Shown here: one piece after another, positions 1 through 64,000 of the stretch
Numbering within the stretch: the stretch's first letter is position 1
How the letters are laid out: the number at the start of each line of letters is the position of its first letter
Source: Planctomycetia bacterium
GTDB lineage: Bacteria > Planctomycetota > Planctomycetia > Pirellulales > JACPPG01
Length of the DNA: 64,000 nt
Assembly (NCBI GenBank): GCA_016191115.1
Contig: JACPPG010000055.1
Coordinates: forward strand, 25,018-89,017
Direction of reading: 5' to 3'
The notes under the pieces: generated by a model
Database searches by the model: none
What the model was told of the DNA's origin: nothing
What the model saw: only the letters and a program-made list of their open reading frames with translations
Made by a program: the position numbers and the translations under genes

Positions 1-58
1 CCGCAGTGCGAGAGGCGGCGTTGCAGACGGCGGATTCGGTCGAAACGGGGCGGGGGCA

Positions 59-271
59 TCACTCATGCGCCACCCCTTGCCGCGTGTTGCGGCGTCCCCG
101 CATGCGTACCCGCACGCCAAGCTCGTCCAACTCGTCTCTTGCACGGGCCGCTTCTGCAAAATCGTTCGTGACCCAGGCGTGAATCAGCACAGAGAAGAGC
201 GCAACGATTCGCGCCGCGTGATCCCGGTCGGGATCGGAGAGTCTCGCGGTCATATCCGCTCCTTTCGTCAA
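59..271 (-). CDS. hypothetical small helical protein
   Basis: 70-aa ORF (MTKGADMTARLSDPDRDHAARIVALFSVLIHAW...) with no recognisable motif. It shares a strand with the following ORFan genes and may be spurious in GC-rich DNA. Confidence 0.25.
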   Translation of the reverse strand: MTKGADMTARLSDPDRDHAARIVALFSVLIHAWVTNDFAEAARARDELDELGVRVRMRGRRNTRQGVAHE

Positions 272-380
272 AGAAGACGAAGGACAGGCCGCGTTGCGTG
301 AGCGTTGCGTTGCGTAGCGTAGAAATGCCCGCTTTTCCCGTGTCGGACGCGAATCAGCGTTGCGTTGCGGGTTGCGTTTC

Positions 381-1832
381 TTAGGTCTGGCAATCTTGAC
401 AGACCGGAGCCGTGCCGACCTTGTCGGGCGTCACTTTCATTGGCTCGCCGCATTCCGCGCAGTATTCCCGCACGTACTTTGACCCCGGAATCGGATGCCC
501 ACGATCCGATTGATCGTCGCCCGCATCCGGCGGGGCGACCGCATCAACATCCCGCGAACCGGAGTCGGCACTGACTGTGACGTGCCCTCGCGGCAAATCA
601 GTTTTGTTGCCGCGGGCGAACGCTGCTGCGGTTTGGTACTCCCGGCTTCGCGATAATCGGGACTTGTGTTTACCGACACGGCGGGCGATTTCGGCGTCTG
701 GCCAATCGGGGTGCTCCCGGACAAGGATCATGGCTTCAGCCAACCACTTAGCTTTCGTCGCGTTCTTGGCTTCCCCGGACGTGCCAGGCCGGTCATTGGC
801 GCCCTGGACCGTCGCGCCCTGGACCGTCACGTCAGGCGCCGTCGCGCCCGCGGACTGTCGTGCCTGACCCGCCAGCCAATCACACACAGCCGCGTATTGC
901 TCCGATCGCCGCCGCCATTCGTCGGGATCGGTGGCACCGATTGCCCCTTCGTTTTGCCATCGGAGAGCATGGGGGTTCAGAGGGGCGTCAGGGCTCTCGG
1001 CAACGGCCGATACGATGAGTGCCCATGTTCTCGCCCACTGGCCCTCGGCATCAGCCGTATTCATGGTTTCGGCTGGCCAAGGCAAATCGGCGTCGATCCG
1101 TAGACGACCACTATCGACCGCACGCTTGAACGCGCGGGCCGCCTCGATGCACGTATCGCGGAGCAGCAACGGGGAATCGGCCCGTCGGAACCGTGCTGCG
1201 AGCGACATGAACTCGTGTCTTGTGGGATTCTCGGCAGGCGTGCGGCTGTGCTGGCCTCCACCGCGATTGGCGTCCGGCTCGGTACGCCGCGATCGAATGC
1301 CTTCGGCGATTTGCCCCTCGCGTGCGATCAATGCGATGAACTGCTGCCCATCGAACCGATCGAGCTTTCGCAGACGCATCTGAACCAACTCTTTCCAGTT
1401 CGAGACACGCCCATAGGGAGGCAACCGCACGTGAGTTTTACCGATGGCGGGATTGAACCCGACCAGCGAAGTCGATCCCACCGCTTCGCCAATCTCGTGG
1501 AGAATCCGCTCGGCAACTCGCCACGCAAGCGCGTGATAGCTCGCGGCGCTCAGGCCCATCATGGATTTGATATTCGCGGGCATCGCCTCCGCGAATTCCC
1601 GGACGGCATCCGGCGTATCCTTCTGACCGGCGTATGATTGACATAGCACCTCGATCAAGAACGCCGGGTCGGATGGCGAGTGCTCAGGCGACATAGGGTC
1701 GGGCAGACCGTGCGCCCAGTCGATGAGCTTGGCCGCGTAACCCGCAATGTCTTGTGCCGCGCGGCTGAGGTCTGAAATGTCCGCGTCGCCAGTTCGATCC
1801 AGAAGATCGGCCGGCGGGGAAGAATCCGCCAT
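381..1832 (-). CDS. hypothetical protein with HTH-like segment and C-terminal CxxC..CxxC zinc ribbon
   Basis: Long ORF. Start chosen at the internal ATG (MADSSPPADLL, 1832); the track ORF extends to 1937. The C-terminus reads ...YCAECGEPMKVTPDKVGTAPVCQDCQT (four-Cys ribbon), preceded by WLAEAMILVREHPDWPDAEIARRVGKHKSRLSRS (HTH-like). Contains a perfect 15-nt tandem duplication at 799-828 (GATVQ GATVQ). Confidence 0.5.
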   Translation of the reverse strand: MADSSPPADLLDRTGDADISDLSRAAQDIAGYAAKLIDWAHGLPDPMSPEHSPSDPAFLIEVLCQSYAGQKDTPDAVREFAEAMPANIKSMMGLSAASYHALAWRVAERILHEIGEAVGSTSLVGFNPAIGKTHVRLPPYGRVSNWKELVQMRLRKLDRFDGQQFIALIAREGQIAEGIRSRRTEPDANRGGGQHSRTPAENPTRHEFMSLAARFRRADSPLLLRDTCIEAARAFKRAVDSGRLRIDADLPWPAETMNTADAEGQWARTWALIVSAVAESPDAPLNPHALRWQNEGAIGATDPDEWRRRSEQYAAVCDWLAGQARQSAGATAPDVTVQGATVQGANDRPGTSGEAKNATKAKWLAEAMILVREHPDWPDAEIARRVGKHKSRLSRSREYQTAAAFARGNKTDLPRGHVTVSADSGSRDVDAVAPPDAGDDQSDRGHPIPGSKYVREYCAECGEPMKVTPDKVGTAPVCQDCQT

Positions 1833-1960
1833 GAAAGGGCTCCATTTGGATCGGGCCAGCCCAGGCGCGCGGCGGCCAAATGGAGAAACCGGACCGCGCC
1901 CCAGGGCTGCGTGGCGGCCGGTTTGCAACCCGGCCATGCCGTCCCGGTGCTCGTACTTTA

Positions 1961-2479
1961 TCAGCTTTTGGCCATGCGCGCGGCAAGTAGCTTTGCAATG
2001 GCCGGGTCAAACCCAAGTCCGCTCCCCAGGGTGCCAAGCAGTCGCTCTGCCTGATGCGCCTCTTGGCAACTTCGATAGGTCAAGCCGTGGCACGTCCGGC
2101 AGCCGAAGTACCGCGCGCCGGGTGGCAGATAGACCTTGCCGACGCGCCGGTTGCAGGGGAAACCGCCCACGATCAACGGACAAGTGAACCACCACCGCTC
2201 GCCATTGAAATTCGTTGCGGTAGTCTGTAGGCGTATCGGGACCCGGACATCCTCTTGGTCGCGCCAGCGGTAGTGCAGCGTGAGGATCGGCCAGCCGGCA
2301 GGCCCCTCGACCACGTAGCCCGCAGAAGACTGGCGGCCGCCTGCCCACGTCCAGGTGATGATGCCCGAAGCCCCTGGAAACAATCGGCCGCGGAATTCGC
2401 CGACCGCCACGGCCGCCGATTCCTCGACGGTCGACTTGCTGTCGTACCGATGCCAGTCGCCGCTACCGATCCCGCCCAT
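1961..2479 (-). CDS. conserved-looking hypothetical Cys-rich protein
   Basis: 172-aa ORF whose composition looks like a real protein. Cys motifs WWFTCP...FPCNRRVGKVY...FGCRTCHGLTY suggest a zinc-ribbon fold. No function recognised. Confidence 0.55.
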   Translation of the reverse strand: MGGIGSGDWHRYDSKSTVEESAAVAVGEFRGRLFPGASGIITWTWAGGRQSSAGYVVEGPAGWPILTLHYRWRDQEDVRVPIRLQTTATNFNGERWWFTCPLIVGGFPCNRRVGKVYLPPGARYFGCRTCHGLTYRSCQEAHQAERLLGTLGSGLGFDPAIAKLLAARMAKS

Positions 2480-2877
2480 TACTGCCCCCGAGCCCCCCTG
2501 GGGTTATTGCCAAAATCAATTGGGAATGTTCGGTGGGGGCAAGCGCAGCCCCACAGAATTTGCGGCCCCGGCGCAAAGGCCCCACCAGCCTCCCAGGCGT
2601 TTCGGGACGTTCTGGCATCCGACGGCCCCACTGCCCACTATGCCGTGATTCTACCACAAGGGCGCCAACTCCGTCTGCCGCGTCGCTCGCAGGTTGCGGA
2701 CGGCCAAAGTGGACGGACCGCGCCTCCCACAGCAACGTAGGCCACAATCCGTCAAATTCTGGTTGCGACGGATTGCGATTCGCTGCGAATACGCGCGTGG
2801 ACGCATAGGCGCGGGCAACGTAAAGGCTGGCTACGACACTCTGGGCGTGACGGGCGTAAGGCGCCGTCCTGCATGCC

Positions 2878-3603
2878 TCATCGCGGCCGTTGGTAGGCGA
2901 TCTCGCGGAGCAGCTCTCGCTGCTCGCGGACATCCTCTGCTACGTCAATGGCGAGCTGGATGAGTTCGGCAATAGCAAAGCAGGATACGGCCCACGCCGC
3001 TCCAAAGAACAGCCCTATTCCGACTAGCTGCGCATCGGGTCTGCGCCCTTCGAGCAACGGATACGCCACAAATACAAGTAACGTCACAATGACCACCAGC
3101 GTCGCCGATATGCGGAAAATTGAAGCAACGATGTGCAGCGCGCGAAACCGTGGGCTTCGCTGTCGCGCGACGGTGGCGACGCGGCTGGCGTCACTCGTAT
3201 CGGCTGTCGATTTATTTGAGACAGGGCCTTCATGGGCTTGGCCGACTGCTACTGGCGCTGGCCCACGGTTCGTGCGATCGCGTTCGCTTCCAGGCAATGG
3301 CGGTGGTAGGGACGGCTTGCCGTCCAGGGCCGGCGCGACCGCCATGACCGCCGATCGTTTGGCGTCGTTGACCTGCGGTTTGGCCGGCACGACCGCTGCC
3401 GATATCTCGTGGGCTGCGATCGGCTGAGTAGCCTTGACGACTAAACCCTGCACCTGCGACGCGCTGACCCATTTGCCTTCGGCGCTCCTGCGGATCAACG
3501 TGTCCGGGCCGATGGTCCCCCTCTCAGCTTTTGCCTTGAGTTCGGCAGCCGACACCGGTCCGACCATTTCGCCCATGACTTGGAAATACCACTCGCTGGC
3601 CAT
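2878..3603 (-). CDS. GYF_2 (DUF4339)-type domain membrane protein
   Basis: The N-terminus WYFQVMGEMVGPVSAAELKAKAERGTIGPDTLIRRSAEGKWVSASQVQGL matches the GYF_2 pattern (W-Y/F..x..GP.s..eL......G.i..dtlvw..g...W..a..v..L). The C-terminal part has two hydrophobic helices (ATLVVIVTLLVFVAYPLL, GIGLFFGAAWAVSCFAIAELI). Confidence 0.7.
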   Translation of the reverse strand: MASEWYFQVMGEMVGPVSAAELKAKAERGTIGPDTLIRRSAEGKWVSASQVQGLVVKATQPIAAHEISAAVVPAKPQVNDAKRSAVMAVAPALDGKPSLPPPLPGSERDRTNRGPAPVAVGQAHEGPVSNKSTADTSDASRVATVARQRSPRFRALHIVASIFRISATLVVIVTLLVFVAYPLLEGRRPDAQLVGIGLFFGAAWAVSCFAIAELIQLAIDVAEDVREQRELLREIAYQRPR

Positions 3604-3762
3604 TGGTCTCGCCCTCCACAGCTTGCCGTGCGGATTGCAGCACTACGAGTATCGACAGCGGTAAGCGCGATATCAAGCAACCCCTATCGCGTGCCACGCC
3701 GGGCGCCGCACGATTGTTTTGACTGCCGGCTTGTTGTAGGATCGCACGCAAACGCGGTCACG

Positions 3763-4473
3763 ATGGCCAACCCTGCGACGGTCTCTCTCCGTTTTGACAG
3801 AATGTGCATCCGCCTTCGTACTTGCGCCGCGACCGGTTTTGTCCTGATGACGCTCTCGCTCTCTGGTTGCTCGGGCTGCACGCAGAAGTCCGATCCGCGG
3901 ACTCCTGAGCCAGAGCCGCGGCCCAGCGCCTCGACCACCGCTGAGCCCGTTGAGAAGCCAATCGAGCAACCGAAGGGGCAGGATGAAGCAGTCGCCCAGG
4001 ATACCAGCGGATCACCGCCAGGCGATTCCAGCGACGCGGCCCAGCAGGACGACGCGGGTGAGGCAGGAAGCGCGACCGAAGAGAGCGGTAATGCTCGGCC
4101 TGCGCGATCGACCGAATCCGGCAAATCGTCGGGGGTGGCGTCGATTCCAGTCGATGCCAATGACAATTCGGGGGGTGGCGGTGAGCCCGCAACCGGCAAG
4201 TCCCCACCGGGCGGCCCGAAAGACGCTGCGACAGCGCGCCGGCAGGCGACAAAGGCGCTTGACCGTGCCGAGAAGGCAGCAGGCTCCGGAGATTTCGGTC
4301 GTGCGTTTCAGGAAAGTGTCACAGCCTGGCGAAGTGTTTTGCCCTTTCGTGCTGACCCCCAGTGCAAGTCGCTCGCCTCTTCAGCCGAGCAGAAGATGAA
4401 ACAATATGCGGAAGCTGCAAATTCTGCGGTTCCCGAAACGCCGAGCAGCGCCAAGCCGCTCTCGGTGAAATGA
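3763..4473 (+). CDS. putative lipoprotein, low-complexity acidic/Pro-rich with helical C-terminus
   Basis: Internal ATG at 3763 (alternative at 3802). Signal peptide plus lipobox FVLMTLSLSGC, then a Pro/Glu/Ser/Asp-rich linker and a helical C-terminal segment. The upstream part of the track ORF (from 3580) overlaps the start of the minus-strand gene. Confidence 0.5.
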   Translation: MANPATVSLRFDRMCIRLRTCAATGFVLMTLSLSGCSGCTQKSDPRTPEPEPRPSASTTAEPVEKPIEQPKGQDEAVAQDTSGSPPGDSSDAAQQDDAGEAGSATEESGNARPARSTESGKSSGVASIPVDANDNSGGGGEPATGKSPPGGPKDAATARRQATKALDRAEKAAGSGDFGRAFQESVTAWRSVLPFRADPQCKSLASSAEQKMKQYAEAANSAVPETPSSAKPLSVK

Positions 4474-4543
4474 CGCCGTCTTTTTCCGCTGGGATTCCCC
4501 GAAAAGTCGCCGCTATGTGGGGCTGCCCCGTGCGGCAAAATGC

Positions 4544-4571
4544 TTGAACCGCGCCCTCAAGCAAGTAGGAT
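4544..4571 (+). promoter_or_regulatory. candidate sigma70-like promoter for the GTPase operon
   Basis: TTGAAC (4544-4549), 16 nt, TAGGAT (4566-4571) in the 218-bp gap upstream of the operon. Weak match to consensus. Confidence 0.2.
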
Positions 4572-4598
4572 AGAGGGGCTCTTTTCCACCTTATCCAT

Positions 4599-4618
4599 CT
4601 GTATTGTCCTGTATTGTC
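4599..4618 (+). repeat. perfect tandem 10-bp direct repeat CTGTATTGTC x2, possible operator
   Basis: CTGTATTGTC at 4599-4608 and again at 4609-4618, read directly. It lies between the candidate promoter and the first ATG (4692) of the operon. Confidence 0.9.
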
Positions 4619-4691
4619 AGGCGGGCTCATTCAGATCGCGGGACGCAGCGATGCGATAGTGGACGACGCGGGCCGACTCCCAACGGAGAGC

Positions 4692-6065
4692 ATGATGGGC
4701 CAGGGGATGAATCGCTCTTCGATTCCCATTCAGTTGCGCGTCACGTGCCCGCATTGCTGGAGCCGCTTTGCGGCCGAAGACGCGCTATGGATTTCGCAGC
4801 ATCCGGACCTTGTTGGCGATCCGCGTCTTGGGACCGATCAGCAGCAGCGATTCCTTCCCACACGCTTCACCGTCGAAGGTGCAGCGATCGACTCCCGCGG
4901 GTTTGCCTGCCACGGATTGGCCTGTCCCAAGTGTCACCTGACCGTGCCTCGGGCGCTCTTCGAGATGGAGCCTCTCTTCATCTCGATTCTGGGCGCGCCC
5001 TCGTGCGGCAAGTCGTACTTTCTTGCCGCCATGTCGTGGCAGCTCCGCAAGACGCTCCCACACTCGTTCTGTATGGCCTTCAGCGACGCCGACCCGGCCA
5101 TGAACCATTACCTCAACGAGTACGAAGAGATTCAGTTCCTCAACCCGAATCAGGACCAGCTCGTCGCCATACGCAAGACCGAAGAGCAAGGCGACCTGTA
5201 CGACACCGTTTTGTACGGCGAGCAGGCGATCCGCTTCCCGCGCCCGTTCATCTTCGCGCTCCGTCCGTTGGAAGGTCACGTGAATTACGGTTCGTCAGCG
5301 CGAATCTCCAAGGGACTCGCGCTCTACGACAATGCGGGCGAAAGCTTCCTGCCGGGCAGCGACACCGCGGCCAGCCCTGTCACGCGACACCTGGCCCTCT
5401 CCCGTGCGCTGATGTTCCTGTTCGATCCGACGCAGGACCGCAGGTTCCGCGAAGCGTGCCGTGGCAAGACAGACGACCCGCAAATGCAGGAGCGATCCGC
5501 CCGGCTTGACCGCGAGCGGCCCGTTCGCCAGGACACGATTCTGCTGGAGGCAGCCGATCGCGTTCGCCGCTATGCCGGGCTGGCCCAAGCGGCCAAGCAC
5601 TCGCGACCCTTGATCGTTGTGGTGACCAAATACGACTGCTGGGCGTCGCTATTGGACAATGAACCGCTCGACGATCCGTGGGTACAAGGCAAACGCCGAC
5701 CCTCATGTGCTCTGGACAAGGAAGTGATTCAGGAGCGATCGCAAAAGCTTCGCAAAGTGCTCTGGCAACTGACGCCCGAAATCGTCGCCGCGGCCGAGGG
5801 GTTTGCTCAGCAGGTGATCTACATCCCAGTCAGCGCCATCGGACGCAGCCCCGAGAGCGACCCGCAAACCGGCGCGCTCGGTATCCGGCCGCGCGACATT
5901 CATCCCCGCTGGGCCGAAGTGCCGCTTCTGTACTTCCTGGCTCATTGGTGTGAGGGAATGATCCCCTACCGCAAGCCGAAGACGCACCGCATTGGGCCTG
6001 ACGATGACAACGACACGGGCACGGTGCCCTTCGGTGCGGCACGGAATCGCCGAGAGACGGCGTGA
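4692..6065 (+). CDS. zinc-ribbon + P-loop GTPase (TRAFAC-like), operon gene A
   Basis: CPHC (4746-4757) and CPKC (4923-4934) form a ribbon. G1/Walker A is GAPSCGKS (4992-5015), G3 is DNAG in LYDNAGE (5328-5339), G4 is TKYD in VVVTKYD (5625-5636), and there is a G5-like PVSAIG. No TM segment. Start is uncertain: TTG 4614, or ATG 4692/4695/4707. Confidence 0.8.
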   Translation: MMGQGMNRSSIPIQLRVTCPHCWSRFAAEDALWISQHPDLVGDPRLGTDQQQRFLPTRFTVEGAAIDSRGFACHGLACPKCHLTVPRALFEMEPLFISILGAPSCGKSYFLAAMSWQLRKTLPHSFCMAFSDADPAMNHYLNEYEEIQFLNPNQDQLVAIRKTEEQGDLYDTVLYGEQAIRFPRPFIFALRPLEGHVNYGSSARISKGLALYDNAGESFLPGSDTAASPVTRHLALSRALMFLFDPTQDRRFREACRGKTDDPQMQERSARLDRERPVRQDTILLEAADRVRRYAGLAQAAKHSRPLIVVVTKYDCWASLLDNEPLDDPWVQGKRRPSCALDKEVIQERSQKLRKVLWQLTPEIVAAAEGFAQQVIYIPVSAIGRSPESDPQTGALGIRPRDIHPRWAEVPLLYFLAHWCEGMIPYRKPKTHRIGPDDDNDTGTVPFGAARNRRETA

Positions 6066-9000
6066 CGATGATCCAGGAAATCTACTACACGTCCGCCCCC
6101 CGCGGTCTAAAGGCTGGCAGCCGAGGGTTCTGCACGGTCGTCAGCACGGCGGGCATGGCCAAGAACCTGGCCGACCGGCTGGAATCGCTTAGCGGATACC
6201 GTCACCTCTTCGGCCCGCAGGACCCGCAGGCGCCGCTGAATCCGGTCGTCTACTCGCACCTGCGGCTGGCAGTGGGAGGACGGCAGTACCACGTCCTCTC
6301 GCGCATCTGCGACGCGGGGCTCGACTATACGCAGCGGACCAACAAGTTTGCTCACCATGTCGTCCTAGATACTGCTGATCTGCCGGCCGGAGGTCCCGCG
6401 TGGCTCTTGTCCTTGCCCGGCTTCGTGCAGGCGACGTGGGACGGCGAGACCCGCACGCTGCCGGGCGGCCGGCGTCCGCCGTCGGGCGACGCACAGGCCG
6501 GAGTGTGCCGCGCTTGGCAACAATTGACCGGCGATGCCGGGTGGGGAGGGGCGCTTGCGGAAACAGCGCTGCCTGGATCGAACCGTCGGGCGGTCGTGGT
6601 CTTCGCACCAGGCATGGACATGTTGCAGTTGGTTGCCGAGGCCCTCGCCCTTCTATCGCCGGAGCAGCGCTGGGAGGTCACGTTCTCCACATATTTCACG
6701 AAGCTGCCGCCGGGCATCGATTGCAAATGGCGGTTCGTGGTCGAAGGTTCGCCGGAGGCCGCTGCCGCCCGGCCGACGCCACAAACGCTGGTCATCAACC
6801 TCTGCTCCAAGCAATCCGCCCCAGCGGCTAGCGCGCTAGCGGTGGCGGCCAGAACGGGCGTTGCACCGAAGTTGTCGGCCGCTCCGGTTTCCGGGTTTCC
6901 CGGCGACGAGCATCCAATGCCTGCCGAGCTTGGCGGCGATACCATCGACGAAGCCGATGAACTCGGGCTTGCGCTACGGCCAGGCGAGAGCCGTAGCGTT
7001 CGTGCACCGGCTGCGGCCAATGTCGGATCGGCGGGCAGTCGCGGGTATGACGTGGGACCCCCGCCGCTGCCGGGCGTGCAACTGGATCGGCTTGGCGCGC
7101 CAACTTCGCGACGCCGATTCGAGAAAAAAAGACCGTGGGGCCTCATTACCGCAGTCGTTGCCCTCTTCGCGGCGGTGGCTGGTGCCGGAATCACGGGTGC
7201 CGTGCTCCTCAGCAAAGGGGCACCTGAGCTTACGAGAAGCAATGAACAGGCCACTCCGGCATCCGCCGGACGTGGAACGCCGAAGGGCGCAGACGTTACG
7301 GACATTGTTCTCACGATTACACCGGTCGCAACACCGATTAACGCTGCCAACGCGATCGGCGCGTCGGCAAGCGGCACAGCCGAGCCTGGCGCCAGCGTCA
7401 GTGTCACGTGCACCGACGACGCAAATCAAAAGACCGACCCCTGCGTCGCGACGGCCGACTCATCTGGCAAATGGACCGCAACCGCTATCGATCTAAGGAG
7501 CCTCAAGGACGGTATGATCACTTTCACCGCTGCTGCTAAAAATGCAGCCGGAAACACTGCTCAGACTAGCGCGACCGCGACCAAGGACGCCGCAGCCCCG
7601 ACAATCTCCATCGCGCCGCTCGCACATCCGATCAATAGGGAGAATGCCGCAAGTGTGTCAGTAAGCGGCACGGCCGAGGCAAACGCAAGTATTTCGTTGA
7701 TAGCCACCGACACCGCAAGTCACAAGAGCGGGCCAAGCACTACTATGGTGGACTCGTCGGGCAAGTGGCACGTGGCCAACGTTAATCTGAACAGTCTCGA
7801 CGACGGGAAGATCACCTTCATGGCTACGGCCGCCGATGCCGCTGGAAACAAGAAGGCGGACAGCATTGAAGCGACCAAGGACACCACACTCCCAACCGTC
7901 GAGATCGCCACGGTTACAACAATCATCAGCGCAGCAAATGCCAAGAACGCGGCCGCTTCCGGCACAACGGAGCCGGGCGCAAGCATCACGATCGTGGCCA
8001 GTGACAGCGAAAATGCACAAAGCCCAATGCGCACGGCGACCGTCGACTCAGGCAACTGGTCAGTGGATGGCATCGACGTGAGCAGTCTCGCCGATGGCGA
8101 AATCAGTTTCGCGGCTACGGCCACAGATAGTGCCGGAAACCATGCCACCGCGACGCGCGCGGTTAAAAAGGCGGGCAATCCGTTCGTTGGTCTACCCGAT
8201 GCTCTTCCGATTCCTCCTTTCGCGAGCAAGAATGACTGTCAAATCCACAACGTCATGGTCTCAGAGAGTCAATTGTCATTGACCATTGATGGTCAAGGGA
8301 TCGTTCAAGATCGGCTAAGCATCTATTGCAAGCGCGACTCACACACAGAGCGCCCGACATGGGGTGTGTACTTTTCTGGGAAAGAAGGAAATGTGGGCGT
8401 GCTTGGTGATGACCCAACCAGAATTGCTCGTTTTGTATTAGACGCAGGAACGCTGAGCTTCTCTTGGGACGCCCGCGTCACGCCCGAGTTCGATTTGCGG
8501 AATTGCGTTCTGATTCTGAGCAGCGAGGGGAACACCTATCCCCTACAACTTCGGTCGGCGGAGTCAAGGTCGGCGCTTTCTGTCCAAAATCTGAAGGATG
8601 ACAACGTCGCTGCGGAAATTGCGCTCGATTCCATGCCGCCCTTTCAGCGGCTAAGGATTCGAGTCAATGGCGTTCGATCGAATGCCAGTGAGCCACTTCA
8701 GGGGCAGACGAAGTCGACAGCGCGGCCGGATCGGGCCGCGGTGGTGGTTCGTTACTCGCTGCAAGACGTACTACAGACGGTTGACGGTATTCGTGCCGCT
8801 CCTCCACCGAAGGAACTGAGACCGCAGACACGCGACGCTTTTGCAGATCGGCTCATGGATGAAATCCGCAAATCCTTCGCCGAGTATGAGCAGTCGGTTG
8901 TGCTGCTCCTGGAACTAGGGCAGGCAAAGAACCGACCGTCGGTTGTTCAGGTGAGGATGCGTTTTGGCAAGGTCACGGGTCGGGCTGTCGATGCCATTTC

Positions 9001-9322
9001 GGACGAAACTATTGACCAGATGTCCAACATCGGTTTTCAGCGGTTACAACCACAAGAAATTAACAAAAGGGCCGGTGCGTTGGCGAGTGAGGTGCTCGGC
9101 GCAGTGCTGAGAATCGATCAGGAAGCAAAAACACGGGACAAATTGCCGGTTTTTCATGACGCGCTTCTAAAAAAAGCGGCCCGCGGTGTGCATGCGCATG
9201 CGCTCCTCGTACTCGTCGACAAGCTCATTGCCTCGCTGGTCGACTATGAGGTGTACATGCCTTTCGAGGAATCGAAGAGTCGCGTGGTATTGGTCCGAAG
9301 CGACGTGAAGAGTGAGTTGTAA
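6062..9322 (+). CDS. bitopic membrane protein: GAP1-N-like cytoplasmic domain, TM, 3 Ig-like repeats, unknown C-terminal domain (operon gene B)
   Basis: The GTG start overlaps the gene A stop (GTGA); an alternative ATG is at 6068. The N-terminus MTMIQEIYYTSAPRGLKAGSRGFCTVVSTAGM follows the (Q)xxYTS..GL..G..GF....S.G opening I associate with GTPase-associated protein 1 N-domains. Next come a Pro/Ala linker, one TM (RPWGLITAVVALFAAVAGAGITGAVLLS, ~7129-7212), three ~96-aa repeats and a ~380-aa C-terminal region. Confidence 0.8.
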   Translation: MTMIQEIYYTSAPRGLKAGSRGFCTVVSTAGMAKNLADRLESLSGYRHLFGPQDPQAPLNPVVYSHLRLAVGGRQYHVLSRICDAGLDYTQRTNKFAHHVVLDTADLPAGGPAWLLSLPGFVQATWDGETRTLPGGRRPPSGDAQAGVCRAWQQLTGDAGWGGALAETALPGSNRRAVVVFAPGMDMLQLVAEALALLSPEQRWEVTFSTYFTKLPPGIDCKWRFVVEGSPEAAAARPTPQTLVINLCSKQSAPAASALAVAARTGVAPKLSAAPVSGFPGDEHPMPAELGGDTIDEADELGLALRPGESRSVRAPAAANVGSAGSRGYDVGPPPLPGVQLDRLGAPTSRRRFEKKRPWGLITAVVALFAAVAGAGITGAVLLSKGAPELTRSNEQATPASAGRGTPKGADVTDIVLTITPVATPINAANAIGASASGTAEPGASVSVTCTDDANQKTDPCVATADSSGKWTATAIDLRSLKDGMITFTAAAKNAAGNTAQTSATATKDAAAPTISIAPLAHPINRENAASVSVSGTAEANASISLIATDTASHKSGPSTTMVDSSGKWHVANVNLNSLDDGKITFMATAADAAGNKKADSIEATKDTTLPTVEIATVTTIISAANAKNAAASGTTEPGASITIVASDSENAQSPMRTATVDSGNWSVDGIDVSSLADGEISFAATATDSAGNHATATRAVKKAGNPFVGLPDALPIPPFASKNDCQIHNVMVSESQLSLTIDGQGIVQDRLSIYCKRDSHTERPTWGVYFSGKEGNVGVLGDDPTRIARFVLDAGTLSFSWDARVTPEFDLRNCVLILSSEGNTYPLQLRSAESRSALSVQNLKDDNVAAEIALDSMPPFQRLRIRVNGVRSNASEPLQGQTKSTARPDRAAVVVRYSLQDVLQTVDGIRAAPPPKELRPQTRDAFADRLMDEIRKSFAEYEQSVVLLLELGQAKNRPSVVQVRMRFGKVTGRAVDAISDETIDQMSNIGFQRLQPQEINKRAGALASEVLGAVLRIDQEAKTRDKLPVFHDALLKKAARGVHAHALLVLVDKLIASLVDYEVYMPFEESKSRVVLVRSDVKSEL
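7316..8182 (+). repeat. three tandem ~96-aa Ig-like coding repeats inside gene B
   Basis: Units at 7316-7603, 7604-7897 and 7898-8182. Shared pattern: I.....PI...NA...s.SGTAEpgAS.......d.........t..aDSSGkW......l.SL.DG.ItF.A.A.DaAGN.a....a.KD...PT. Confidence 0.85.
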
Positions 9323-9325
9323 GCG

Positions 9326-12283
9326 ATGCTCGACCATCAAAGAATTGTTGACGACATCCGCAGCGCCATGTACTCGGTGACGCCCGAGTCGTTGGACATG
9401 CTGCGCTTGGCCGTCGCAGATTATTCGGTCGCATGTGATGAGACGAACGAGCGGTTGCGGCAATGCAATTCGCTCCTCAAGCAGGGACTGCGGAGTGAGG
9501 CGATCCAGGCGTGCGAGGTCGAGCCGAACCTGCTCGACGTAGTGGCAACGCTTGACTTTGCTGAGCGCGACCAACTGGTGGCTATTACCCAGCAAAATGG
9601 CCTCGCGGTTCCGCCAGGATTGTCGATGGAGGTGGCGTCGGAACTCAATGAGGCGTACGCGATCCAGGCGCCCCTCGAATCGCTGTTGCGTCAGCACCGT
9701 CTGCTGGCAATCGCGCGCGGGCCGCTGGCCCCGAGGCTCAAGACGCTGCGGTCGATCGCGCGTCTCGACAAGCACAACTTCGTCTGGCAGGACGATGTCC
9801 GGCTCTTTGAAAAGGAACGTCTCAAGGAGATTCAGCGCGAGGCGAATCAGGCGGCAAAGGCGGGCGAAGTGGCCGTGCTCGACTCTCTGGCCGAGGAGTT
9901 GGCCGACAAGCAGTGGCAGCAAAAACCTCCGAAGGAGCTAGTCCAGGGAGTCGGTGAAATCGCGCATAGGGTCCGCCACAAGCAGACACGCAAGGAGCTT
10001 GAGGAGTTGGAGCCCGCGCTCAACAGCGCCTTTGCTGCATTCGATGTCGAGGAGGGGCGACGCTTGCGCGGGCGATGGAACGAATGCGTCGAGATTCTCC
10101 CACTCGAAGGCGACCCGCTCGCCGACCGTGTCGCGCCGGCGCTCGACTGGCTGCGCGAACAAGACGAGCAGGAAGAGCGATTGGGGAATCATGAGGCGTG
10201 CGTGGGCGCTTTGGAGTTTGCGCTTGATCGCCATGACCACACCATCGCCGAGCTGGAGCGCTTGTACCATGCGGCCGTGCGTCACGGCCACGATCTGTCG
10301 TCGTTCCTGGAGCGGCGCTATCAGGCCAAGATCAAGGGGTTGGAGTTTGCGGCGCGGCGGCGATCGGTGCTCATCATCACGTCGGTAGTGAGTGTCGTTG
10401 TGCTAGTCGCCGGCGTGCTGGCTGCAATGGCCTGGATGCATCACCGCTCCAATGAACTCGCCGGTCACGTGGCCGCGCTCTCTCAGTTGATTACCGACGG
10501 GAAGCTGCACGAATCGCAAAAGTACGCCGACGAATTGACTCAGTCGTCACCGCGGATCGCACACAGCCCAGAAATCGAGAAACTGGTGGTTCGACTCGAC
10601 GAGGATGTGAAGAAGGAACAGTCGCGGCAAGAGCAGTTCCAGCATGCGATTGCGCGGGTGAAGGCCGCCGGTTTTGACGAGCCGGATCACGATGCCCTGA
10701 AACGCGCCGAAGAGTCGGCTAAGACTCCGGCGGAGCGCACCGAGGTGGCCGAAGCGAAGGAGAGCATCGCCAAAGCGTTGCGAGAGAGGCAGGCAGAACG
10801 GGACAAGGCATTTTTGGCGGACATTGACGGCCTGGCCGACAAGGTCAAACAACTGGAAGGGGAGTTAGAGAAGTCCGGCGCGGACGATGATGCAGCGAGC
10901 GTGCAGCACTTTGCTCAGCTTCGAGCCGAGCTATCGGCGTTGAACGCCCGCGGGGAGCTGGTGACGCCGGCGGTGCGAAATCAGTTGAAACCATTGTCGA
11001 CGCGCCTGTCGGCATTGGAGGAAATGGTTTCACGCCATGCGAAGGCACAGGCGGCGCTCAATCAACTGATGAAGGCTGTTGGCGACCCCCAGGCGTACCA
11101 GATGGCCCTGCAAGATTACGTCAAACAACATCCCGAAAGTCCCCACGCCGCGTCCTTTCAGCATGTGAGCGCCGAAGCGCCGTTGTGGGAAGGCATGCAA
11201 CGGTGGGATGCTTTCGCCGTTGACTTGGGAAAAGCGGCCCGCGACGGCCTGACGCCCGCCGAAGGGAAAACGCTTCAAGACGGGGCTGACAAGCTGTTGA
11301 AGGAACTCGGCCAGTTTCCGCAGGCCGGGACGCTGCGAACCGCGCTTCCGCATCTGAAATCCGTTGTCGCCCGAATCGGCAGCGACGGCCCGCTCCACAA
11401 GCCGCTTGTGACGCTCTTCAACGATCGGCTGATTCATAACGTTCAGATGATTGAACACAAGGACGGAAGGCGCTGGTACACGGACAAGGAGCCAAGTGTT
11501 CGCGCGGACGGCGTGGACATCGAATTCCTGGCCGGGTTCGACTACTCGCATAAGCACAAGCCTCTTACATCTGGTGAAATCGCCAGTCGAGATCGAGCGC
11601 CGCAAGCGGTCGTCGCCGACAAGGTTCTTGCGGAACTCGGAAAGCTGGACGCAGCCACGCGCGAGGGAGAGTGGGAGCAGCACTTCGCCAACATCTTGGT
11701 TGCAATTTGCGAAGAACAGCGCATGGAACCGATCCTCAAGATTGCCCTGTTGAAGCGAGTAGTCCCAGTCGCCTGCGAGGGGTCCGACGTGTTGCGCTTG
11801 GCGCTGGCGAAACATCAGGAGGCACTGGAAGGCTCGGCCGTCAACGCGCTAGCGCCTTGGATGCTGCCGGAGTTTCCGGAGAAGGACAAAGATGCCAGGA
11901 AGGCCGTCCTTGAAGAGCGAGGACGCGCCAAGGGCGAACTGGAGGCCCTCGCCGACCTGCCCACTACTGTTCAGGTCGCGGCGAAAAAGCCCCCGCCCGT
12001 TCTCCGGCTGAACGAATATCGGTGGATCGGTCTGCTGGTCAAAGACTCCAAGGGCGGATGGACATGCATGATCCGTCCTAATGCTACGACCTCTCCAGGT
12101 GCCTTGTATGTCGTCGAGCAGCCAGCGGGACAGAAGCCCGTGAACATCTCGCCTATCGGCCACCTCGAAGACGGGAAGCCGCACCTTGATTCATTCAAGC
12201 CGGCCCTCCTCATGGAAGGGCGTCCGATCTATTTGCTGATGACTGCCGGCAAGGACCAGCAGGCCGCAGCGGTTCATCGATAG
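9326..12283 (+). CDS. 985-aa all-helical bitopic membrane protein with extensive coiled coil (operon gene C)
   Basis: ATG lies 3 nt after the gene B stop. About 345 aa of helical cytoplasmic region, then a positive-inside TM (ARRRSVLIITSVVSVVVLVAGVLAAMAWM), then ~600 aa with charged heptad-like stretches (EDVKKEQSRQEQFQHAIARVKAA, ADKVKQLEGELEKSG...). No enzymatic motif seen. Confidence 0.75.
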   Translation: MLDHQRIVDDIRSAMYSVTPESLDMLRLAVADYSVACDETNERLRQCNSLLKQGLRSEAIQACEVEPNLLDVVATLDFAERDQLVAITQQNGLAVPPGLSMEVASELNEAYAIQAPLESLLRQHRLLAIARGPLAPRLKTLRSIARLDKHNFVWQDDVRLFEKERLKEIQREANQAAKAGEVAVLDSLAEELADKQWQQKPPKELVQGVGEIAHRVRHKQTRKELEELEPALNSAFAAFDVEEGRRLRGRWNECVEILPLEGDPLADRVAPALDWLREQDEQEERLGNHEACVGALEFALDRHDHTIAELERLYHAAVRHGHDLSSFLERRYQAKIKGLEFAARRRSVLIITSVVSVVVLVAGVLAAMAWMHHRSNELAGHVAALSQLITDGKLHESQKYADELTQSSPRIAHSPEIEKLVVRLDEDVKKEQSRQEQFQHAIARVKAAGFDEPDHDALKRAEESAKTPAERTEVAEAKESIAKALRERQAERDKAFLADIDGLADKVKQLEGELEKSGADDDAASVQHFAQLRAELSALNARGELVTPAVRNQLKPLSTRLSALEEMVSRHAKAQAALNQLMKAVGDPQAYQMALQDYVKQHPESPHAASFQHVSAEAPLWEGMQRWDAFAVDLGKAARDGLTPAEGKTLQDGADKLLKELGQFPQAGTLRTALPHLKSVVARIGSDGPLHKPLVTLFNDRLIHNVQMIEHKDGRRWYTDKEPSVRADGVDIEFLAGFDYSHKHKPLTSGEIASRDRAPQAVVADKVLAELGKLDAATREGEWEQHFANILVAICEEQRMEPILKIALLKRVVPVACEGSDVLRLALAKHQEALEGSAVNALAPWMLPEFPEKDKDARKAVLEERGRAKGELEALADLPTTVQVAAKKPPPVLRLNEYRWIGLLVKDSKGGWTCMIRPNATTSPGALYVVEQPAGQKPVNISPIGHLEDGKPHLDSFKPALLMEGRPIYLLMTAGKDQQAAAVHR

Positions 12284-12306
12284 TGCGCAACGCAGGATCG
12301 ATCAAA

Positions 12307-13212
12307 ATGGCAGACCAGTTGTACATTCGGGTTCGCGGCCGCGTGCTCGGCCCGTACGATCGAGACAAGCTCCAATCGCTGGTCAAGCGCGGCCAACTTG
12401 GGCGCCTTCACGAGGTCTCTGAGGACGGCGTCGCTTGGGTGCGGGCAACGAACTTCCCTGAGATATTCGTGATGCCCTCGGTCGCGGTAGCCGGCCCCTC
12501 GGTGAAGGCACCACCCGCTGCCAGTGAAGTCCCTGGGTACGCGATCGAGCCAGACACGTCCGCGGCGGCTCCGACGGGCCAGACCTGGTACTACACGAGC
12601 GGCGGTGCCCAGCTTGGGCCAGTCGATTTCGCGTTTCTGCAAAAGCTGGCTGCGACGGGTCAACTTGGTCCATCCAATTTGGTGTGGACCGAAGGCATGG
12701 CCGAGTGGGCCGCACCTGGCGCCGTGCCCGGCTTGAACGCGCCGCCCGCCACGGGCCGGTCTGCTACGGCTAACGTTGCCACCGAGTCAGGGAACGCCGT
12801 CACGCCTGGTGTGTGTCGGGCGCTCGCCGGATCGCGGCGCTGGATTCTCTTTCTCGCCATCGTGACGTTTGTCTACTGCGGATTCTATGCCGTCTTGGGG
12901 GTCTGGGCGGTCGTATTCGGCTTTTCGTCGGACATTGCGGCTATCGTAGGTGAGGGTCTCTTCTTCCTCTCGACCGCTGCGGTCGGTGCCGCTGCCGGAG
13001 TGCTGCTGCTCTTCTATGCCAATCGGATTGGGGTCCTACAGTTCCGCCGCGATTTCCAGCAGTTGGAATCGACGCTTGAGGCGGCGCGCTGGTTTTGGGT
13101 ATATGCGGGCATCATCCAGATTGCCTTCCTGATATTCCTGTCGGCGTTGAGCGTCTGGGCGATGGCCGTCGGCGGCGCAACGGTGCGGGCGAGCGCCCGA
13201 TCGCTGTTCTGA
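12307..13212 (+). CDS. double GYF_2-domain polytopic membrane protein (operon gene D)
   Basis: ATG at 12307; the track ORF starts at a GTG at 12283 overlapping the gene C stop. Two GYF_2-like modules (LYIRVRGRVLGPYDRDKLQSLVKRGQLGRLHEVSEDGVAWVRATNF and TWYYTSGGAQLGPVDFAFLQKLAATGQLGPSNLVWTEGMAEWAAPGAVPGL) are followed by ~4 hydrophobic helices. Confidence 0.75.
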   Translation: MADQLYIRVRGRVLGPYDRDKLQSLVKRGQLGRLHEVSEDGVAWVRATNFPEIFVMPSVAVAGPSVKAPPAASEVPGYAIEPDTSAAAPTGQTWYYTSGGAQLGPVDFAFLQKLAATGQLGPSNLVWTEGMAEWAAPGAVPGLNAPPATGRSATANVATESGNAVTPGVCRALAGSRRWILFLAIVTFVYCGFYAVLGVWAVVFGFSSDIAAIVGEGLFFLSTAAVGAAAGVLLLFYANRIGVLQFRRDFQQLESTLEAARWFWVYAGIIQIAFLIFLSALSVWAMAVGGATVRASARSLF

Positions 13213-13236
13213 GGGATCGTTCGGAGCTAGCGCACA

Positions 13237-14103
13237 ATGCCTCAGGATGCAACGCCCCCGAACAACGACGTACCACTCGCCTGGGCACGTGGCGACATCG
13301 AGCAGCGCCTTGGCTTCCACGGCGGGCGCTATACGCGCGTCAATACGCTGCTTTCGTTTCTGATTGGTGCTGGATTGACGGTCCTATTTTTCGGCGCCTT
13401 GTTCCCCTTCCGAGGAACGAACGTTGCCGCGACCTTCATGGACCGAGGGCCGACACCTTACGTGACCATGCTGCTGGCGTGGTGGTCGGTGGCGATCCTG
13501 TTCTTGAAGTCGCGCAAGCTCGCGTTTCAGCAACGGGCGCTGGCGTACCAGGTTGTGCCGGAGAGTCACGATTTCGTGCTGTCCGCCGCGACCGCCGACC
13601 AGGTGCTGGAGCGAATCTACGCCACGGTAGACGACCCGAAGAAGTTCGTGCTCTTTAACCGAATCGTCATTGCGCTCTCGAACTTGAGGAACCTCGGCCG
13701 GGTGTCCGACGTGGACGACATCCTCCGTTCGCAGGGGGACGGTGAAGAATCGTCGATGGAGACCAGCTATTCGATCGTGCAGGGGTTTGTTTGGGCGATC
13801 CCGGTGCTGGGCTTCATTGGCACGGTATTGGGCTTGTCCGAAGCCATCGGGGCATTCGCGAGTGTGCTTGGTTCGGCATCGGAGGTGTCGGAAATCGCGG
13901 GTGCATTGCGCGGCGTCACCGCCGGCCTCTATACCGCCTTCGACACGACGCTCGTGGCGCTTGTTGCCGCGCTCATCATTCAGATCGTTCTCACGTTCTT
14001 GAAAAAAAACGAAGAGGAATTCCTTGATGCTTGCGCGGAGTATTGCGTCCGCAACGTGGTTGGGCGTTTGCGGGTGATGCCCTTCGAGACTGAGGTGGAA
14101 TAG
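13237..14103 (+). CDS. MotA/TolQ/ExbB-family proton channel subunit (operon gene E)
   Basis: Four predicted TMs. The C-terminal half, FVWAIPVLGFIGTVLGLSEAIGAF...LRGVTAGLYTAFDTTLVALVAALIIQIVLTFL, matches the conserved GxxGTVxGxxxAF ... TTxxGLxVA core of MotA_ExbB proteins. Confidence 0.85.
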   Translation: MPQDATPPNNDVPLAWARGDIEQRLGFHGGRYTRVNTLLSFLIGAGLTVLFFGALFPFRGTNVAATFMDRGPTPYVTMLLAWWSVAILFLKSRKLAFQQRALAYQVVPESHDFVLSAATADQVLERIYATVDDPKKFVLFNRIVIALSNLRNLGRVSDVDDILRSQGDGEESSMETSYSIVQGFVWAIPVLGFIGTVLGLSEAIGAFASVLGSASEVSEIAGALRGVTAGLYTAFDTTLVALVAALIIQIVLTFLKKNEEEFLDACAEYCVRNVVGRLRVMPFETEVE

Positions 14104-14105
14104 AA

Positions 14106-14927
14106 ATGGCCAGACGCCACCGATCCTCGCCCTTCTCGCTATTCAGCTTTCAGGACATCATCACGTCCGTCACTGGCATCATCATCCTTCTGACGCTCAT
14201 CTTGGCCTTGGAGCTGGTGACTCGCAAACCGTCTGCACAGGGGGGCAGCTCTCCTGACAATTCCGAACAGTTGAGGGAAAGCATCGCGGAAGCCGCCGCA
14301 GAGAGCGCGCAGCTCGAAGAAGCGCTTGAGAAGCGAACTGCTAGGGTGCAAGAACTGGCGGCCGCCTCTCCACAGCAGCTTGCCCGCGAGAAACGCGACG
14401 TTGAACAGGAAGTACAGCGTCTTGAAGCGGAGGTCCAGCAACTCGTGCGGCAGGCAGAAACCACCTCGCGCGAGAAAAAAGAGGCCGTCGCAAAAAGTGA
14501 GGATCGCGAACTCGACCGTAAGGAACTGAAGCAGCGTGAGGCGACATTGCGATCCTTGGCCGAAAAACTCAAGGACTTGAAGCGCAAAGATCACCTCATC
14601 TACAACCTCAGTCGCGACGCGGGGAAGCGGGCTTGGCTGGTCGATGTCTCGCCAGACAAGTTGGCCGCGGCGCCGCTCGGTGAGGCAGTGCCACCTACTG
14701 TATTTGAGGAGTCGTCGGCTTTCGCGCGGGCTCGCTCGTTCATCGATTTCACCAAGCGGCGAGACCCAAAGACCGAGTATTTTGTCTTCCTTATCAGACC
14801 GGCTGCCGTCGAGACGTTTGCCGACATTCGCTTGAAGCTTGAGGGTTCGGGCTTTGATATCGGGTTTGATGTTATCGGTTCGGGCCAGACCGTTCTTGAC
14901 CCAAAGACGGGGGCTTCGATCCGATGA
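14106..14927 (+). CDS. ExbD/TolR-like single-pass subunit with long coiled-coil insert (operon gene F)
   Basis: Basic N-terminus MARRHR, then FSLFSFQD(17)IITSVTGIIILLTLILAL, with the Asp preceding the TM as in ExbD D25/TolR D23. About 130 aa of coiled coil follow (QLEEALEKRTARVQELAA...VQRLEAEVQQLVRQ). The C-terminal YFVFLIRPAAVETFADIRLKLEGSGFDIGFDVI resembles the ExbD periplasmic beta-alpha-beta unit. Confidence 0.65.
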   Translation: MARRHRSSPFSLFSFQDIITSVTGIIILLTLILALELVTRKPSAQGGSSPDNSEQLRESIAEAAAESAQLEEALEKRTARVQELAAASPQQLAREKRDVEQEVQRLEAEVQQLVRQAETTSREKKEAVAKSEDRELDRKELKQREATLRSLAEKLKDLKRKDHLIYNLSRDAGKRAWLVDVSPDKLAAAPLGEAVPPTVFEESSAFARARSFIDFTKRRDPKTEYFVFLIRPAAVETFADIRLKLEGSGFDIGFDVIGSGQTVLDPKTGASIR

Positions 14928-15835
14928 GTAGACGCAAGCGCCAACCCGAAAGCAGTCTGGAGCTGCTGCTGGACACGATTTGCAACACGTTCGGTGGCAT
15001 CCTCTTCTTGTCGATCTTGATCGTCGTCCTGTTGCAGATGACGGGCGGTGCACGATCGAAGACGGCCGAGCCGACCTTGTCGGCTGCTGAGTTGGCGGAT
15101 TTGCGTCGGCAGCACGCCGAGGCACTCCGGCATTTGGAGACAGTGCAGGCTGCGATTGACAAGCAGCGAGACCTGCTCGACCAGTTCGCGACTGCGGAGA
15201 ATGTGGACCTGCTCCGGGAGCTGCAAGCCCTGGAGCAAACGCGGGAGTCGCTGCGGTCGCACCGTGCGGCGACCATCTCCCAAATCGCCGAAGCACAGGC
15301 CAGCGTCGATGCCGTTGAGAGTGACCTCGCCGAACTTGACCAGCATCAGAAGGAACTGGAGCAGCAAGTCGCCGTCGCCGAACGATTGCTTCAGGCCGAG
15401 GTTGCGTCTCGGACCACCGCAGCCCGCCTGCCTCGTCAGCACGCTACCGGGAAACAAGAAGTCGGGGTCTTGGTCCGTTACGGCCGGCTGTACCTTTGGC
15501 ACAAATACGATTCCCACGGGCTTCGGCTCGGTCTTAATTTCGACGACATGGTGGTCGTCAAAGAACATGGGACGCGACTGGAAACTGCGCCGAAGCCGTT
15601 TGCCGGCGTGGTCTTGGAGAAGGGAGTCGACGCCGAGCGACGAATCCGGGAGAAGCTCTCCGGCTTCGATCCACGCACGATGTATGTAGCAGTGGTCATT
15701 TGGGAAGACTCGTTTGCGCAGTTCCAGATTCTAAAGAACGTGCTGGTCGAGCGCGGATTAGAGTATCGTCTCATGCCGACCGAAGAAGGCACCGAGATCA
15801 GCGACCACGGCGGCACCGGCAGCCGCGTCCAGTGA
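14924..15835 (+). CDS. second ExbD/TolR-like single-pass subunit with coiled-coil insert, paralog of gene F (operon gene G)
   Basis: ATGA overlap with gene F. MSRRKR...SLELLLD(17)TICNTFGGILFLSILIVVLLQM, then coiled coil (LRHLETVQAAIDKQRDLLDQ...ELDQHQKELEQQVAVAERLLQ). The C-terminal MYVAVVIWEDSFAQFQILKNVLVERGLEYRLMP is ExbD-like. Confidence 0.65.
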   Translation: MSRRKRQPESSLELLLDTICNTFGGILFLSILIVVLLQMTGGARSKTAEPTLSAAELADLRRQHAEALRHLETVQAAIDKQRDLLDQFATAENVDLLRELQALEQTRESLRSHRAATISQIAEAQASVDAVESDLAELDQHQKELEQQVAVAERLLQAEVASRTTAARLPRQHATGKQEVGVLVRYGRLYLWHKYDSHGLRLGLNFDDMVVVKEHGTRLETAPKPFAGVVLEKGVDAERRIREKLSGFDPRTMYVAVVIWEDSFAQFQILKNVLVERGLEYRLMPTEEGTEISDHGGTGSRVQ

Positions 15836-15950
15836 CGGGAACGCGATTCGGGAAGGCGAGGACGCCCTCAAAGCCGAAGGGCACAAAAACGCCAAGCAAG
15901 AGGCCCGCCGGATCGAAGCCGAGCCGCTGGACACGGCCTACCTGGACCAG

Positions 15951-16178
15951 TTGGCGATCCGCGACCACAACCGGCAAGCCGCCAAGGAAGCGGCTGCGGA
16001 GGCTCGGCGGACGTACCGGCCACTCTCACCGCGGGAGCAATTGGAAATGCTGATGCTCGCCCAGCCGATCGGCAGCCCAGAGCGGGCCGCGCTTCAAAGG
16101 CAACTTGACCGGATGGCGAAAAAGAAGCCCCCGAAGGATCGGCCCAGGGCATCCGTCCACGCTGCCGCTCGCCGTTAG
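15951..16178 (+). CDS. hypothetical charged helical peptide (doubtful)
   Basis: 75-aa ORF from TTG. The same frame is open from 15762 and reads as plausible protein (…DALKAEGHKNAKQEARRIEAEPLDTAYLDQLAIRDHNRQAAKE…), but no ATG/GTG/TTG occurs before 15951. Confidence 0.2.
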   Translation: MAIRDHNRQAAKEAAAEARRTYRPLSPREQLEMLMLAQPIGSPERAALQRQLDRMAKKKPPKDRPRASVHAAARR

Positions 16179-16291
16179 CGGGGAATCAATTCGCCAAAAA
16201 ATGTGTGCGATAAGCGAACGGTCTACGGCCCACAGATGCCAGAGATTCGACCCGCCCTCCCCGGTCTTGTCCCGCTTACGGCCGGTAGCCC

Positions 16292-16531
16292 CTACGCCTC
16301 ACCCGCCGCGTCAATCAGCGCCAGGATGGCCCGCCGCATGGGTTCTGGCAGGCGGGGCCAAGCGGCCACCACTCGGGCCAGGTCCGGGTCGGCCGGGGCG
16401 TTTTGTGCGCCAAGTGCGCCGGATTCTGCGCCGCTTTGGTTGCGAACCGTAGATTTTCCCGTAGAATCCGCCTGTTGTTCGACTCCCCGTGGGGTACTAG
16501 GGCACTCGCGCGGCATTGGCATCGCCAGCAT
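16292..16531 (-). CDS. hypothetical protein / gene fragment
   Basis: 79-aa ORF ending ...DPDLARVVAAWPRLPEPMRRAILALIDAAGEA. From memory, this kind of C-terminal tail occurs next to recombinase/mobile genes in planctomycete genomes. Not verifiable here. Confidence 0.3.
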   Translation of the reverse strand: MLAMPMPRECPSTPRGVEQQADSTGKSTVRNQSGAESGALGAQNAPADPDLARVVAAWPRLPEPMRRAILALIDAAGEA

Positions 16532-16802
16532 GGCCCGGTAGGGGCCGCTCGCGTCGGCGACTTTGCTTTAGCGATCAGCCGCTGGCCGCCAGAGGGTGGC
16601 AGCGCGATGCGCTCGTCACAACCGACGGCTTGTCCGCTCGATCATGGCGTCGGCCGCTTCGGCCAACGGCGTATGCCCATCGCGGCGGGTCTGCACGGCA
16701 TCCGGCACCAGCCGCGACTCCACGCGGCTAGGGCCCTCGCGGTGTTCGGGGCGGTTGACCAGGCCGGGGATTGACCTAGAGTTCTCCTAAGGGGGAATTG
16801 CC

Positions 16803-17027
16803 ATGTCAAACGTCAATCAACTGACTGTGACGCAACGGTCTTGGATCACCAGCAGAATCGGCTGGCTCAGCCTGTGCATCATCGCCGCCGCATGGGGCAA
16901 CCGGCTGTTGCCTAGCGAGTGGCAAAACGTTTGGGGCATCGTGGGCGCGTTTGGATTGGCGGCGGCGCTGGGTCTGGCCTCCATTGCGACGGCACGACAG
17001 CGCGGTACCGGGACAGGCCGCAACTAG
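16803..17027 (+). CDS. small two-TM membrane protein
   Basis: ATG preceded by AAGGGGG (16789-16795). Two hydrophobic helices (IGWLSLCIIAAAWG and VWGIVGAFGLAAALGLASIA). Confidence 0.45.
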   Translation: MSNVNQLTVTQRSWITSRIGWLSLCIIAAAWGNRLLPSEWQNVWGIVGAFGLAAALGLASIATARQRGTGTGRN

Positions 17028-17314
17028 TAGCCGATCGACGCTACGGTCAGGGCCGTTGAAGGAGCGCCACACGCAAACGCGCCCTGCGTCCTCCGCGAGG
17101 AGGAACAGAATCTTTCCGTCGGTCGTCGGTCGTCGTTCGCCGCAGCCGTGCGGCGCAGACCGCGGACCGGTCGAGCGGCGGCACGAACCTTGGCCTGGTC
17201 ATAGGCGGCGTGCTCTTCGGCAAGCCGCCCAAGCATGGCTGCAATCGCGGCCGTGTCGGAGTCGTTCGCAGGGCGAATCATGCCGACCTCGAGCCGCGCC
17301 GCGCGAGCCGACAA
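17024..17314 (-). pseudogene. truncated/frameshifted GNAT acetyltransferase N-terminal fragment
   Basis: MIRPANDSDTAAIAAMLGRLAEEHAAYDQAK is a typical GNAT N-terminus. The continuation is split across two other frames (…RFVPPLDRSAV… and …VWRSFNGPDRS…) and ends near 17030 without the acetyl-CoA-binding core. Confidence 0.4.
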
Positions 17315-17344
17315 GCCGAAATGCCGCGCCTCGCCGCCATCTCC

Positions 17345-18484
17345 TCACCGCTCCGGCTTCACCAGCGCGGCGTGCTTCTCGCGGATCTTGCACACCTTCG
17401 GCATCGCGTGAAACTGGACGTACGGCTGGTGGGGGTTGCGGGCCGCGTAGTCCTGATGGTACTGCTCGGCCGGGTAGAACGCCGCGAGCGGCTCGAGCGT
17501 CGTCACGATCGGCCGCGAGAACGCCTTCTTGTCGGCCAGCTCTTGGATCTTCGCCGCGGCCGCCTGCTGCTGCGCCTCGTCCGCGTAGAAGATGGCCGAG
17601 CGGTACTGCGTGCCGACGTCCGCCCCCTGGCGGTTGAGCTGCGTGGGATCGTGCGCGTCGAAGAACACGTCCAATAGCCGCCCAAAGTCGATTTGCCGCG
17701 GGTCGTACGTGATGCGGATGGCCTCGGCATGGCCTGTCGTGCCGGTACACACGTCTTCGTAGTTGGCGGTGCGCGCATCGCCACCGGCGTAGCCGCTTTC
17801 GACGTGCAGGACGCCCTTGAGCTGGGCAAACGCCGCCTCCGTGCACCAGAAACAACCCCCGGCGAATACGGCCGTAGCCTTCGGGTCGGCGGCCGGATCG
17901 GCGAGCGAAGCCAACTGGTCGGCAGGCGTGAAGTTGAGCGAGGCAGAGTTCAAGCAATACCGCAAACCGGTCGGCCGCGGCCCGTCGTCGAACACGTGTC
18001 CCAGATGGCCGCCGCAGCGGGCGCACAGGATCTCGGTGCGGACCATTCCGTAGCCGCGGTCCGGCAGTTCCTCGATATTGCCGGGGGCGATCGGCTGAAA
18101 AAAGCTGGGCCAACCCGTGCCGGAGTGGAACTTGGCCGCCGACGAGAACAGCGGCAAGCCACAACCGACGCACGTGTACACGCCCTCTTGCTTGTTGTCC
18201 AGGAGCGTGCCGCAGAACGGGCGCTCGGTCCCCTTGCCGCGCGACACTTCATACTGCTCGGGAGTCAAACGGCGCTGCCACTCGTCATCGCTCAGCACCA
18301 GGCGCGGCGACTCGACCGGCCCGACAAACTCGCCTTGACGATTGAACACATGGACCTTGGGCATGCGAGGATCCTCCGGCCTAAAAGCGATGTGACGTGG
18401 CGACAAGCCGGCGCGCGCCGCGATGATTGTCACCGCGCAGGCGGCCAGGGCCGCGATCAGAAAGGTTGTTGAAGACTGCCGCAC
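17345..18484 (-). CDS. msrAB: bifunctional methionine sulfoxide reductase MsrB-MsrA with N-terminal signal/anchor
   Basis: MsrB motifs: [43 protein letters not shown]. MsrA motifs: [33 protein letters not shown]. The N-terminus [20 protein letters not shown] is hydrophobic. Confidence 0.9.
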
Positions 18485-18707
18485 GCGCGTCCTCCCGAGG
18501 ACTTGGCAGGTGGACGTTCGTCACGTTGACACAAAACAGCCCGAGACGCAACTCATCCATGCAGGGTTTGTGATGCCGTTGCCGACTTTGGCCCGGCGAC
18601 GCAACGCCGAGAACGCGGAAGATCTCATGCGGCCTCTGCTTGCCGCGAAAACGAGCAGCGACGTTCGGTCGATACTTGATTCCATCGGCTACCGGACCGC
18701 TTCCGCG

Positions 18708-19835
18708 CTAGCGGCGCTTTGCTCCGCGATCGCCGCAGATCCGTCGGCGCGGGCTCCAGCGGTCCCGGCGAGGTTTCGCGTTATCCTTGTGTGCCGCCAC
18801 GCACACCTCCTGCCGGCTGTGCTGCAATTGCCGGGCGGCGACCTGTGGAAAGCCCCACGAGCGGACGCGGTCCATGTAGTGCGGTAGCTCGTCGGCCAGG
18901 CCCCAGTCGAACAGTTTCAGCGTCATAATGACGCCATTGATGCGCACTTCCCGGTGCGCGACGATCGCCTCGACCGCGTCCAGCGTGTACTGCGGGGCCA
19001 CGTTCATGTCGGCCACCAGCCAGCGGGTGTCGCGGAATTCGCGCCGCCGCACGTCGCCCGCGCGCTTCCTGACGTGCGTGAAGCTCGGGTCGGCTAGCAC
19101 CGCGGGATCGACCTCCGCCGGGTCGATGCCCGTCACCACAAAGCCCCGGGCCAGAAGCGCCTGGCAACTGCCACCCGGCGCGCAGCCCAGTTCCACGACG
19201 CGGTCGCCGTGGCGAATGGGCATTTGCGACCAATCGAGGGCCTCTTCCATTTTCAGGTAAGCCCGCGACACTGCCGCGGCCGGCAGGGCAATCTCTAGGA
19301 AACCGCCAGCGCGACAGGATGCGGGGTTGTGCGCCCGATGATAGCCCAGCCACCACTCGCTCGGGCTGACGAGAACGCAATCGAGCACGAGCTCGCCGGG
19401 CCGGGCTTCGGGGGCGGCGGCAACGATGGTAGTGAATTCCGGCGGCGCGGCTTCAGCCAGCGCGGCACGCGCGGCGACGGCCGGCGCCGAAAGCCCCGGC
19501 TCGTACCCGAACTTGCCCGGCTCGCGCTGGTCGCGCTGCCAGACGTGCAGTCGCGTTGCCGGCACATGGGCCGCGAGCGCCCACGCCGCGCGGGCGAGGT
19601 CTTCCTCCGTCGCGCCGGTGACCTTGCCCAACGTGAAGCCGTACGCGCGGGCGAAAACACCCGCCAGATCGAAGTCGTCCGCCAGTCCATGGTCGGCCGG
19701 CAACTTGAAAGTGAGAAATCCTGGCCGCGAATAGGCGAAGCGAACACCCGGCCAGCACCTGGCGATCTCGTGCTTAACCGCTGTCTCGGCGCCCACCTGG
19801 CAGGTGATGAAAATGAACGGCGCCGGCTGAGGCAT
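18708..19835 (-). CDS. rlmM: RlmM-like SAM-dependent rRNA 2'-O-methyltransferase
   Basis: Aligns by eye to E. coli RlmM landmarks: SRAYLKMEEAL (SRSTLKLEEAF), ELGCAPGGSCQALLARG (DLGACPGGWTYQLVKR), VADMNVAP (VCDMVEKP), MTLKLF (FNLKLP), RQLQHSRQEVCV (RQLYHDREEVTV). Confidence 0.75.
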   Translation of the reverse strand: MPQPAPFIFITCQVGAETAVKHEIARCWPGVRFAYSRPGFLTFKLPADHGLADDFDLAGVFARAYGFTLGKVTGATEEDLARAAWALAAHVPATRLHVWQRDQREPGKFGYEPGLSAPAVAARAALAEAAPPEFTTIVAAAPEARPGELVLDCVLVSPSEWWLGYHRAHNPASCRAGGFLEIALPAAAVSRAYLKMEEALDWSQMPIRHGDRVVELGCAPGGSCQALLARGFVVTGIDPAEVDPAVLADPSFTHVRKRAGDVRRREFRDTRWLVADMNVAPQYTLDAVEAIVAHREVRINGVIMTLKLFDWGLADELPHYMDRVRSWGFPQVAARQLQHSRQEVCVAAHKDNAKPRRDRWSPRRRICGDRGAKRR

Positions 19836-19960
19836 CGGGCAACCGCCTACGCGAGAAGCGGAAACAAGGTCGAATCCGAAAATGGCGCGTCGCGCGGACG
19901 CCGTACTGCTGGACAGGCCGGCAGCACCTGCGCTACGCCTTCCGAGATTCTACCCGTTTG

Positions 19961-20680
19961 CTACTTCTTTCGCCGCAGGCGGGCGACGCCGAGAAGGCCC
20001 AATCCGAGACCAAACAGCGTCACCGTGGCCGGCTCGGGAATCGGCGGCGCGGGAGACTGCACGAAGGTCTGCGTGAAGAACGACATCGTCGGCACGCCCC
20101 CGTGCTCGCCGGCCGAGAACGCCAGGATGTCCTTCTGCACGTGCAACGTGCGGAAACCGTGGGCAAACGTTATGGCGTCGGTCGGCTTGGTAAGGCCAGG
20201 CTTGATGTCGAAAATCGACAGGGAATGCGCATCGTCGGGTAGGAACGTCTCGGTGAGGCTGATGGCCCCGTCACCTCCGAGCACCGCGGGATTGCCCGAC
20301 AACGTGGCGCCGGTGATGACCTTGTCGTCGTTCATGACCGTGACCGTGAAGTCCAAGAGCGCGTCGGAGCCGCCGCCACCGATGAAGTCCAAAAAGGCGC
20401 CCTGGAACAGCAGGCCGAAGTTGCCGGCGCCGTCCGTGTACGGCACGACATTGACGGCCGAGGCGTCGGGCATGTCGCCGGTCTTGAGGTACGAGAAATC
20501 GCTAAAGAGCTTGTCGCCGACTTGCATTGTGCCGTGCTCGCCTATGAGCGTCGACAAGGCGGCGGCCTTGACTGGCGCCGCGAGCACGGCCACAGCGAGT
20601 GCCGCGGCAAACGCCGATGCACCGCCTCGCGCCCACCAAGACGTGCGTGACACTTGATGTTTGATCTGCTGGCTGTCCAT
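19961..20680 (-). CDS. PEP-CTERM sorting-domain secreted protein
   Basis: The C-terminus PIPEPATVTLFGLGLGLLGVARLRRKK is a PEP motif plus TM plus basic tail. The N-terminal signal is WWARGGASAFAAALAVAVLAAPVKA. Start taken at ATG 20680; the track ORF starts at 20734. Confidence 0.8.
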   Translation of the reverse strand: MDSQQIKHQVSRTSWWARGGASAFAAALAVAVLAAPVKAAALSTLIGEHGTMQVGDKLFSDFSYLKTGDMPDASAVNVVPYTDGAGNFGLLFQGAFLDFIGGGGSDALLDFTVTVMNDDKVITGATLSGNPAVLGGDGAISLTETFLPDDAHSLSIFDIKPGLTKPTDAITFAHGFRTLHVQKDILAFSAGEHGGVPTMSFFTQTFVQSPAPPIPEPATVTLFGLGLGLLGVARLRRKK

Positions 20681-21260
20681 CCGAGTCCCCTGTGTCGAAA
20701 GTCGGTTTTCCGCGTCGTTTGTTGGCTTCGTCAAAGTTGCGTGGACGGTTGCTTTGCTTGAGTCCGTGCGATCGTGGGCCGCGTGCTGGCGATATGCCGC
20801 ATGGGATGCGACGCATCGCGAGATCGCGGGAACGAATCGGTAGGCCGGCGTTTCGAAAGTGCTGGGCGGCTGCTTCGGCGCGTGCGGTGCGGCGTAAGAA
20901 GCGCGCAGGTCGCAAGCCGCGGGTCAACCCAGTGGGACGAGTGCCGGATGAGAGTCGCTAGATGGCGTTCGAGCTGGAATCACCGCTGCGCCGACAAAAT
21001 CGGCGCGCTCTCGGAACGCTCAACTCTCACTCACCTGACATTAGCAGCACTCAAATAGATAGATTGGGGAACACATTGCCGCCCGACTTATGCTTCCCAC
21101 CTATATTAACAACGACGCAACCATATTGGACCACCTATTTTTACAGATTTATCCAAATATTCTGAATTATCGAGATTGGGGCCCAGAGCGCAACTGTTCC
21201 TCTGCCACGGATTCGGACGTAACTCTCTTGGATATCGACAGATAAGATAAATGGCGCTGA

Positions 21261-22172
21261 CTAGACAGCCGCCATCAGCACTTCGAACAGCCGGTCCACT
21301 TCGGCCCGGGTTTCCCCGTCCAGGATGAAGGCAACCGGCCCGCGGACCAGGGTATTTCGAAAGATGCCCTGCCGAACCAAGAGGTGCTTCTCGATGGCCA
21401 GAAAGCCGTCCAGCCCGCTCTCGAGCGACACCAGCGCCGCCAGGGGCATGGCGATCGCGCCGGCCCGCCGCTCGTCGCCGGCCACGAGCGCCCGCCACAA
21501 TGCCACAAAGACGTCGATCAGATCGGCGCCCGGCATCGTGCCCACGATGCCGCGGCGGAAACTATCCCCAAGCGCGATGCCGCCGGACCCTTCAAAGATC
21601 CGGGCCTTCCCGCCGGTGGCGTCGCGCAGCGCGGAGAGGCGCGGGCCGATCGGCGCCGCCTCCGGCTTGAACATCACGCGGTCCCCAAGCTCCGCGTGCA
21701 TCCGCGCCTGGGCTTCGATCGATATCGGCCGGCCCACATAGCCCCCGGCATCTTGCACAATCACCGGCAGGCCCGTGGCCCGCACGATCCGCTCGTAGTA
21801 TCGCAGCAGCTCGTCCTCGCCGATCGCCACCGACACCGGCGGGATGGCCATCACCGCCGCGGCGCCCGACGTCTCGGCATGCCGGGTATAGAGCTCCGCG
21901 GCGCGGCTGCTCTCGGCCCCTACGCTGATCACCACCGGCCCACGACCGGCCGCGAAGCGACAAGCATGCTCCGCCAGCGACCGCCGCTCGTCACTCGTCA
22001 AGCGCAGGGTTTCCGACACCATGGCCATCACGATGCCGTCGGCGCCGCGGTCAAATAGCCAATCGATCTCGCCCTTCAAAGTGTCGAAGTCGATCGACTC
22101 GTCATCGTGATAGGGCGTTTGAAAGACCGGCAAGACACCGGCCACGCCGCGGGTTGGTGGGATGCTATTCAT
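21261..22172 (-). CDS. dihydrodipicolinate synthase/N-acetylneuraminate lyase family aldolase
   Basis: 303 aa. ...PVFQTPYHDDESIDFDTLKGEIDWLFDRGADGIVMAMVSETLRLTSDERRSL... and ...AVMAIPP... match the DapA-family layout. Substrate unknown. Confidence 0.8.
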   Translation of the reverse strand: MNSIPPTRGVAGVLPVFQTPYHDDESIDFDTLKGEIDWLFDRGADGIVMAMVSETLRLTSDERRSLAEHACRFAAGRGPVVISVGAESSRAAELYTRHAETSGAAAVMAIPPVSVAIGEDELLRYYERIVRATGLPVIVQDAGGYVGRPISIEAQARMHAELGDRVMFKPEAAPIGPRLSALRDATGGKARIFEGSGGIALGDSFRRGIVGTMPGADLIDVFVALWRALVAGDERRAGAIAMPLAALVSLESGLDGFLAIEKHLLVRQGIFRNTLVRGPVAFILDGETRAEVDRLFEVLMAAV

Positions 22173-23575
22173 TGCTGGCTGGCCGCCTCGACGTCGTCCG
22201 GCCCCTCAGTCCGCCAGAACATACGCTTCAACTTGGGGAAGAGCTTGAGCGCGTTGTCGCGCATCACCTGCCGGCCGATTCGCATGGCGTGGTCCTCACG
22301 CAGCTCACCCCGCTCGACCTTCTCGGCCAGTGCCTCGGCCAGGCACTGCCGCGTGAATTCGGTCGCCGCGTAGATGCCCTCGGCCTGCACCGTGTCGGCC
22401 CCCCACATGATCCGGTCCGACGGCATGGCTTCCAGCCATTCCTGGTAAGCCCGTTTCGCCACCGTGTAACTCAGAGTCGGCAGCCAGCAACTGTCGATCC
22501 ACACGTTGCGGCGCTTCATCCCGATGACCGCCGTCTCGCCCACCCACGGGTAGCCGCCGTGGAAGAGGATGAACTTTGTCTGCGGGTTGGCGTCGATCAG
22601 GTCAACAAGCAACATCGGGTTCGATCCCTGGATTCGCGCCTGACCGGTGTGAATCTGAAAAGGCAGGTTGTATTTCGCGCTCAGGCCCGCGATGTGCCAG
22701 AACATGAAATCCTCGAACGCCTTGAATTCCGCGGGCCCCAGCTCGTCGGCCTTTTTGCCGAAGGCAGCCGCGGCCCGCTCCTTCGGCACCCGGTCGTATT
22801 GCAGCGTCCGCTGGTAGGCCTGCGTCGACTTGAGGCATGCCGTGTCGGCCGCCACGGCCTGCGTGAAGATCATGTCCAGCACGCCCAGGTAGTCGTCCAG
22901 CGACTCGATCTTCTTCCCCTGTCGCTCGGCGAACACAAACGGGCTGTCGAGCGGATTCGCAAACTGGCTGGCATGCGTGCCGCTGATGAGCATCGTCACA
23001 TTGAGCACGGGCACCGAGAACTTGTACGCCCGTTCGAACTGCAGTCGCGCCCAATACGGGTCGATGAGCATCAGTTCGATATTGGCGCGGCGCGTGATCA
23101 CGTCCATGAGCCACGCGTCGTCCTTGTAGTTGGTGGCGATCTTCGCGTCGAGCTCGCGGGCCTGCTCGTCGGTGATCGTGTCGAAGTCGATGCCGTACAA
23201 GTCGCGGAAGGCCGGCAGCAGATAGCGATAGAAGCTCACCGCCCGCGTGTCGCGAAAGTCATTGCGCGCCGTGGCCCACCATTCGTCGAACGGTTTGCCG
23301 GCGGGCCACGGCGTCAGGCGGTGGATGCCTGGGAAGTAGCTACCGGCAAAGATGCTGTGCAGCGTCATGCGGGTGCCGCGATCGGTCTCGTCCTTGTTGG
23401 GGATCTGATCGAAAGGGCGCAAGTGATCGTGAGTGTCGATCGCCGGAACGGCGTCGATCGCGGCCTTGATCCGGCCGTAGAGTGGCGATTTCTTGATGTC
23501 GCCGGCCGACGTCCGCGCGGCGAGCGCCAAGGCGCAAGCGGCGCCGGCCGCTACGTTCGCGAAAATTCTCCACAT
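22169..23575 (-). CDS. amidohydrolase-superfamily (Amidohydro_2/uronate-isomerase-like) protein with signal peptide
   Basis: AIDTHDHL metal-binding motif near the N-terminus, then ...FQIHTG..., FHGGYPW..., ...MWGADT.... 4-nt overlap with the downstream aldolase gene. Start taken at MWRIFANVAAGAACALALA (23575). Confidence 0.7.
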   Translation of the reverse strand: MWRIFANVAAGAACALALAARTSAGDIKKSPLYGRIKAAIDAVPAIDTHDHLRPFDQIPNKDETDRGTRMTLHSIFAGSYFPGIHRLTPWPAGKPFDEWWATARNDFRDTRAVSFYRYLLPAFRDLYGIDFDTITDEQARELDAKIATNYKDDAWLMDVITRRANIELMLIDPYWARLQFERAYKFSVPVLNVTMLISGTHASQFANPLDSPFVFAERQGKKIESLDDYLGVLDMIFTQAVAADTACLKSTQAYQRTLQYDRVPKERAAAAFGKKADELGPAEFKAFEDFMFWHIAGLSAKYNLPFQIHTGQARIQGSNPMLLVDLIDANPQTKFILFHGGYPWVGETAVIGMKRRNVWIDSCWLPTLSYTVAKRAYQEWLEAMPSDRIMWGADTVQAEGIYAATEFTRQCLAEALAEKVERGELREDHAMRIGRQVMRDNALKLFPKLKRMFWRTEGPDDVEAASQQ

Positions 23576-23661
23576 GACGTGTCTCCTTCGACGGTTGTGG
23601 ACTGACACCGCCGCGCAGGACATCTTGTTTTTAAATATTCAAAAAATCGCCCGATCGGGAA

Positions 23662-23687
23662 GACCGCCGGGGTAAACCCGGCGGCTC
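23662..23687. terminator. conserved GC hairpin (family copy 1)
   Basis: GACCGCCGGGGTAAACCCGGCGGCTC: 8-bp stem CCGCCGGG/CCCGGCGG with loop GTAAA, just downstream of the epimerase gene. A near-identical copy in inverse orientation lies at 33461-33488. Confidence 0.45.
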
Positions 23688-23717
23688 GCAAATATCCACT
23701 GCCACCGCTCCCACCGC

Positions 23718-24656
23718 CTACTTCCTACTGCCTTCCGCCTGCTCCGGCAATTCCGCCAGCACTGCCGGCAGTCCGGCGTCGAACGTTGCGTATCGCGGCT
23801 GCCAGCCGAGTTCGCGGCGGGCCTTGTCGCAACGCAGACGCAAGCCGGACTCGACCGCCTCGATCGTTGGATAGCCGAGGAACAGTCCCATCAGCCAGCC
23901 GGGAGCGCGGCCGACGTGTGGCCGAGCAAGCGCGTCGGCCAGTCGATCGAGAACCTCGCGCCGCCGGAGCGGAGCTTCGTCCCCCAGGAAGTAGCCCTCG
24001 CCCGCGCGGCCGTGCGCGAGTGCCAGCGGGTAGGCTTCGCCCACGTCGTCGACGTGGACCATCGTCCAATAGTTGTCGCCGCGGCCGACCATGCGATAGC
24101 GGCCGGCGCGCACCAGCTCGACCATCATCTTCATGAAGCCGCCGGCGCCATACACAAAGCCGGGGCTGATCACCTGCACGTGCAGGCCGTTCCTGCGATG
24201 CAACTGGGCCAGCTCGTCGACCATCTCCGCATGTCCACGGGCCAAAAGGCAAGGGCATTGCGGCAGCGTCTCGTCGATCCAGTCGTCGCCATAGCGGGCG
24301 TGGGTCAGCGCGCCGCTCGTGTAGATAAACGGTTTTGCTTGCGCGGCGCAGGCCTGGGCGAGCGTGCGAGTCATCAGCGCATCGGAGCGGTGCATGTCGG
24401 CGATCTGCCGGCGGTTCCAACGCCCGTTCGACACCTGCTGGGCGGCGTGAACCACAGCTTCGACCTGGGCGACAAGCGGTTGGTATGTCTCCGGCTGCCA
24501 CATGTTCCCGATGGCCATGTCGGCGCCGGTATCAACGAGGGCGCGTCCTTTTCCGGCATCGCGCACAAGGCCCAGCACCTTATGCCCATGGCGAAGCAAT
24601 GCGCGGACGATGGCCGAGCCGACGAAACCCGTTGCACCTGTGACCAAGACTCGCAT
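23718..24656 (-). CDS. NAD(P)-dependent epimerase/dehydratase family protein
   Basis: N-terminal Rossmann motif MRVLVTGATGFVGSAIVRALLRHGH. 312 aa, SDR-extended layout. Confidence 0.85.
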   Translation of the reverse strand: MRVLVTGATGFVGSAIVRALLRHGHKVLGLVRDAGKGRALVDTGADMAIGNMWQPETYQPLVAQVEAVVHAAQQVSNGRWNRRQIADMHRSDALMTRTLAQACAAQAKPFIYTSGALTHARYGDDWIDETLPQCPCLLARGHAEMVDELAQLHRRNGLHVQVISPGFVYGAGGFMKMMVELVRAGRYRMVGRGDNYWTMVHVDDVGEAYPLALAHGRAGEGYFLGDEAPLRRREVLDRLADALARPHVGRAPGWLMGLFLGYPTIEAVESGLRLRCDKARRELGWQPRYATFDAGLPAVLAELPEQAEGSRK

Positions 24657-24660
24657 GTCT

Positions 24661-25074
24661 CTACCACGGCTCGTAGCAGTCGTAGTTGCGCTGCGCCACG
24701 ATGCGCCCGTCGCGGAATTCGAGAAAGATAGCCAGGTAAGCCTTCAACTCGCTGCCGGCTGTTAGCTCGCCGAACGCCGCGGCCAGCTTGCCCGTCCACA
24801 CGACCTCCAAGGCCACGTGATCGCCGCGGGCGACGGCGTTGCGGACCTCGTACCGCTGCGCGGAGAGAACGTGCGGTGCGCGGCGGGCGCCTTCGAGCAT
24901 CGCCGCCAGGCCGCGCTTTTGGCCACGCGTCACGAGTCGATTGGGAAATTCATGCTGCTCGATGGCCGGATCGAGAAACGGGCGAATCGCTTCCGGCGGA
25001 TCGAAGCGCTCGAGCGCTTCGAGGAAGCGATGCGCGGTGGCCAGGTTCTGTTGTTCGACAGACGGCGAGGACAT
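24661..25074 (-). CDS. NTF2/SnoaL-like small protein
   Basis: 137 aa. ...ATAHRFLEALERFDP...VVWTGKL...AIFLEFRDGRIVAQRNYDCYEPW is a typical SnoaL-like cone-fold pattern. 4 nt upstream of the epimerase gene. Confidence 0.6.
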   Translation of the reverse strand: MSSPSVEQQNLATAHRFLEALERFDPPEAIRPFLDPAIEQHEFPNRLVTRGQKRGLAAMLEGARRAPHVLSAQRYEVRNAVARGDHVALEVVWTGKLAAAFGELTAGSELKAYLAIFLEFRDGRIVAQRNYDCYEPW

Positions 25075-25129
25075 AGGACACTGTTTTCCGTTCGCCCAAA
25101 GGAGAAATCAAGCGTCCAAATGCGATGGC

Positions 25130-25286
25130 CAGGGCCGTTCACAGATTCAAGCTTGCCGGCGGCGCACCGGCGGGAAAGTGGGACAGGCACCAAGACGCAA
25201 CGTTGGTCTGAAAGGACTTGCGCTGTTTATGCTCGGAGCCAGTCCCATTTTCCCGCATCGCCATTTTGAAAAACAGAATGGCCCTG
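25130..25286 (+). mobile_element. MITE-like element copy 1 (157 bp)
   Basis: Termini CAGGGCCGTTC ... GAATGGCCCTG (11-bp TIR). Flanked by a perfect 10-bp direct repeat ATGCGATGGC (25120-25129 and 25287-25296). Internal inverted repeat GGCGGGAAAGTGGGACAGGC / GCCAGTCCCATTTTCCCGC. Confidence 0.85.
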
Positions 25287-25379
25287 ATGCGATGGCGCGG
25301 CCGCTTTCAGAAACGTCGTCCACCGCGCTTGCGAAGCCCAGGACCGGCGCCCCCTGGCAGCACGGGGGCACGAAACGAA

Positions 25380-26879
25380 TCAGGTCAAACCCGGAATCGG
25401 GTCGCCGCTATAGATCTGGTGCGGGCGATCGACTTCGTCGTGCCACGCCGCCGTGGCCGGGATGCCCAAGGCCTGATAGATCGTGGCCGCCATGTTGTCC
25501 GGCTTTTGCGGCGCGGTTGCCGGGTGGCCGCCCGAGCGATCCGACGAGCCAATGACCGTCCCGCCGTGGACGCCGCCGCCGGCGAAGAACACCGTCTGCA
25601 CGGCACCCCAATGGTCCCGGCCCGGCTGCTTCGCGCCGGGCAGCGTGGAAATCTTCGGCGTCCGGCCAAACTCGCCGGCCATGACGATCAAGGTGCTGTC
25701 GAGCAAGCCTTCCGCTTCAAGGTCGTCGAGCAACGCCGAGAGCGCCCGATCGGTCGGTGGAAAGAGATAGTCCTTGAGGATCGGGAACATGCTCTGGTGC
25801 GTGTCCCATGTTTCGTTGTTGCCCAAGTTGACCTGCACCAGGTTCACGCCGGAGGTCACCAGCCGCTTGGCCATCAATAGCGACCAGCCGAAGACGTTGC
25901 GGCCGTAGCGGTCCTGCACGTCGGGTTCGGCGTTCGTAACGTCGAACGCGCGATACACGCGCGGATCGGCCAAGAGCGAGATCGCGTCTTGCCGGTAGCG
26001 GTCGAACTTCTCGTTCGTGGCCAGCCGCTCGAGCCCCTCCTGCTGGCAGCCCACTTGCTCGAGGAGTTGCAACCGGCGCTGAAAACGGTCGCCGGCCAGT
26101 CCCTCGGGCAGCGCCAAGTTGGGCGCCTGGAAGACGTATCCCTGCGGGTTCTCGCCACCGCGCTCGAAGTGGAAACCGTACCGCGGCCAGGCCCCGTAGG
26201 AGTTGGCGTTGAAGCGGCAAGCCTCGACGAACCACGGGTCGCGCTGCACCCCCATCAGGCCGCCGAACTGCCCCGGGATCACGCGGCCGGTGCGATGGAT
26301 CAACTGCTCGGGCAGGACGACCGCGGGCGGCAGGTTGTCGCGGCGCGGCGTGGCGGCGCCGGCCACGGCCGCGATCGACGGCCAGTCGGACGGCTTGGGC
26401 TTCGCGGAATCGAAGCCCTGCGGAATCGCCGACCGTCCGGTGAGCATCATCATGTGCCCGACCGAGTGGTCGTTCGACGGATGGGTCAACGACCGGACCA
26501 GCGCCCACAGGTGGCTGCGTTTGGCCAATTCGGGCAGGTGTTCGCTGATGTGGATTCCGGGAGTCCGCGTGGCGATGGGGCGAAACTCGCCGCGAATTCC
26601 GTCCGGAGCGTCGGGCTTCAGGTCGAAGCTCTCTTGCTGCGACAGCCCGCCGGACAGAAAGATATAGATGACGCGGGCGGCCTTGGGTGTTGCGCGAGGC
26701 GTCGCGGTATCCGCGGGCTGGGCGCCTGGGATATTTGCCCCGGCAGCCCGCGCGCCAAGCGCCCGCAGCGCCGCCAGATGATTCATACCCAACCCCAACA
26801 GCCCGATCGCGCCGGCTTGAATGGCGGCGCGGCGGCCGAGGCGTGGATGCTCTGGGACGGATGCCGGCCCGTGGTTCAT
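25380..26879 (-). CDS. DUF1501 (sulfatase-like) protein with Tat-type signal
   Basis: RLGRRAAIQAGAIGLLGL signal, then ...VIYIFLSGGLSQQESFDLKPDAP..., ...GEFGRTP..., ...GRDHW.... Start taken at MNHGPAS (26879); the longer track ORF runs into the upstream gene. Confidence 0.85.
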   Translation of the reverse strand: MNHGPASVPEHPRLGRRAAIQAGAIGLLGLGMNHLAALRALGARAAGANIPGAQPADTATPRATPKAARVIYIFLSGGLSQQESFDLKPDAPDGIRGEFRPIATRTPGIHISEHLPELAKRSHLWALVRSLTHPSNDHSVGHMMMLTGRSAIPQGFDSAKPKPSDWPSIAAVAGAATPRRDNLPPAVVLPEQLIHRTGRVIPGQFGGLMGVQRDPWFVEACRFNANSYGAWPRYGFHFERGGENPQGYVFQAPNLALPEGLAGDRFQRRLQLLEQVGCQQEGLERLATNEKFDRYRQDAISLLADPRVYRAFDVTNAEPDVQDRYGRNVFGWSLLMAKRLVTSGVNLVQVNLGNNETWDTHQSMFPILKDYLFPPTDRALSALLDDLEAEGLLDSTLIVMAGEFGRTPKISTLPGAKQPGRDHWGAVQTVFFAGGGVHGGTVIGSSDRSGGHPATAPQKPDNMAATIYQALGIPATAAWHDEVDRPHQIYSGDPIPGLT

Positions 26880-26968
26880 GTGCCGACCTCGTGGCATGGC
26901 GGGGGACGCAGGCGGGATACGCCACCACGCTAACAAATGGGCGGCCGCGGTGCAAGAAAACCAGGCGG

Positions 26969-27694
26969 CTACACCGCCACGCCGACCACGTGCCGCGCGA
27001 TGTCGAGCGCCGTCGTGTACAGCATCAAGCCTGCCAGGCACAGCCAGCCGGTGATGGCCAGTGGGTAGTGCAGCCGGGTGGCGCGCGGGTGCAGCTTTTC
27101 CAGGAGCGAGAGGACGATCTTGCCGCCATCCAGCGGCGGCAGTGGGAGGAGATTCAAGATCGCCAGGTTGAGGCTGATGATGATCGCGAATCGCGCCAGC
27201 CCGAGCGCGCCCGCCTGGGCGAATTCACCGCCGATCGCCACGATCCCGACCATGCCGCTGAGTTGATCCGGATGGCTGAACGCGCGCGGTAGCGAGGCAA
27301 GGAGCGTGGCCGTGATATTCGCCGTCTGGATCCACGGTTTGACGAACAGCCCGGAAAGCGTGGCGCCATCGACCGCCGCGTTCATCGCCGCGTAGAGCAC
27401 TACCGGCAAGAGCAGGTTGGCCACCGGTCCCCCGAGCGCGAACAGAATCCGCCCGGCGACCGGCAAGCGAAAATAGTCTTCCTCATTCTCGATGGCCGGC
27501 AGCACGTAGCCGCCGAGCGGAACCGGTGCGATCCAGTATTCCGTCCGGCCGATCTTCTTCCCCCACAGCTTCGGCCCGAAGCCAATCGAGAAGCGGGCCA
27601 CCGGGATGCCGGCGATCCACGCCGCCACCAGGTGCCCAAGCTCGTGGATCAAGATCAACCCGCCGATCAAGAGTGCGATGAGGAGGTAGTTCAT
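26969..27694 (-). CDS. M50 site-2 protease family membrane metalloprotease (no PDZ)
   Basis: LILIHELGHLVAAWIAGIPVARFSIGFGP (HExxH within TM1), polytopic, with LNLLPLPPLDGG near the C-terminus. Confidence 0.8.
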   Translation of the reverse strand: MNYLLIALLIGGLILIHELGHLVAAWIAGIPVARFSIGFGPKLWGKKIGRTEYWIAPVPLGGYVLPAIENEEDYFRLPVAGRILFALGGPVANLLLPVVLYAAMNAAVDGATLSGLFVKPWIQTANITATLLASLPRAFSHPDQLSGMVGIVAIGGEFAQAGALGLARFAIIISLNLAILNLLPLPPLDGGKIVLSLLEKLHPRATRLHYPLAITGWLCLAGLMLYTTALDIARHVVGVAV

Positions 27695-27842
27695 GGGGGC
27701 AGCAATTAGCAATTAGCGATTGGCCGGAGGGAACCGGACGTTCGACGCGGTGCGCGAAGAGCACCCTACCTACTGTGCACTGTCGGTGATTCGCTGTCCA
27801 CTGCAACTGGCCAGTCGCGGGAGACTCGGCTAAACTGGGCCG

Positions 27843-29759
27843 GTGATGAAACGAGCTTCGATGCCCAGAATCGCGACCCGTTTGGCGGCACTCGCGGTAG
27901 CATGCGCGCTCGTGCAACCCACGGCGATGCTGGCCGACGACGCAAGCGGCGCCGCCGAGACGAGCGACCTTTGGTCGTTGGCCCCGGTCGTGAAGCCCAA
28001 GGTCCCTGACGTCCAGCGCGCGGACTGGTGTGCGACGCCGATCGATCGGTTCATTCTTGCCCGGCTCGAGGCCGATCACATGGAGCCGGCGCCCCCGCTG
28101 GCCCGCGATCGGCTGATCCGCCGCCTCTATTTCGACCTGTGGGGCCTGCCCCCTTCGCCCGAGGACGTGCAGGCGTTCGTGGCCGACCAGGCGCCGGACG
28201 CCTACGAGCGGCTGGTCGATCGGCTGCTGGCCAGTCCCCGCCACGGCGAGCGGTGGGCCCGCTACTGGCTCGACGTGGTCCGCTTCGCCGAGACCAACGG
28301 GTACGAGCGCGACGCCGAGAAACCCTCCGCCTGGCGTTACCGCGACTGGGTGATCAGCGCGCTCAACGACGACATGCCGTACGACCGGTTCGTGCTCGAA
28401 CAACTGGCCGGCGACGAGCTGCCGGACGCCACTGAAGAGACCCTGGTGGCCACGGGACTTCTGCGCGTCGGCACATTCGACGACGAGCCGAATGACCCCT
28501 TGGCCTACAAGTACGAGCAGCTCGACGACCTGGTGAACGCCACGGCCACCTCGTTTCTGGCGCTTACGTTGCGGTGCGCCCGCTGCCACGACCACAAATT
28601 CGACCCGATCCTGCAAACCGACTACTACGCCTATTTGAACTTTTTTACCGCCGGCAAAGCAGCCGAAGGCGGCGTGCTGGGCTACACCGACAGCGGACGC
28701 GACGCTCCGGAAGTGAAGCTCCTGGGCGGCGGCGACCCACGCCGGGAAGGGGACGTCGTGCCGGCGCGGTTCTTGTCGTTCTTGCCGAAGCTCGCGCGAC
28801 CGGTCGAGCCGCCACCGGCCGACGCCAAGACGACGCACCGCCGCACGCAGCTTGCCCGTTGGATCGCCGATGGGGCGAACCCTCTCACGCCGCGCGTGGC
28901 GATGAATCGTCTGTGGCTGCATCATTTCGGCGAAGGACTGTGCCGGACGCCGGACAATTTTGGCGTGATGGGAACGGCGCCCACGCACCCGGAGCTCCTG
29001 GACTGGCTGGCGGCCAACTTCGTCGAGCACGGCTGGCGCGCCAAGCGGCTGCACAAAATGATCCTCTTGTCCAGCACGTACCGCATGGATTCGATGCATC
29101 CGCGGCAGGAAGAGTACGGCCAGCGCGACTTCGCCAACGAGCACTGGTACCGCGCTAACCGCCGCCGGCTGGAGGCCGAGCCATTGCGCGACGCCATGCT
29201 GGCCGCGAGCGGGCAGTTGAACCTCAAGGCGGGCGGGCCCGGCTTCTACCCCAAGGCCAGTAAGGAAGCACTCGAAGGGCTCTCGAAAAAAGGGGCCGAG
29301 TGGAAGGAATCCCCGCCCGACGAGCTGCGCCGGCGCAGCATCTACACGTTCACCAAACGGTCGCTCCTGTTGCCGCTTTTGACCGTGTTCGACTTTTCCG
29401 ACACAACGGCGCCGTGCGCCCAGCGTAACGTGACGACTGTCGCGCCGCAGGCCTTGGCACTGCTGAATAACGCGTTCGTACACGAACAAAGCGAGGCGGC
29501 GGCCCGACGCGTCGCCGCCGACGCCGGTGCGGATGTGCCAGCCCGCGTCGACCGCGCCTGGTGGCTGGCGCTATCGCGAGCGCCGACGGCGGCCGAGCGC
29601 GAGACGGCCGAGGCCCACCTGGCCGCGCAGCGCGAGCGGTTCGCGGCTAAGGCCGCGGCGGGTGGGTCGGTGCCGCATGGGGGTGACCCTGATCACATGG
29701 CGCTTGTTTCGCTCTGTCACGTGCTTCTGAACCTCAACGAGTTCGTCTACGTCGATTGA
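27843..29759 (+). CDS. DUF1549/DUF1553 (PSCyt2/PSD1) protein
   Basis: IDRFILARLEADHMEPAPPLARDRLIRRLYFDLWGLPPSPEDVQAFV...SPRHGERWARYWLDVVRFAETNGYE, CARCHDHKFDPI, and a C-terminal ...LLNLNEFVYVD. Confidence 0.88.
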   Translation: MMKRASMPRIATRLAALAVACALVQPTAMLADDASGAAETSDLWSLAPVVKPKVPDVQRADWCATPIDRFILARLEADHMEPAPPLARDRLIRRLYFDLWGLPPSPEDVQAFVADQAPDAYERLVDRLLASPRHGERWARYWLDVVRFAETNGYERDAEKPSAWRYRDWVISALNDDMPYDRFVLEQLAGDELPDATEETLVATGLLRVGTFDDEPNDPLAYKYEQLDDLVNATATSFLALTLRCARCHDHKFDPILQTDYYAYLNFFTAGKAAEGGVLGYTDSGRDAPEVKLLGGGDPRREGDVVPARFLSFLPKLARPVEPPPADAKTTHRRTQLARWIADGANPLTPRVAMNRLWLHHFGEGLCRTPDNFGVMGTAPTHPELLDWLAANFVEHGWRAKRLHKMILLSSTYRMDSMHPRQEEYGQRDFANEHWYRANRRRLEAEPLRDAMLAASGQLNLKAGGPGFYPKASKEALEGLSKKGAEWKESPPDELRRRSIYTFTKRSLLLPLLTVFDFSDTTAPCAQRNVTTVAPQALALLNNAFVHEQSEAAARRVAADAGADVPARVDRAWWLALSRAPTAAERETAEAHLAAQRERFAAKAAAGGSVPHGGDPDHMALVSLCHVLLNLNEFVYVD

Positions 29760-29772
29760 ACGGTCTCGGACC

Positions 29773-31257
29773 ATGACGCAATCCCACCAAAAGCGACTGT
29801 TCCCCTGCGGCGTCACCCGCCGCGAGTTCGTGTGGGAGATGGGGGCCGGCTTCGCGGGGCTAGCGCTGGCCAGCTTGCTCGACGGCGACGGCTTCTTTGC
29901 GAGGCACGCCCGCGGCGGCGAAGCGAGCGCAGCCACCGGCGCCGCAGCCGGTCCGCTCGCCCCGAAGCCGCCGCACTTCAAGACACCGGCCAAGAGCTGC
30001 ATCTTCCTGATGATGAACGGCGGGCCGAGTCACGTCGACACGTTCGATTACAAGCCCGGCTTGAAGAAGTACGCCGGCCAGTCGCTCCCCGCGGACAAGA
30101 AGTTCACGAATTCCGGCAATCGCAAGATGGGCTTCCTGACCCCGGCCTGGCGCGAGTTCCAACCCGGCGGCACAAGCGGCTTGATGATCTCGGACTATTT
30201 CCCCCGCGTCCGCGAGCATGCCGATCGCCTGGCGCTGATCCGCTCGTGCCACACCGACAGCCACGCGCACGGCTCGGCGCTCGTGGCCATGAACACGGGC
30301 AGCACGTTCATCGGCAAGCCGTCTCTGGGGAGTTGGGCCGTCTACGGGCTGGGGACCGAAAACCAGAACCTGCCCGGCTACGTGGTGATCCTCGACAAGC
30401 GTGGCGGTCCGATCAGCGGTCAGCCGAACTGGGCGGCCGGCTACATGCCCGCTTCGTACCAGGGGACGCTGTTCCGCCCGGTGGGGGACCCGGTGCTCGA
30501 CCTGCGCGGCCCCGCGCACATCGACCGCGCCATCCAACGCGAGCAGTTGGACGTGCTTGCCAAGCTGAACCAGCAGCACCTGGACGAGCGCAAAGGTGCT
30601 AGCGACCTGGCGGCACGGATCGCCAGCTACGAATTGGCCTTCCGCATGCAGTCGGAAGTGCCCGAGGCGGTCGACCTGAAGCAAGAAACGCAGGAGACGC
30701 TTGATCTGTACGGCGTCGGCCGCCAGCCGACCGACGAGTTCGGCCGCAACTGCCTGGTCGCGCGGCGGCTGGTCGAGCGCGGCGTCCGCTTCGTCCAGCT
30801 TTACTCCGGCGGCGGGCACCTGGAGGAAACGTGGGACGCGCATGAAAGTGTCGAGAAGAACCATGGCCGGCACGCCGCCGAAGTCGATCAGCCGATCGCG
30901 GCGCTCTTGTCCGATTTGGAGCGCCGCGGCCTGTTGCAAAGCACGCTGATCCTGTGGGGCGGCGAGTTCGGCCGCATGCCGTTTGCCGAAGGAGAAGGCG
31001 CGCCGGGCCGCAACCACAATCCCTACGGTTTCACCATGTGGCTGGCCGGGGCCGGCGTCCGCGGCGGCACGTCCTACGGCGAAACCGACGAGTTCGGTTT
31101 CGAGGCCGTCGCCGACAAAGTCCACCTGCACGACGTCCACGCCACGCTCCTGGCCTTGATGGGCCTGGACCACGAGCGATTGACGTACTTTCATCAGGGC
31201 CGCGACGAACGAATGACCGATGTCTACGGCCGGGTCGTGAAAGAAGTCATCGCGTAG
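29773..31257 (+). CDS. DUF1501 protein
   Basis: TRREFVWEMGAGFAGLAL signal, then ...CIFLMMNGGPSHVDTFDYKP..., ...GGEFGRMP..., ...GRNHN.... 13 nt downstream of the DUF1549/1553 gene. Confidence 0.9.
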   Translation: MTQSHQKRLFPCGVTRREFVWEMGAGFAGLALASLLDGDGFFARHARGGEASAATGAAAGPLAPKPPHFKTPAKSCIFLMMNGGPSHVDTFDYKPGLKKYAGQSLPADKKFTNSGNRKMGFLTPAWREFQPGGTSGLMISDYFPRVREHADRLALIRSCHTDSHAHGSALVAMNTGSTFIGKPSLGSWAVYGLGTENQNLPGYVVILDKRGGPISGQPNWAAGYMPASYQGTLFRPVGDPVLDLRGPAHIDRAIQREQLDVLAKLNQQHLDERKGASDLAARIASYELAFRMQSEVPEAVDLKQETQETLDLYGVGRQPTDEFGRNCLVARRLVERGVRFVQLYSGGGHLEETWDAHESVEKNHGRHAAEVDQPIAALLSDLERRGLLQSTLILWGGEFGRMPFAEGEGAPGRNHNPYGFTMWLAGAGVRGGTSYGETDEFGFEAVADKVHLHDVHATLLALMGLDHERLTYFHQGRDERMTDVYGRVVKEVIA

Positions 31258-31361
31258 GGTGCCCTGCGAGCACCGACGCCAAGCCGAGTCGTCGAGAGCG
31301 GACTGCGATGTCCGCTTAGCGAAGCCCAGGGGTGGCAACCCCTGGGGAAACGGACTGTCCG

Positions 31362-32630
31362 ATGGGAGACCGACATACCCAGCAACGAAGCGCGGACTTC
31401 GACCGTCGCGCGTTTCTACGCCGTTCAACGGCGGCGCTCGCTGCCAGCGGCATTTGGGCTAGCGAGTCGTTCGATCGGCAGCGCGTCGCGGCCGCCGACG
31501 CTGACATGCCGTCAGCCGGCGATCTGATCGCCGGCAAAGACCCGCGGCTCATTGTGCACGGCACGGAGCCGGCCGAGTTGGAGACGCCGCTGGCGCTACT
31601 GGCCGAGCATCGCGTCACGCCCACGTCGCTCCTCTTCGTGCGCAACAACCAGTCGCTCGCCGGCGCGGCGAACTTGAAACCGGCGGCGGCCGACGGCTGG
31701 ACCGTCGAGATCGGTGGGCTCGTCAGCCGGCCGGCCACGGTCGCCGTAGCGGATCTTGCCCGAATGGCGCACGTCGAGCATGAGCTAGTGCTGCAATGTT
31801 CCGGCAATGGCCGCGCCATGTTCTCCGCGGCCGCGCCAGCCAAAGGCGCCCCGTGGCAGTGCGGCGCGATGGGCAATGTCCGCTTCGCCGGCGTGCCGCT
31901 GGCGAAGGTCCTCGACCGGCTGGGCGTGAAGCCGAACGTTGGTGCGCGATTCTTGACGGCCGAGGGGCGCGACGCGCCGGCAAAAAGCGGCGAACCGGAC
32001 TTCGAGCACAGCATTCCGCTGGCCGACGCGCTCGAGCGGTCGATCCTGGCCCTGTCGCTCAATGGCGAGCCGATCCCCGCGGCCCACGGCGGGCCGGTCC
32101 GCCTCGTCACGCCGGGCTACTACGCCACGATGAACGTCAAGTGGCTCGGCCGACTGCGCCTGGAAGGCCAGGAAACAACCAACTACCACCAGGTCCGCCG
32201 CTACCGCACGCCCAAGGAGCCCATCCGCCCGGGCAGCGAGTTCACGTATGACCTGGCGAATAGCGACGCGAACTGGCGGATGCGCACGAAGAGCATTATC
32301 TTCGCGCCGCTCGATGGCCAGCGCGTAAAGTCCGGTCCGGTGGGAATTCGCGGCGTAGCTTGGAACGACGGCGCGGCGCCGATCGAGACCGTGCTCCTGG
32401 CGACCAGTCCGTCAGGAGCCTGGCAGCCGGCCAAGATCGAGCTGTCCAAGAGCCCCTACGCCTGGCAACATTGGACGGCCGAAGTCACGCTGGCGGCCGG
32501 CGACCAGACAATCATGGCCCGGGCGATCGACGGGCTAGGCCGCTCGCAACCAATTGCGGCCGCCGCACACTGGAACCCCGCCGGGTACGCCTTCAACGGT
32601 GTGCACACCGTCAAGGTACTGGTCGAATAG
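31362..32630 (+). CDS. sulfite-oxidase-family molybdopterin oxidoreductase (Tat-exported)
   Basis: Twin-arginine signal DRRAFLRRSTAALAASGIWA. LFVRNNQ..., ...LQCSGNGR..., ...GGPVRLVTPGYYATMNVKWL... are typical of the Oxidored_molyb domain. The C-terminal domain looks like the dimerisation domain. Confidence 0.78.
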   Translation: MGDRHTQQRSADFDRRAFLRRSTAALAASGIWASESFDRQRVAAADADMPSAGDLIAGKDPRLIVHGTEPAELETPLALLAEHRVTPTSLLFVRNNQSLAGAANLKPAAADGWTVEIGGLVSRPATVAVADLARMAHVEHELVLQCSGNGRAMFSAAAPAKGAPWQCGAMGNVRFAGVPLAKVLDRLGVKPNVGARFLTAEGRDAPAKSGEPDFEHSIPLADALERSILALSLNGEPIPAAHGGPVRLVTPGYYATMNVKWLGRLRLEGQETTNYHQVRRYRTPKEPIRPGSEFTYDLANSDANWRMRTKSIIFAPLDGQRVKSGPVGIRGVAWNDGAAPIETVLLATSPSGAWQPAKIELSKSPYAWQHWTAEVTLAAGDQTIMARAIDGLGRSQPIAAAAHWNPAGYAFNGVHTVKVLVE

Positions 32631-32650
32631 GCAGAGAGTAGGAAGAATAA

Positions 32651-32795
32651 CCACGGAGGCGCGCGGAAATGACGAATGTCGAAATCCAAATGTCTAAAGA
32701 AATCTGAAGCACAAAATCTGAAACGCTTCGAACTTTAACGTTCGTGCTTCTCTACCTACGGGCTTCGACATGCGTCATTTCGCGCATCTCCGCGG
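32651..32795. repeat. large imperfect palindrome with AT-rich core
   Basis: Arms CCACGGAGGCGCGCGGAAATGACGAATGTCGAA (32651-32683) and TTCGACATGCGTCATTTCGCGCATCTCCGCGG (32764-32795), ~85% complementary. Nested hairpin GAAGCAC...GTGCTTC (32706-32750). Confidence 0.8.
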
Positions 32796-32797
32796 TT

Positions 32798-32900
32798 AGG
32801 ATCGACCGGAAAATAACTTCTCCTCAATACCCTCGCCCCTTGCGGGAGAGGGCACCCGTGAGGGGTCGGAGAATCAGGAAGTTATTTTTCGGTCGATCCT
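32798..32900. repeat. second palindromic element (23-bp arms)
   Basis: AGGATCGACCGGAAAATAACTTC (32798-32820) and GAAGTTATTTTTCGGTCGATCCT (32878-32900) flank a GC-rich 57-bp core (CCCTCGCCCCTTGCGGGAGAGGGCACCCGTGAGGGG). Confidence 0.8.
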
Positions 32901-32926
32901 TAGTGCCCGATTTCCCGAGGTGCCCT

Positions 32927-33442
32927 ATGATTCGCAGAATTCTCGAGGGGCGCATCACCGCGGCCGAGAAGTACCTCGGCGCGCCGTGCGACTATATGCG
33001 GTACATGCTGCGGACGTCGCTACCGGCTTTTTTCAAGTTTGCCCGGTTCGCTCCGTTGGCCGGTTACAGGAGAGCCGCGCCAGTGATTCCGCTCAACGTG
33101 GCGCGGATCGTCGCCACGCGGAGCGAGGACTGCGGGCCGTGCGTGCAGATCGCGCTCAACCAGGCCAAGCGGGATCGCGTGCCGGACGACGTGCTCTCGG
33201 CCGTGCTCGCCGATCGGCCTGACGACCTTTCGGACGAGCTGGCCGACGTCTACCGCTTCACCGTGGCGGTGTGCGAGCGAAGCGGGATGGAGGGCGAATA
33301 TCGTGAGCGCATCCGCGAGCGCTACGGTGACGAGGCCCTGATCGAGATGGCCATGGCCATCGCCTTTTGCCGCGTCTTTCCGGTGACAAAGCGGGCCCTT
33401 GGCTACGCCACGAGCTGCTCGGCGGTGAAGCTGCGCGTATAA
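32927..33442 (+). CDS. AhpD/carboxymuconolactone-decarboxylase-like protein
   Basis: Start at ATG 32927; the upstream part of the track ORF is the palindromic repeat region. ...VATRSEDCGPCVQIALNQAK... is a CxxC in a helical context, as in AhpD-like proteins. Confidence 0.5.
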   Translation: MIRRILEGRITAAEKYLGAPCDYMRYMLRTSLPAFFKFARFAPLAGYRRAAPVIPLNVARIVATRSEDCGPCVQIALNQAKRDRVPDDVLSAVLADRPDDLSDELADVYRFTVAVCERSGMEGEYRERIRERYGDEALIEMAMAIAFCRVFPVTKRALGYATSCSAVKLRV

Positions 33443-33460
33443 CGCCGACGCGCGAATGGC

Positions 33461-33488
33461 GAGCCGCCAGGTTTACCCCGGCGGTCTT
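33461..33488. terminator. conserved GC hairpin (family copy 2), between convergent genes
   Basis: GAGCCGCCAGGTTTACCCCGGCGGTCTT. Its reverse complement matches 23662-23687 apart from one base in the stem and a few unaligned flanking bases. Confidence 0.5.
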
Positions 33489-33489
33489 G

Positions 33490-33786
33490 CTACCGCGCGG
33501 GAGAGGCCGCATCGGCCGGTTGCTTCGCCGGCGTTTTGTCGACCGGCTTTTCGCCGCGGATGATCTCCCCCGGATCGCGCTCCAGTTGCGGTAGCGGATA
33601 CGGTTCGCCGGCCCCGGGCAGTTCGGCCTGATCGTAGATCACGTGTCCCAGATCAGCCGGACGAACGCTTGGTTCGCAGCCTGTTGTCAAGAGCAAGGCC
33701 ACCGCGATCGTGCCGCGCAGCCAGCCCGCCGCACGGCATCCGGCCGCGGTCATCGTGGCGGGCGGCGCGGAATGGTTCGAGTGCAT
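33490..33786 (-). CDS. small putative lipoprotein
   Basis: MHSNHSAPPATMTAAGCRAAGWLRGTIAVALLLTTGCEPS (signal plus Cys), followed by a Pro/charged tail. Start uncertain (33786 or 33753). Confidence 0.4.
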   Translation of the reverse strand: MHSNHSAPPATMTAAGCRAAGWLRGTIAVALLLTTGCEPSVRPADLGHVIYDQAELPGAGEPYPLPQLERDPGEIIRGEKPVDKTPAKQPADAASPAR

Positions 33787-33920
33787 GCAATGGGTCCTTT
33801 TTGACGGCGGCGCCCGCCGCAAGCCTACACCGGCGTTTCGCGTCTTTTCAGCTCGCGCGGTCCATGATACCCTAAGCGACCGGGCAAAAAGAAGCGACGT
33901 TGCCAAAGAGGAGTCGAGGC

Positions 33921-34019
33921 ATGGCCAAACCCCACCGCCGCCTGAAGAAGGCTAATCACGGAGCCCGCCCCGCCAATAGCAAGGCGCGGCGACTGAAGCG
34001 CAAGGACATCCGGACGTGA
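33921..34019 (+). CDS. 32-aa highly basic small protein (absent from the supplied ORF track; its shortest entry is 60 aa)
   Basis: ATG 33921 is preceded by AAAGAGGAG (33905-33913, 7-nt spacer). Encodes MAKPHRRLKKANHGARPANSKARRLKRKDIRT, stop TGA 34017-34019. Confidence 0.4.
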   Translation: MAKPHRRLKKANHGARPANSKARRLKRKDIRT

Positions 34020-34207
34020 GCCGAGGGCGATCGGTTCCGTGGCGCGGTGCGGCGGCAATCACGCTGCGCTGAACGCAAGGGGGCGAGCTCCGGGCCGACG
34101 GGGTAAAGCCGGCTCGCCCGCTCACGGCTGGTCCGTTCCTCCCGATAGATCATTGCAGTGTGGATTCGACGCCCGCGTTGGGCCGGTTTGCATCGAGGAG
34201 CCGATTC

Positions 34208-34732
34208 ATGCCCGGAAAGGACTTGATTCTCGACTTCGCCCAGTACGATCTCGACCATTGCGTGGCCGACATCGAAGAGATCCGCCGCTACAACCTGCAG
34301 CGGTACCAGATGGAGCAACTCACGCGGATCGTTTATGAGGACGCGTCGCGGCAGGTCTGCGTAGGGTACAAGGACTACGGCCCCGACGAGTTTTGGATAC
34401 GCGGTCACATGCCGGGCATGCCCGTGCTGCCCGGAGTGCTGATGTGCGAGGCGGCCGCGCAACTGTGCTCTTACTACGCACGGAAGCACAACCTGCTGGG
34501 CGACAACGGCGTATTGGGTTTCGGGGGGCTGGACGAGGTGCGGTTCCGCGACGTGGTCACGCCGGGCGACCGGCTGGTGATCGTCTCGGCGCTCGTGAAG
34601 GTTCGCCCCGGTGCGATGATCGTCTCGCACTTTCAGGGTTTTGTCCGGCAATCGATGGTGTGCGAGGGGAAGATTCGCGGCGTGCCATTGCCCGCCACCC
34701 GCCTGGCCAGCTCACCCGCCGCCAGCCCCTAA
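34208..34732 (+). CDS. FabA/FabZ-like hot-dog dehydratase
   Basis: ...FWIRGHMPGMPVLPGVLMCEAAAQLCSYY...GFGGLDEVRFRDVVTPGDRLVI... matches the catalytic His and PGVL..E motif of beta-hydroxyacyl-ACP dehydratases. Start uncertain (34160 or 34208). Confidence 0.72.
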   Translation: MPGKDLILDFAQYDLDHCVADIEEIRRYNLQRYQMEQLTRIVYEDASRQVCVGYKDYGPDEFWIRGHMPGMPVLPGVLMCEAAAQLCSYYARKHNLLGDNGVLGFGGLDEVRFRDVVTPGDRLVIVSALVKVRPGAMIVSHFQGFVRQSMVCEGKIRGVPLPATRLASSPAASP

Positions 34733-34756
34733 AGCCGTTGACACCCCGGGAAATGA

Positions 34757-34912
34757 CGGGCCATTCTGTTTTTCAAAATGGCGAGGCGGGAAAATGGGAC
34801 TGGCTCCGAGCATAAACAGCGCAAGTCCTTTCAGACCAACGTTGCGTCTCGGTGCCTGTCCCACCTTCCCGCCGGTGCGCCGCCGGCAAGCTTGAAGCTG
34901 TGAATGGCCCTG
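34757..34912 (-). mobile_element. MITE-like element copy 2 (156 bp, inverted orientation)
   Basis: CGGGCCATTC...GAATGGCCCTG. Perfect 10-bp flanking direct repeat CGGGAAATGA (34747-34756 and 34913-34922). Confidence 0.85.
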
Positions 34913-35034
34913 CGGGAAATGACGGGCGGCTTGTCCCATCGTCTCATTTCGTGGACGATCACGGGTAGCGGGCGCGCGCGTGCGATCCCTCGGAACGGAC
35001 CTTGAACGCCTTCCCTGAGCTAGCGGCTCGGACG

Positions 35035-35850
35035 ATGATCTTTCCCCTGCGAGACGACGTAGCCAGCCATCGGACGCCGTTCGTTACGTATTTGATCATT
35101 GCCGCGAACGTGCTCGCGCTCTTGTGGTTGACAACGATGCCTCCGGCGGCGCAGAGCGACGCGGTCTACGAGCACGGCTTCATCCCGTTGCGGATCGCGC
35201 AGTTGAACAATCCACAGCCCGTGCTGTTGCAGGTGCCTGTTCCGGCGGCGCGCGGCTTTCCTCCGCAAATCGAGCAGCATCTTCTGGAGCCGGCCAAGAG
35301 CCAGATCTACTTGTCGCTGGTCACGGCCATGTTCCTGCACGGCGGATGGCTGCACCTGATCGGCAACATGTGGTTCCTGTGGGTCTTTGGCGACAACGTC
35401 GAGAGCCGCCTGGGGCATCTTGGCTACGCCGCGCTGTACCTGGTGGGCGGCATCCTCGCCAGCCTGTGCCATTGGTTCATGCAGCCCGACAGCGCCACGC
35501 CGGTGATCGGCGCATCGGGCGCGGTGGCCGCGGTGCTGGGGGCGTACGTGGTGACTTGGCCGTTCGCGCGGATTCACTCGTTCGTGTTCCTGGTCGTGTT
35601 TTTTACGGTGATCGAGCTGCCGGCGCTCGTGGTGTTGGGTTATTGGTTCCTGGTGCAAGTGGTCGAGGCGCGAGCAGTTTCGCATCGGATGGCGACCGAG
35701 GGGGTGGCCTGGTGGGCGCACGTGGGCGGTTTTCTGGCCGGCATGATCTTGATGCAGGTGCTGACGTGGAACGCGCCAGAGCCCACGCGGCCCACCCATC
35801 TACACGACGCGCTGGACGAGAACGAAGGCCACGTGTTTTCAGACGATTGA
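35035..35850 (+). CDS. rhomboid-family intramembrane serine protease
   Basis: HGGWLHLIGNMWFLWVFGDNVE, catalytic GASGAVAAVLGAY, and later WWAHVGGFLAG (His). Confidence 0.85.
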   Translation: MIFPLRDDVASHRTPFVTYLIIAANVLALLWLTTMPPAAQSDAVYEHGFIPLRIAQLNNPQPVLLQVPVPAARGFPPQIEQHLLEPAKSQIYLSLVTAMFLHGGWLHLIGNMWFLWVFGDNVESRLGHLGYAALYLVGGILASLCHWFMQPDSATPVIGASGAVAAVLGAYVVTWPFARIHSFVFLVVFFTVIELPALVVLGYWFLVQVVEARAVSHRMATEGVAWWAHVGGFLAGMILMQVLTWNAPEPTRPTHLHDALDENEGHVFSDD

Positions 35851-35853
35851 CCG

Positions 35854-36498
35854 ATGGGACGGCGCGCGCTGCGAAAGATCGATCCGGCGATTCAGTACGC
35901 CGCATGGCTCCTTGGGCCCGAGCAACTGCCACGGCCGTGGAACGATTCGGCGGTGTTTCCCGCCGCAGGCCCGCTCGAGATGGAGCTGGGTACCGGCAAG
36001 GGGCTCTTTCTGGCGCAGGCGGCGCAGGCCCATCCGGACCGCAATTACCTGGGAATCGAGGTATCGCGCAAATACGCACACTATGCGGCCGCCCGGTTGG
36101 CGCGGCTGGAATTGGTCAATGCCCGGGTTGTTCACGGCGAAGGCATGCGAATCTTCCATGAAGTATTGCCTAGCGACGGTCTAGCGGCGGTGCACGTTTA
36201 CTTCCCCGACCCCTGGTGGAAGGCGCGGCACAAGAAGCGTCGCGTGATGAACGAAGCGTTCCTGCGCGACGTCGAACGAACGCTCGCGGCCGGCGGCAGC
36301 CTGCACTTCTGGACCGACGTCGAGGAGTATTTCGACGCCACGGTCCAGCTTGTCGCCGCCGCGACGAAGCTCGCGGGTCCGGTCGCGGTCGCCGAAAAGC
36401 CGCCCGAGCACGACCTCGACTATCGTACGCACTTCGAGCGCCGCACCCGTTTGCACGGCGACCGCGTGTACCGCGCCGTGTTCCGCAAGCGGTCGTGA
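35854..36498 (+). CDS. trmB: tRNA (guanine46-N7)-methyltransferase
   Basis: LEMELGTGKGLFL (SAM motif), YLGIEV, YFPDPWWKARHKKRR, ...HFWTD.... Confidence 0.85.
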   Translation: MGRRALRKIDPAIQYAAWLLGPEQLPRPWNDSAVFPAAGPLEMELGTGKGLFLAQAAQAHPDRNYLGIEVSRKYAHYAAARLARLELVNARVVHGEGMRIFHEVLPSDGLAAVHVYFPDPWWKARHKKRRVMNEAFLRDVERTLAAGGSLHFWTDVEEYFDATVQLVAAATKLAGPVAVAEKPPEHDLDYRTHFERRTRLHGDRVYRAVFRKRS

Positions 36499-36629
36499 AT
36501 GCACGCTAGCATGCGGTGCGCCACGTCAGAATTGCCGTCCGCGCGTTCAACGCGGTCGTGCTACACTTGAAAGCCTCGCCGGACGTGTCCGTTTCAAGTT
36601 GTTGAGAGCCGTCAAGCGGCGGACCCCTC

Positions 36630-37556
36630 ATGCGGGCATTTACTCCCTCAATCGCAGCCCTCGGCGCCATCATCGCGCTCGCGGTATTCTCCCCTGGAAC
36701 CGTGGCGAGGGCGGCTGACGCTGCATTTGCTTCGAGCGAGCAGTCGCTTTCCGAGCTGATCAGAACCACGATCGTCGACAGCCTGCCGAGGGAGTTTACG
36801 GGCCAGGACAAGTGGGGCGAGAAGAAAGCGATTGCCAGCGGGCTGAAATTCTCCACGCACGGCGGCCGCCTCAAGATCGATCAACGCACCAAGGAAGTCA
36901 ATCACGGGCTGTGGACGCAATACAAGGCGACGCTGATCGATCCCGAACGGCACCTGCGCGTCCGCCTGTCGGGCCTGCGGCGGACGGCGCCCGGACGCTT
37001 GGCGTTCCAGCTCGCGCTCGCGGCACGGGTTGACGGTGAAGCCCGCGTCGAGCGGTGGCGCCGCGGCGTCAAGATGCTGAACTTCAAGGCCGTGGCGGGC
37101 AGCGTCGTCGAGGCCGTGCTCGATTGTGAAGTCGGGATCCGCACCGAAGCAACCAACTTTATGCCGGAGCTGGTCGTGGAGCCGCATGTCGACCGCGTGC
37201 GGCTGACGTTGGTCGACATCGACCTGAAGCGCGTGAGCAAGATCGGCGGGGACGCGGCTGAGGAGCTCGGCGATCAATTGCGCCACACGCTGGAGAACGA
37301 ACTGCAAGCCCGCGAGGCGAAAGTCGCCAGCAAGCTCAACGAGGCGCTTGTTAAGCATCCAGAGAAGTTGCGCTTCTCGGCGGCGCGGCTGGTGTCGAGT
37401 GGATGGACTAAGGCGCAATCACTGCTCTCCGCGGCCGGAAAGGCGTCAACGGCGGTGACGCCGGAACCCGCGAATAGGGCGCCCGCGGCGCCTGTCTCGC
37501 CCTCTCTGCCTGCCACTCCCGCTGCGCCACCCAAACGGGCTCCCATCCGTCTCTAA
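36630..37556 (+). CDS. secreted hypothetical protein
   Basis: Signal peptide MRAFTPSIAALGAIIALAVFSPGTVARA, then 280 aa with protein-like composition and no recognised motif. Confidence 0.55.
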   Translation: MRAFTPSIAALGAIIALAVFSPGTVARAADAAFASSEQSLSELIRTTIVDSLPREFTGQDKWGEKKAIASGLKFSTHGGRLKIDQRTKEVNHGLWTQYKATLIDPERHLRVRLSGLRRTAPGRLAFQLALAARVDGEARVERWRRGVKMLNFKAVAGSVVEAVLDCEVGIRTEATNFMPELVVEPHVDRVRLTLVDIDLKRVSKIGGDAAEELGDQLRHTLENELQAREAKVASKLNEALVKHPEKLRFSAARLVSSGWTKAQSLLSAAGKASTAVTPEPANRAPAAPVSPSLPATPAAPPKRAPIRL

Positions 37557-37790
37557 GGGCGGCGGGATCGGCCGTTTTTGCGCGGGTGATCGGCAGAATC
37601 CGCGCGACGGCGCTAGCCCCACTCGAGCTGCTAGCGTCCGCCGGCGCCGAAGCATCGCGGCGCGCAAGCCTTGGACGGATGGCATCTTGGACGGCCCCGC
37701 GCGGCGCCTTCCGAAGGCTCTACCGCCGTTTGGCGCGCGGCGTGCTTATAACAGGCGGCCCCCGTTCAAGCGCTACTTCGAGCATCCACG

Positions 37791-38660
37791 ATGTCGAGCA
37801 CCGCACCACCGAAAAAGCTGTTTCCTGACTCGTTTCGACCGACCCATGCGCCGCGCGTCTCACGCGGCGGGTGCGTGCTTCTGGCGCTTGTGCTCGCGGC
37901 GTGCGGCTGTCGAGCGATCCGGCCCACCGGCGCCGACGTCTGGTCGCCGGACCAGGCCATCCTGTCGCAGGCCGACATCCAAGGCGATCAAATCACCGTC
38001 CACAACATTCGCAACTGCGAGTACCGCACGACCGACGACTACACGGTGCGGTACTACGACAAAACGTTCGACTTACGGCAGCTTAAGACGGTCGATTTCA
38101 TCATGGTCCCCTTCCCCGAGATGCCGAGCCTGGCCCACACCATGCTCAGCTTCGGTTTTGACAATCGCGACTACCTGGCCGTGTCGGTCGAGGTTCGCAG
38201 GCAGAAAGGGGAGACGTACGATCCGGTCAAGGGCCTGGTACCGCACTTCGAGCTGATGTACGTGCTGGGAGACGAGCGCGACCTGATCGGCCTGCGGGCC
38301 AACCACCGGCTGAACGACGTGTACCTGTACCACGGCAAGTCGACGCCCGACCAGGCCCGCCGCCTGTTTGTCGACGTCATGCAAAGGGTCAACAAGCTCC
38401 ACGACCAGCCGGAGTATTACAACACCCTCACCAACAACTGCACCACGAACCTCGCCCGGCACATCAACGACATCTCGCCCAACCGCATCCGCTACGACTA
38501 CCGCGTGCTGCTGCCTGGCTATTCCGACCGGTTGGCCTACGAACTAGGGCTGATCGACACGGCGCTGCCATTCGCCCAAGCGCGCGAGCAGGCCCGCGTC
38601 AATAAGGTGGCGTACGTCTATCGCGACAGCCCAGCCTTCTCGCAGAGCATCCGGCGGTAG
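37791..38660 (+). CDS. DUF4105-like lipoprotein
   Basis: Lipobox VLLALVLAACGC. ...FIMVPFPEMPSLAHTMLSFGF...YLYHGKSTPDQARRLFVDVMQRVNKLHDQPEYYNTLTNNCTTNL resembles the DUF4105 (Lnb N-terminal) signature ending NCTT. Confidence 0.68.
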   Translation: MSSTAPPKKLFPDSFRPTHAPRVSRGGCVLLALVLAACGCRAIRPTGADVWSPDQAILSQADIQGDQITVHNIRNCEYRTTDDYTVRYYDKTFDLRQLKTVDFIMVPFPEMPSLAHTMLSFGFDNRDYLAVSVEVRRQKGETYDPVKGLVPHFELMYVLGDERDLIGLRANHRLNDVYLYHGKSTPDQARRLFVDVMQRVNKLHDQPEYYNTLTNNCTTNLARHINDISPNRIRYDYRVLLPGYSDRLAYELGLIDTALPFAQAREQARVNKVAYVYRDSPAFSQSIRR

Positions 38661-38734
38661 GAAGTGGGCGCGAGCAGCGGGGCCGTTCGGCGAGATGGAG
38701 TGCTTGCTGCCCGCCGCCTGCTGGACCGCTGCGC

Positions 38735-40945
38735 TCATTCGACGTACACAAACTCGTTGGCGTTCATGAGGGCCAGGCAGAAATCCACGAGCGCCGCGGT
38801 GGCGAACGGGTCGGTGGAAGGTTCGCAGCCGGCCGGCTGCGCCAAGCGAGCTGTCTCGCGCGCTTCATGGCGAAGCCGCTCGGCTTGCCGAGTCAGAAAC
38901 TCCGCGCCGATCTTCGCCTCTTCGCCGCTCGGGCGGCGGCCAAAAACTCGCAGATAGGCGTCTTCGATCCGCCGCGCATCGTCGGTCGGCTGCGCGCGCG
39001 GCAACGCGCCCGCGAGATATCGGGCGCAGTCCAGACTGAACTGGGAGTTGAACAGCACCAACGACTGCGTGGCCGTCGTCGACTCGTGCCGTCGCGGGCA
39101 GCTCGCGTTGGCATCCGGCCGATCGAAGACGTCGAAGAGCGGATAACGCAGGTTCCGGCGGACGAACAAATAGATGCTGCGGCGGCGATGGTCTTCGGCG
39201 TTTTCGGTGACGCGCCATTGATCCTTCAAAAGCGTGCCGGTCACTTCCGGCGGCAACGGTGGTCGGACACCTGGGCCTCCGTGGCGCGGCGACAGCCGGT
39301 CGCAAGCGGCGAGCATCGCGTCGCGGATCGCTTCGCCCGAGAGCCGCGTCCGCCGCCTCCGCCATAGAAGCTCATCTTCTGGATCGTTCGCCGCGGCGGC
39401 GTTCCATGTCGCGCGGGCCGCTTGTGCCCGCTCGGCCGGCCAATCGGCGTCGAAGGCGCTCGCCGCCAGTTGATACGTCTCGGACGTCACCAGCAGCTTG
39501 TGCATCTTTTTCATGCTCCAGCCGTCGGCGACGAAGCGCTCGGCCAGCCAATCCAGCAGCTCCGGATGCGTCGGCCGGTTGCCCATCACGCCAAAATCGC
39601 TCGCGCTGGCGACCAAGCCTGCGCCGAAGTGCCACTGCCAGATGCGATTCACGATAACGCGGGTCGCCAGCGGATGGTCGGGCCGCGTCAGCCACGCGGC
39701 CAGCGCGGCGCGAGGCCGATTCGCCGCGGCCGTCGGCTGGCTGTCGCCCTCCGCCACCACGCGCGGGAAGCCGCATGACACCACTGGCCCCTTCTGCCGG
39801 AAATCGCCCCGCACGTACAGATAGCTGTCGCGTGGCTGGCCGTCGCGCATCACCCGCGCTAGCGGCACTTCGGGCAGTTTCGGCAGCGCCTTCACGGCTT
39901 CGACCAGGGCAGCGTGCTCTTTTCGCTCGTCGTCGGTCAGTCGGGCGAGCTGATCCTTGAGCGACGGCTGCACGTCCGGATTCTCGTCGCGAAAGCGGCT
40001 CGCCCCCAATTCCTCGAGCTCGCGGAGGCGCTCGGCGCGCTGCCGATCTTCCACCGGTAGCGCGTCCTCGGCCGCCTGACGCGCGGCCAGCTCGGCGACG
40101 CTTGGGATCGGGTGATCGCGGAAACAATCGGCCGAATCGAGAAACGCACGCAGCCGATAGAAATCGTGCTGCGAGATCGGGTCGTACTTGTGGTCGTGGC
40201 ACTGCGCGCAGCCGACTTGCAGCCCCAACAGCGCCGAGCCGACCGTGGCCGTCATCTCGTTCAGCACGTTGTGCCGCCGCTCTTCCGGCAGATTCAAGTC
40301 GGGCATGTCCGGCCCGCACAAGAGAAAGCCCGTCGCCACGGCCGCGTCGGGATCGCCGGGCACCAGCTCGTCGCCGGCGATCTGCAGCCGGACAAACTCG
40401 TCATAGGGCATGTCGCGCGCCAGGGCGCCGATGACCCAATCGCGATACCGCCAGGCGTTCGGGCGGAGCAGGTCGTGCTCGAAGCCGTCGGTCTCGGCGA
40501 ACCGCGCCAGATCGAGCCAGTGCTGGGCGAACCGCTCGCCGTACGCCGGTGAGGCGAGCAGCCGGTCGACCAACTTTTCGTACGCGTCGGGCGATTCATC
40601 GTTTTCGAACGCGGCGAGCGCTTGCGGCGTGGGCGGCAAACCCGTCAGATCGAACGATAGCCGCCGCAAGAGGGTCGCCTTGCCGGCCCGCGGCACGGGC
40701 TCGATGCGGCGTTGTTCGAGCGCCGCCTTCACAAAACGGTCGACAGGACTACGGCTCCACCGCGGATCGGCCACCGTCGGAACGGCCGGCGACGAGAGCG
40801 GTCGATACGCCCAGTGGGCCCGATCGGAATCGGTGATCGGCGGTTCGGCGGGAGCTGCCGGCGACGCATCGGCCCCGGCGGCCCGCAGGCACGCGACTGC
40901 CACCAGCAGGAACACGGACAGCAGAGCCAGCCGAAGACCCGTCAC
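38735..40945 (-). CDS. DUF1549/DUF1553 (PSCyt2/PSD1) protein
   Basis: VDRFVKAALEQRRIEPVP...LLRRLSFDLTGLPPTPQALAAF...SPAYGERFAQHWLDLARFAETDGFE, CAQCHDHKYDPI, and a C-terminal LMNANEFVYVE. Confidence 0.88.
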   Translation of the reverse strand: MTGLRLALLSVFLLVAVACLRAAGADASPAAPAEPPITDSDRAHWAYRPLSSPAVPTVADPRWSRSPVDRFVKAALEQRRIEPVPRAGKATLLRRLSFDLTGLPPTPQALAAFENDESPDAYEKLVDRLLASPAYGERFAQHWLDLARFAETDGFEHDLLRPNAWRYRDWVIGALARDMPYDEFVRLQIAGDELVPGDPDAAVATGFLLCGPDMPDLNLPEERRHNVLNEMTATVGSALLGLQVGCAQCHDHKYDPISQHDFYRLRAFLDSADCFRDHPIPSVAELAARQAAEDALPVEDRQRAERLRELEELGASRFRDENPDVQPSLKDQLARLTDDERKEHAALVEAVKALPKLPEVPLARVMRDGQPRDSYLYVRGDFRQKGPVVSCGFPRVVAEGDSQPTAAANRPRAALAAWLTRPDHPLATRVIVNRIWQWHFGAGLVASASDFGVMGNRPTHPELLDWLAERFVADGWSMKKMHKLLVTSETYQLAASAFDADWPAERAQAARATWNAAAANDPEDELLWRRRRTRLSGEAIRDAMLAACDRLSPRHGGPGVRPPLPPEVTGTLLKDQWRVTENAEDHRRRSIYLFVRRNLRYPLFDVFDRPDANASCPRRHESTTATQSLVLFNSQFSLDCARYLAGALPRAQPTDDARRIEDAYLRVFGRRPSGEEAKIGAEFLTRQAERLRHEARETARLAQPAGCEPSTDPFATAALVDFCLALMNANEFVYVE

Positions 40946-42408
40946 GCCAGGATCTCCTTCACCACCCGGCCGGCCACGTCGGTCAGCCGTTCATCGCGCC
41001 CGTTGTGGTGGAACGTGAGCCCTTCGTGGTCCAGGCCCAACAGGTGCAGGATCGTGGCGTGCAGGTCGTGAACGTGAACCTTGTCCTCGACCGCCCGCAG
41101 GCCGAACGGGTCGGTCGCCCCGTAGGCGAAGCCGCCGCGGACCCGCGCGCCGGCCAGCCATACGGTGTAGCCCCACGGGTTGTGGTCGCGTCCCTTGGTC
41201 TGCTCGCTCATCGGCATGCGTCCGAACTCACCACCCCAGATCACCAGCGTCTCGTCCAACAGTCCGCGGGCCCGCAGGTCGCGCAAGAGGCCGGCGACCG
41301 GCTTGTCGGTCCGCTGGCAATAGATGCCGTGGTTCTTGGCGACGTTCTCGTGGGCGTCCCAACCGTTCGTGTCGCCGGAGTAAAGCTGCACGAAGCGGAC
41401 GCCGCGCTCGATCAGTCGCCGGGCCAAAAGGCAGCGGCGTCCGAACTCGTCCGTCTCTTTCTCGCCGATGCCATAGAGCGCGAGCGTCGACGCCGTCTCG
41501 TCGGCGAAATCCACCGCTGCCGGCGCGGCCGCCTGCATACGAAACGCCAGCTCGTAGGCCGCGATCCGCGCCTCCAGCTCGCCGTCGCCGCCGCGCTCGC
41601 TCGCATGCCGCCGGTTGAGCGCGCGGATGAAATCGAGCGTCCCTTGCTGCTCACCGGCGCCGATCGACGGTTGCGGCCGTAAGTCGACGATGGGCGTCGC
41701 GCCTGGCCGAAGGGTTGTGCCTTGGTATGTCGCCGGCAGGTAACCGTTTCCCCAGGCAGGCGGGCCACCCTTCACGCCGCCGCCGGGATCGGGAAGCACA
41801 AGAAAGGCCGGCAGGCTCTCGTTCTCGGTCCCGAGCCCGTAGCTCACCCAACTGCCGAGGCTGGGACGGCCCATCAGAATGCTGCCGGTATTCATCTGAT
41901 AGACCGACTGCGGATGGTTGACGCTGTCGCCGTGGCAACCGCGGAGCACGCACAGCTCGTCGGCCAACTCGCCGATGTGCGGCAGTAGCTCGCTCACCGG
42001 CAGGCCCGACTTTCCCCGCGGCTGAAATGGCGCCACGGGCGGCAGAAGCGGATTGTGCGCCACCTTGCGACGCGTCGCCACCGGGCCGATGCTCTCCGGC
42101 AGCGGCTGGCCGGCGCAGCGGATCAGTTCGGGCTTAGGATCAAGGAGATCGACGTGGCTGGGCCCGCCGTGCATGAAGAGATAGATGACGCGTTTCGCCC
42201 GCGGCGCGAAATGCGGGGGCTTGGGCGCGAGCGGATGGGCCGTGTCGTGCGTGGCCGCGTGCAACCGGCCATCTTGATCCAAGAGTGAGGCGAGCGCGAC
42301 CATGCCCAGGCCGCCGCCGGCCTGCTGGAGGAACCAGCGTCGCCCGCCGGCCGGCGCGCGAGCGGGCAGCGGCGAGGCGGGCAGCGACCCGGTCAGATTG
42401 TGACCCAT
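40942..42408 (-). CDS. DUF1501 protein
   Basis: RRWFLQQAGGGLGMVALASLL signal, then ...VIYLFMHGGPSHVDLLDPKP..., GGEFGRMP, GRDHN. Its stop overlaps the start of the downstream DUF1549/1553 gene by 4 nt. Confidence 0.9.
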   Translation of the reverse strand: MGHNLTGSLPASPLPARAPAGGRRWFLQQAGGGLGMVALASLLDQDGRLHAATHDTAHPLAPKPPHFAPRAKRVIYLFMHGGPSHVDLLDPKPELIRCAGQPLPESIGPVATRRKVAHNPLLPPVAPFQPRGKSGLPVSELLPHIGELADELCVLRGCHGDSVNHPQSVYQMNTGSILMGRPSLGSWVSYGLGTENESLPAFLVLPDPGGGVKGGPPAWGNGYLPATYQGTTLRPGATPIVDLRPQPSIGAGEQQGTLDFIRALNRRHASERGGDGELEARIAAYELAFRMQAAAPAAVDFADETASTLALYGIGEKETDEFGRRCLLARRLIERGVRFVQLYSGDTNGWDAHENVAKNHGIYCQRTDKPVAGLLRDLRARGLLDETLVIWGGEFGRMPMSEQTKGRDHNPWGYTVWLAGARVRGGFAYGATDPFGLRAVEDKVHVHDLHATILHLLGLDHEGLTFHHNGRDERLTDVAGRVVKEILA

Positions 42409-42535
42409 GACGAGCCCTCGCGCAAAGCCAGACGCACACAGAGGAACCGCCATCCAGGCTATCGCCCCGCGGCGGGAATCTCAAGGAGATTCGACAACGT
42501 GGGTCGCCGTGCGCGGCTGCAAACCGCGGCTTCGT

Positions 42536-44935
42536 TCAGCCGCGCACCGAGCGCGAGGCCGGGCGGCCGCGGCGAAGTTGCGCGGCCGACAGTGCCGCGA
42601 CAACGCCGTGGTCGGAGCCGTCGAGATCGTCGCCGGCGAACAGGGCATCGAGCGCCCGATGGTGTGCCGCGTCGCTCCGTCCGTGGCCGGCGGCGATGCC
42701 GGAAAGCGTGCCCTTGTCGCCAGCGATGGTCGACGAGGCGGTCGCCTCCGCCGTAACGGGCGAACGGGTCGCGACCGACGCCGCCACGACCGGCTCGATC
42801 GCAAGCGGAGCGGCCGCCGCGCCTGCTCCGCCACCCACCCCGGCGCCCGATCCCGGCAGCGCCGTGAGCCACTTGGCCGCGACCAGTTGAATTTCGCTGA
42901 TGTCGACGAGGCCGTCACCGTTGCCGTCGTGCAGCGGATCACCTTGCAGCCAGCTCAAGGCTATCTGCTGAATGTCGGAGATGTTGACGGAGCTATCTTG
43001 ATTAAAGTCACCGGGCAGAACGCGGAATTGGAAATCGAGATTGCCCCCCTTGGTGCCGTTGCCCGATGGGTAGTTGGTCAATCCGCTGGTCCACTCCCCG
43101 TCGAGCAGGTTGCCGACCAGGTCGCGCACGCCGGCCGCGGAAGCGCCGTCCAAGTGGAGCGTCACGTTGTCGCGGTCGATCGGCGCCGCCAAGGTCCAGA
43201 TGCCGGTACGGTTTTCGGCGTCGTAGCTGAAGCTGCTGAAATCATAGAGCGGCACGTTCGCGCCCTGCACCACCAGGTCCTCCGCCTGCACGCTGACGTC
43301 CTCGCTGAACTGGATGACGATCTGATTGAGATTGCTCCAGGGCAGGGTCTTAAGCTGGTTGGCGCCGCCAGGCACTTCATAACCGTCGGCCGAGCCCAGG
43401 TTGGCGGCCGTCAACTGGTTGCGGAACGCGTTTCGCCATTGCGTGCTGCCGACCTGGACGCTCGTGACGCGGGGCGCGACCACGTCGAAATAGCCCAGAG
43501 GATACTGGATCGCCTGAAACGTGAAGTTCGTGCGTAGCGAGCTCAATAGCGGCGGCGGCAGGTTGAGGCTGGGGATCGGGTCCATGGGTCCGAGCGTGCC
43601 GCCGCCCGTGTACGGGTTCACGTACTTCCAGACCTGGGTGCCGTCCTGCGTTACTTCGATGAATGTCCCGTTGACCCCAAAGTCCACGAGCGTGTTGCCG
43701 TTGGGAAGCCGCTGCGCGCCGCTGATGATCGGCGAGAAGTTCTCGAGCGGGGCGTTGTACGTCCACGTCGTGGTTGCCGGGCCGTACGCCTGGCCCGCGG
43801 TCAAGGGATAGTTGCCGTTGGCGTCGGGGGTGGGCGTGGTGATTTCCTCGACCGAGGTGTAGTCCGTGCCCGGCCGGCCGAAGCCGTTGTTGAACACAGT
43901 GATGTCGCCGGCGCCCGGCACGCCATCGGGGATCCACTGGGGATCGTGCTGGAAATACAGCATGCGATCGTTGGCGGTTCCCCGATTGTAGGCCTGCGGA
44001 TTGCCCCAGCGATACAACAGGTCGCCGCCGCGGCCCGAACGGCCGCCCGTGTGGCTGGCGGCCTGGGCCGTGGTGGTGCTGTGATCGATGATCCAGAACT
44101 CGCTGAACTCGCGGCTCGACAGCACGATCTGGTCGAGGTCCGCGTTGTAGTCGATGCCGTTGGCGTGCGTCCAATCCTCGGGCGCGCCTCCGCCGTTGGC
44201 CGGGTCCGAGACATAGTTGAGGTTGATCAGCTCGGGATGATCCGCGACGCCGGTGGGGCCGTACCAGTTCGACTTCGTCGCGTCGAACTGCTGCACGAGG
44301 TGGTCCCAGATGTGCCACTCCCAGACGATCGTGCCGCCGCCGTTGACGTAATCGGGCTGCACTTCGACGATGCTGTCCGGGTACAGGTAGCCAGGTCCTG
44401 GCAGGTTCGGGTCGCGCCCGGCCAGCGTCGCCTGGGCCTCTGATTTCAGCTCCCAGGCAATCAGCAGGATGTTGCCGTTGGGCATGATCTTGAAATCGTG
44501 GTGCGCCAGGTACGTCGGGCTGTCGTAGGCGAACTGCCAGGTCTTCGTGCCGTTCCAATCGATGCGCTCCAACAGCCCGCCGGCGCCCGCCGCGTTAATG
44601 GAGCCGTTGCCCCCTTGCCCGTGCGGCGCCGCGTCGCGAATGATGCTGCCGTCGGGCAAGAGATAACCCAATAGCCCCGGCGAATAGGCCGATTGCCACT
44701 GGTTGACGACGCCGCCATCCCGGCCGATCAGATACGTTGTGGTGGCGGTGTTCGGTGAGAACAGAACGTACCCGGGTTCCGTGCCAGGATTGTTGAAGAA
44801 GAGCCCGGTCGTCTGGGCGAGCATGCGGCGGTCTTCGAGCGTCTCGCCAAACAGTCTGCGCGTGCGAAGCGGTGCGCGGCGGCGCGCGGTTGCGCGTCCG
44901 GCGTGCGATGAACGCAGTCGAGGCGTGCGCATCAT
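42536..44935 (-). CDS. secreted arylsulfotransferase-like beta-propeller protein with C-terminal dockerin-type repeats
   Basis: N-terminal ...LEDRRMLA secretion-type motif. ...YLAHHDFKIMPNGNILLIAWE... resembles ASST family. C-terminal GDFNQDSSVNISDIQQIALSWL and DGNGDGLVDISEIQLVAAKWL are dockerin/EF-hand-like Ca-binding repeats. Confidence 0.65.
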   Translation of the reverse strand: MMRTPRLRSSHAGRATARRRAPLRTRRLFGETLEDRRMLAQTTGLFFNNPGTEPGYVLFSPNTATTTYLIGRDGGVVNQWQSAYSPGLLGYLLPDGSIIRDAAPHGQGGNGSINAAGAGGLLERIDWNGTKTWQFAYDSPTYLAHHDFKIMPNGNILLIAWELKSEAQATLAGRDPNLPGPGYLYPDSIVEVQPDYVNGGGTIVWEWHIWDHLVQQFDATKSNWYGPTGVADHPELINLNYVSDPANGGGAPEDWTHANGIDYNADLDQIVLSSREFSEFWIIDHSTTTAQAASHTGGRSGRGGDLLYRWGNPQAYNRGTANDRMLYFQHDPQWIPDGVPGAGDITVFNNGFGRPGTDYTSVEEITTPTPDANGNYPLTAGQAYGPATTTWTYNAPLENFSPIISGAQRLPNGNTLVDFGVNGTFIEVTQDGTQVWKYVNPYTGGGTLGPMDPIPSLNLPPPLLSSLRTNFTFQAIQYPLGYFDVVAPRVTSVQVGSTQWRNAFRNQLTAANLGSADGYEVPGGANQLKTLPWSNLNQIVIQFSEDVSVQAEDLVVQGANVPLYDFSSFSYDAENRTGIWTLAAPIDRDNVTLHLDGASAAGVRDLVGNLLDGEWTSGLTNYPSGNGTKGGNLDFQFRVLPGDFNQDSSVNISDIQQIALSWLQGDPLHDGNGDGLVDISEIQLVAAKWLTALPGSGAGVGGGAGAAAAPLAIEPVVAASVATRSPVTAEATASSTIAGDKGTLSGIAAGHGRSDAAHHRALDALFAGDDLDGSDHGVVAALSAAQLRRGRPASRSVRG

Positions 44936-45192
44936 GGTTCCTCAGTTGGGCTGCAAGTTTGGCCGAGCAACGGGTGACAACCCGGGTCCGCCCCCAAGTC
45001 CCTCGAAGGCCGCGGCCTACAGGCTATCCCCTGCGATGAGGAATCACAAGGAAAAAGTGGCTCGGCTCATGGAGCGGGTGCGCCGCGGGCTTTGCCGGCG
45101 CTTACCGCGCGTGCCACGGCCTGGCCGACCGGGGCAAGCCGTGCTGCGCCGAAGGACCTCCGCCATTGTGATCGACGTCCGTCAGCGCCGCG

Positions 45193-45213
45193 CACTGCTT
45201 CCGCGAAGCAGTG
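45193..45213 (-). terminator. hairpin downstream of purF
   Basis: CACTGCTTC-CGC-GAAGCAGTG, a perfect 9-bp stem 66 nt past the purF stop. No U-tract. Confidence 0.3.
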
Positions 45214-45278
45214 GCACACGGCGCGCCCTTGCAAAGCCTTGGGCACACAATTGGCCCGTGCGACGGCAACTGGCCGCG

Positions 45279-46856
45279 TCACACCTTCGCCTTGGCGCTC
45301 TCGTAGGTGCGCGTCGAGATGTTCGCCTTCGCGTTCGCCAGTGCGATCTGGTACAGCTCCTGGCCGCAGGGCGTCGGGTAGCGTCCCGTGATGCACGCCT
45401 GGCACAGTTGATCGCTGTCGAAGCCGATCGCGCGGGCGATCGAGTCGACCGGCAGGTAGCGGAGCGAATCGGCCCCCAGTTGGGCGGCCATACGGGCCTG
45501 CGCCGCCTCGGTCAGCACGCCGTTCTCCAGAAACCGCGGGGCGAAAAGCTCGTTGATCGTCGACATGTCGATCCCGTAGAAGCACGGCGCGACGATCGGC
45601 GGGCAGGCCACGCGGACGTGAATCTCGCGGGCCTGACCCAGCTCGCGGATGCGGTGCAGCAAAACCTTCATCGTGGTCGAGCGGACGATCGAATCCTCGA
45701 CCAATAGCACCCGTTTGCCTTCGAGCACTTCGCGCAACGGCGTGTACTTGCTTTCCGCTTTCTGTTTGCGGTCCCCCGACCCCTCGATGAACGTGCGGCC
45801 GGAGTACCGATTGCGGATCAATCCCTCGCGCGACGGCACGCCCAGCCGATAGGCCATGGCGTCGGCCGCGGCCTTGCTCGTGTCGGGCACCGGGACGACG
45901 ATCGTGTCCTCGTCGATTGTGACGGTCTCCAGCCGGGCCAGCTCCTCGCCCAGCGCCGTCCGCGACAGGTACACGCTTCGGGAGTCCATCGTGCTGGCGA
46001 CGTTGGCGAAATAGATCCATTCGAAGAAGCAGTGGGCGCGGCGGGGGCTGGCGGCAAACCGCTGCACCTCGAACCGGCCGTCGACGATCGTGATGGCCTG
46101 CCCGGGCAACAGCGATTTCACGTTCTCCGGCGAAAAGCCCAGGTTCAGGAGCGCCACGCTCTCGCTCGCCGCGGCAAACAACGGTCCCTCCAGGGCGTAG
46201 CACAATGGCTTGATCCCCAGCGGGTCGCGAACCACCAGCATGTCCCCCAGTGCATTGAGAAACACGAGGCTATAGGCCCCGTCCAACCGCTGGTCGACAT
46301 TGCGCCACAGTTCGACCAGCGACGGGTTGCGGTCGCCCGACAGCTCCCGGCTGATCTCGTGCATGATGATTTCGGTGTCGGTTTCGCGGGCGAGATGGTT
46401 GTCGCCGTCGACCAACAGGTCGCGCCGCAGCTTCTGATAGTTGGCCAATTGACCGTTGAAGCCGAAGCTGAACCACTTGTGCTTTTGCAGGTGGTGCCGC
46501 TCGAAGGGCTGAGCGTAACTGCGGTCCTCGGCGCCGCACGTTGCGTAGCGGACGTGGCCGATCGCCGCCCGGCCGCAATACTCCGACATCAGGCTCTCGT
46601 ACTTGCCGCGGTGGCTGAGGCGGAAGACCTCGCTGACGCCGCCCAGCTCCTTGTGGGTGTCGATAAGCTGGTTGCGCTCGGGATTGAAGCTCGTCATGCC
46701 GGCTGAGAGCTGGCCGCGATTCTGGATGTCCAAGAGCATCCGCGGCAGCAGACGCGACGCCTGCTCCGGCCCCTGCGGGGGGCAAAGCGGACTGGCGGCC
46801 CGGCCCGGCAGGTGATAGATCGCCGCGACGCCGCACTCGTGAAAGATGTCGCTCAT
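45279..46856 (-). CDS. purF: amidophosphoribosyltransferase
   Basis: [14 protein letters not shown] (short propeptide before the catalytic Cys), ...[10 protein letters not shown]..., ...RYSGRTFI..., PRPP motif [13 protein letters not shown]. Confidence 0.9.
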
Positions 46857-46963
46857 CGTGCGCCGGTTGGCCGCTCTTTTCTTTCTTGGTGGCTGGGAAC
46901 CGCGAACGGGCAATCCATTGTACGCCGTGGCGCCGTATTCTCAAAGGAGGCGGCGCCGTCCGC

Positions 46964-47120
46964 CAGGGCTGTTCACAGATTCAAGCTTGCCGGCGGCGCA
47001 CCGGCGGGAAAGTGGGACAGGCGCCGAGACGCAGCGTTGGTATGAAAGGGCTTGCGCTGTTTGTGCTCGGAGCCAGTCCCATTTTCCCGCCTCGCCATTT
47101 TGAAAAACAGAATGGCCCTG
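46964..47120 (+). mobile_element. MITE-like element copy 3 (157 bp)
   Basis: CAGGGCTGTTC...GAATGGCCCTG. Flanking 10-mers CGCCGTCCGC (46954-46963) and CGCCGTGCGC (47121-47130), 9/10 identical. Confidence 0.8.
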
Positions 47121-47517
47121 CGCCGTGCGCAGGAGAACTGCCAAGTCCTGGGAGAGGGGGTCAGGCACATTTTTCGGCCGAAGGTCCTTCGGAAGAATTG
47201 AGAACCGCATGTGCCGAAAAATGAGCCAGACCCCGGACTTTGCCGTGCTCCTGGCGCCGTGCGGCGGGCAACGGCGAAGCATTTGTAGGAGGTGTCTCCC
47301 GACGCCGACCGCGTCATCGCGAGGCGGCGAACCAACTTCTGGCCGGTCGGCGTCGGGAAGTCGCCTCCTACAATCATGCAGTGCGATCCGCACAAGCCGG
47401 CCGCCGAGATCGGGCGGTTCTTTTTCGATCGGGGGCGTGATAGAATCCGCGCGCCAACGTGCTTGGCGCCGCCTGCCCGCGCCTCGCTTCAACCCTTTTC
47501 CACAAGGAATCTCAACC

Positions 47518-48009
47518 ATGAACGCGAAAGATGTCATCCGCAAGAGCATCAACTCGACGGACATGATCGTCGACGGCTATCTCGAGGACTTGACCGATGC
47601 GGAACTGTTGGTTCGCCCGGTGCCGGGCGCGAATCACATCGCCTGGCAACTCGGCCATCTGATCAACTCGGAGCATGATCTGGTCGAGGGCATCGCCCCC
47701 GGCTCAATGCCCAAGCTACCGGGCGGCTTCAAGGAGAAATACGCAAAGGAAACGGCTGCCAGCGACGACCCCAAGGCCTTCCACACAAAGACCGAATACC
47801 GGCGGCTGTTGAAGGAGCAGCGGGCCGGGACGTTTGCGGCCCTCGAGAAGACGCCCGAGGGAGAGTTGGACAAGCCGGCGCCGGAGGAGTTCCGCTCGTA
47901 CTGCCCAACCGTGGCGGACGTGTTCCTGCTGCAAGGCACGCACGTGATGATGCACGCCGGACAGTGGGCCGTGACGCGTCGCAAGCTCGGCCGCAAACCG
48001 CTCTTCTAA
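47518..48009 (+). CDS. DinB-family protein
   Basis: Start at ATG 47518; the upstream part of the track ORF covers MITE and intergenic DNA. ...LTDAELLVRPVPGANHIAWQLGHLINSEH...THVMMHAGQWAVTRRKLG fits the DinB four-helix His pattern. Confidence 0.72.
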   Translation: MNAKDVIRKSINSTDMIVDGYLEDLTDAELLVRPVPGANHIAWQLGHLINSEHDLVEGIAPGSMPKLPGGFKEKYAKETAASDDPKAFHTKTEYRRLLKEQRAGTFAALEKTPEGELDKPAPEEFRSYCPTVADVFLLQGTHVMMHAGQWAVTRRKLGRKPLF

Positions 48010-48121
48010 GAGCGCCGCGCTCTGAAGAGAGAATAGGAAAGGGCGCGGCTCGCGCCGCGCCGCCTTGGCGAGGTGCAGCGGCTCGGCAGTGGCCTCGCCC
48101 TCCCGTCGTCGCCAGACCGGC

Positions 48122-49864
48122 TCAACTCCCCTCGCCGCTGGTGCGTTGCCGGTAGTACTTCAGCCCAGGAAAAAAGAAGCAGCCGGCCGAGACGACGCCG
48201 AAGAGCGTCACGCCCAGGGGGATCTGCAGCCGCTGCAAGATGGCCATCGCCAGGGCCGTGACAAACAGCGCCGCCGCCTGCAAATAGAACTGCCCTGTGA
48301 GCATGCCCGCCTTCACCGCGAAGATCATGCTGCTTGTAAGCGCCAAGACCGGCGACAGCGTAAGCACCTCCAGCCCCAGAATCATCTCCACAACGAACAG
48401 ACCCGCGATGCTCATCATGCTGGCGGCCCACAGGTGGGCAATCTGCCGCTCGACGAACGTCACCGGCCCGGAGCGTCGGCGCAGCGTCCAGAAAATCACG
48501 GCCCACGTGCCCAGCCCCGCGATCCACAATCCCAAATAGGGCCACGGCGAGGTCTGGCCGCGCCACTGCAGGTAGTTGGTGGCCAGGCACGTCGCCAAGA
48601 GGGCCAGGCTGTGCCACATCCACAGCAGGCCCCAGTTCTCGAGGACCGTGGCATGATGCGTCTCGCGAAACGCCCGCGCGATCACCTGGCTGAACACACC
48701 GCTGCGGGCCGCCGTCGGCTCGTCGGCCAGGTAGGCATCGAGGTCGTCGGCCAGCGATTTCGCCGACTCGTAGCGCAGCTCCTGCGGCTTCTGCAGACAC
48801 TTAAGCGCGATCATTTCCAGCTCGCGATCGGCGCGTGGATTCACGAGCCTTGGCGGCAGCGGCTCCTGCTCCAACACCAAGAGCACCGTGTCGACCGGCG
48901 AGGCGGCTTGAAATGGCGGCCGCCCGGTGAGCATCTGGTAGAGGATTGTGCCCAGGCTGTAGACGTCGCTCGCCGGTCGCAGCTTGCCCCGCGTTCCGGC
49001 GGCTTGCTCGGGCGCGATGTAGGAAGGCGTGCCGAGGATGGCGCCGCTGAGGGTCAAATGCGAGTCTCCTTCGACGCGCTTCGCCAGCCCGAAGTCCGAG
49101 ACGTGCGGCCGCCCCTCGGCGTCGATCAGGATGTTCGACGGCTTCAAGTCGCGGTGCAGGAGGCCGCGGGTGTGCGCGAAATGCACGGCCCGGCACACCG
49201 GCGCCAGTAGCGCGGCCGCCTCGCGCGGGGCGAGCGGCCCTTCGGCCAGCCGCCGGGAGAGTGTCGTGCCCTCGACATATTTCATCGTGAAATAGGGGAC
49301 GCCCGCCAGCTCGCCTACGTCGTACACGGGCACGATTCCTGGATGGTCCAGCCGCGCGGCCGACTCGGCTTCGGAACGGAAGCGGGCCAGGTCCGCCGCG
49401 GTCGCCAGTTCGCCGCGCAGAATCATCTTCAGCGCCACGACGCGGTCCAGGCTGATCTGCCGGGCCTTGTAGACGATTCCCATCCCGCCCCGGCCGAGCA
49501 CGGCCAATAGTTCGTAGTCGCCGAACCGCCGCGGCGCATCGGGCGACAGGGCCTCTTCCACCGCGTCGATGGGAAGCGACTGGTCGTGCGTGGCATCGCC
49601 GAGTGGGCGCGCCGGCGCCGCTGGATCGGTTAGGCCGCTGGTGCCGGCCGCCACGCAATCGGTCACCAGCATCGCCGTCCATAGCGATCGCAACTCCTCG
49701 GCCAGGTCGGGATGCGCGACAAGCATCCCATCGATCTCGGGTTCCTTTCCCTGGCGGAGTTGTTCTGCAAGCTGATCCACGAGCGCGGCAAGCCGCTGGT
49801 CGCGATCGATATCGGGCGCGCCGGCGCGGTGCGAAGCGGCTGTTTCCCGGCTGCCGGCACTCAT
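48122..49864 (-). CDS. Ser/Thr protein kinase with C-terminal polytopic membrane domain
   Basis: GRGGMGIVYKA...VALK, HRDLKPSNILID, DFGLAK, GTPSYIAPE, followed by ~6 hydrophobic helices. Confidence 0.9.
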   Translation of the reverse strand: MSAGSRETAASHRAGAPDIDRDQRLAALVDQLAEQLRQGKEPEIDGMLVAHPDLAEELRSLWTAMLVTDCVAAGTSGLTDPAAPARPLGDATHDQSLPIDAVEEALSPDAPRRFGDYELLAVLGRGGMGIVYKARQISLDRVVALKMILRGELATAADLARFRSEAESAARLDHPGIVPVYDVGELAGVPYFTMKYVEGTTLSRRLAEGPLAPREAAALLAPVCRAVHFAHTRGLLHRDLKPSNILIDAEGRPHVSDFGLAKRVEGDSHLTLSGAILGTPSYIAPEQAAGTRGKLRPASDVYSLGTILYQMLTGRPPFQAASPVDTVLLVLEQEPLPPRLVNPRADRELEMIALKCLQKPQELRYESAKSLADDLDAYLADEPTAARSGVFSQVIARAFRETHHATVLENWGLLWMWHSLALLATCLATNYLQWRGQTSPWPYLGLWIAGLGTWAVIFWTLRRRSGPVTFVERQIAHLWAASMMSIAGLFVVEMILGLEVLTLSPVLALTSSMIFAVKAGMLTGQFYLQAAALFVTALAMAILQRLQIPLGVTLFGVVSAGCFFFPGLKYYRQRTSGEGS

Positions 49865-50499
49865 GGCGAACCCCTTTCGTCCGGCACTTCTTCCAAGAGG
49901 GCCCGCAGCCGGCGCATCGCCCGCAAATAACGCATGCCGGCCGCGGCCTCGCTGAGTTCCAGGGCCTGGGCGGTTTGCTGATTCGAAAGCTGCTCGAAGT
50001 GACGCATGAGGATGACTTCGCGATCGGTGTCGTCCAAGGTCTCGAGCGCTGCCTGGAAGCGGACCTCCAGCTCATGGTGCGTGGCCGCGGCGGCGGGCGT
50101 AAGCTGTCGATCGCGCACGAGCGCTGCCAGGTCCACGGCCGATTGATCGGCGAACGCCGGCGGCACAAGCGGCTGCTCGCGATCCAGGCTGCGCCGCGCC
50201 GCTCCGCGGTGGCGGCGATGGGCGTCGATCAGCCGGTCGCGCGCCAGGTGCCGCAACCAGGCGTGGAACGGCATCTTCGCCGCCCTTAAATAATCCGTAA
50301 GCCGCCGGTTCGCTTCGACCAGCACGTCTTGCACGATGTCGCTAGCATCCAGCCGCCTTTGCAGGGCGCGATCGAGCCGCAGCCCGACCAATCGGCGCAG
50401 AGCCTCGCGGTGCCGCTCCAAGAGCCGGTTGCGGGCCTCGGCGTCGCCACCGCGCGCACCGGCGAGGAGTTCTTGGGTTTCCGACGAATCAGGCCACAT
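49861..50499 (-). CDS. ECF-type sigma-70 factor (planctomycete STK-associated type)
   Basis: SSETQELLAGARGGDAEARNRLLERHREALRRLV..., region 2 DIVQDVLVEA, region 4 QTAQALELSEAAAGMRYLRAMRRL. ATGA overlap with the kinase gene. Confidence 0.85.
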   Translation of the reverse strand: MWPDSSETQELLAGARGGDAEARNRLLERHREALRRLVGLRLDRALQRRLDASDIVQDVLVEANRRLTDYLRAAKMPFHAWLRHLARDRLIDAHRRHRGAARRSLDREQPLVPPAFADQSAVDLAALVRDRQLTPAAAATHHELEVRFQAALETLDDTDREVILMRHFEQLSNQQTAQALELSEAAAGMRYLRAMRRLRALLEEVPDERGSP

Positions 50500-50566
50500 C
50501 GTAGCAAGTATACTGGAGAGGGCCGGTGGAGTCCGCCCATTCCTGCTCGTGGTAGTGCCGCGCCCT

Positions 50567-51706
50567 ATGCAATTGCAAGCCCGTTCAATCTTGTTGATCT
50601 TGCGGAAAGCGGTTGCCGGTTGCGCCGTCGCTTTCTGGATGCACGGCCCCGTCTCCGGTCAGGAAGGCGCCCGGATCACGATCGAGAATCATTGCCCGCA
50701 GGCGGTTTCCTGCCGCGTGGCCGCCCAAGGCCAGGAGACGCCCCGAACGATGGCGATCGCCGCCGGGGCGACCGAAACGCTCGACGCCGATGGCCGCCTC
50801 ATCTGCCAATACGAAAGCGGCGGGCGCCAGCAGCGCTACGATCTGGAGCCCGGCCGGCACTATCGGTTTCTGGCGGCCCGATCCGGGGGCGTCCAGCTTT
50901 GGTTGCTTTCCTCGCAGCACATGCCCGTTGACAAGATACCCAGCGATCCCGCGGCATCGCGCGAGATCAAAGTCCTGGTGGCGGGCGGGCGCGAGTATCG
51001 CGGATTCTACGTCAACTGGCAGGATCGCGCCATGCGGATCGTCGCCGCGGCGTCGCAGCGCCTCGACCGGCAATTTGGCATCCGCTTCAAGGTGGTCGGC
51101 TACCGCACGTGGGAATACAAGGTCGCGCCGCGCACGGCCTCGCAGGCCTTTCAACTGCTGCACGAGGTTCCGCCCGGCGACGCGGACCTGGTGATTGGCT
51201 TCACACTCGTGCCGTTCGACGGGGCGCGGGGCGAGGTCCGCGGGCTGACGCAGTATTTCAGCCAATTCGTGGTGATCCCCGACGCGTGGGCGCCCAACGG
51301 CGCCACGACCCGGCTGGTGCACGAGTTGTGCCACGTGTTCGGCGCGTTCCATATCGCCCAGGCGGACTCGGTGATGCAGCCCGCCTTCGAGGCGACGCCG
51401 CGGACGTACGTTTTCGGCGAGCCGGTCCACAAGGCGGTGGCGTTGGGGAAGGGCGTCGATCTGGCGCGCGGCGTCGAGAGCCTTACGGCCGAATCGCGCG
51501 ACGCCCTGCGCGAACTCTTCCGCGAGCACCATCATCCGATCGAGCGGCTGGACGAAGACCCTATCACGGTCGGCTACCGCTACCAGGCGCGTCGCGCCGA
51601 GCTGGCCGGCGACACGAAGCGCAGCCAGCAGATGCTGGAGGCGGCGAAACAATTGCCGCCATTGGGCCCGGCGCCGGCGAGTGCTGCGCCGCCGAGCGAT
51701 CACTAA
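50567..51706 (+). CDS. secreted metzincin-like zinc metalloprotease
   Basis: Start at ATG 50567 (signal MQLQARSILLILRKAVAGCAVAF). LVHELCHVFGAFH matches the HExxHxxGxxH zinc motif. Confidence 0.6.
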   Translation: MQLQARSILLILRKAVAGCAVAFWMHGPVSGQEGARITIENHCPQAVSCRVAAQGQETPRTMAIAAGATETLDADGRLICQYESGGRQQRYDLEPGRHYRFLAARSGGVQLWLLSSQHMPVDKIPSDPAASREIKVLVAGGREYRGFYVNWQDRAMRIVAAASQRLDRQFGIRFKVVGYRTWEYKVAPRTASQAFQLLHEVPPGDADLVIGFTLVPFDGARGEVRGLTQYFSQFVVIPDAWAPNGATTRLVHELCHVFGAFHIAQADSVMQPAFEATPRTYVFGEPVHKAVALGKGVDLARGVESLTAESRDALRELFREHHHPIERLDEDPITVGYRYQARRAELAGDTKRSQQMLEAAKQLPPLGPAPASAAPPSDH

Positions 51707-52233
51707 TCCCGCACCAGCGCGTACACCAGCTCGTCGGCCGTGCGGCCGTCTTTGGTGACGGCGCGGCGCAAGCGCGCCTCGAACGTGAAGCCGGCCTTTT
51801 CCAGCACGCGGGCGCTGGCCGGGTTCCAATCGAACACGCCCGCGTACAGCCGGCACAAATCGAACGTGGCGAAGGCGTAGTCGACGATCGCGCGGACGGC
51901 GTCGGTCGTGATGCCGCGGCCCCAGTGTTCTTCCGACAGCCAGTAGCCCAGCTCGGCGCTGCGGCGATAGACGTCGTCCTTCGGCACGATCCCGATGCCC
52001 CCCACCGGCTCGTCGCCAATGACGATGGCAAAGCTGGTCGGTGGATTGTTTCCCACGGCGGTGGGCAGCCACCGGTCGGCGTCCTCGGCCGTGTAGGGAT
52101 GCGGAAAGGCGTCGCGCAGGTTTTGCCAGATGTGGCGGTTGTTGGCGTGCCGCACCAGGGCGTCGGCATCGTCCAGCCGCCAGGGGCGCAAATGGCCCTG
52201 CGGGAGCTCGATCCGCATGTTGTGATGGCTCAT
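51703..52233 (-). CDS. GNAT family N-acetyltransferase (RimJ/RimL-like)
   Basis: ...LRPWRLDDADALVRHANN...IGYWLSEEHWGRGITTDAVRAIVDYAF...L.RLYAGVFDWNPASARVLEKAGF.... Confidence 0.85.
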   Translation of the reverse strand: MSHHNMRIELPQGHLRPWRLDDADALVRHANNRHIWQNLRDAFPHPYTAEDADRWLPTAVGNNPPTSFAIVIGDEPVGGIGIVPKDDVYRRSAELGYWLSEEHWGRGITTDAVRAIVDYAFATFDLCRLYAGVFDWNPASARVLEKAGFTFEARLRRAVTKDGRTADELVYALVRD

Positions 52234-52281
52234 ACGTTTCCGTTACACAGGACGCGCACGCGCTAGGTTCGCAAGCGCGCT

Positions 52282-52366
52282 TCGGGAGGGCGAGGCTCCC
52301 GCCGAGCCGGTGGCTTCGATGATGCCCCTACTCCTTGACACGGCTCGGCAGGAGCCTCGCCCTCCC
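52282..52366. repeat. REP-like GC palindrome, copy 1
   Basis: CGGGAGGGCGAGGCTCCCGCCGAGCCG (52282-52308) and CGGCTCGGCAGGAGCCTCGCCCTCCCG (52340-52366), with a 31-nt spacer. Confidence 0.85.
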
Positions 52367-52742
52367 GCATCAGATCGCCGGCGAGGCCCGGAAGGCATGC
52401 TAACAAGTCACAGCCTCTTGCGCTAGCAGTATGGGAGGACGAAACAGGAGCCACGAGCCATGCCAGACGGGAAAAGACACAGACGGCACAGCCCGAATCC
52501 CGCCCGCAGGGCCTGGTATGCCCGTCATCGGGCCCTCCGCTTCCAGCGCCGCTTTGGACTCGGGACGCAGGGCATCGGATAGTATGCGGCATCCTTTGAT
52601 GTCCTTAAGCGATCCTCGCTCTCCCAAGCCCGAAGCGCAAGAGCGCAAGCGAGGGTGGCGTAACGTCCCTCGCTCGCGCGTCTCGCGCGCCGGGCTTCAT
52701 GCTTCGGCGTGGCGCAGTCCTCGGGGGCCGGCGGTTTTCGCC

Positions 52743-52879
52743 CAGGGCCGTTCACAGATTTAAGCTGAAAGTGGGACAGGCACCGAGACGCAACGTTGGT
52801 CTGAAAGGACTTGCGCTGTTTATGCTCGGAGCCAGTCCCATTTTCCCGCCTCGCCATTTTGAAAAACAGAATGGCCCTG
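52743..52879 (+). mobile_element. MITE-like element copy 4 (137 bp, internal 20-bp deletion)
   Basis: CAGGGCCGTTC...GAATGGCCCTG. Perfect 10-bp flanking repeat GGTTTTCGCC (52733-52742 and 52880-52889). Lacks TGCCGGCGGCGCACCGGCGG relative to copy 1. Confidence 0.85.
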
Positions 52880-53019
52880 GGTTTTCGCCGATTCTTGCTG
52901 CACGTCCACGGCCGATTTGTTATCATCCACGGTCGTTGATCGGTTTCGGCCCCGCCTCGCGCCCCAGTCCGGCGCGAGACGCCCGGGTCGATGGCAGACA
53001 GCACGCGGAGACGCTGGCG

Positions 53020-54477
53020 ATGCTCACGATTCTCGGCCGGCCGCAGCGAGTATGCGGCGGCGTGACGCGAAGGCAGGTCCTACAGGCCGGCGGCGCGGGG
53101 CTCTTTGGCATGAGCCTGTCAAAGGTTTGGGCGGCCGAGGCTCAACAAGCCGCGTCCCCACAACGGACCGAGGCCCCCAAGGCGAAGTCCGTCATCTTCC
53201 TGTTCCTGTTCGGCGGGCCCAGCCAGCTTGAGACCTTCGACCTGAAGCCCGACGCGCCCAGCAAGATCCGCGGGCCGTTCAACCCGATCGCCTCGAAGAC
53301 GCCCGGTCTTTTGATCTGCGAACACCTGCCGCGGCTGGCCGCCGTGAGCGACAAGCTGTGCGTCGTCCGCACGATGACGCATCCCTACAACGACCACAGC
53401 ACGGCGGGCCATTACATCCAGACCGGACATCCGTGGCACGTGCCGATCGGCGGCGGCTTCAACGCCACTGAGAAGGATTGGCCGGCGATGGGCTCGGTCG
53501 TCGAGTACGTCGATCAGCATGCCGCGAGCGGCGCCGCGCGCGACATCCCCAGCTACGTCTACCTGCCCAATCGCCTGGGGCACATGGAGACGTACAGCAC
53601 GAAGCTAGACCGGCCGGGCCAGTACGCCGGTTGGCTGGGCCGTGGGTACGACGCGCTGGCGACCGACATCCGCAAGCGCGACGACAAGGACAACCCCTAC
53701 TTCCGCGACTGCACCGACGAGGAACTCGACTACCGCATCAAGGGACTGGCGGCCGACGAGGGCCTGTCGCTCGACCGCTTGAACCGGCGGCGGTCGCTAC
53801 TGGATCAGTTCGACGATCACCGGCGGCGGCTTGACCGCGACGCCTTCGCCACGCCTTACCAGCGATTTCAGGAGCGGGCGTTGTCGCTGGTCACCTCGGA
53901 AAAGACGCGGCAAGCGCTCGACGTGCGACAGGAGCCGGCCGCGATTCGCGATCGCTACGGCCGGCACCTGTTCGGCCAATCGGTGCTACTTGCGCGGCGG
54001 CTGGTCGAGGCCGGCGCGCGATTCGTCACCGTCGGCTGGGACGCGGTCGACGGCTATAGCTGGGATTCGCACGTGCACAGCGACGACGTGCAGAAGTACC
54101 TGTTGCCCGGCCTCGATTCGGCGCTGGGGGCGCTTGTGACCGATCTCGATGACCGCGGACTGTTGGACGAAACGCTCGTGGTGTGCGTTGGGGAGATGGG
54201 ACGCACCCCGGCCGCGACGCCCAAGTGGGGGCGCGGGCATTGGAGCACGCTCTTTCCCGCGGTGCTCGCCGGCGGCGGCATCCGGGGCGGCATCGTCTAC
54301 GGCCGATCCGATCGCGACGCCGCGCTCCCGCAATCGCATCCGACCAGCCCCGAGGAACTGGCCGCGACGATCTTCCACGCCATGGGAATCGACCCGGGAA
54401 TGCGGGTTCCCGACGCGCAAGGCCGGCCCACGCCCCTATTGGACACGGGCGCGCCGGTTTACGATCTATTCGGCTGA
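53020..54477 (+). CDS. DUF1501 protein
   Basis: Start at ATG 53020 (TRRQVLQAGGAGLFGMSL signal). ...VIFLFLFGGPSQLETFDLKPDAP..., VGEMGRTP, GRGHW. Confidence 0.9.
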   Translation: MLTILGRPQRVCGGVTRRQVLQAGGAGLFGMSLSKVWAAEAQQAASPQRTEAPKAKSVIFLFLFGGPSQLETFDLKPDAPSKIRGPFNPIASKTPGLLICEHLPRLAAVSDKLCVVRTMTHPYNDHSTAGHYIQTGHPWHVPIGGGFNATEKDWPAMGSVVEYVDQHAASGAARDIPSYVYLPNRLGHMETYSTKLDRPGQYAGWLGRGYDALATDIRKRDDKDNPYFRDCTDEELDYRIKGLAADEGLSLDRLNRRRSLLDQFDDHRRRLDRDAFATPYQRFQERALSLVTSEKTRQALDVRQEPAAIRDRYGRHLFGQSVLLARRLVEAGARFVTVGWDAVDGYSWDSHVHSDDVQKYLLPGLDSALGALVTDLDDRGLLDETLVVCVGEMGRTPAATPKWGRGHWSTLFPAVLAGGGIRGGIVYGRSDRDAALPQSHPTSPEELAATIFHAMGIDPGMRVPDAQGRPTPLLDTGAPVYDLFG

Positions 54478-54577
54478 TGCCGGTCTAGACTACCGGGCAA
54501 GAAGTAGGGTGCGCTAAGCGCACCGGAATTACGCGCGTCTTGGTCCCGGTGCTCGCAGAGCACCCTACACGGTCCGC

Positions 54578-54734
54578 CAGGGCCATTCTGTTTTTCAAAA
54601 TGGCGAGGCGGGAAAATGGGACTGGCTCCGAGCATAAACAGCGCAAGCCCTTTCAGACGAACGTTGCGTCTCGGTGCCTGTCCCACTTTCCCGCCGGTGC
54701 GCCGCCGGCAAGCTTAAATCTGTGAAAGGCCCTA
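54578..54734 (-). mobile_element. MITE-like element copy 5 (157 bp, inverted orientation)
   Basis: CAGGGCCATTC...GAAAGGCCCTA. Perfect 10-bp flanking repeat CACGGTCCGC (54568-54577 and 54735-54744). Confidence 0.85.
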
Positions 54735-54818
54735 CACGGTCCGCCGCGGTCGTTGACTGCAAAACGCCTGCGGCCGAAGATAGTTCCCATACGTTTCCTC
54801 CCGCCGGAATCCGCCTCG

Positions 54819-57800
54819 ATGCACGTCCCCCTCCCCGCCATCCTGTTCGCAATTGCCGCGTCAGCCACGCTCGGCTTGCGCGCCGCGGAGCCGGATGCGA
54901 AGGGCGTCGAGTTCTTCGAGAAGGAGGTGCGGCCGGTGCTGGTCGCCCGCTGTTACAAGTGCCACGCCCAGGACGCCGAGAAGCTGCGCGGCGGCCTGCT
55001 TTTGGACAGCCGCCAGGGCTGGACCACCGGCGGCGACTCAGGGCCGGCGATCGTGCCGGGCGATCCCGACGCCAGTCTCATCATCCAGGCGATCCGCTAC
55101 GACGGCGACGTGCAGATGCCACCCGACGGCAAGCTCGCGGAGAAGGACATCGCGGCACTCGTCGAGTGGGTGAAGCTCGGCGCGCCTGACCCGCGCGACG
55201 GCAAGCAGGGCAAGGAGGCCAAGCCAGCGCGCAAGGCGATCGACATCGAAGCGGGCCGCAAGCACTGGGCGTTTCAGCCGCTGGTGGCCGCCGCCCCGCC
55301 CGACGTCGCCGATGCGTGGTGCCGGACGCCGGTCGACCGGTTCATCATCGCCCAACTGGGCGCAGCGAAGATCGCTCCCAACCCAGCGGCCGATCCGCGC
55401 CGGCTGGTGCGCCGCGCCTACCTGGATCTGCTGGGTCTACCGCCGACGCCTGACGAGGTCGAGGCGTTCGTCGCCGATGCGTCGCCCGACGCCTGGGAGC
55501 GGCTCGTGGATCGGCTGCTCGCCAGCCCGCACTACGGCGAACGTTGGGCCCGGCACTGGCTCGACCTGGCGCGGTTCGCCGAAAGCCACGGCTTCGAGCA
55601 CGACTACGATCGGCCGACGGCCTACCACTATCGCGACTTCGTGATCAAAGCCCTCAACCAGGACCTGCCGTACGACACGTTCGTCCGCTGGCAGATCGCC
55701 GGCGACGAGTACGAGCCGGAGACCCCGCTCGCGCTTGCGGCCACGGGCTACCTGGCAGCCGGCGTACACAGCACGCAGATCACCAAGAACCAGGTCGAGA
55801 AGGAGCGCTACGACGAGCTGGACGACATCACGGCCACGATCGGCACGTCGCTCTTGGGGCTGACGATCGGCTGCGCCCGTTGCCACGACCATAAATACGA
55901 TCCAATTCCCACGAACGATTACTACCGGCTGCTTTCCACGTTCACCACCGCGGTCCGCAGCGAGATCGAGCTGAATCTAGACCGGGCGAACTACGAAGCG
56001 GCCGTGGCGGTGCACGAGCGCGACCACGCGCCGCTCGTCCAGACGCTTGCCCAGTACGAAGCCGAGCAACTGCCCGCGAAGTTCGACGCGTGGTTGGCGA
56101 GCCGGACAGGGCCGCCCCCAGCCGCCACATGGCAGATTCTCGACGTGGCGGAGGCCAAATCTGATGCGGGCGCGACACTCGCGCGGCTCGACGACGGCTC
56201 TTTCTTGGCCACAAGCAAGAACGCGGAATCGGACGCCTACACCTTCACCTGCCGCACGCATCAAACCGGCATCACGGCGGTGCGGCTCGAGGCCCTGGCC
56301 CACGAGTCGCTGCCCAAGCACGGCCCCGGCCGGGCGGACAACGGCAACTTCGCCCTATCGGACATCCGCGTGACCGCCGCGCCCTTGGCCGGTGGCGAGG
56401 CCGTGCCGGTGAAGATCGCCGCCGCGCGGGCCACCTTCGAGCAGAAGAAGCTGCCGGTTGCCGCCGCCTTCGACGACGATCCAAAATCCGCCTGGGCCGT
56501 CGATGGGCAAGTCGGCAAGGACCACGCCGCCGTGTTCGAGTTCGCTTCGCCCGTCGGGTTTGAGTCGGGCACGGCGCTCTCGATCACGTTAAAGTTCGCG
56601 ACCAATGCCGGGCACGCGATCGGCCGCCCGCGATTGGCGATCTCGACCGCCGCGCCGCCGGCACCCCTCGACGGTGACGCGGCGCCGCAAAACGCCGCTG
56701 AGATCGAGGCGATTGTCGCCCGCGCCGCCGGCCAGCCCAAGGCCGAAGATCGCCCGGCGCTAGTGGCCTGGTACCGCCCGCTCGACCCTGGCTGGCGCGA
56801 GCTGGACGCCAAAGTGCGCGACGACGCCAGAGCCGCGCCGCAGCCGACGTTGACCAAGGTCCTGATCACAAGCGAGGGGCTGCCTGCCGTCCGCCTGCAC
56901 ACGCAGGGGGACGATTTCTTGAAAGACACGCACTTCCTCGAACGCGGCGATCCGAATCGCAAAAAAGACGTCGCCACGCAGGGCTTCCTGCAAGTCCTCA
57001 TGACCGCGCCGGACGCGGAGAAGATATGGCAGACGCCGCCGCCCGATGGCTGGCGCACCTCCTACCGCCGCCGTGCCCTGGCCGAATGGGTCACCGACAC
57101 GAAATGCGGGGCCGGGCACCTCTTGGCGCGAGTCATCGTCAATCGGCTGTGGCAGCACCATCTGGGCCGCGGCATCGTCGCCACGCCCAGCGATTTTGGC
57201 ACGCAGGGGGACCGGCCCACGCACCCGGAATTGCTCGACTACCTGGCCGGCGAGCTGGTGCGCGAGGGCTGGCGGCTGAAGCCGATCCATCGCCTGATCA
57301 TGGCCAGCGCCGTCTACCGCGAAGGCTCGCCGACGGACGAAGCCCGCGCCAAGATCGATCCCGACAACAAGCTCTTGTGGCGCCACGTGCCGAAACGGTT
57401 GGAGTCCGAGGCGATCCGCGACTCGATGCTGGCCGCGGCGGGCATGCTGGACGAGACAATGTTCGGGCCCGGCACGCTCGACGAGGCGAGCAAGCGGCGG
57501 AGTATTTACTTCACCGTCAAGCGGAGCAAGCTGCTGCCGATGATGGTGCTCTTCGACGCGCCCGACGCCCTGCAGGGGATCGGCCAGCGGAGCACGACGA
57601 CGATCGCCCCGCAGGCGCTGCTGCTGTTGAACAACAAGCTCGTGCGGGAAGCAGCCCGCGGCTGCGCGGCCCGGGTGGCTGGTGCCTCGGAAGCGTCGCC
57701 GTCGGACTCCGTGCGTCAGGCGTACGCGCTATTGTTTTCGCGCCCCCCGACCGACGACGAGCTGTCCGACGGTTGCGCGTTCCTGGACGAGCAAACCCGC

Positions 57801-57899
57801 CTCTACGCCACCGAACCTCACGCCGAAAGCCGTCAACAGGCCCTGGCCGACTTCTGCCAGGCGCTTTTGAGCCTGAATGAGTTCGTGTACGTGGAGTGA
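54819..57899 (+). CDS. PSCyt1 (cytochrome-c-like) + DUF1549 + DUF1553 protein
   Basis: Start at ATG 54819 (signal MHVPLPAILFAIAASATLGLRA). FFEKEVRPVLVARCYKCHAQDAEKLRGGLLLDS (CxxCH). VDRFIIAQL...LPPTPDEVEAFV...SPHYGERWARHWLDLARFAESHGFE. CARCHDHKYDPI. C-terminal LLSLNEFVYVE. Confidence 0.9.
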   Translation: MHVPLPAILFAIAASATLGLRAAEPDAKGVEFFEKEVRPVLVARCYKCHAQDAEKLRGGLLLDSRQGWTTGGDSGPAIVPGDPDASLIIQAIRYDGDVQMPPDGKLAEKDIAALVEWVKLGAPDPRDGKQGKEAKPARKAIDIEAGRKHWAFQPLVAAAPPDVADAWCRTPVDRFIIAQLGAAKIAPNPAADPRRLVRRAYLDLLGLPPTPDEVEAFVADASPDAWERLVDRLLASPHYGERWARHWLDLARFAESHGFEHDYDRPTAYHYRDFVIKALNQDLPYDTFVRWQIAGDEYEPETPLALAATGYLAAGVHSTQITKNQVEKERYDELDDITATIGTSLLGLTIGCARCHDHKYDPIPTNDYYRLLSTFTTAVRSEIELNLDRANYEAAVAVHERDHAPLVQTLAQYEAEQLPAKFDAWLASRTGPPPAATWQILDVAEAKSDAGATLARLDDGSFLATSKNAESDAYTFTCRTHQTGITAVRLEALAHESLPKHGPGRADNGNFALSDIRVTAAPLAGGEAVPVKIAAARATFEQKKLPVAAAFDDDPKSAWAVDGQVGKDHAAVFEFASPVGFESGTALSITLKFATNAGHAIGRPRLAISTAAPPAPLDGDAAPQNAAEIEAIVARAAGQPKAEDRPALVAWYRPLDPGWRELDAKVRDDARAAPQPTLTKVLITSEGLPAVRLHTQGDDFLKDTHFLERGDPNRKKDVATQGFLQVLMTAPDAEKIWQTPPPDGWRTSYRRRALAEWVTDTKCGAGHLLARVIVNRLWQHHLGRGIVATPSDFGTQGDRPTHPELLDYLAGELVREGWRLKPIHRLIMASAVYREGSPTDEARAKIDPDNKLLWRHVPKRLESEAIRDSMLAAAGMLDETMFGPGTLDEASKRRSIYFTVKRSKLLPMMVLFDAPDALQGIGQRSTTTIAPQALLLLNNKLVREAARGCAARVAGASEASPSDSVRQAYALLFSRPPTDDELSDGCAFLDEQTRLYATEPHAESRQQALADFCQALLSLNEFVYVE

Positions 57900-58467
57900 G
57901 GAACGGGCGGGCCGCATCGCTTGCCCCGCGCCTACGCGCCCCCACGGCTCGCGAAAGATCGCCGAGCCACCACGATGCCTGCGAGAAGCAGCATCACGCC
58001 CATCGCCAGCAACAATATCCACGTGACGCCGCTGTCCGGCGATTCGAGACCCGTCTTCACGCCGTACGCGGCCATCGTGAGCTCACTCTTTGGAATGGCA
58101 CGGTGCTCGTACTTGGTAAATTCATGGGACTCGGCAGCGGCCTGGCGGCCGCCCGGGTGCTCGATCGCAAAGGTGGCTCATTGCGGCAGCGCGTCGCTAC
58201 CGTCCCTATACTCGGTTGATACAGTCATCGTGGCGCTTTCGCCGTTCGGGCTGTGGAGCTGCGCCTCGCGGCCTTTGACGCACCATCGCCGTGCAGGGTC
58301 GAGGAGCAACCATCCTCGGCGCAGGTAAATCGGATCGCTGGCGTTTTGAGGAGCGTACGAAAAAAACAACTTGGCGAGCGTATTTTCGCCTTCTTGCAGG
58401 CACACCTTCCAGGGCAAGAACCGGAACAGACCTTCTCAGGGGGGCTTCGTGGCCGTGGGCGAGAGGG

Positions 58468-58534
58468 CGGGAGGGCGAGGCTCCCGCCGAGCCGACAAAA
58501 CCGCGCGACGGCTCGGCGGGAGCCTCGCCCTCCC
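58468..58534. repeat. REP-like GC palindrome, copy 2
   Basis: CGGGAGGGCGAGGCTCCCGCCGAGCCG (58468-58494) and CGGCTCGGCGGGAGCCTCGCCCTCCC (58509-58534), with a 14-nt spacer. The left arm is identical to the left arm at 52282. Confidence 0.85.
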
Positions 58535-58621
58535 AGCTTTTCATTGCCAGCACGAATCCCGCCCGGTTATCATTTCCAGTGGCGTATTTACAGTCGGAAA
58601 GGGCAGCACAGGGCAAGAGGC

Positions 58622-59779
58622 ATGGGCATCTCGCGCTTGGCTGGATATTCCGTCGCCGTCCCGTTGTTGGTCGCCAGCTTCGCCGCTCCCGCGTTCTTGC
58701 CGGCTGCCGAGCCGGCGCCGGCGCAAGCGATCTTGGATACCGGCTGGGCGTCGCCGACCGAAGCCTTCGAGAGGGCCCGCGAGCAGTACGAAGCCTTGAA
58801 GCCCGCCTCGCGCGACGTTCGCGCCGCGTACGCGATGACGCTCGTGGCCATCCGCCACCACCGCGCCCGCGACGCGCGCCAGTACATTGACGCGGCACTC
58901 GCCGCCAGGCCGAACAATCTGCACCTGCGACAGGCGCGACTGTGGATCATGGCCTGGGGCAAAGATGTCAAAGGGACGCTCGCCGAATTGCCGGCGATCG
59001 CCAAGGACCTGACGACGGTCGCGCACGAGGCCGACGAAAAGGCGGCGGCCGAACACGACCAGGAAGCGCGCACGTTGGGCGAGATCGTCGCGTTTCTCGC
59101 CGGGCCGGCCGACTCGCGCATGCCCGAGGCGCAGCTCGCGGCCGTCGAAGAAAAAATCCGCGGGCAGCTTCGCCCACGAGCCCTCGAAGCGTTCTCGGCC
59201 GGCCACGATGCGGTGACGGAACGGTATAAAACGCTCGACGAGCAATGGAAGAAGGCCCGCGCCGACCTGGCAGCCACCAAACAAGTCGATCGGGACCTGG
59301 CCCGTGAGAAACGCACGCGCCAGCGCGGTCAACTGGCCAAGGCGGCCGATCAGGGAGTGCCCGCCGCCTACCGTCAAAAGGTGCAAGAGCTGCAGACGAA
59401 ACGCAACCGTTTGCAAGCGGAGCTGACCAACCTGCCGGTCGTGCTCGAAGGTCAGCCCAACAACCTCCGGGACCGCAATCACCAGAGGCGGGAGCACCTC
59501 ACGAAGGAAATCGGTCGGGTCGACGTCGACCTGGCCAACCTGCCGGCCCAAGCCGAGCAGGCGCTCTCACGACTCGGCGCCGCGGATGATCACGCCGCCC
59601 GGCGGATCGCCCGGCTCGACAAGCTTTCCGAGAAGGCCGCGGACGACAAGGCGGACGACGACGCCAAGACGCTCGCCATGCGAGCCAAGATCGTCATGCT
59701 CGCGACGTACTGCGAATTCCCGCTCGAAGCGGAGCGCGAGCGGCTGCTGAAGACGGTCGCGGGTTCGGTGCCCAAGTAG
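58622..59779 (+). CDS. secreted helical (TPR-like/coiled-coil) hypothetical protein
   Basis: Start at ATG 58622 (signal MGISRLAGYSVAVPLLVASFAAPAFLPAAEP). Helical repeats and a charged coiled-coil segment (KARADLAATKQVDRDLAREKRTRQRGQLAKAADQ...). Confidence 0.5.
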   Translation: MGISRLAGYSVAVPLLVASFAAPAFLPAAEPAPAQAILDTGWASPTEAFERAREQYEALKPASRDVRAAYAMTLVAIRHHRARDARQYIDAALAARPNNLHLRQARLWIMAWGKDVKGTLAELPAIAKDLTTVAHEADEKAAAEHDQEARTLGEIVAFLAGPADSRMPEAQLAAVEEKIRGQLRPRALEAFSAGHDAVTERYKTLDEQWKKARADLAATKQVDRDLAREKRTRQRGQLAKAADQGVPAAYRQKVQELQTKRNRLQAELTNLPVVLEGQPNNLRDRNHQRREHLTKEIGRVDVDLANLPAQAEQALSRLGAADDHAARRIARLDKLSEKAADDKADDDAKTLAMRAKIVMLATYCEFPLEAERERLLKTVAGSVPK

Positions 59780-59821
59780 GCATGGCGCCATACATTCGTG
59801 CGGATACGAATGTCTCATGCC
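59779..59821. terminator. hairpin between convergent genes
   Basis: ACATTCGT-GCGGAT-ACGAATGT (59792-59813), extended by GGCATG/CATGCC (59779-59784 and 59816-59821). Confidence 0.4.
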
Positions 59822-60067
59822 AGCCAATCTGCGACCCGCAGCTTCGGCACGCGCTGGAAGTGGCTCAAGTCGTGCGTGACGAGGGTCAGGTCGTGCACGA
59901 TTGCGGTGGCTGCGATGAGCAGATCGAACCCAGGCACCGTGATCCCGGCCTCGGCGACGACAATCCGCGAGGTGTGGAGACGACCCGTGCTGCACGAATC
60001 TCGCGAACAGGCGCCGCCGATCCTTCAAGTGCGCCGAGCAGATGTTCGTGTCGAGCAGAAAGCTCAC
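59815..60067 (-). pseudogene. degraded PIN-domain toxin (VapC-like)
   Basis: GTG start. The N-terminus MSFLLDTNICSAHLKDRRRLFARFVQH is a typical PIN opening with the first acidic residue. After a 1-nt frame change the sequence reads TGRLHTSRIVVAE and then jumps directly to AGITVPGFDLLIAATAIVHDLTLVTHDLSHFQRVPKLRVADWLA*. Total length is ~84 codons versus ~130 for intact VapC. Confidence 0.6.
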
Positions 60068-60351
60068 CGCGCATGGCCTTCGGGATGGCGAATCTCATCT
60101 AGCTCGCGCAGTGTCTGGTCCAGCGTTTCATCCTCGTCTGCCAGCGCCCCCGCGGAGCGACGAATGCCTTCCCCCGGAATCAGCCAGCGGGCGACGCGCT
60201 CGACGCGCAGCTCGATGCCAATCGCGTCGCTCAGTTGTTCCACGTTGCCGCGCAATAGATCGGCGCTGACGCGCTTCGCAACGCTCTCATCGAAGCCACG
60301 CGAGATAAGGTCGGGCGCTGTCAATTTGCACAAGTCGAGCTTGTCGAACAC
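60064..60351 (-). CDS. putative cognate antitoxin-like protein
   Basis: 95-aa ORF whose stop overlaps the PIN start by 4 nt (GTGA). Acidic C-terminus ...ADEDETLDQTLRELDEIRH. No family recognised. Confidence 0.35.
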   Translation of the reverse strand: MFDKLDLCKLTAPDLISRGFDESVAKRVSADLLRGNVEQLSDAIGIELRVERVARWLIPGEGIRRSAGALADEDETLDQTLRELDEIRHPEGHAR

Positions 60352-60390
60352 GTTGAGGACAAACGGAGCGCCGCAGGTGGGCCGTCGCTT

Positions 60391-60536
60391 CAGGGCCGTT
60401 CACAGATTCAAGCTGGACGGCGGCGCACCGGCGGGAAAGTGGGACAGGCACCGAGACGCAGCGTTGGTATGAAAGGGCTTGCGCTGTTTGTGCTCGGAGC
60501 CAGTCCCATTTTCCCGCCTCGCCATTTTGAAAAACA
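60391..60536 (+). mobile_element. MITE-like element copy 6 (right end truncated)
   Basis: Starts CAGGGCCGTTCACAGATTCAAGCTGGACGGCGG... and matches the family through ...CGCCATTTTGAAAAACA. It then diverges (TCTAGCG), so the right TIR and the second TSD copy are missing. Confidence 0.75.
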
Positions 60537-60691
60537 TCTAGCGTGAAGGCAGTGTCCGAGACTACCGCACAATGACCGGGCTTCAAGCGGGCCGCTGTCC
60601 CGTCCGTTGCTCGGCGAACTGTTAGCGCGGGACCAGCGCAATGTCCGCCCTCACCCCGGCCTTCTCCCGTCGAGGGAGAGGGAGACACGGC

Positions 60692-62134
60692 TCAGCCAAA
60701 GGTTTCCATCGCGTCAAAGAGCCACGGCTGCGTCCAGGGGTTCCACGTCGGGTAGCTCGCGGACAGGACCGACAGGCACAGAAGTATGGCCGCCAGAATC
60801 TGCGTCCAGCGGCGGCGGCCGGCCGCGTCGGCGGCGGGCAACATCGCCAACAGCCACACGGGCGCCATCCAAAACGCCCAGCGGAAGCCGCTCGCCATGC
60901 CGCCGTAGTTCCGATCGTCGAGCGGTCGAAAGATGTAGAACGCTATGCACGCGACCGAGACCGCCAGGATCAGCCAGCCCCACACGCGCAAGCCACGGTC
61001 CTGGGCCGCGCACAGCATGCCCAGGCCCACCACGCTTAACAGCCACACCGGCGTAAGTGAAAAAATGCCGTGGTGGCCGAATAACACGTGCCACGCATAG
61101 CGCGGCACCGATTCCTCGCCCTGGTCGATCTTGCTGCGTGCCTCGCGGTCGGCCCAGTAGCTGGTGCGCTCCTTGCCGTCGCGGACGTACTTGAAATCGT
61201 ACCAGTTGTCGCCCGGCTGCCGGTGGGCGTAGGGGGGCCGCCACGAGTGATGCGCGGCGTAGTTCGTCCCGAGCGCGGCCGCGGCCACAACCAGGCTGGC
61301 CGGCACGTAGGCCAACAGCGTCTTGCGCGGCGCCTTCCACGCGAGCAGTGCCGTTAGCGCCGCGAAGAGCGACAGCGCCGGCAGCTCGTCCGAGGCCGTC
61401 AGCGCGGCGAAAAACCCAGCCACGGCAAAGAATCGCAGCCGCCGCTCGCCGTCGAGCGTGATCCGCATGCATGCGCACAGAGCGACGAGCGCCGTCACGG
61501 CGGCTGGCAGGTGGTTGTTGATCGACACCGCGAAGGTAGTCAGGAACGTGCCCAGGGTCGCGCAGGCCATCGTGAAGATGCGTCCCCAATCGGTCGTGCC
61601 GATCCGTTCGGCGACGCAGCCCCAAAGTACGAAATACACCACAAGCGGCAGCACGTTGAAGGTAACCAACATCACGCGGCCAATCGTGTACGGGTGCGTC
61701 GCGAGCGTCCAACCGGTGAGCTTGTGAATCAGCCAATACTCGCCCGCCATGAACGTGGATAGGAGCGGCGGTTTGCTCGAATAGAGGTGCCCCTCGTCCA
61801 CCACCGCCGGCGCCTCGCGCCCCAGCTCGTCGTGCTTGACCATGTCGATCGTGTCCCAGCCCGGCTGGGCGACGATCTCATCGATGGCGAAGGTGCCGTG
61901 CTCGACCAGCGCCCGGGCGGTGGCCCAGCGGCTGCGGTCGTTAGCGCTCAGAAAGGGGCGCGACTTGTGCCAATCCTTGCGGCCCTGCTGCTTCAGATGC
62001 TGCTCGAGACGCAGGTAATCGACCGAGTTGACCGCCATGATCCGGCCCAGCATTCCGCCCGTGGCGATCGCGATGAGGATCGTGTAGATGCCCCAGCGGA
62101 GCCGGGCCGAGCCGTCAGGAGGCGCTTCGTTCAT
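60692..62134 (-). CDS. polytopic membrane protein, possible GT-C-type glycosyltransferase
   Basis: 480 aa with ~11 hydrophobic helices and a long first loop (…SANDRSRWATARALVEHGTFAIDE…). Overlaps the upstream GT2 gene by 20 nt. The assignment rests mainly on context. Confidence 0.5.
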   Translation of the reverse strand: MNEAPPDGSARLRWGIYTILIAIATGGMLGRIMAVNSVDYLRLEQHLKQQGRKDWHKSRPFLSANDRSRWATARALVEHGTFAIDEIVAQPGWDTIDMVKHDELGREAPAVVDEGHLYSSKPPLLSTFMAGEYWLIHKLTGWTLATHPYTIGRVMLVTFNVLPLVVYFVLWGCVAERIGTTDWGRIFTMACATLGTFLTTFAVSINNHLPAAVTALVALCACMRITLDGERRLRFFAVAGFFAALTASDELPALSLFAALTALLAWKAPRKTLLAYVPASLVVAAAALGTNYAAHHSWRPPYAHRQPGDNWYDFKYVRDGKERTSYWADREARSKIDQGEESVPRYAWHVLFGHHGIFSLTPVWLLSVVGLGMLCAAQDRGLRVWGWLILAVSVACIAFYIFRPLDDRNYGGMASGFRWAFWMAPVWLLAMLPAADAAGRRRWTQILAAILLCLSVLSASYPTWNPWTQPWLFDAMETFG

Positions 62135-63110
62135 GCACTGTTTTTCCAGCCGGGCGGAGAGCGGGGGGAGTTTCCTCGGCGATGGAATAAGTGTCGGCGT
62201 CGCGCCCCTGGTAGGCGGTGATCAGTTCGGCCAGAAAGCCGATCGACATCAATTGCCCGCCCAACAGCAGCGCGCCCAGAGAGTAGAGCGTAATGGGCCG
62301 CTGGTGCAAGGGCGCCAGTCCCAGCTCGGGGTGCAGTTGCGTGCGGACCCAGTAGATCGCCGAATAAGTCAGCCCGGCGAGGCCGATCACGAAGCTCAAC
62401 AGCCCCAGCGTTCCCAGCAAGTGTTGCGGACGCTGCCCGAAGCCGGTCAGGAACTTAACGGTCAACAGGTCCAAGAACCCCTTTATGAAGCGGTGGACGC
62501 CGTACTTTGACCGCCCGAACCGCCGCGGCCGGTGACCCACCACCAGTTCGCCGACTTTGAAGCCGCGGGCGTGCGCCAGCACCGGGACGAAGCGGTGCAA
62601 CTCGCCGTACAGTCGGACCTCGCGAAAGATCTCCCGGCGGTACGATTTCAAGCCACAATTGTGGTCGTGCAGGCGGACGCCGGTTACGGCGCTGACCATC
62701 CAATTGAAGACGCGCGAGGGGAGGACTTTGTGCCAGGGATCGTGCCGCGTGAGCTTCCAGCCGCTCACCACGTCGTATCCGCGGTCCATCTCGGCCATGA
62801 AGCGGGGAATCTCGTGCGGGTCGTCCTGCAGGTCGGCGTCCAGGGTAACGATTCGCTCGCCGGCCGCGGCGTTGAATCCGGCCGAAAGGGCGGCCGCCTT
62901 GCCGAAGTTGCGTCGGAAGCGGATGCCGTGGACGCGCGGGTCTTCGGCCGCGAGCCGCGCGATTGTGTCCCACGAGCCATCGGTCGACCCGTCGTCGACG
63001 AAGATCATCTCCAGCTCGAGCCGCTCGGCCCCGGCGACGTCGGCCAACTCCTGGTGCAAAAGCGCAAGGCTTTCGACTTCGTTGAACACCGGAATGACCG
63101 TGGAAATCAT
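62115..63110 (-). CDS. family-2 glycosyltransferase (polyprenyl-phosphate sugar synthase-like, with C-terminal TMs)
   Basis: Start at ATG 63110. MISTVIPVFNEVESL...IFVDDGSTDGS...RFRRNFGKAAALSAGF...VTLDADLQDDP..., followed by two C-terminal helices. Confidence 0.85.
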   Translation of the reverse strand: MISTVIPVFNEVESLALLHQELADVAGAERLELEMIFVDDGSTDGSWDTIARLAAEDPRVHGIRFRRNFGKAAALSAGFNAAAGERIVTLDADLQDDPHEIPRFMAEMDRGYDVVSGWKLTRHDPWHKVLPSRVFNWMVSAVTGVRLHDHNCGLKSYRREIFREVRLYGELHRFVPVLAHARGFKVGELVVGHRPRRFGRSKYGVHRFIKGFLDLLTVKFLTGFGQRPQHLLGTLGLLSFVIGLAGLTYSAIYWVRTQLHPELGLAPLHQRPITLYSLGALLLGGQLMSIGFLAELITAYQGRDADTYSIAEETPPALRPAGKTVHERSAS

Positions 63111-63162
63111 ACAGGCACTTTTCGCGTTCGATCGGACGCCGCCGATGCTCCGCCACGACACT

Positions 63163-64000
63163 TCAGGGTGTCGCGTCGACACCGGACGAGGTGGGTCTGA
63201 CAGAGAAATATAGGATAGTCGAAATCGCCGCTTCCGACACGAGCCACACGAGCCGAACGACGAGCGCACAGACGAGCGCCTTGCCGGTGCCGACCTCGGG
63301 GGCCAAAAGTTCCAGCATCACCGCATCGCGCACCACCAGGCCGCCGGGAATAAACGACACGAAGCCGGCCACGACCGAGAGCCCTCCGGCGGCCGTGGCC
63401 AGGGCCCACAGCGCAAGCCGGCCGCCAGGCGGCGCCGGTTCGATCGCCAAGAGCCCGGCAACGACGCTTGCGCCGATCAGACACCATCCGGCGGCGATGG
63501 TCGCCCACGCGCGCACAAGCGTGGCTGGTCCAAGATGATCGAGTTTGTCGATTGTGCCAGGCGCGGCGCGTTCGATGCCCGCCCACTTCGCCAGGCGTTT
63601 GAAGATGGCGGGCACGGTGGGCGCGCCGGCGACAAGCATGAGCCCGCCGGCCATGGCGGCCAGTTGCCAGCGGTCGCGATAGGCCACCACCAGAATTCCA
63701 CCGGCCAGGAACGCCCCGACGGCCATCGTCGTCAACGTCTCGAAGAAGATCGTGGCCGTGGCAACGGCGATCCCCACGCCGGCCCGCCGCAATAGCGCCG
63801 TCCGCAGCACGATCACGGTTGCCTTGCCAGGCACGTACTTGCCGATGCTGCCGACGTACCAGGCCCGCACGGCGGCGAGCGCCGGCGCCGGGGCATCGAG
63901 CGTCGCCAGGAGCCGCCGCCAGAAGAGGCTCGACGGCAACTGCCCGGCCAGGTACGCCACGCCCGAAACGACAAGCCAACCGACGCGGAGTTCGCTCGGG
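63163..64000 (-). CDS. UPF0104/lysylphosphatidylglycerol-synthase-TM-region (flippase-like) membrane protein, 5' end outside window
   Basis: Polytopic. ...FWRRLLATLDAP...VGSIGKYVPGKATVIVLRTALL...FIPGGLVVRDAVMLELL... is typical of the family. The reading frame stays open to position 64000, so the gene is partial. Confidence 0.65.
   Translation of the reverse strand, partial: PSELRVGWLVVSGVAYLAGQLPSSLFWRRLLATLDAPAPALAAVRAWYVGSIGKYVPGKATVIVLRTALLRRAGVGIAVATATIFFETLTTMAVGAFLAGGILVVAYRDRWQLAAMAGGLMLVAGAPTVPAIFKRLAKWAGIERAAPGTIDKLDHLGPATLVRAWATIAAGWCLIGASVVAGLLAIEPAPPGGRLALWALATAAGGLSVVAGFVSFIPGGLVVRDAVMLELLAPEVGTGKALVCALVVRLVWLVSEAAISTILYFSVRPTSSGVDATP

Follow-up and report, generated by a model that had tools for sequence, protein, structure and literature searches.

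The locus described here raises the question whether three adjacent genes, E, F and G, encode an ion-driven motor, and whether two different small membrane proteins, F and G, take the place that a homodimer usually holds in such a machine. We examined them in a window of 64,000 nucleotides, the whole stretch of planctomycete DNA that was analysed, and all three open reading frames were present on the forward strand exactly where a preliminary description had placed them: E (288 aa) at 13237..14103, the bitopic protein F (273 aa) at 14106..14927 and its paralog G (303 aa) at 14924..15835. Only 2 nt separate the stop codon of E from the ATG of F, and the ATG of G overlaps the stop codon of F by 4 nt (ATGA). 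We argue that the products of these genes are probably a variant, so far undescribed, of the small rotary motors behind flagellar rotation and nutrient uptake, and that this motor is probably wired to a GTPase-controlled envelope complex.

For E a MotA_ExbB C-terminal core had been proposed, and Pfam confirmed this with a match of PF01618 to residues 155-263 (13699-14025; E 4.7e-11, 43 bits, the cut-off being 22.9); the same family was carried by 120/120 E homologs among the matches listed. When a profile of E was searched against PDB sequences the best TolQ match reached just E ~0.8, and hhalign was needed for the link to TolQ. Aligned in this way with E. coli TolQ (E 1.8e-5), T196 of E (13822-13824) corresponded to T145 and T238 (13948-13950) to T178, and both pore threonines were unchanged in all 35 of 35 homologs, so that E has in common with ExbB and TolQ the ring subunit family as well as the pore threonine pair. 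Hydropathy and charge indicate that E probably has four transmembrane (TM) segments with its N-terminus inside, whereas TolQ and ExbB have three. Judged from its sequence, E is a bona fide member of the MotA/ExbB family and would make a divergent but typical ring subunit.

A ring of this family works with a small subunit, and F and G were examined for the features of one. They begin with MARRHR and MSRRKR, in keeping with the common M-x-R-R-[HK]-R opening ascribed to them earlier, and these Arg-rich N-termini imply an N-in orientation. Asp is found at residue 17 in both proteins (14154-14156 in F and 14972-14974 in G), at the cytoplasmic edge of the sole hydrophobic segment, which spans residues 18-36 in F and 19-37 in G. 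AlphaFold2 (AF2) models, with a mean pLDDT of 80.5 for F (88-97 in its C-domain) and 84.5 for G, predicted a helix enclosing this residue at 14-39 in F (14145-14222) and 11-41 in G (14954-15046). Asp17 was also expected to be kept in orthologs, and it was unchanged in every aligned homolog (54/54 for F and 57/57 for G, 111/111 together) as well as in 82/82 F and 82/82 G reading frames from genome loci. Around it F keeps the invariant motif L12 F13 F15 Q16 D17 I18, while S11, L15, L16, D17, N21, G24, G25 and F28 are invariant in G. In the other proteins of the operon we saw no TM helix with an acidic residue.

The preliminary description had gone further and assigned F and G to the ExbD/TolR family, and here the result went the other way, as profile similarity to that family was not found. 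PF02472 gave no match in F or G at E ≤ 1, and it was absent among the 25 most-matched families listed in a Pfam scan of 54 F and 57 G homologs at E ≤ 10; OmpA/MotB families likewise had no Pfam match in F or G and were missing from the family list of the homologs. With hhalign, alignment of F and G to 17 ExbD/TolR sequences gave Prob < 1%, and a 2-sequence ExbD/TolR alignment likewise gave no significant match. In searches of PDB sequences, a joint N-terminal profile of F and G recovered no ExbD, TolR, MotB or ZorB, the profile of the F C-domain gave marginal matches alone (RNase HII, E 0.1) and no ExbD/TolR, and single-sequence and full-length profile searches of both proteins returned only coiled-coil noise. 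Neither protein contains N-[IV]-x-P-[LF]-x-D. PADLOC gave a weak ZorB1 match to the TM region of F (E 0.013), and a fold search with F brought up a marginal TolR at rank 41 (E 1.6e-2); with G, TolR did not come up in the top 50. Terminal β-α-β units were indeed predicted, as had been proposed, at 224-230/232-247/251-256 in F and 253-260/267-277/280-286 in G (AF2), but their likeness to ExbD lacked statistical support: hhalign placed the β-α-β-rich periplasmic domain of F in equivalent register with ExbD 60-128 without statistical significance. The C-terminal domains, βββαβαβ in F (14628-14873) and α/β in G (15455-15781), were predicted confidently in both proteins and look RNase-H-like in topology. 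We therefore place F and G outside the ExbD/TolR family, because no profile test links them to ExbD, TolR or MotB, and their resemblance to a small subunit, as far as it can be read from the sequences, is one of architecture and gene position and not of family membership.

This lack of profile similarity suits a different explanation, in which F and G, as bitopic proteins with coiled coils, act as scaffolds or transduce force from a site next to the E ring or away from it, comparable to TolA/TonB or FtsB/FtsL, and Asp17 would serve helix-helix contacts. A TM segment followed by a long helix and a small C-terminal domain is nearer to TolA than to ExbD, and F-G can stand apart from E, as in two loci (L051 and L082) where no E lies within 10 kb. 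Against this, the hallmark of the small subunit is a single TM segment, encoded beside a MotA/ExbB gene, whose cytoplasmic end carries an invariant carboxylate; F and G follow immediately downstream of E in the window and in 42/68 loci, with GYF-TM genes intervening elsewhere. Neither the operon nor the loci hold another small-subunit candidate: no ExbD/TolR/MotB gene was found in the window or related loci, and phmmer searches that started from the ExbD and TolR of E. coli found nothing among all reading frames of the window and the 82 loci. The conserved residue in TolA/TonB helices is, moreover, a His (SHLS motif) and not an Asp (PMC12204202). We consider the scaffold explanation very improbable, and likely, on the features of their sequences, that F and G are small motor subunits. 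As a separate matter, identity of F and G with TolA or TonB themselves is unlikely, the TM residue being Asp and not His.

F and G had been called paralogs, and both alignments made of the pair agreed with this: BLASTP aligned the N-terminal 161 aa (E 2e-4), and profile-profile comparison with hhalign extended the homology over 258 columns, C-domains included (Prob 98.4%, E 6e-15). Between TM segment and C-domain, AF2 predicted rod helices with coinciding boundaries, at residues 50-84 and 89-160 in F (14253-14585) and 54-87 and 91-163 in G (15083-15412). Their hydropathy periodicity peaked at 3.4-3.55 residues, with a power matched by 0/2000 shuffles for F 89-160, G 91-163 and F 50-160; the periodicity of G was weaker over the short helix 54-87 (33/2000 shuffles) and over the joined 54-163 (43/2000). 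A heptad-periodic, coiled-coil-like character of the rods is supported by these values, and of the earlier claim of a coiled-coil insert the character stood while the length had to be revised, from 130-150 aa to ~110-125 aa.

Whether the two paralogs act together or separately is the central question for the axle of the motor. In the solved 5:2 motors, MotAB, ExbBD, TolQR and GldLM, the small subunit is a homodimer, and alternative small subunits working with one ring protein family occur in bacteria. It could be, then, that E pentamers take up F2 in some cases and G2 in others, so that two kinds of stator exist whose periplasmic heads differ. Such an arrangement would follow the solved motors and would agree with the presence in each paralog of its own Asp and a full set of domains, and with C-domains that differ between F and G in size and loops. 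What the loci showed was that F and G were adjacent on the same strand in 81/81 loci containing both, that no single F or G occurred in these 81 loci, and that the pair was mostly translationally coupled, the start of G overlapping the stop of F by 4 or 1 nt in 52/81. Though homologous end to end, F and G each keep a separate invariant motif around Asp17, which suggests fixed, non-equivalent roles and argues against interchangeable homodimers. The spacers between Asp and head also co-varied in length between F and G (79 genomes, Pearson 0.79, 0/5000 permutations), although with a Spearman coefficient of only 0.27 the co-variation rests on few lineages. Large deletions and insertions in the rods were matched between the two (134/137, 144/153, 177/186 and 182/192), which speaks against the homodimers, while several insertions in F had no counterpart in G (172/174 and 171/174), which speaks for them. 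Rods of equal length would also be required of two separate homodimers spanning the same periplasm. We regard the two homodimeric motors as rather unlikely. A heteromeric axle is plausible, the indirect pointers to it being that the two genes always come in tandem, that their translation is coupled and that their rods vary in length together, and as to whether F and G act as one heterodimer we judge the chances to be evenly balanced.

E, F and G stand at the end of a conserved operon of seven genes, all on the forward strand. Gene 1 (4614..6065, 483 aa) encodes a DO-GTPase-like protein with the P-loop GAPSCGKS and an N-terminal zinc-ribbon-like CxxC; its match to DO-GTPase2 (PF19993), at 22.5 bits, lies below the cut-off of 27, and the orthologs in Bremerella and Schlesneria have the same weak or faint match. 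The second gene (6062..9322, 1086 aa) encodes a GAP1-N2 protein in which GAP1-N2 (E 1.1e-28) and GAP1-M (E 1.6e-16) both scored above the Pfam cut-off, together with Big_13 (E 4e-16); the motif PPPLP is found at 7058-7072, and the protein also contains a single TM segment, three Ig-like repeats and a C-terminal region. A conserved protein of 985 aa (9326..12283) with one TM segment and coiled-coil-rich stretches found no family match in profile searches, and its orthologs hold the same operon position in most loci. The fourth gene (12283..13212, 309 aa) encodes a protein with two GYF_2 stretches (Pfam, E 4e-23) and a hydrophobic, TM-rich C-terminus, which corresponds to the planctomycete GYF-pair/TM component (PMC7159879). 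The seven-gene order was kept in Bremerella, Schlesneria and 27/39 loci with a full upstream flank, and the DO-GTPase-like gene was present in 28/39 of such loci. F was found in at least 235 planctomycete species, and the G profile matched 777 clusters at 50% identity (E ≤ 1e-30). The MotA/TolQ/ExbB genes listed in the supplement of the Planctopirus essential-gene paper could not be mapped to this operon, whose genes are unmentioned in the text of that paper, and a motor with GAP1-N2/DO-GTPase genes is not mentioned in the main text and one supplement of PMC7159879.

GAP1-N2/DO-GTPase systems have been interpreted as conflict systems (PMC7159879), and on that interpretation the operon would be a defence system in which a motor like ZorAB senses envelope damage and triggers effectors, a reading compatible with either model of the motor. 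The variable GYF-TM proteins found between E and F in 26/68 loci, with trypsin, vWA or cyclase-like domains, would fit it, since they make for a constant core with variable parts, as would the G+C content of the operon, slightly below that of its flanks. Against it, the core keeps a fixed gene order in isolates and MAGs of both Pirellulales and Planctomycetales, with 63-88% identity among E homologs, more like a housekeeping machine than a patchy defence island. PADLOC matched no defence system, and the operon holds no nuclease-type effector. A defence role appears doubtful to us. Membership in Zorya was considered on its own and rejected, as E is tail-less at 288 aa, its matches to the ZorA MotA core were weak (E 1e-4), and the operon has no ZorC or ZorD (PADLOC).

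Taking these observations together, we lean, with caution, towards E-F-G as a proton-driven 5:2-type motor, the energising module of a trans-envelope complex, in which F and G stand in place of a homodimer. From its family membership and conserved pore threonines, E would form a pentameric ring, which one Asp17 helix each from F and G would enter, replacing the ExbD, TolR or MotB homodimer. The periplasmic parts of F and G would pair into a two-stranded coiled-coil shaft of ~15 nm, as estimated from ~110 helical residues, and the paired α/β heads at its end may hold or pull a partner in the periplasm or outer envelope. Protons crossing at the two Asp residues would turn the ring against the shaft. 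Assembly or activity would be under the DO-GTPase-like switch and the GAP1-N2 protein, with the GYF-domain membrane proteins as adaptors, in parallel with the control of the AglRQS motor by MglA and GltJ in Myxococcus. A bolder extension, which we hold only tentatively and think unlikely as a whole, is a planctomycete-specific, GTPase-gated, proton-driven trans-envelope machine whose F-G coiled-coil shaft turns in the E pentamer, matching in function the focal-adhesion motor Agl-Glt and serving a core envelope process (for example budding, the uptake of macromolecules, or remodelling of the periplasm or the outer membrane) and not defence.

To our knowledge the 5:2 ion-driven motors are a small set, comprising MotAB, ExbBD, TolQR, GldLM, ZorAB and AglRQS. 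If our reading is right, a large family would be added to it, with small subunits that have no detectable sequence relation to the known ones and form an obligate pair of paralogs with its own periplasm-spanning rod, and E-F-G would offer a natural test case for the compatibility of a heteromeric axle with a five-fold ring. The GAP1-N2/DO-GTPase systems would also gain a link to a proton motor. We know of few machines in planctomycete envelope biology, and a conserved energised complex would give geneticists who work with Planctopirus, Gimesia or Bremerella something concrete to aim at.

Compared with known systems, F and G share with ExbD/TolR a gene position directly downstream of the ring gene and a single TM helix, N-terminus inside, whose cytoplasmic end carries Asp, but they are twice as long, with ~110 helical residues inserted, and matched ExbD/TolR in none of the profile tests. 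GldM, a homodimer built from Ig-like domains, has an Arg in its TM segment, the protonatable residue being on GldL. The GldLM/PorLM motor is of the 5:2 type, and its small subunit, a dimer, extends as a long shaft across the periplasm (reviewed in PMC9389320); the long shaft on the small subunit is the likeness to F and G, to which we saw no sequence relation. Zorya resembles the present system in its MotA-like ring, a long coiled-coil extension and a use outside motility, but its tail is cytoplasmic and on ZorA, whereas the rods predicted here are periplasmic and on the small subunits. With the GAP1-N2/DO-GTPase systems the operon shares the GAP1-N2 plus GAP1-M protein and, as in the planctomycete variant, the GYF pair fused to a TM-rich region. 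In the heterologous TPH-vWA pairs, trans-pore helices bearing Asp are encoded beside TolQ-like genes (PMC12204202, section 8), and according to the proposal made for them the pairs turn within the pentamer and pass force on without an intermediary (PMC12204202). As here, these systems have no ExbD/TolR gene but two different Asp-helix proteins with a non-ExbD periplasmic part; they differ in that the periplasmic part of F and G is a coiled coil with a small βββαβαβ domain and not vWA, which had no Pfam match in F or G and was not among the families listed for their homologs. The vWA domain here sits on separate GYF-TM proteins, the phylum is another, and the F/G pair is tied to a GTPase/GAP1-N2 operon. 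AglRQS comes with AglQ and AglS that, unlike F and G, are short and TolR-like without a coiled-coil rod; the GTPase of our operon is DO-GTPase-like with a GAP1-N2 partner and not MglA/MglB, its GYF protein matches the GltJ model through the GYF domain only (24.5 bits against a cut-off of 450), and the Glt outer-membrane genes are absent. In both cases, however, one TolQ-like ring gene is accompanied by two distinct genes, for small subunits in AglRQS and for candidate small subunits here (AglQ and AglS being compared by description), and the motor, a probable one here, is joined by a GTPase switch and by a membrane protein with a GYF domain, the ZnR/GYF part of GltJ coupling to MglA (PMC11135422). 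The analogy to AglQ/AglS drawn in the preliminary description is apt, as AglR5-AglQ-AglS has been modelled with a heterodimeric plug (PMC11761067), and AglRQS and the TPH-vWA pairs may be taken as precedents, already proposed, for a heteromeric Asp-bearing pair such as we propose for F and G.

E, F and G lie in the 13237-15835 region as the first, second and third of three same-strand ORFs in a Planctomycetia metagenome-assembled genome, and encode proteins of 288, 273 and 303 aa, respectively. The F ATG is placed 2 nt past the E stop, while the G ATG overlaps the F TGA (ATGA). The NCBI proteins HYX69_17895 and HYX69_17900, which bear the label hypothetical, have exactly the sequences of F and G, respectively; the precomputed annotation of F (P0001) carries Pfam accession PF28019.1, which is carried by no other listed F homolog. 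The three genes form the end of a conserved seven-gene operon, where they follow genes for a DO-GTPase-like protein (4614-6065; PF19993 at 22.5 bits, below the cut-off, with the P-loop GAPSCGKS), a protein with GAP1-N2 and GAP1-M domains, a TM segment and three Ig-like repeats (6062-9322; GAP1), a 985-aa protein with no family assigned (9326-12283) and a protein with two GYF_2 domains and a TM-rich tail (12283-13212). Just ahead of the operon, in divergent orientation, lies a further GYF_2 gene (2878-3603, - strand; Pfam E 4.1e-13), whose product has a hydrophobic C-terminal part. The G+C content of the operon is 57-64% (window 6001-16000) against 63-69% in most of the remaining window, and the C-terminus encoded by an ORF at 19961-20734 (- strand) resembles a PEP-CTERM sorting signal (PEPATVTLFGLGLGLLGVARLRRKK). 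GAP1 carries a PPPLP motif in the stretch that joins GAP1-M to the TM segment (residues 333-337, window 7058-7072), and 16 of 35 GAP1 orthologs have a similar proline motif at about this position. By analogy, the motif could be a candidate ligand for the GYF domains of the operon; such a pairing would parallel the AglZ proline-rich segment binding GltJ.

E is a ring-family protein whose pore threonines are intact. The MotA_ExbB core ascribed to it in the preliminary description was recovered by Pfam at residues 155-263 (E 4.7e-11, 43 bits, cut-off 22.9). E is distant from all solved motors, since a PDB search with a 35-sequence profile detected TolQ at no better than E ~0.8; profile-sequence hhalign of E and E. 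coli TolQ gave E 1.8e-5 over 109 columns, pairing E GFIGT196VLGL with TolQ GLFGT145VWGI and E TAFDTT238 with TolQ ALIAT178. T196 and T238 are unchanged in 35 homologs, and it is established that the equivalent pore threonines of known motors lie opposite the Asp of the small subunit (restated in PMC12204202). E is much tighter in sequence than its neighbours, with 63-88% identity among homologs as compared to 30-57% for F and 35-63% for G. Since strong hydrophobic segments are found at residues 38-56, 180-198 and 237-255, with a weaker stretch at ~74-91, and four arginines precede the first of them, we infer a MotA-like, four-TM, N-in topology. The presumed cytoplasmic loop (residues 92-175, window 13510-13761) is near-invariant across homologs, including P108, F113, P134, N141, R142, N149, N152, G154 and D160, suggesting that it has a conserved partner in the cytoplasm.

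F and G are paired paralogs, each with an invariant membrane Asp, a coiled-coil rod and a folded head. Each starts with an Arg-rich tail (F MARRHR, G MSRRKR) and contains a single hydrophobic segment (F 18-36, G 19-37), whose cytoplasmic edge is occupied by Asp17. This residue was invariant in 54 F and 57 G homologs and in all F and G ORFs of 82 related loci; L12, F13, F15, Q16, D17 and I18 were invariant among the former, and S11, L15, L16, D17, N21, G24, G25 and F28 among the latter. Alignment of F against G by hhalign (Prob 98.4%, E 6e-15, 258 columns) extended over the whole length, therefore the two were correctly called paralogous and the shared Asp17 is inherited and not coincidental. 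In both paralogs polar or small residues occupy i+3/i+4 and i+7 from Asp17 on the same helix face (F T20, S21 and G24, window 14163-14168 and 14175-14177; G N21, G24 and G25, window 14984-14986 and 14993-14998), whereas in proteobacterial ExbD/TolR these positions are simply hydrophobic; within the membrane helix of G, N21 does not vary. AF2 models built with homolog alignments (mean pLDDT 80.5 for F and 84.5 for G) predicted a TM helix (F 14-39, G 11-41), long helices (F 50-84 and 89-160, G 54-87 and 91-163) and a C-terminal α/β domain (F 175-256, G 178-286), the latter of order βββαβαβ in F and larger in G, with additional N-terminal strands. Alignment-averaged hydropathy of these helices peaked at a period of 3.4-3.55 residues, and its power was matched by 0/2000 shuffles for F 89-160, F 50-160 and G 91-163, being weaker for the short G helix 54-87 (33/2000) and the joined G 54-163 (43/2000). 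The inserts are thus coiled-coil-like by hydropathy periodicity, as was proposed, and measure ~110-125 residues instead of the claimed ~130-150.

The ExbD/TolR likeness earlier claimed for F and G did not hold at the sequence level, as every profile comparison was without significant match. Neither PF02472 nor MotB or OmpA matched F or G in Pfam at E ≤ 1, nor were they among the 25 most-matched families for 111 F/G homologs at E ≤ 10. No small subunit was recovered from the PDB with a joint F/G N-terminal profile or with an F C-domain profile, whose best matches were marginal (RNase HII, E 0.1). Against an alignment of 17 ExbD/TolR sequences (E. coli sequences plus 15 plasmid-borne genes) hhalign probabilities for F and G parts were < 1%; the best alignment placed F 173-251 on ExbD 60-128 in a topologically equivalent register, which we regard as a resemblance and not as evidence of relation. 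Foldseek with the F model placed RNase-H-like folds on top (integrase cores, YqgF, UvrC C-terminal half and uS11; E 1.6e-3 to 1e-2) and E. coli TolR 5by4 at rank 41 (E 1.6e-2, TM 0.45 on TolR length), while with G the best E was 5.5e-2 and TolR/ExbD were absent among the best 50. With negative sequence tests and a weak fold result, F and G are therefore not assigned to ExbD/TolR. The features common to F, G and ExbD/TolR form a functional signature made up of gene position, orientation, the single helix and an invariant, buried carboxylate.

F was encoded in 235 genomes in a scan with one genome per species, and all 80 kept loci were from Planctomycetota. The G profile collected 777 clusters (50% identity) at E ≤ 1e-30, nearly all ~300 aa, and judged by these sequences the G family is large and uniform. 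All seven genes occur in identical order in Bremerella sp. P1 and Schlesneria. Of the 82 loci, all 81 in which both were found had F and G adjacent on one strand. Where at least 4.2 kb of upstream sequence was covered, E occurred in 49 of 51 loci, and all five upstream genes occurred in 27 of 39 with full flank; in most of the other loci with full flank, inserted genes account for the difference by moving the first genes beyond the covered range. E-F spacing was 0.7-3.2 kb in 26/68 loci; the inserted genes examined lie (locus positions) at L021 8399-9712, L048 8681-9970, L043 8567-9952, L015 3028-4575, L004 6818-8689, L018 6660-7910 and 7951-9939, and L033 8892-9836. Their products are GYF-TM-vWA, GYF-TM-trypsin, a squalene-hopene-cyclase-like domain protein and GYF-TM with an unassigned C-terminal domain; the inserts are a variable set joined to a constant core. 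Two F-G pairs (L082 9998-11769 and L051 9977-11703) have no E, GTPase or GAP1 genes within 10 kb upstream and retain Asp17 in F and G; in L082 the rods of both are longer and the flanking genes look housekeeping by inspection.

Several observations are indirect evidence for one F-G pair: strict co-occurrence in tandem, F stop/G start overlaps of 4 or 1 nt in 52/81 loci, coinciding predicted helix boundaries (AF2), an own invariant motif retained around Asp17 by each paralog, and co-variation of the Asp17-to-head distance. The latter gave a Pearson coefficient of 0.79 across 79 genomes (0/5000 permutations) but a Spearman of only 0.27, and is carried by few, non-independent lineages; matched large changes include 134/137, 144/153, 169/182, 177/186 and 182/192 (F/G), and some F rod insertions have no counterpart in G. 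Two separate homodimers would equally require an equal span of F and G. On the reading of one F-G pair, E5 would enclose one F and one G helix, and proton passage via the two Asp residues would rotate the ring against the shaft. The paired rod, estimated at ~15 nm if fully extended, would span the periplasm and bring the heads to a target, and the conserved E loop, the GTPase-GAP1 pair and the GYF adaptors may gate or localise the motor.

GAP1-N2 systems were described by Kaur et al., among them some from planctomycetes in which trypsin or TM regions are fused to a GYF pair (PMC7159879); the words MotA, ExbB and TolQ are absent from that text and one supplement. In the searchable literature we found no earlier description of the F/G family, its coiled-coil design or the link to a GAP1-N2/DO-GTPase operon, and E-F-G are relevant to research on 5:2 motors and to planctomycete cell biology. 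The concept as such is already known, namely a ring that holds two heterologous Asp-bearing helices with a transducer of their own: AglR5QS has been modelled with a heterodimeric plug (PMC11761067), and TPH-vWA proteins carry an Asp-bearing trans-pore helix and occur mostly as heterologous pairs beside TolQ-like genes without any tolR/exbD partner (PMC12204202). The gating proposed here for E-F-G would parallel the control of AglRQS by MglA-GTP and GltJ (PMC11135422).

Follow-up and report, generated by a model that had tools for sequence, protein, structure and literature searches.

Results

Genes and repeats at the locus

The window, i.e., the whole stretch of 64,000 nucleotides that was analyzed, belongs to a MAG deposited at NCBI as "Planctomycetia bacterium" (locus tags HYX69_; proteins MBI2826556 to MBI2826584). 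The genes flanking the repeats described here belong to DUF1501, PSCyt1/PSCyt2/PSD1, and similar planctomycete families. Four DUF1501 genes (25380-27041, 29773-31257, 40942-42453, and about 52900-54477) and three PSCyt2/PSD1 genes (27843-29759, 38735-40945, and 54753-57899) all lie within 33 kb. Elsewhere in the window, a run of plus-strand genes at 4614-15835, in a stretch of lower G+C content (57-61%), encodes a weak match to Double-GTPase 2, a 1086-aa GAP1-N2/GAP1-M protein with Ig-like domains, a 985-aa protein without a Pfam family, a GYF_2 protein, a MotA/ExbB-like protein, and others. This run looks like a GTPase-centered conflict or defense island.

Six copies of a short element lie in the window. 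Copy 1, our reference, occupies 25130-25286 on the plus strand (157 bp); it begins with CAGGGCCGTTC (25130-25140), ends with GAATGGCCCTG (25276-25286), and carries the two arms of an inner hairpin at 25170-25194 and 25232-25256. Copy 2 (34757-34912, minus strand, 156 bp) has the right terminus ...GGCCCG, from which one T is missing, and copy 3 (46964-47120, plus strand, 157 bp) has the left end CAGGGCTGTTCA. Copy 4 (52743-52879, plus strand) is shortened to 137 bp by a 20-bp internal deletion of TGCCGGCGGCGCACCGGCGG. The left terminus of copy 5 (54578-54734, minus strand, 157 bp) is degenerate (TAGGGCCTTTC), and copy 6 (60391-60536, plus strand) is missing its right 11 bp together with the right flank. 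An earlier note on this DNA had listed six copies, and BLASTN of copy 1 against the window, as well as a self-comparison of the window, returned exactly those six at the same coordinates. The self-comparison of the window revealed no second short dispersed repeat family; the remaining self-matches were the paralogous DUF1501 and PSCyt2/PSD1 genes and two local imperfect palindromes unrelated to the element, at 58469-58534 (66-70 bp, 83% identity) and 52283-52367 (about 85 bp, 77% identity).

The six copies share 94-97% pairwise identity, occur in both orientations, and sit in six different contexts. Variation among them is all but absent from the right half of the element. Four diagnostic substitutions are common to copies 3 and 6, and one is common to copies 4 and 5; therefore, the family has subfamily structure, with copies 3 and 6 forming one subfamily. 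The claim that all copies are intergenic holds approximately, the exception being an unassigned ORF at 59798-60472 that reaches 82 bp into copy 6. DUF1501 genes directly adjoin three of the copies, and also a relative of the element found in a metagenome (L044, see below); this adjacency is probably due just to the local density of such genes. An independent short-read assembly (Logan, SRR12113392, contig L003) is 100% identical to window positions 23660-25155 and ends 26 nt inside copy 1. Because this contig reproduces the left junction of copy 1, the junction is not an artifact of the present assembly. The element is a repeat that breaks short-read assemblies.

Terminal inverted repeats, flanking duplications, and coding content

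The outer 11 bp of the element read CAGGGCC(G/A)TTC at one end and GAATGGCCCTG at the other, and the two are complementary at 10 of 11 positions. The longer terminal inverted repeat is imperfect (~16/24), with TTCAA in common further in. The earlier note had assigned these ends to each full copy; terminal inverted repeats (TIRs) of 11 bp are indeed present overall, but copies 3, 5, and 2 deviate from the exact letters. Specifically, the left end of copy 3 starts with CAGGGCTGTTC and reads CAGGGCTG, the left end of copy 5 starts with TAGGGCCTTTC and reads TAGGGCCT, and copy 2 lacks the T mentioned above. Allowing at most one mismatch, CAGGGCCRTTC occurs 13 times in the window as against 3.3 ± 1.9 times in shuffled sequence.

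All five full copies (5/5) are bracketed by copy-specific 10-bp direct repeats, as previously proposed, four of them matching at 10/10 positions and one at 9/10. For copy 1, ATGCGATGGC stands at 25120-25129 and again at 25287-25296 (10/10). The duplication of copy 2, TCATTTCCCG in the orientation of the element and CGGGAAATGA on the plus strand, lies at 34747-34756 and 34913-34922 (10/10), whereas that of copy 3 differs at one position (CGCCGTCCGC at 46954-46963 vs. CGCCGTGCGC at 47121-47130; 9/10). Copy 4 is flanked by GGTTTTCGCC at 52733-52742 and 52880-52889 (10/10). Copy 5 is flanked by GCGGACCGTG in element orientation, i.e., CACGGTCCGC on the plus strand, at 54568-54577 and 54735-54744 (10/10). 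The duplication of copy 6 is unreadable because the right end and the right flank are lost. The chance of a single 10/10 flank match is about 1e-6. The reading of these 10-mers as putative insertion footprints of transposition is supported by the sequence. Target sites have no consensus other than G/C richness, G or C being slightly enriched at duplication positions 1 and 10 (50/61 at each). Relatives reached through the 90%-cluster homologues of the DUF1501 gene at 29773-31257 (L004 and L005) are 70-79% identical, and their contigs are not syntenic with the window at the insertion sites; the organism itself is represented in one sample only.

The earlier statement that the window contains no transposase was borne out, since no Pfam transposase domain was detected in the ~50 ORFs scanned; tblastn with ISAs1 transposases against the window gave no match either. 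The sole frame reading through the element encodes a 52-aa peptide, and 157 bp is too short for a transposase. With six dispersed copies of 137-157 bp, the family lies within the size range of MITEs (under about 600 bp, multiple dispersed copies). The proposal that these are MITEs agrees with everything seen here: the element is short and dispersed, has TIRs and copy-specific 10-bp duplications, and is without coding capacity of its own.

Copies elsewhere in the genome

A six-frame peptide query derived from the element matched five proteins (P0001-P0005) among 5.8 billion, all of them encoded on other contigs of the same MAG. The MITE-derived segment, ~40-50 aa long, forms the C-terminal tail in 4/5 of these proteins and is internal in P0004. 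The proteins concerned include a WES/condensation-domain protein, a DUF5615 PIN-like protein, and an ABC permease. Since six copies lie in the window and five protein segments elsewhere, the genome holds at least 11 copies. The MITE sometimes inserts at gene 3′ ends, and at least five annotated proteins can be flagged as carrying MITE-derived segments that are insertion artifacts. Outside this MAG, a distant-mode search of the PLSDB plasmids gave no match to the element, a scan of metagenomes with the 21-mer of its right end gave none, and a scan of a genome collection with the right-end 20-mer gave, among the matches listed, only two, both by chance.

Miniature elements with the same ends in metagenomes

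Metagenomes were also scanned for CAGGGCCRTTC followed, after 110-140 nt, by GAAYGGCCCTG. This pattern returned 99 loci with 100 elements, where a rough hand estimate of the chance expectation is ~10 matches. Flanking 10-bp repeats are perfect in 53 of the 100 elements and match at 9/10 positions in three more; a few elements have 9-bp repeats. The 53 perfect cases are indirect evidence that the 10-mers beside the window copies were duplicated on insertion. Grouping the interiors by sequence gave 32 clusters, including a 61-member family of 133 bp. In 24 of the 32 clusters the two ends match at ≥15/20 positions, with an extended consensus of approximately CAGGGCCRTTC(A/C)(G/A)TT(C/T)T, and these 24 clusters have no internal motif in common. 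The left end of the window element leaves the class consensus after position 12 (ACAGA vs. (A/T)GTTT). The shared ends thus mark out a class of miniature elements that is widespread.

The sole homologues of the window element among the 100 are L044 and L097, which are 159 bp long, 75% identical to it, and flanked by perfect duplications. Their contigs have 65-66% G+C, and L044 lies beside a DUF1501-type gene (as read by eye). In another locus (L040, 660-1154), two 133-bp MITEs in direct orientation surround 229 bp, and the 10-mer AGCCTTTGAT borders the pair on either side, as would be expected had the two MITEs transposed together as a 495-bp composite.

One further element with the same ends is chimeric. 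The 452-bp element of L026 (1636-2087) consists of 36 bp of one end, a piece matching Nterm_IS4, a remnant of an ISAs1 C-terminus, and the other end; no duplication flanks it. The ISAs1 remnant was missed by an HMM built from three ISAs1 sequences and was detected by direct comparison with the Skermanella protein. One and the same truncated N-terminal fragment of an IS4-like transposase (62-130 aa, with Nterm_IS4 only) recurs in 44 protein clusters (P0015-P0058); in five contigs (L125-L129) its position downstream of HupE/UreJ genes is identical.

ISAs1 insertion sequences share the terminus

The earlier note named no transposase family; we take the combination of a CAGGG terminus and a 10-bp duplication to suggest the ISAs1 family. 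Members of this family have inverted repeats of 14-22 bp starting with CAGGG and a 10-bp direct repeat (PMC11946415). ISArsp11, for example, has the left inverted repeat CAGGGCTGATGCAAAGTCG (CAGGGCTGATGC...) and a 10-bp direct repeat (PMC6305408). The window element has this terminus, and the family definition was also checked on L088, L106-L117, L131, and L132. ISAs1 duplications measure 8-10 bp, typically 10 bp, and they are 10 bp long both at the window copies and at the verified ISAs1 elements.

The earlier note had suggested a search for a longer, transposase-bearing element with such ends and 10-bp duplications. In the 64 kb of this genome that were analyzed, no autonomous element with exactly these ends was found. 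Complete ISAs1 elements with near-identical ends were found on plasmids and in metagenomes. The element on plasmid pSR-1 of Skermanella rosea (1275 bp) has the ends CAGGGCTGTTCAGTTCTC and a perfect 10-bp duplication, GGTCCGGATG; that on pACMV4 of Acidiphilium multivorum (1290 bp) has the ends CAGGGCTGTTCAA(T/C)GCT and the perfect 10-bp duplication CCTCGATTCC. These complete, PGAP-annotated ISAs1 elements have ends of the form CAGGGCTGTTCA(G/A)..., and the left end of copy 3, CAGGGCTGTTCA, is identical to the Skermanella and Acidiphilium ISAs1 ends at 12/12 positions. A relative of 1286 bp occurs in ten metagenome loci, six of which (6/10) have perfect 10-bp duplications.

Four contigs (L048, L085, L010, and L119) start inside an insertion sequence whose ORF ends in ...ALNVLRAKGVQNISLALYANAVSFNQLLALGTA*, directly followed by the terminus CAGGGCCATTCAGTTCTAATTATG. 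The first 19-23 nt of this terminus equal the ends of the 133-bp family, and its first 11 nt equal the right end of the window element; the ISAs1-type C-terminus runs into CAGGGCCATTCAGTTCTAA, an 11/11 match to that right end. The C-terminus of the L048 type is 58% identical (E = 2e-5) to the PGAP-annotated ISAs1 transposase of Skermanella rosea. A scan of viral contigs with the extended terminus gave seven matches. Five have neither a partner end nor a transposase; L119 starts inside an ISAs1 element whose transposase C-terminus leads into this end, and the match in L124 lies at the contig start. The interior of the window element, compared with four ISAs1 elements, has no homology to them beyond the inverted repeat. 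This weakens the notion that the MITE is a deletion derivative of ISAs1, not the notion that it is mobilized by ISAs1, because the true parent could differ from the elements compared.

ISAs1-family elements also lie near 133-bp MITEs, ~100 bp away in L064 (897-1129) and ~8 kb away in L088 (8261-9540). They belong to the right family but have different ends (CAGGGGCTACGC and CAGGGGCTACGCATGAAA in L088; CAGGGCTTTCGC and CAGGGCTTTCGCACC in L064). The differing ISAs1 ends near 133-bp MITEs indicate that several ISAs1 lineages coexist in the organisms of L064 and L088.

In one ISAs1 clade (L108-L117 at 2357-3642, L106 at 4236-5519, and L130-L132), two ORFs regularly share the transposase between them, one of about 196 aa and, in a different reading frame, a second of about 179 aa. 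Almost all of its best 120 protein matches are short N-terminal ORFs of 185-244 aa that contain only that domain, and on several plasmids (of Acidibrevibacterium, Rhodovastum, Skermanella, and Mesorhizobium) the PGAP annotation reads "ISAs1 family transposase (x2)." The split may reflect a programmed frameshift rather than decay. Two of these copies (L116 and L117), ~34 kb apart and in opposite orientation on the same contig (ctg9048), share the 10-mer GAGGGGGCCC, which flanks one copy on its left and the other on its right; this is the pattern left when recombination between two copies inverts the DNA between them.

The inner hairpin

The second, internal inverted repeat that the earlier note had described is real, forming a helix of 22 pairs between 25170-25194 and 25232-25256. 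As RNA, the plus strand folds with a predicted -77.2 kcal/mol (z = -7.5) and the minus strand with -72.1 kcal/mol (z = -5.5). Rfam gave no match in the window at gathering thresholds; a permissive search returned only the serC leader (18.1 bits vs. a cutoff of 35, E = 0.066), a chance match. No sigma-70 promoter or intrinsic-terminator consensus was found inside the element. Among the six copies, covariation amounted to 0 double changes, no better than in shuffles, a comparison without power since the copies are too similar. In the alignment of the window element with L044/L097, the hairpin arms are 86-96% conserved, whereas the loop (~50%) and the left subterminal region (~35%) have diverged, and one compensatory G-C to A-T change can be seen by eye. 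The arms may have been conserved as subterminal transposase-binding sites or as a co-opted structure, or the pattern may have arisen by mosaic recombination.

Discussion

The present study describes a new MITE family in an uncultured planctomycete. We consider it highly probable (about 0.88) that its members are non-autonomous DNA transposons with ISAs1-type ends and duplications, presumably moved by an ISAs1-family transposase. The ends, the duplications, the dispersed copies, the transposase-free window, and the occurrence of the same terminus on ISAs1 insertion sequences were all observed directly. From these, a mechanism can be proposed. An ISAs1-family DDE transposase encoded elsewhere in the genome would recognize both ends in trans, and insertion at staggered cuts 10 bp apart, followed by repair, would yield the 10-bp duplication; the movement itself might be either cut-and-paste or copy-and-paste. 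The interior would be unrelated filler folding into a long hairpin. Since the copies differ by 3-6% and form subfamilies, the family spread fairly recently. Several copies are probably immobile by now because of the 20-bp internal deletion, the lost end, and the mutated termini. Effects on the host are incidental, namely broken short-read assemblies and translated segments in annotated proteins.

A different view of the hairpin has to be weighed against the idea of mere filler. The MITE might have been co-opted, so that the hairpin serves as an RNA or DNA module (a terminator, an mRNA stabilizer, an insulator, or extra transposase-binding sites), and selection keeps the copies intergenic. The hairpin would then be a selected functional module carried by the transposon, a reading that derives from the conservation of the arms while the loop and the left subterminal region diverged. 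In line with it, the fold is far stabler than shuffled sequence, the arms have persisted in L044/L097 at an overall identity of 75%, the right half hardly varies among the six copies, and a compensatory change is visible. However, these relatives are only two and may represent one lineage, and the six copies themselves show no double change. Moreover, no Rfam family was matched, the consensus of a sigma-70 promoter or an intrinsic terminator is absent from the element, and the copies stand in both orientations relative to the neighboring genes. MITEs commonly have long palindromic interiors, and such interiors also appear in several other families found in our metagenome scan. Hence we regard co-option as unlikely, and hold it equally doubtful that the hairpin is anything other than filler. 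If it were true, the hairpin would be a second transposase-binding pair or a structured RNA/DNA that changes the expression of its neighbors, and the family would be a dispersible regulatory cassette, many of whose neighbors are planctomycete DUF1501 and PSCyt/PSD1 genes.

Two further alternatives dispense with ISAs1 altogether. The repeats might be small RNA genes, or a host repeat akin to REP/BIME, that were dispersed by recombination and not by transposition, as their palindromic, mostly intergenic nature and the strong predicted structure on both strands would allow. Recombination, however, does not create 10-bp duplications, and copy-specific ones are present at 5/5 full copies and at 53 elements elsewhere; ISAs1 insertion sequences have identical ends, and Rfam is silent. 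The related suggestion in the earlier note, a structured RNA gene with a fixed genomic context, does not fit, as the six contexts all differ and Rfam had no match. Spread of RNA genes or host repeats by recombination is highly improbable. A transposase of the IS4 family with an Nterm_IS4 domain might instead mobilize the element. The hint came from the 452-bp element of L026, which has the same ends and an interior fragment matching Pfam Nterm_IS4 (E = 7e-9). Some IS4 subgroups make 10-bp duplications, which would also accord with the data. Yet the junction of the fragment with the terminal 36 bp is a breakpoint within its own ORF, and at its opposite end the L026 element codes for an ISAs1-type C-terminus. 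Furthermore, no CAGGGCC-type end was found near Nterm_IS4 ORFs in seven loci (L106, L107, and L125-L129), and 44/44 of the homologues found are truncated remnants of 62-130 aa. An IS4-family parent, rejected on account of the internal breakpoint, seems very improbable indeed, and the fragment reads as captured filler DNA. Capture of filler would explain why elements of the same-ends class have unrelated interiors.

Mobilization by an ISAs1-family transposase thus remains our preferred explanation, and it gives the family some wider interest. The data point to recent transposon activity in an uncultured planctomycete. In addition, some two dozen unrelated miniature elements from many metagenomes have one ISAs1-type terminus in common, and nearly all of them have 10-bp duplications as well. 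A limited literature search found no paper on an ISAs1-derived MITE or on a planctomycete MITE, and a search with the terminal sequences returned unrelated primers only; the ISAs1-type miniature elements apparently form a broader set that is not described in the literature found. To our knowledge, the ISAs1 family of insertion sequences has received little study, and its mechanism is not known. The miniature elements offer natural substrates for defining the end requirements of ISAs1 transposases. The family described here is a useful catalogue entry and no surprise.

Several bacterial MITEs are known, including the Correia elements of Neisseria, Nezha of cyanobacteria, MaeMITEa-h of Microcystis, and RPE of Rickettsia. 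Like them, the window element is short and non-coding, with TIRs, target duplications, and many dispersed copies; the palindromic interior and the occasional read-through into annotated proteins are further points of likeness. In contrast, the Correia elements have a TA duplication and 26-bp repeats, and other bacterial MITE families pair with other insertion-sequence families. With the ISAs1 insertion sequences (ISAs1, IS1358, IS1548, the E. coli H-repeat/YhhI, and ISArsp11), the window element shares the CAGGG start and the 10-bp duplication. Its outer 11-12 nt are identical to, or one base off, the verified ISAs1 ends, be it CAGGGCCATTC on the L048-type elements or CAGGGCTGTTCA on those of Skermanella and Acidiphilium. 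Unlike these insertion sequences, it measures 157 bp instead of 1.2-1.4 kb, is without a transposase gene, and is not self-mobile. It also resembles the 133-bp family and ~22 others from the metagenomes (L006-L104). Their interiors are unrelated to that of the window element, except in L044 and L097, whereas the outer 11 bp, a similar extended inverted-repeat consensus, and a duplication of 10 bp (occasionally 9 bp) are common to all.
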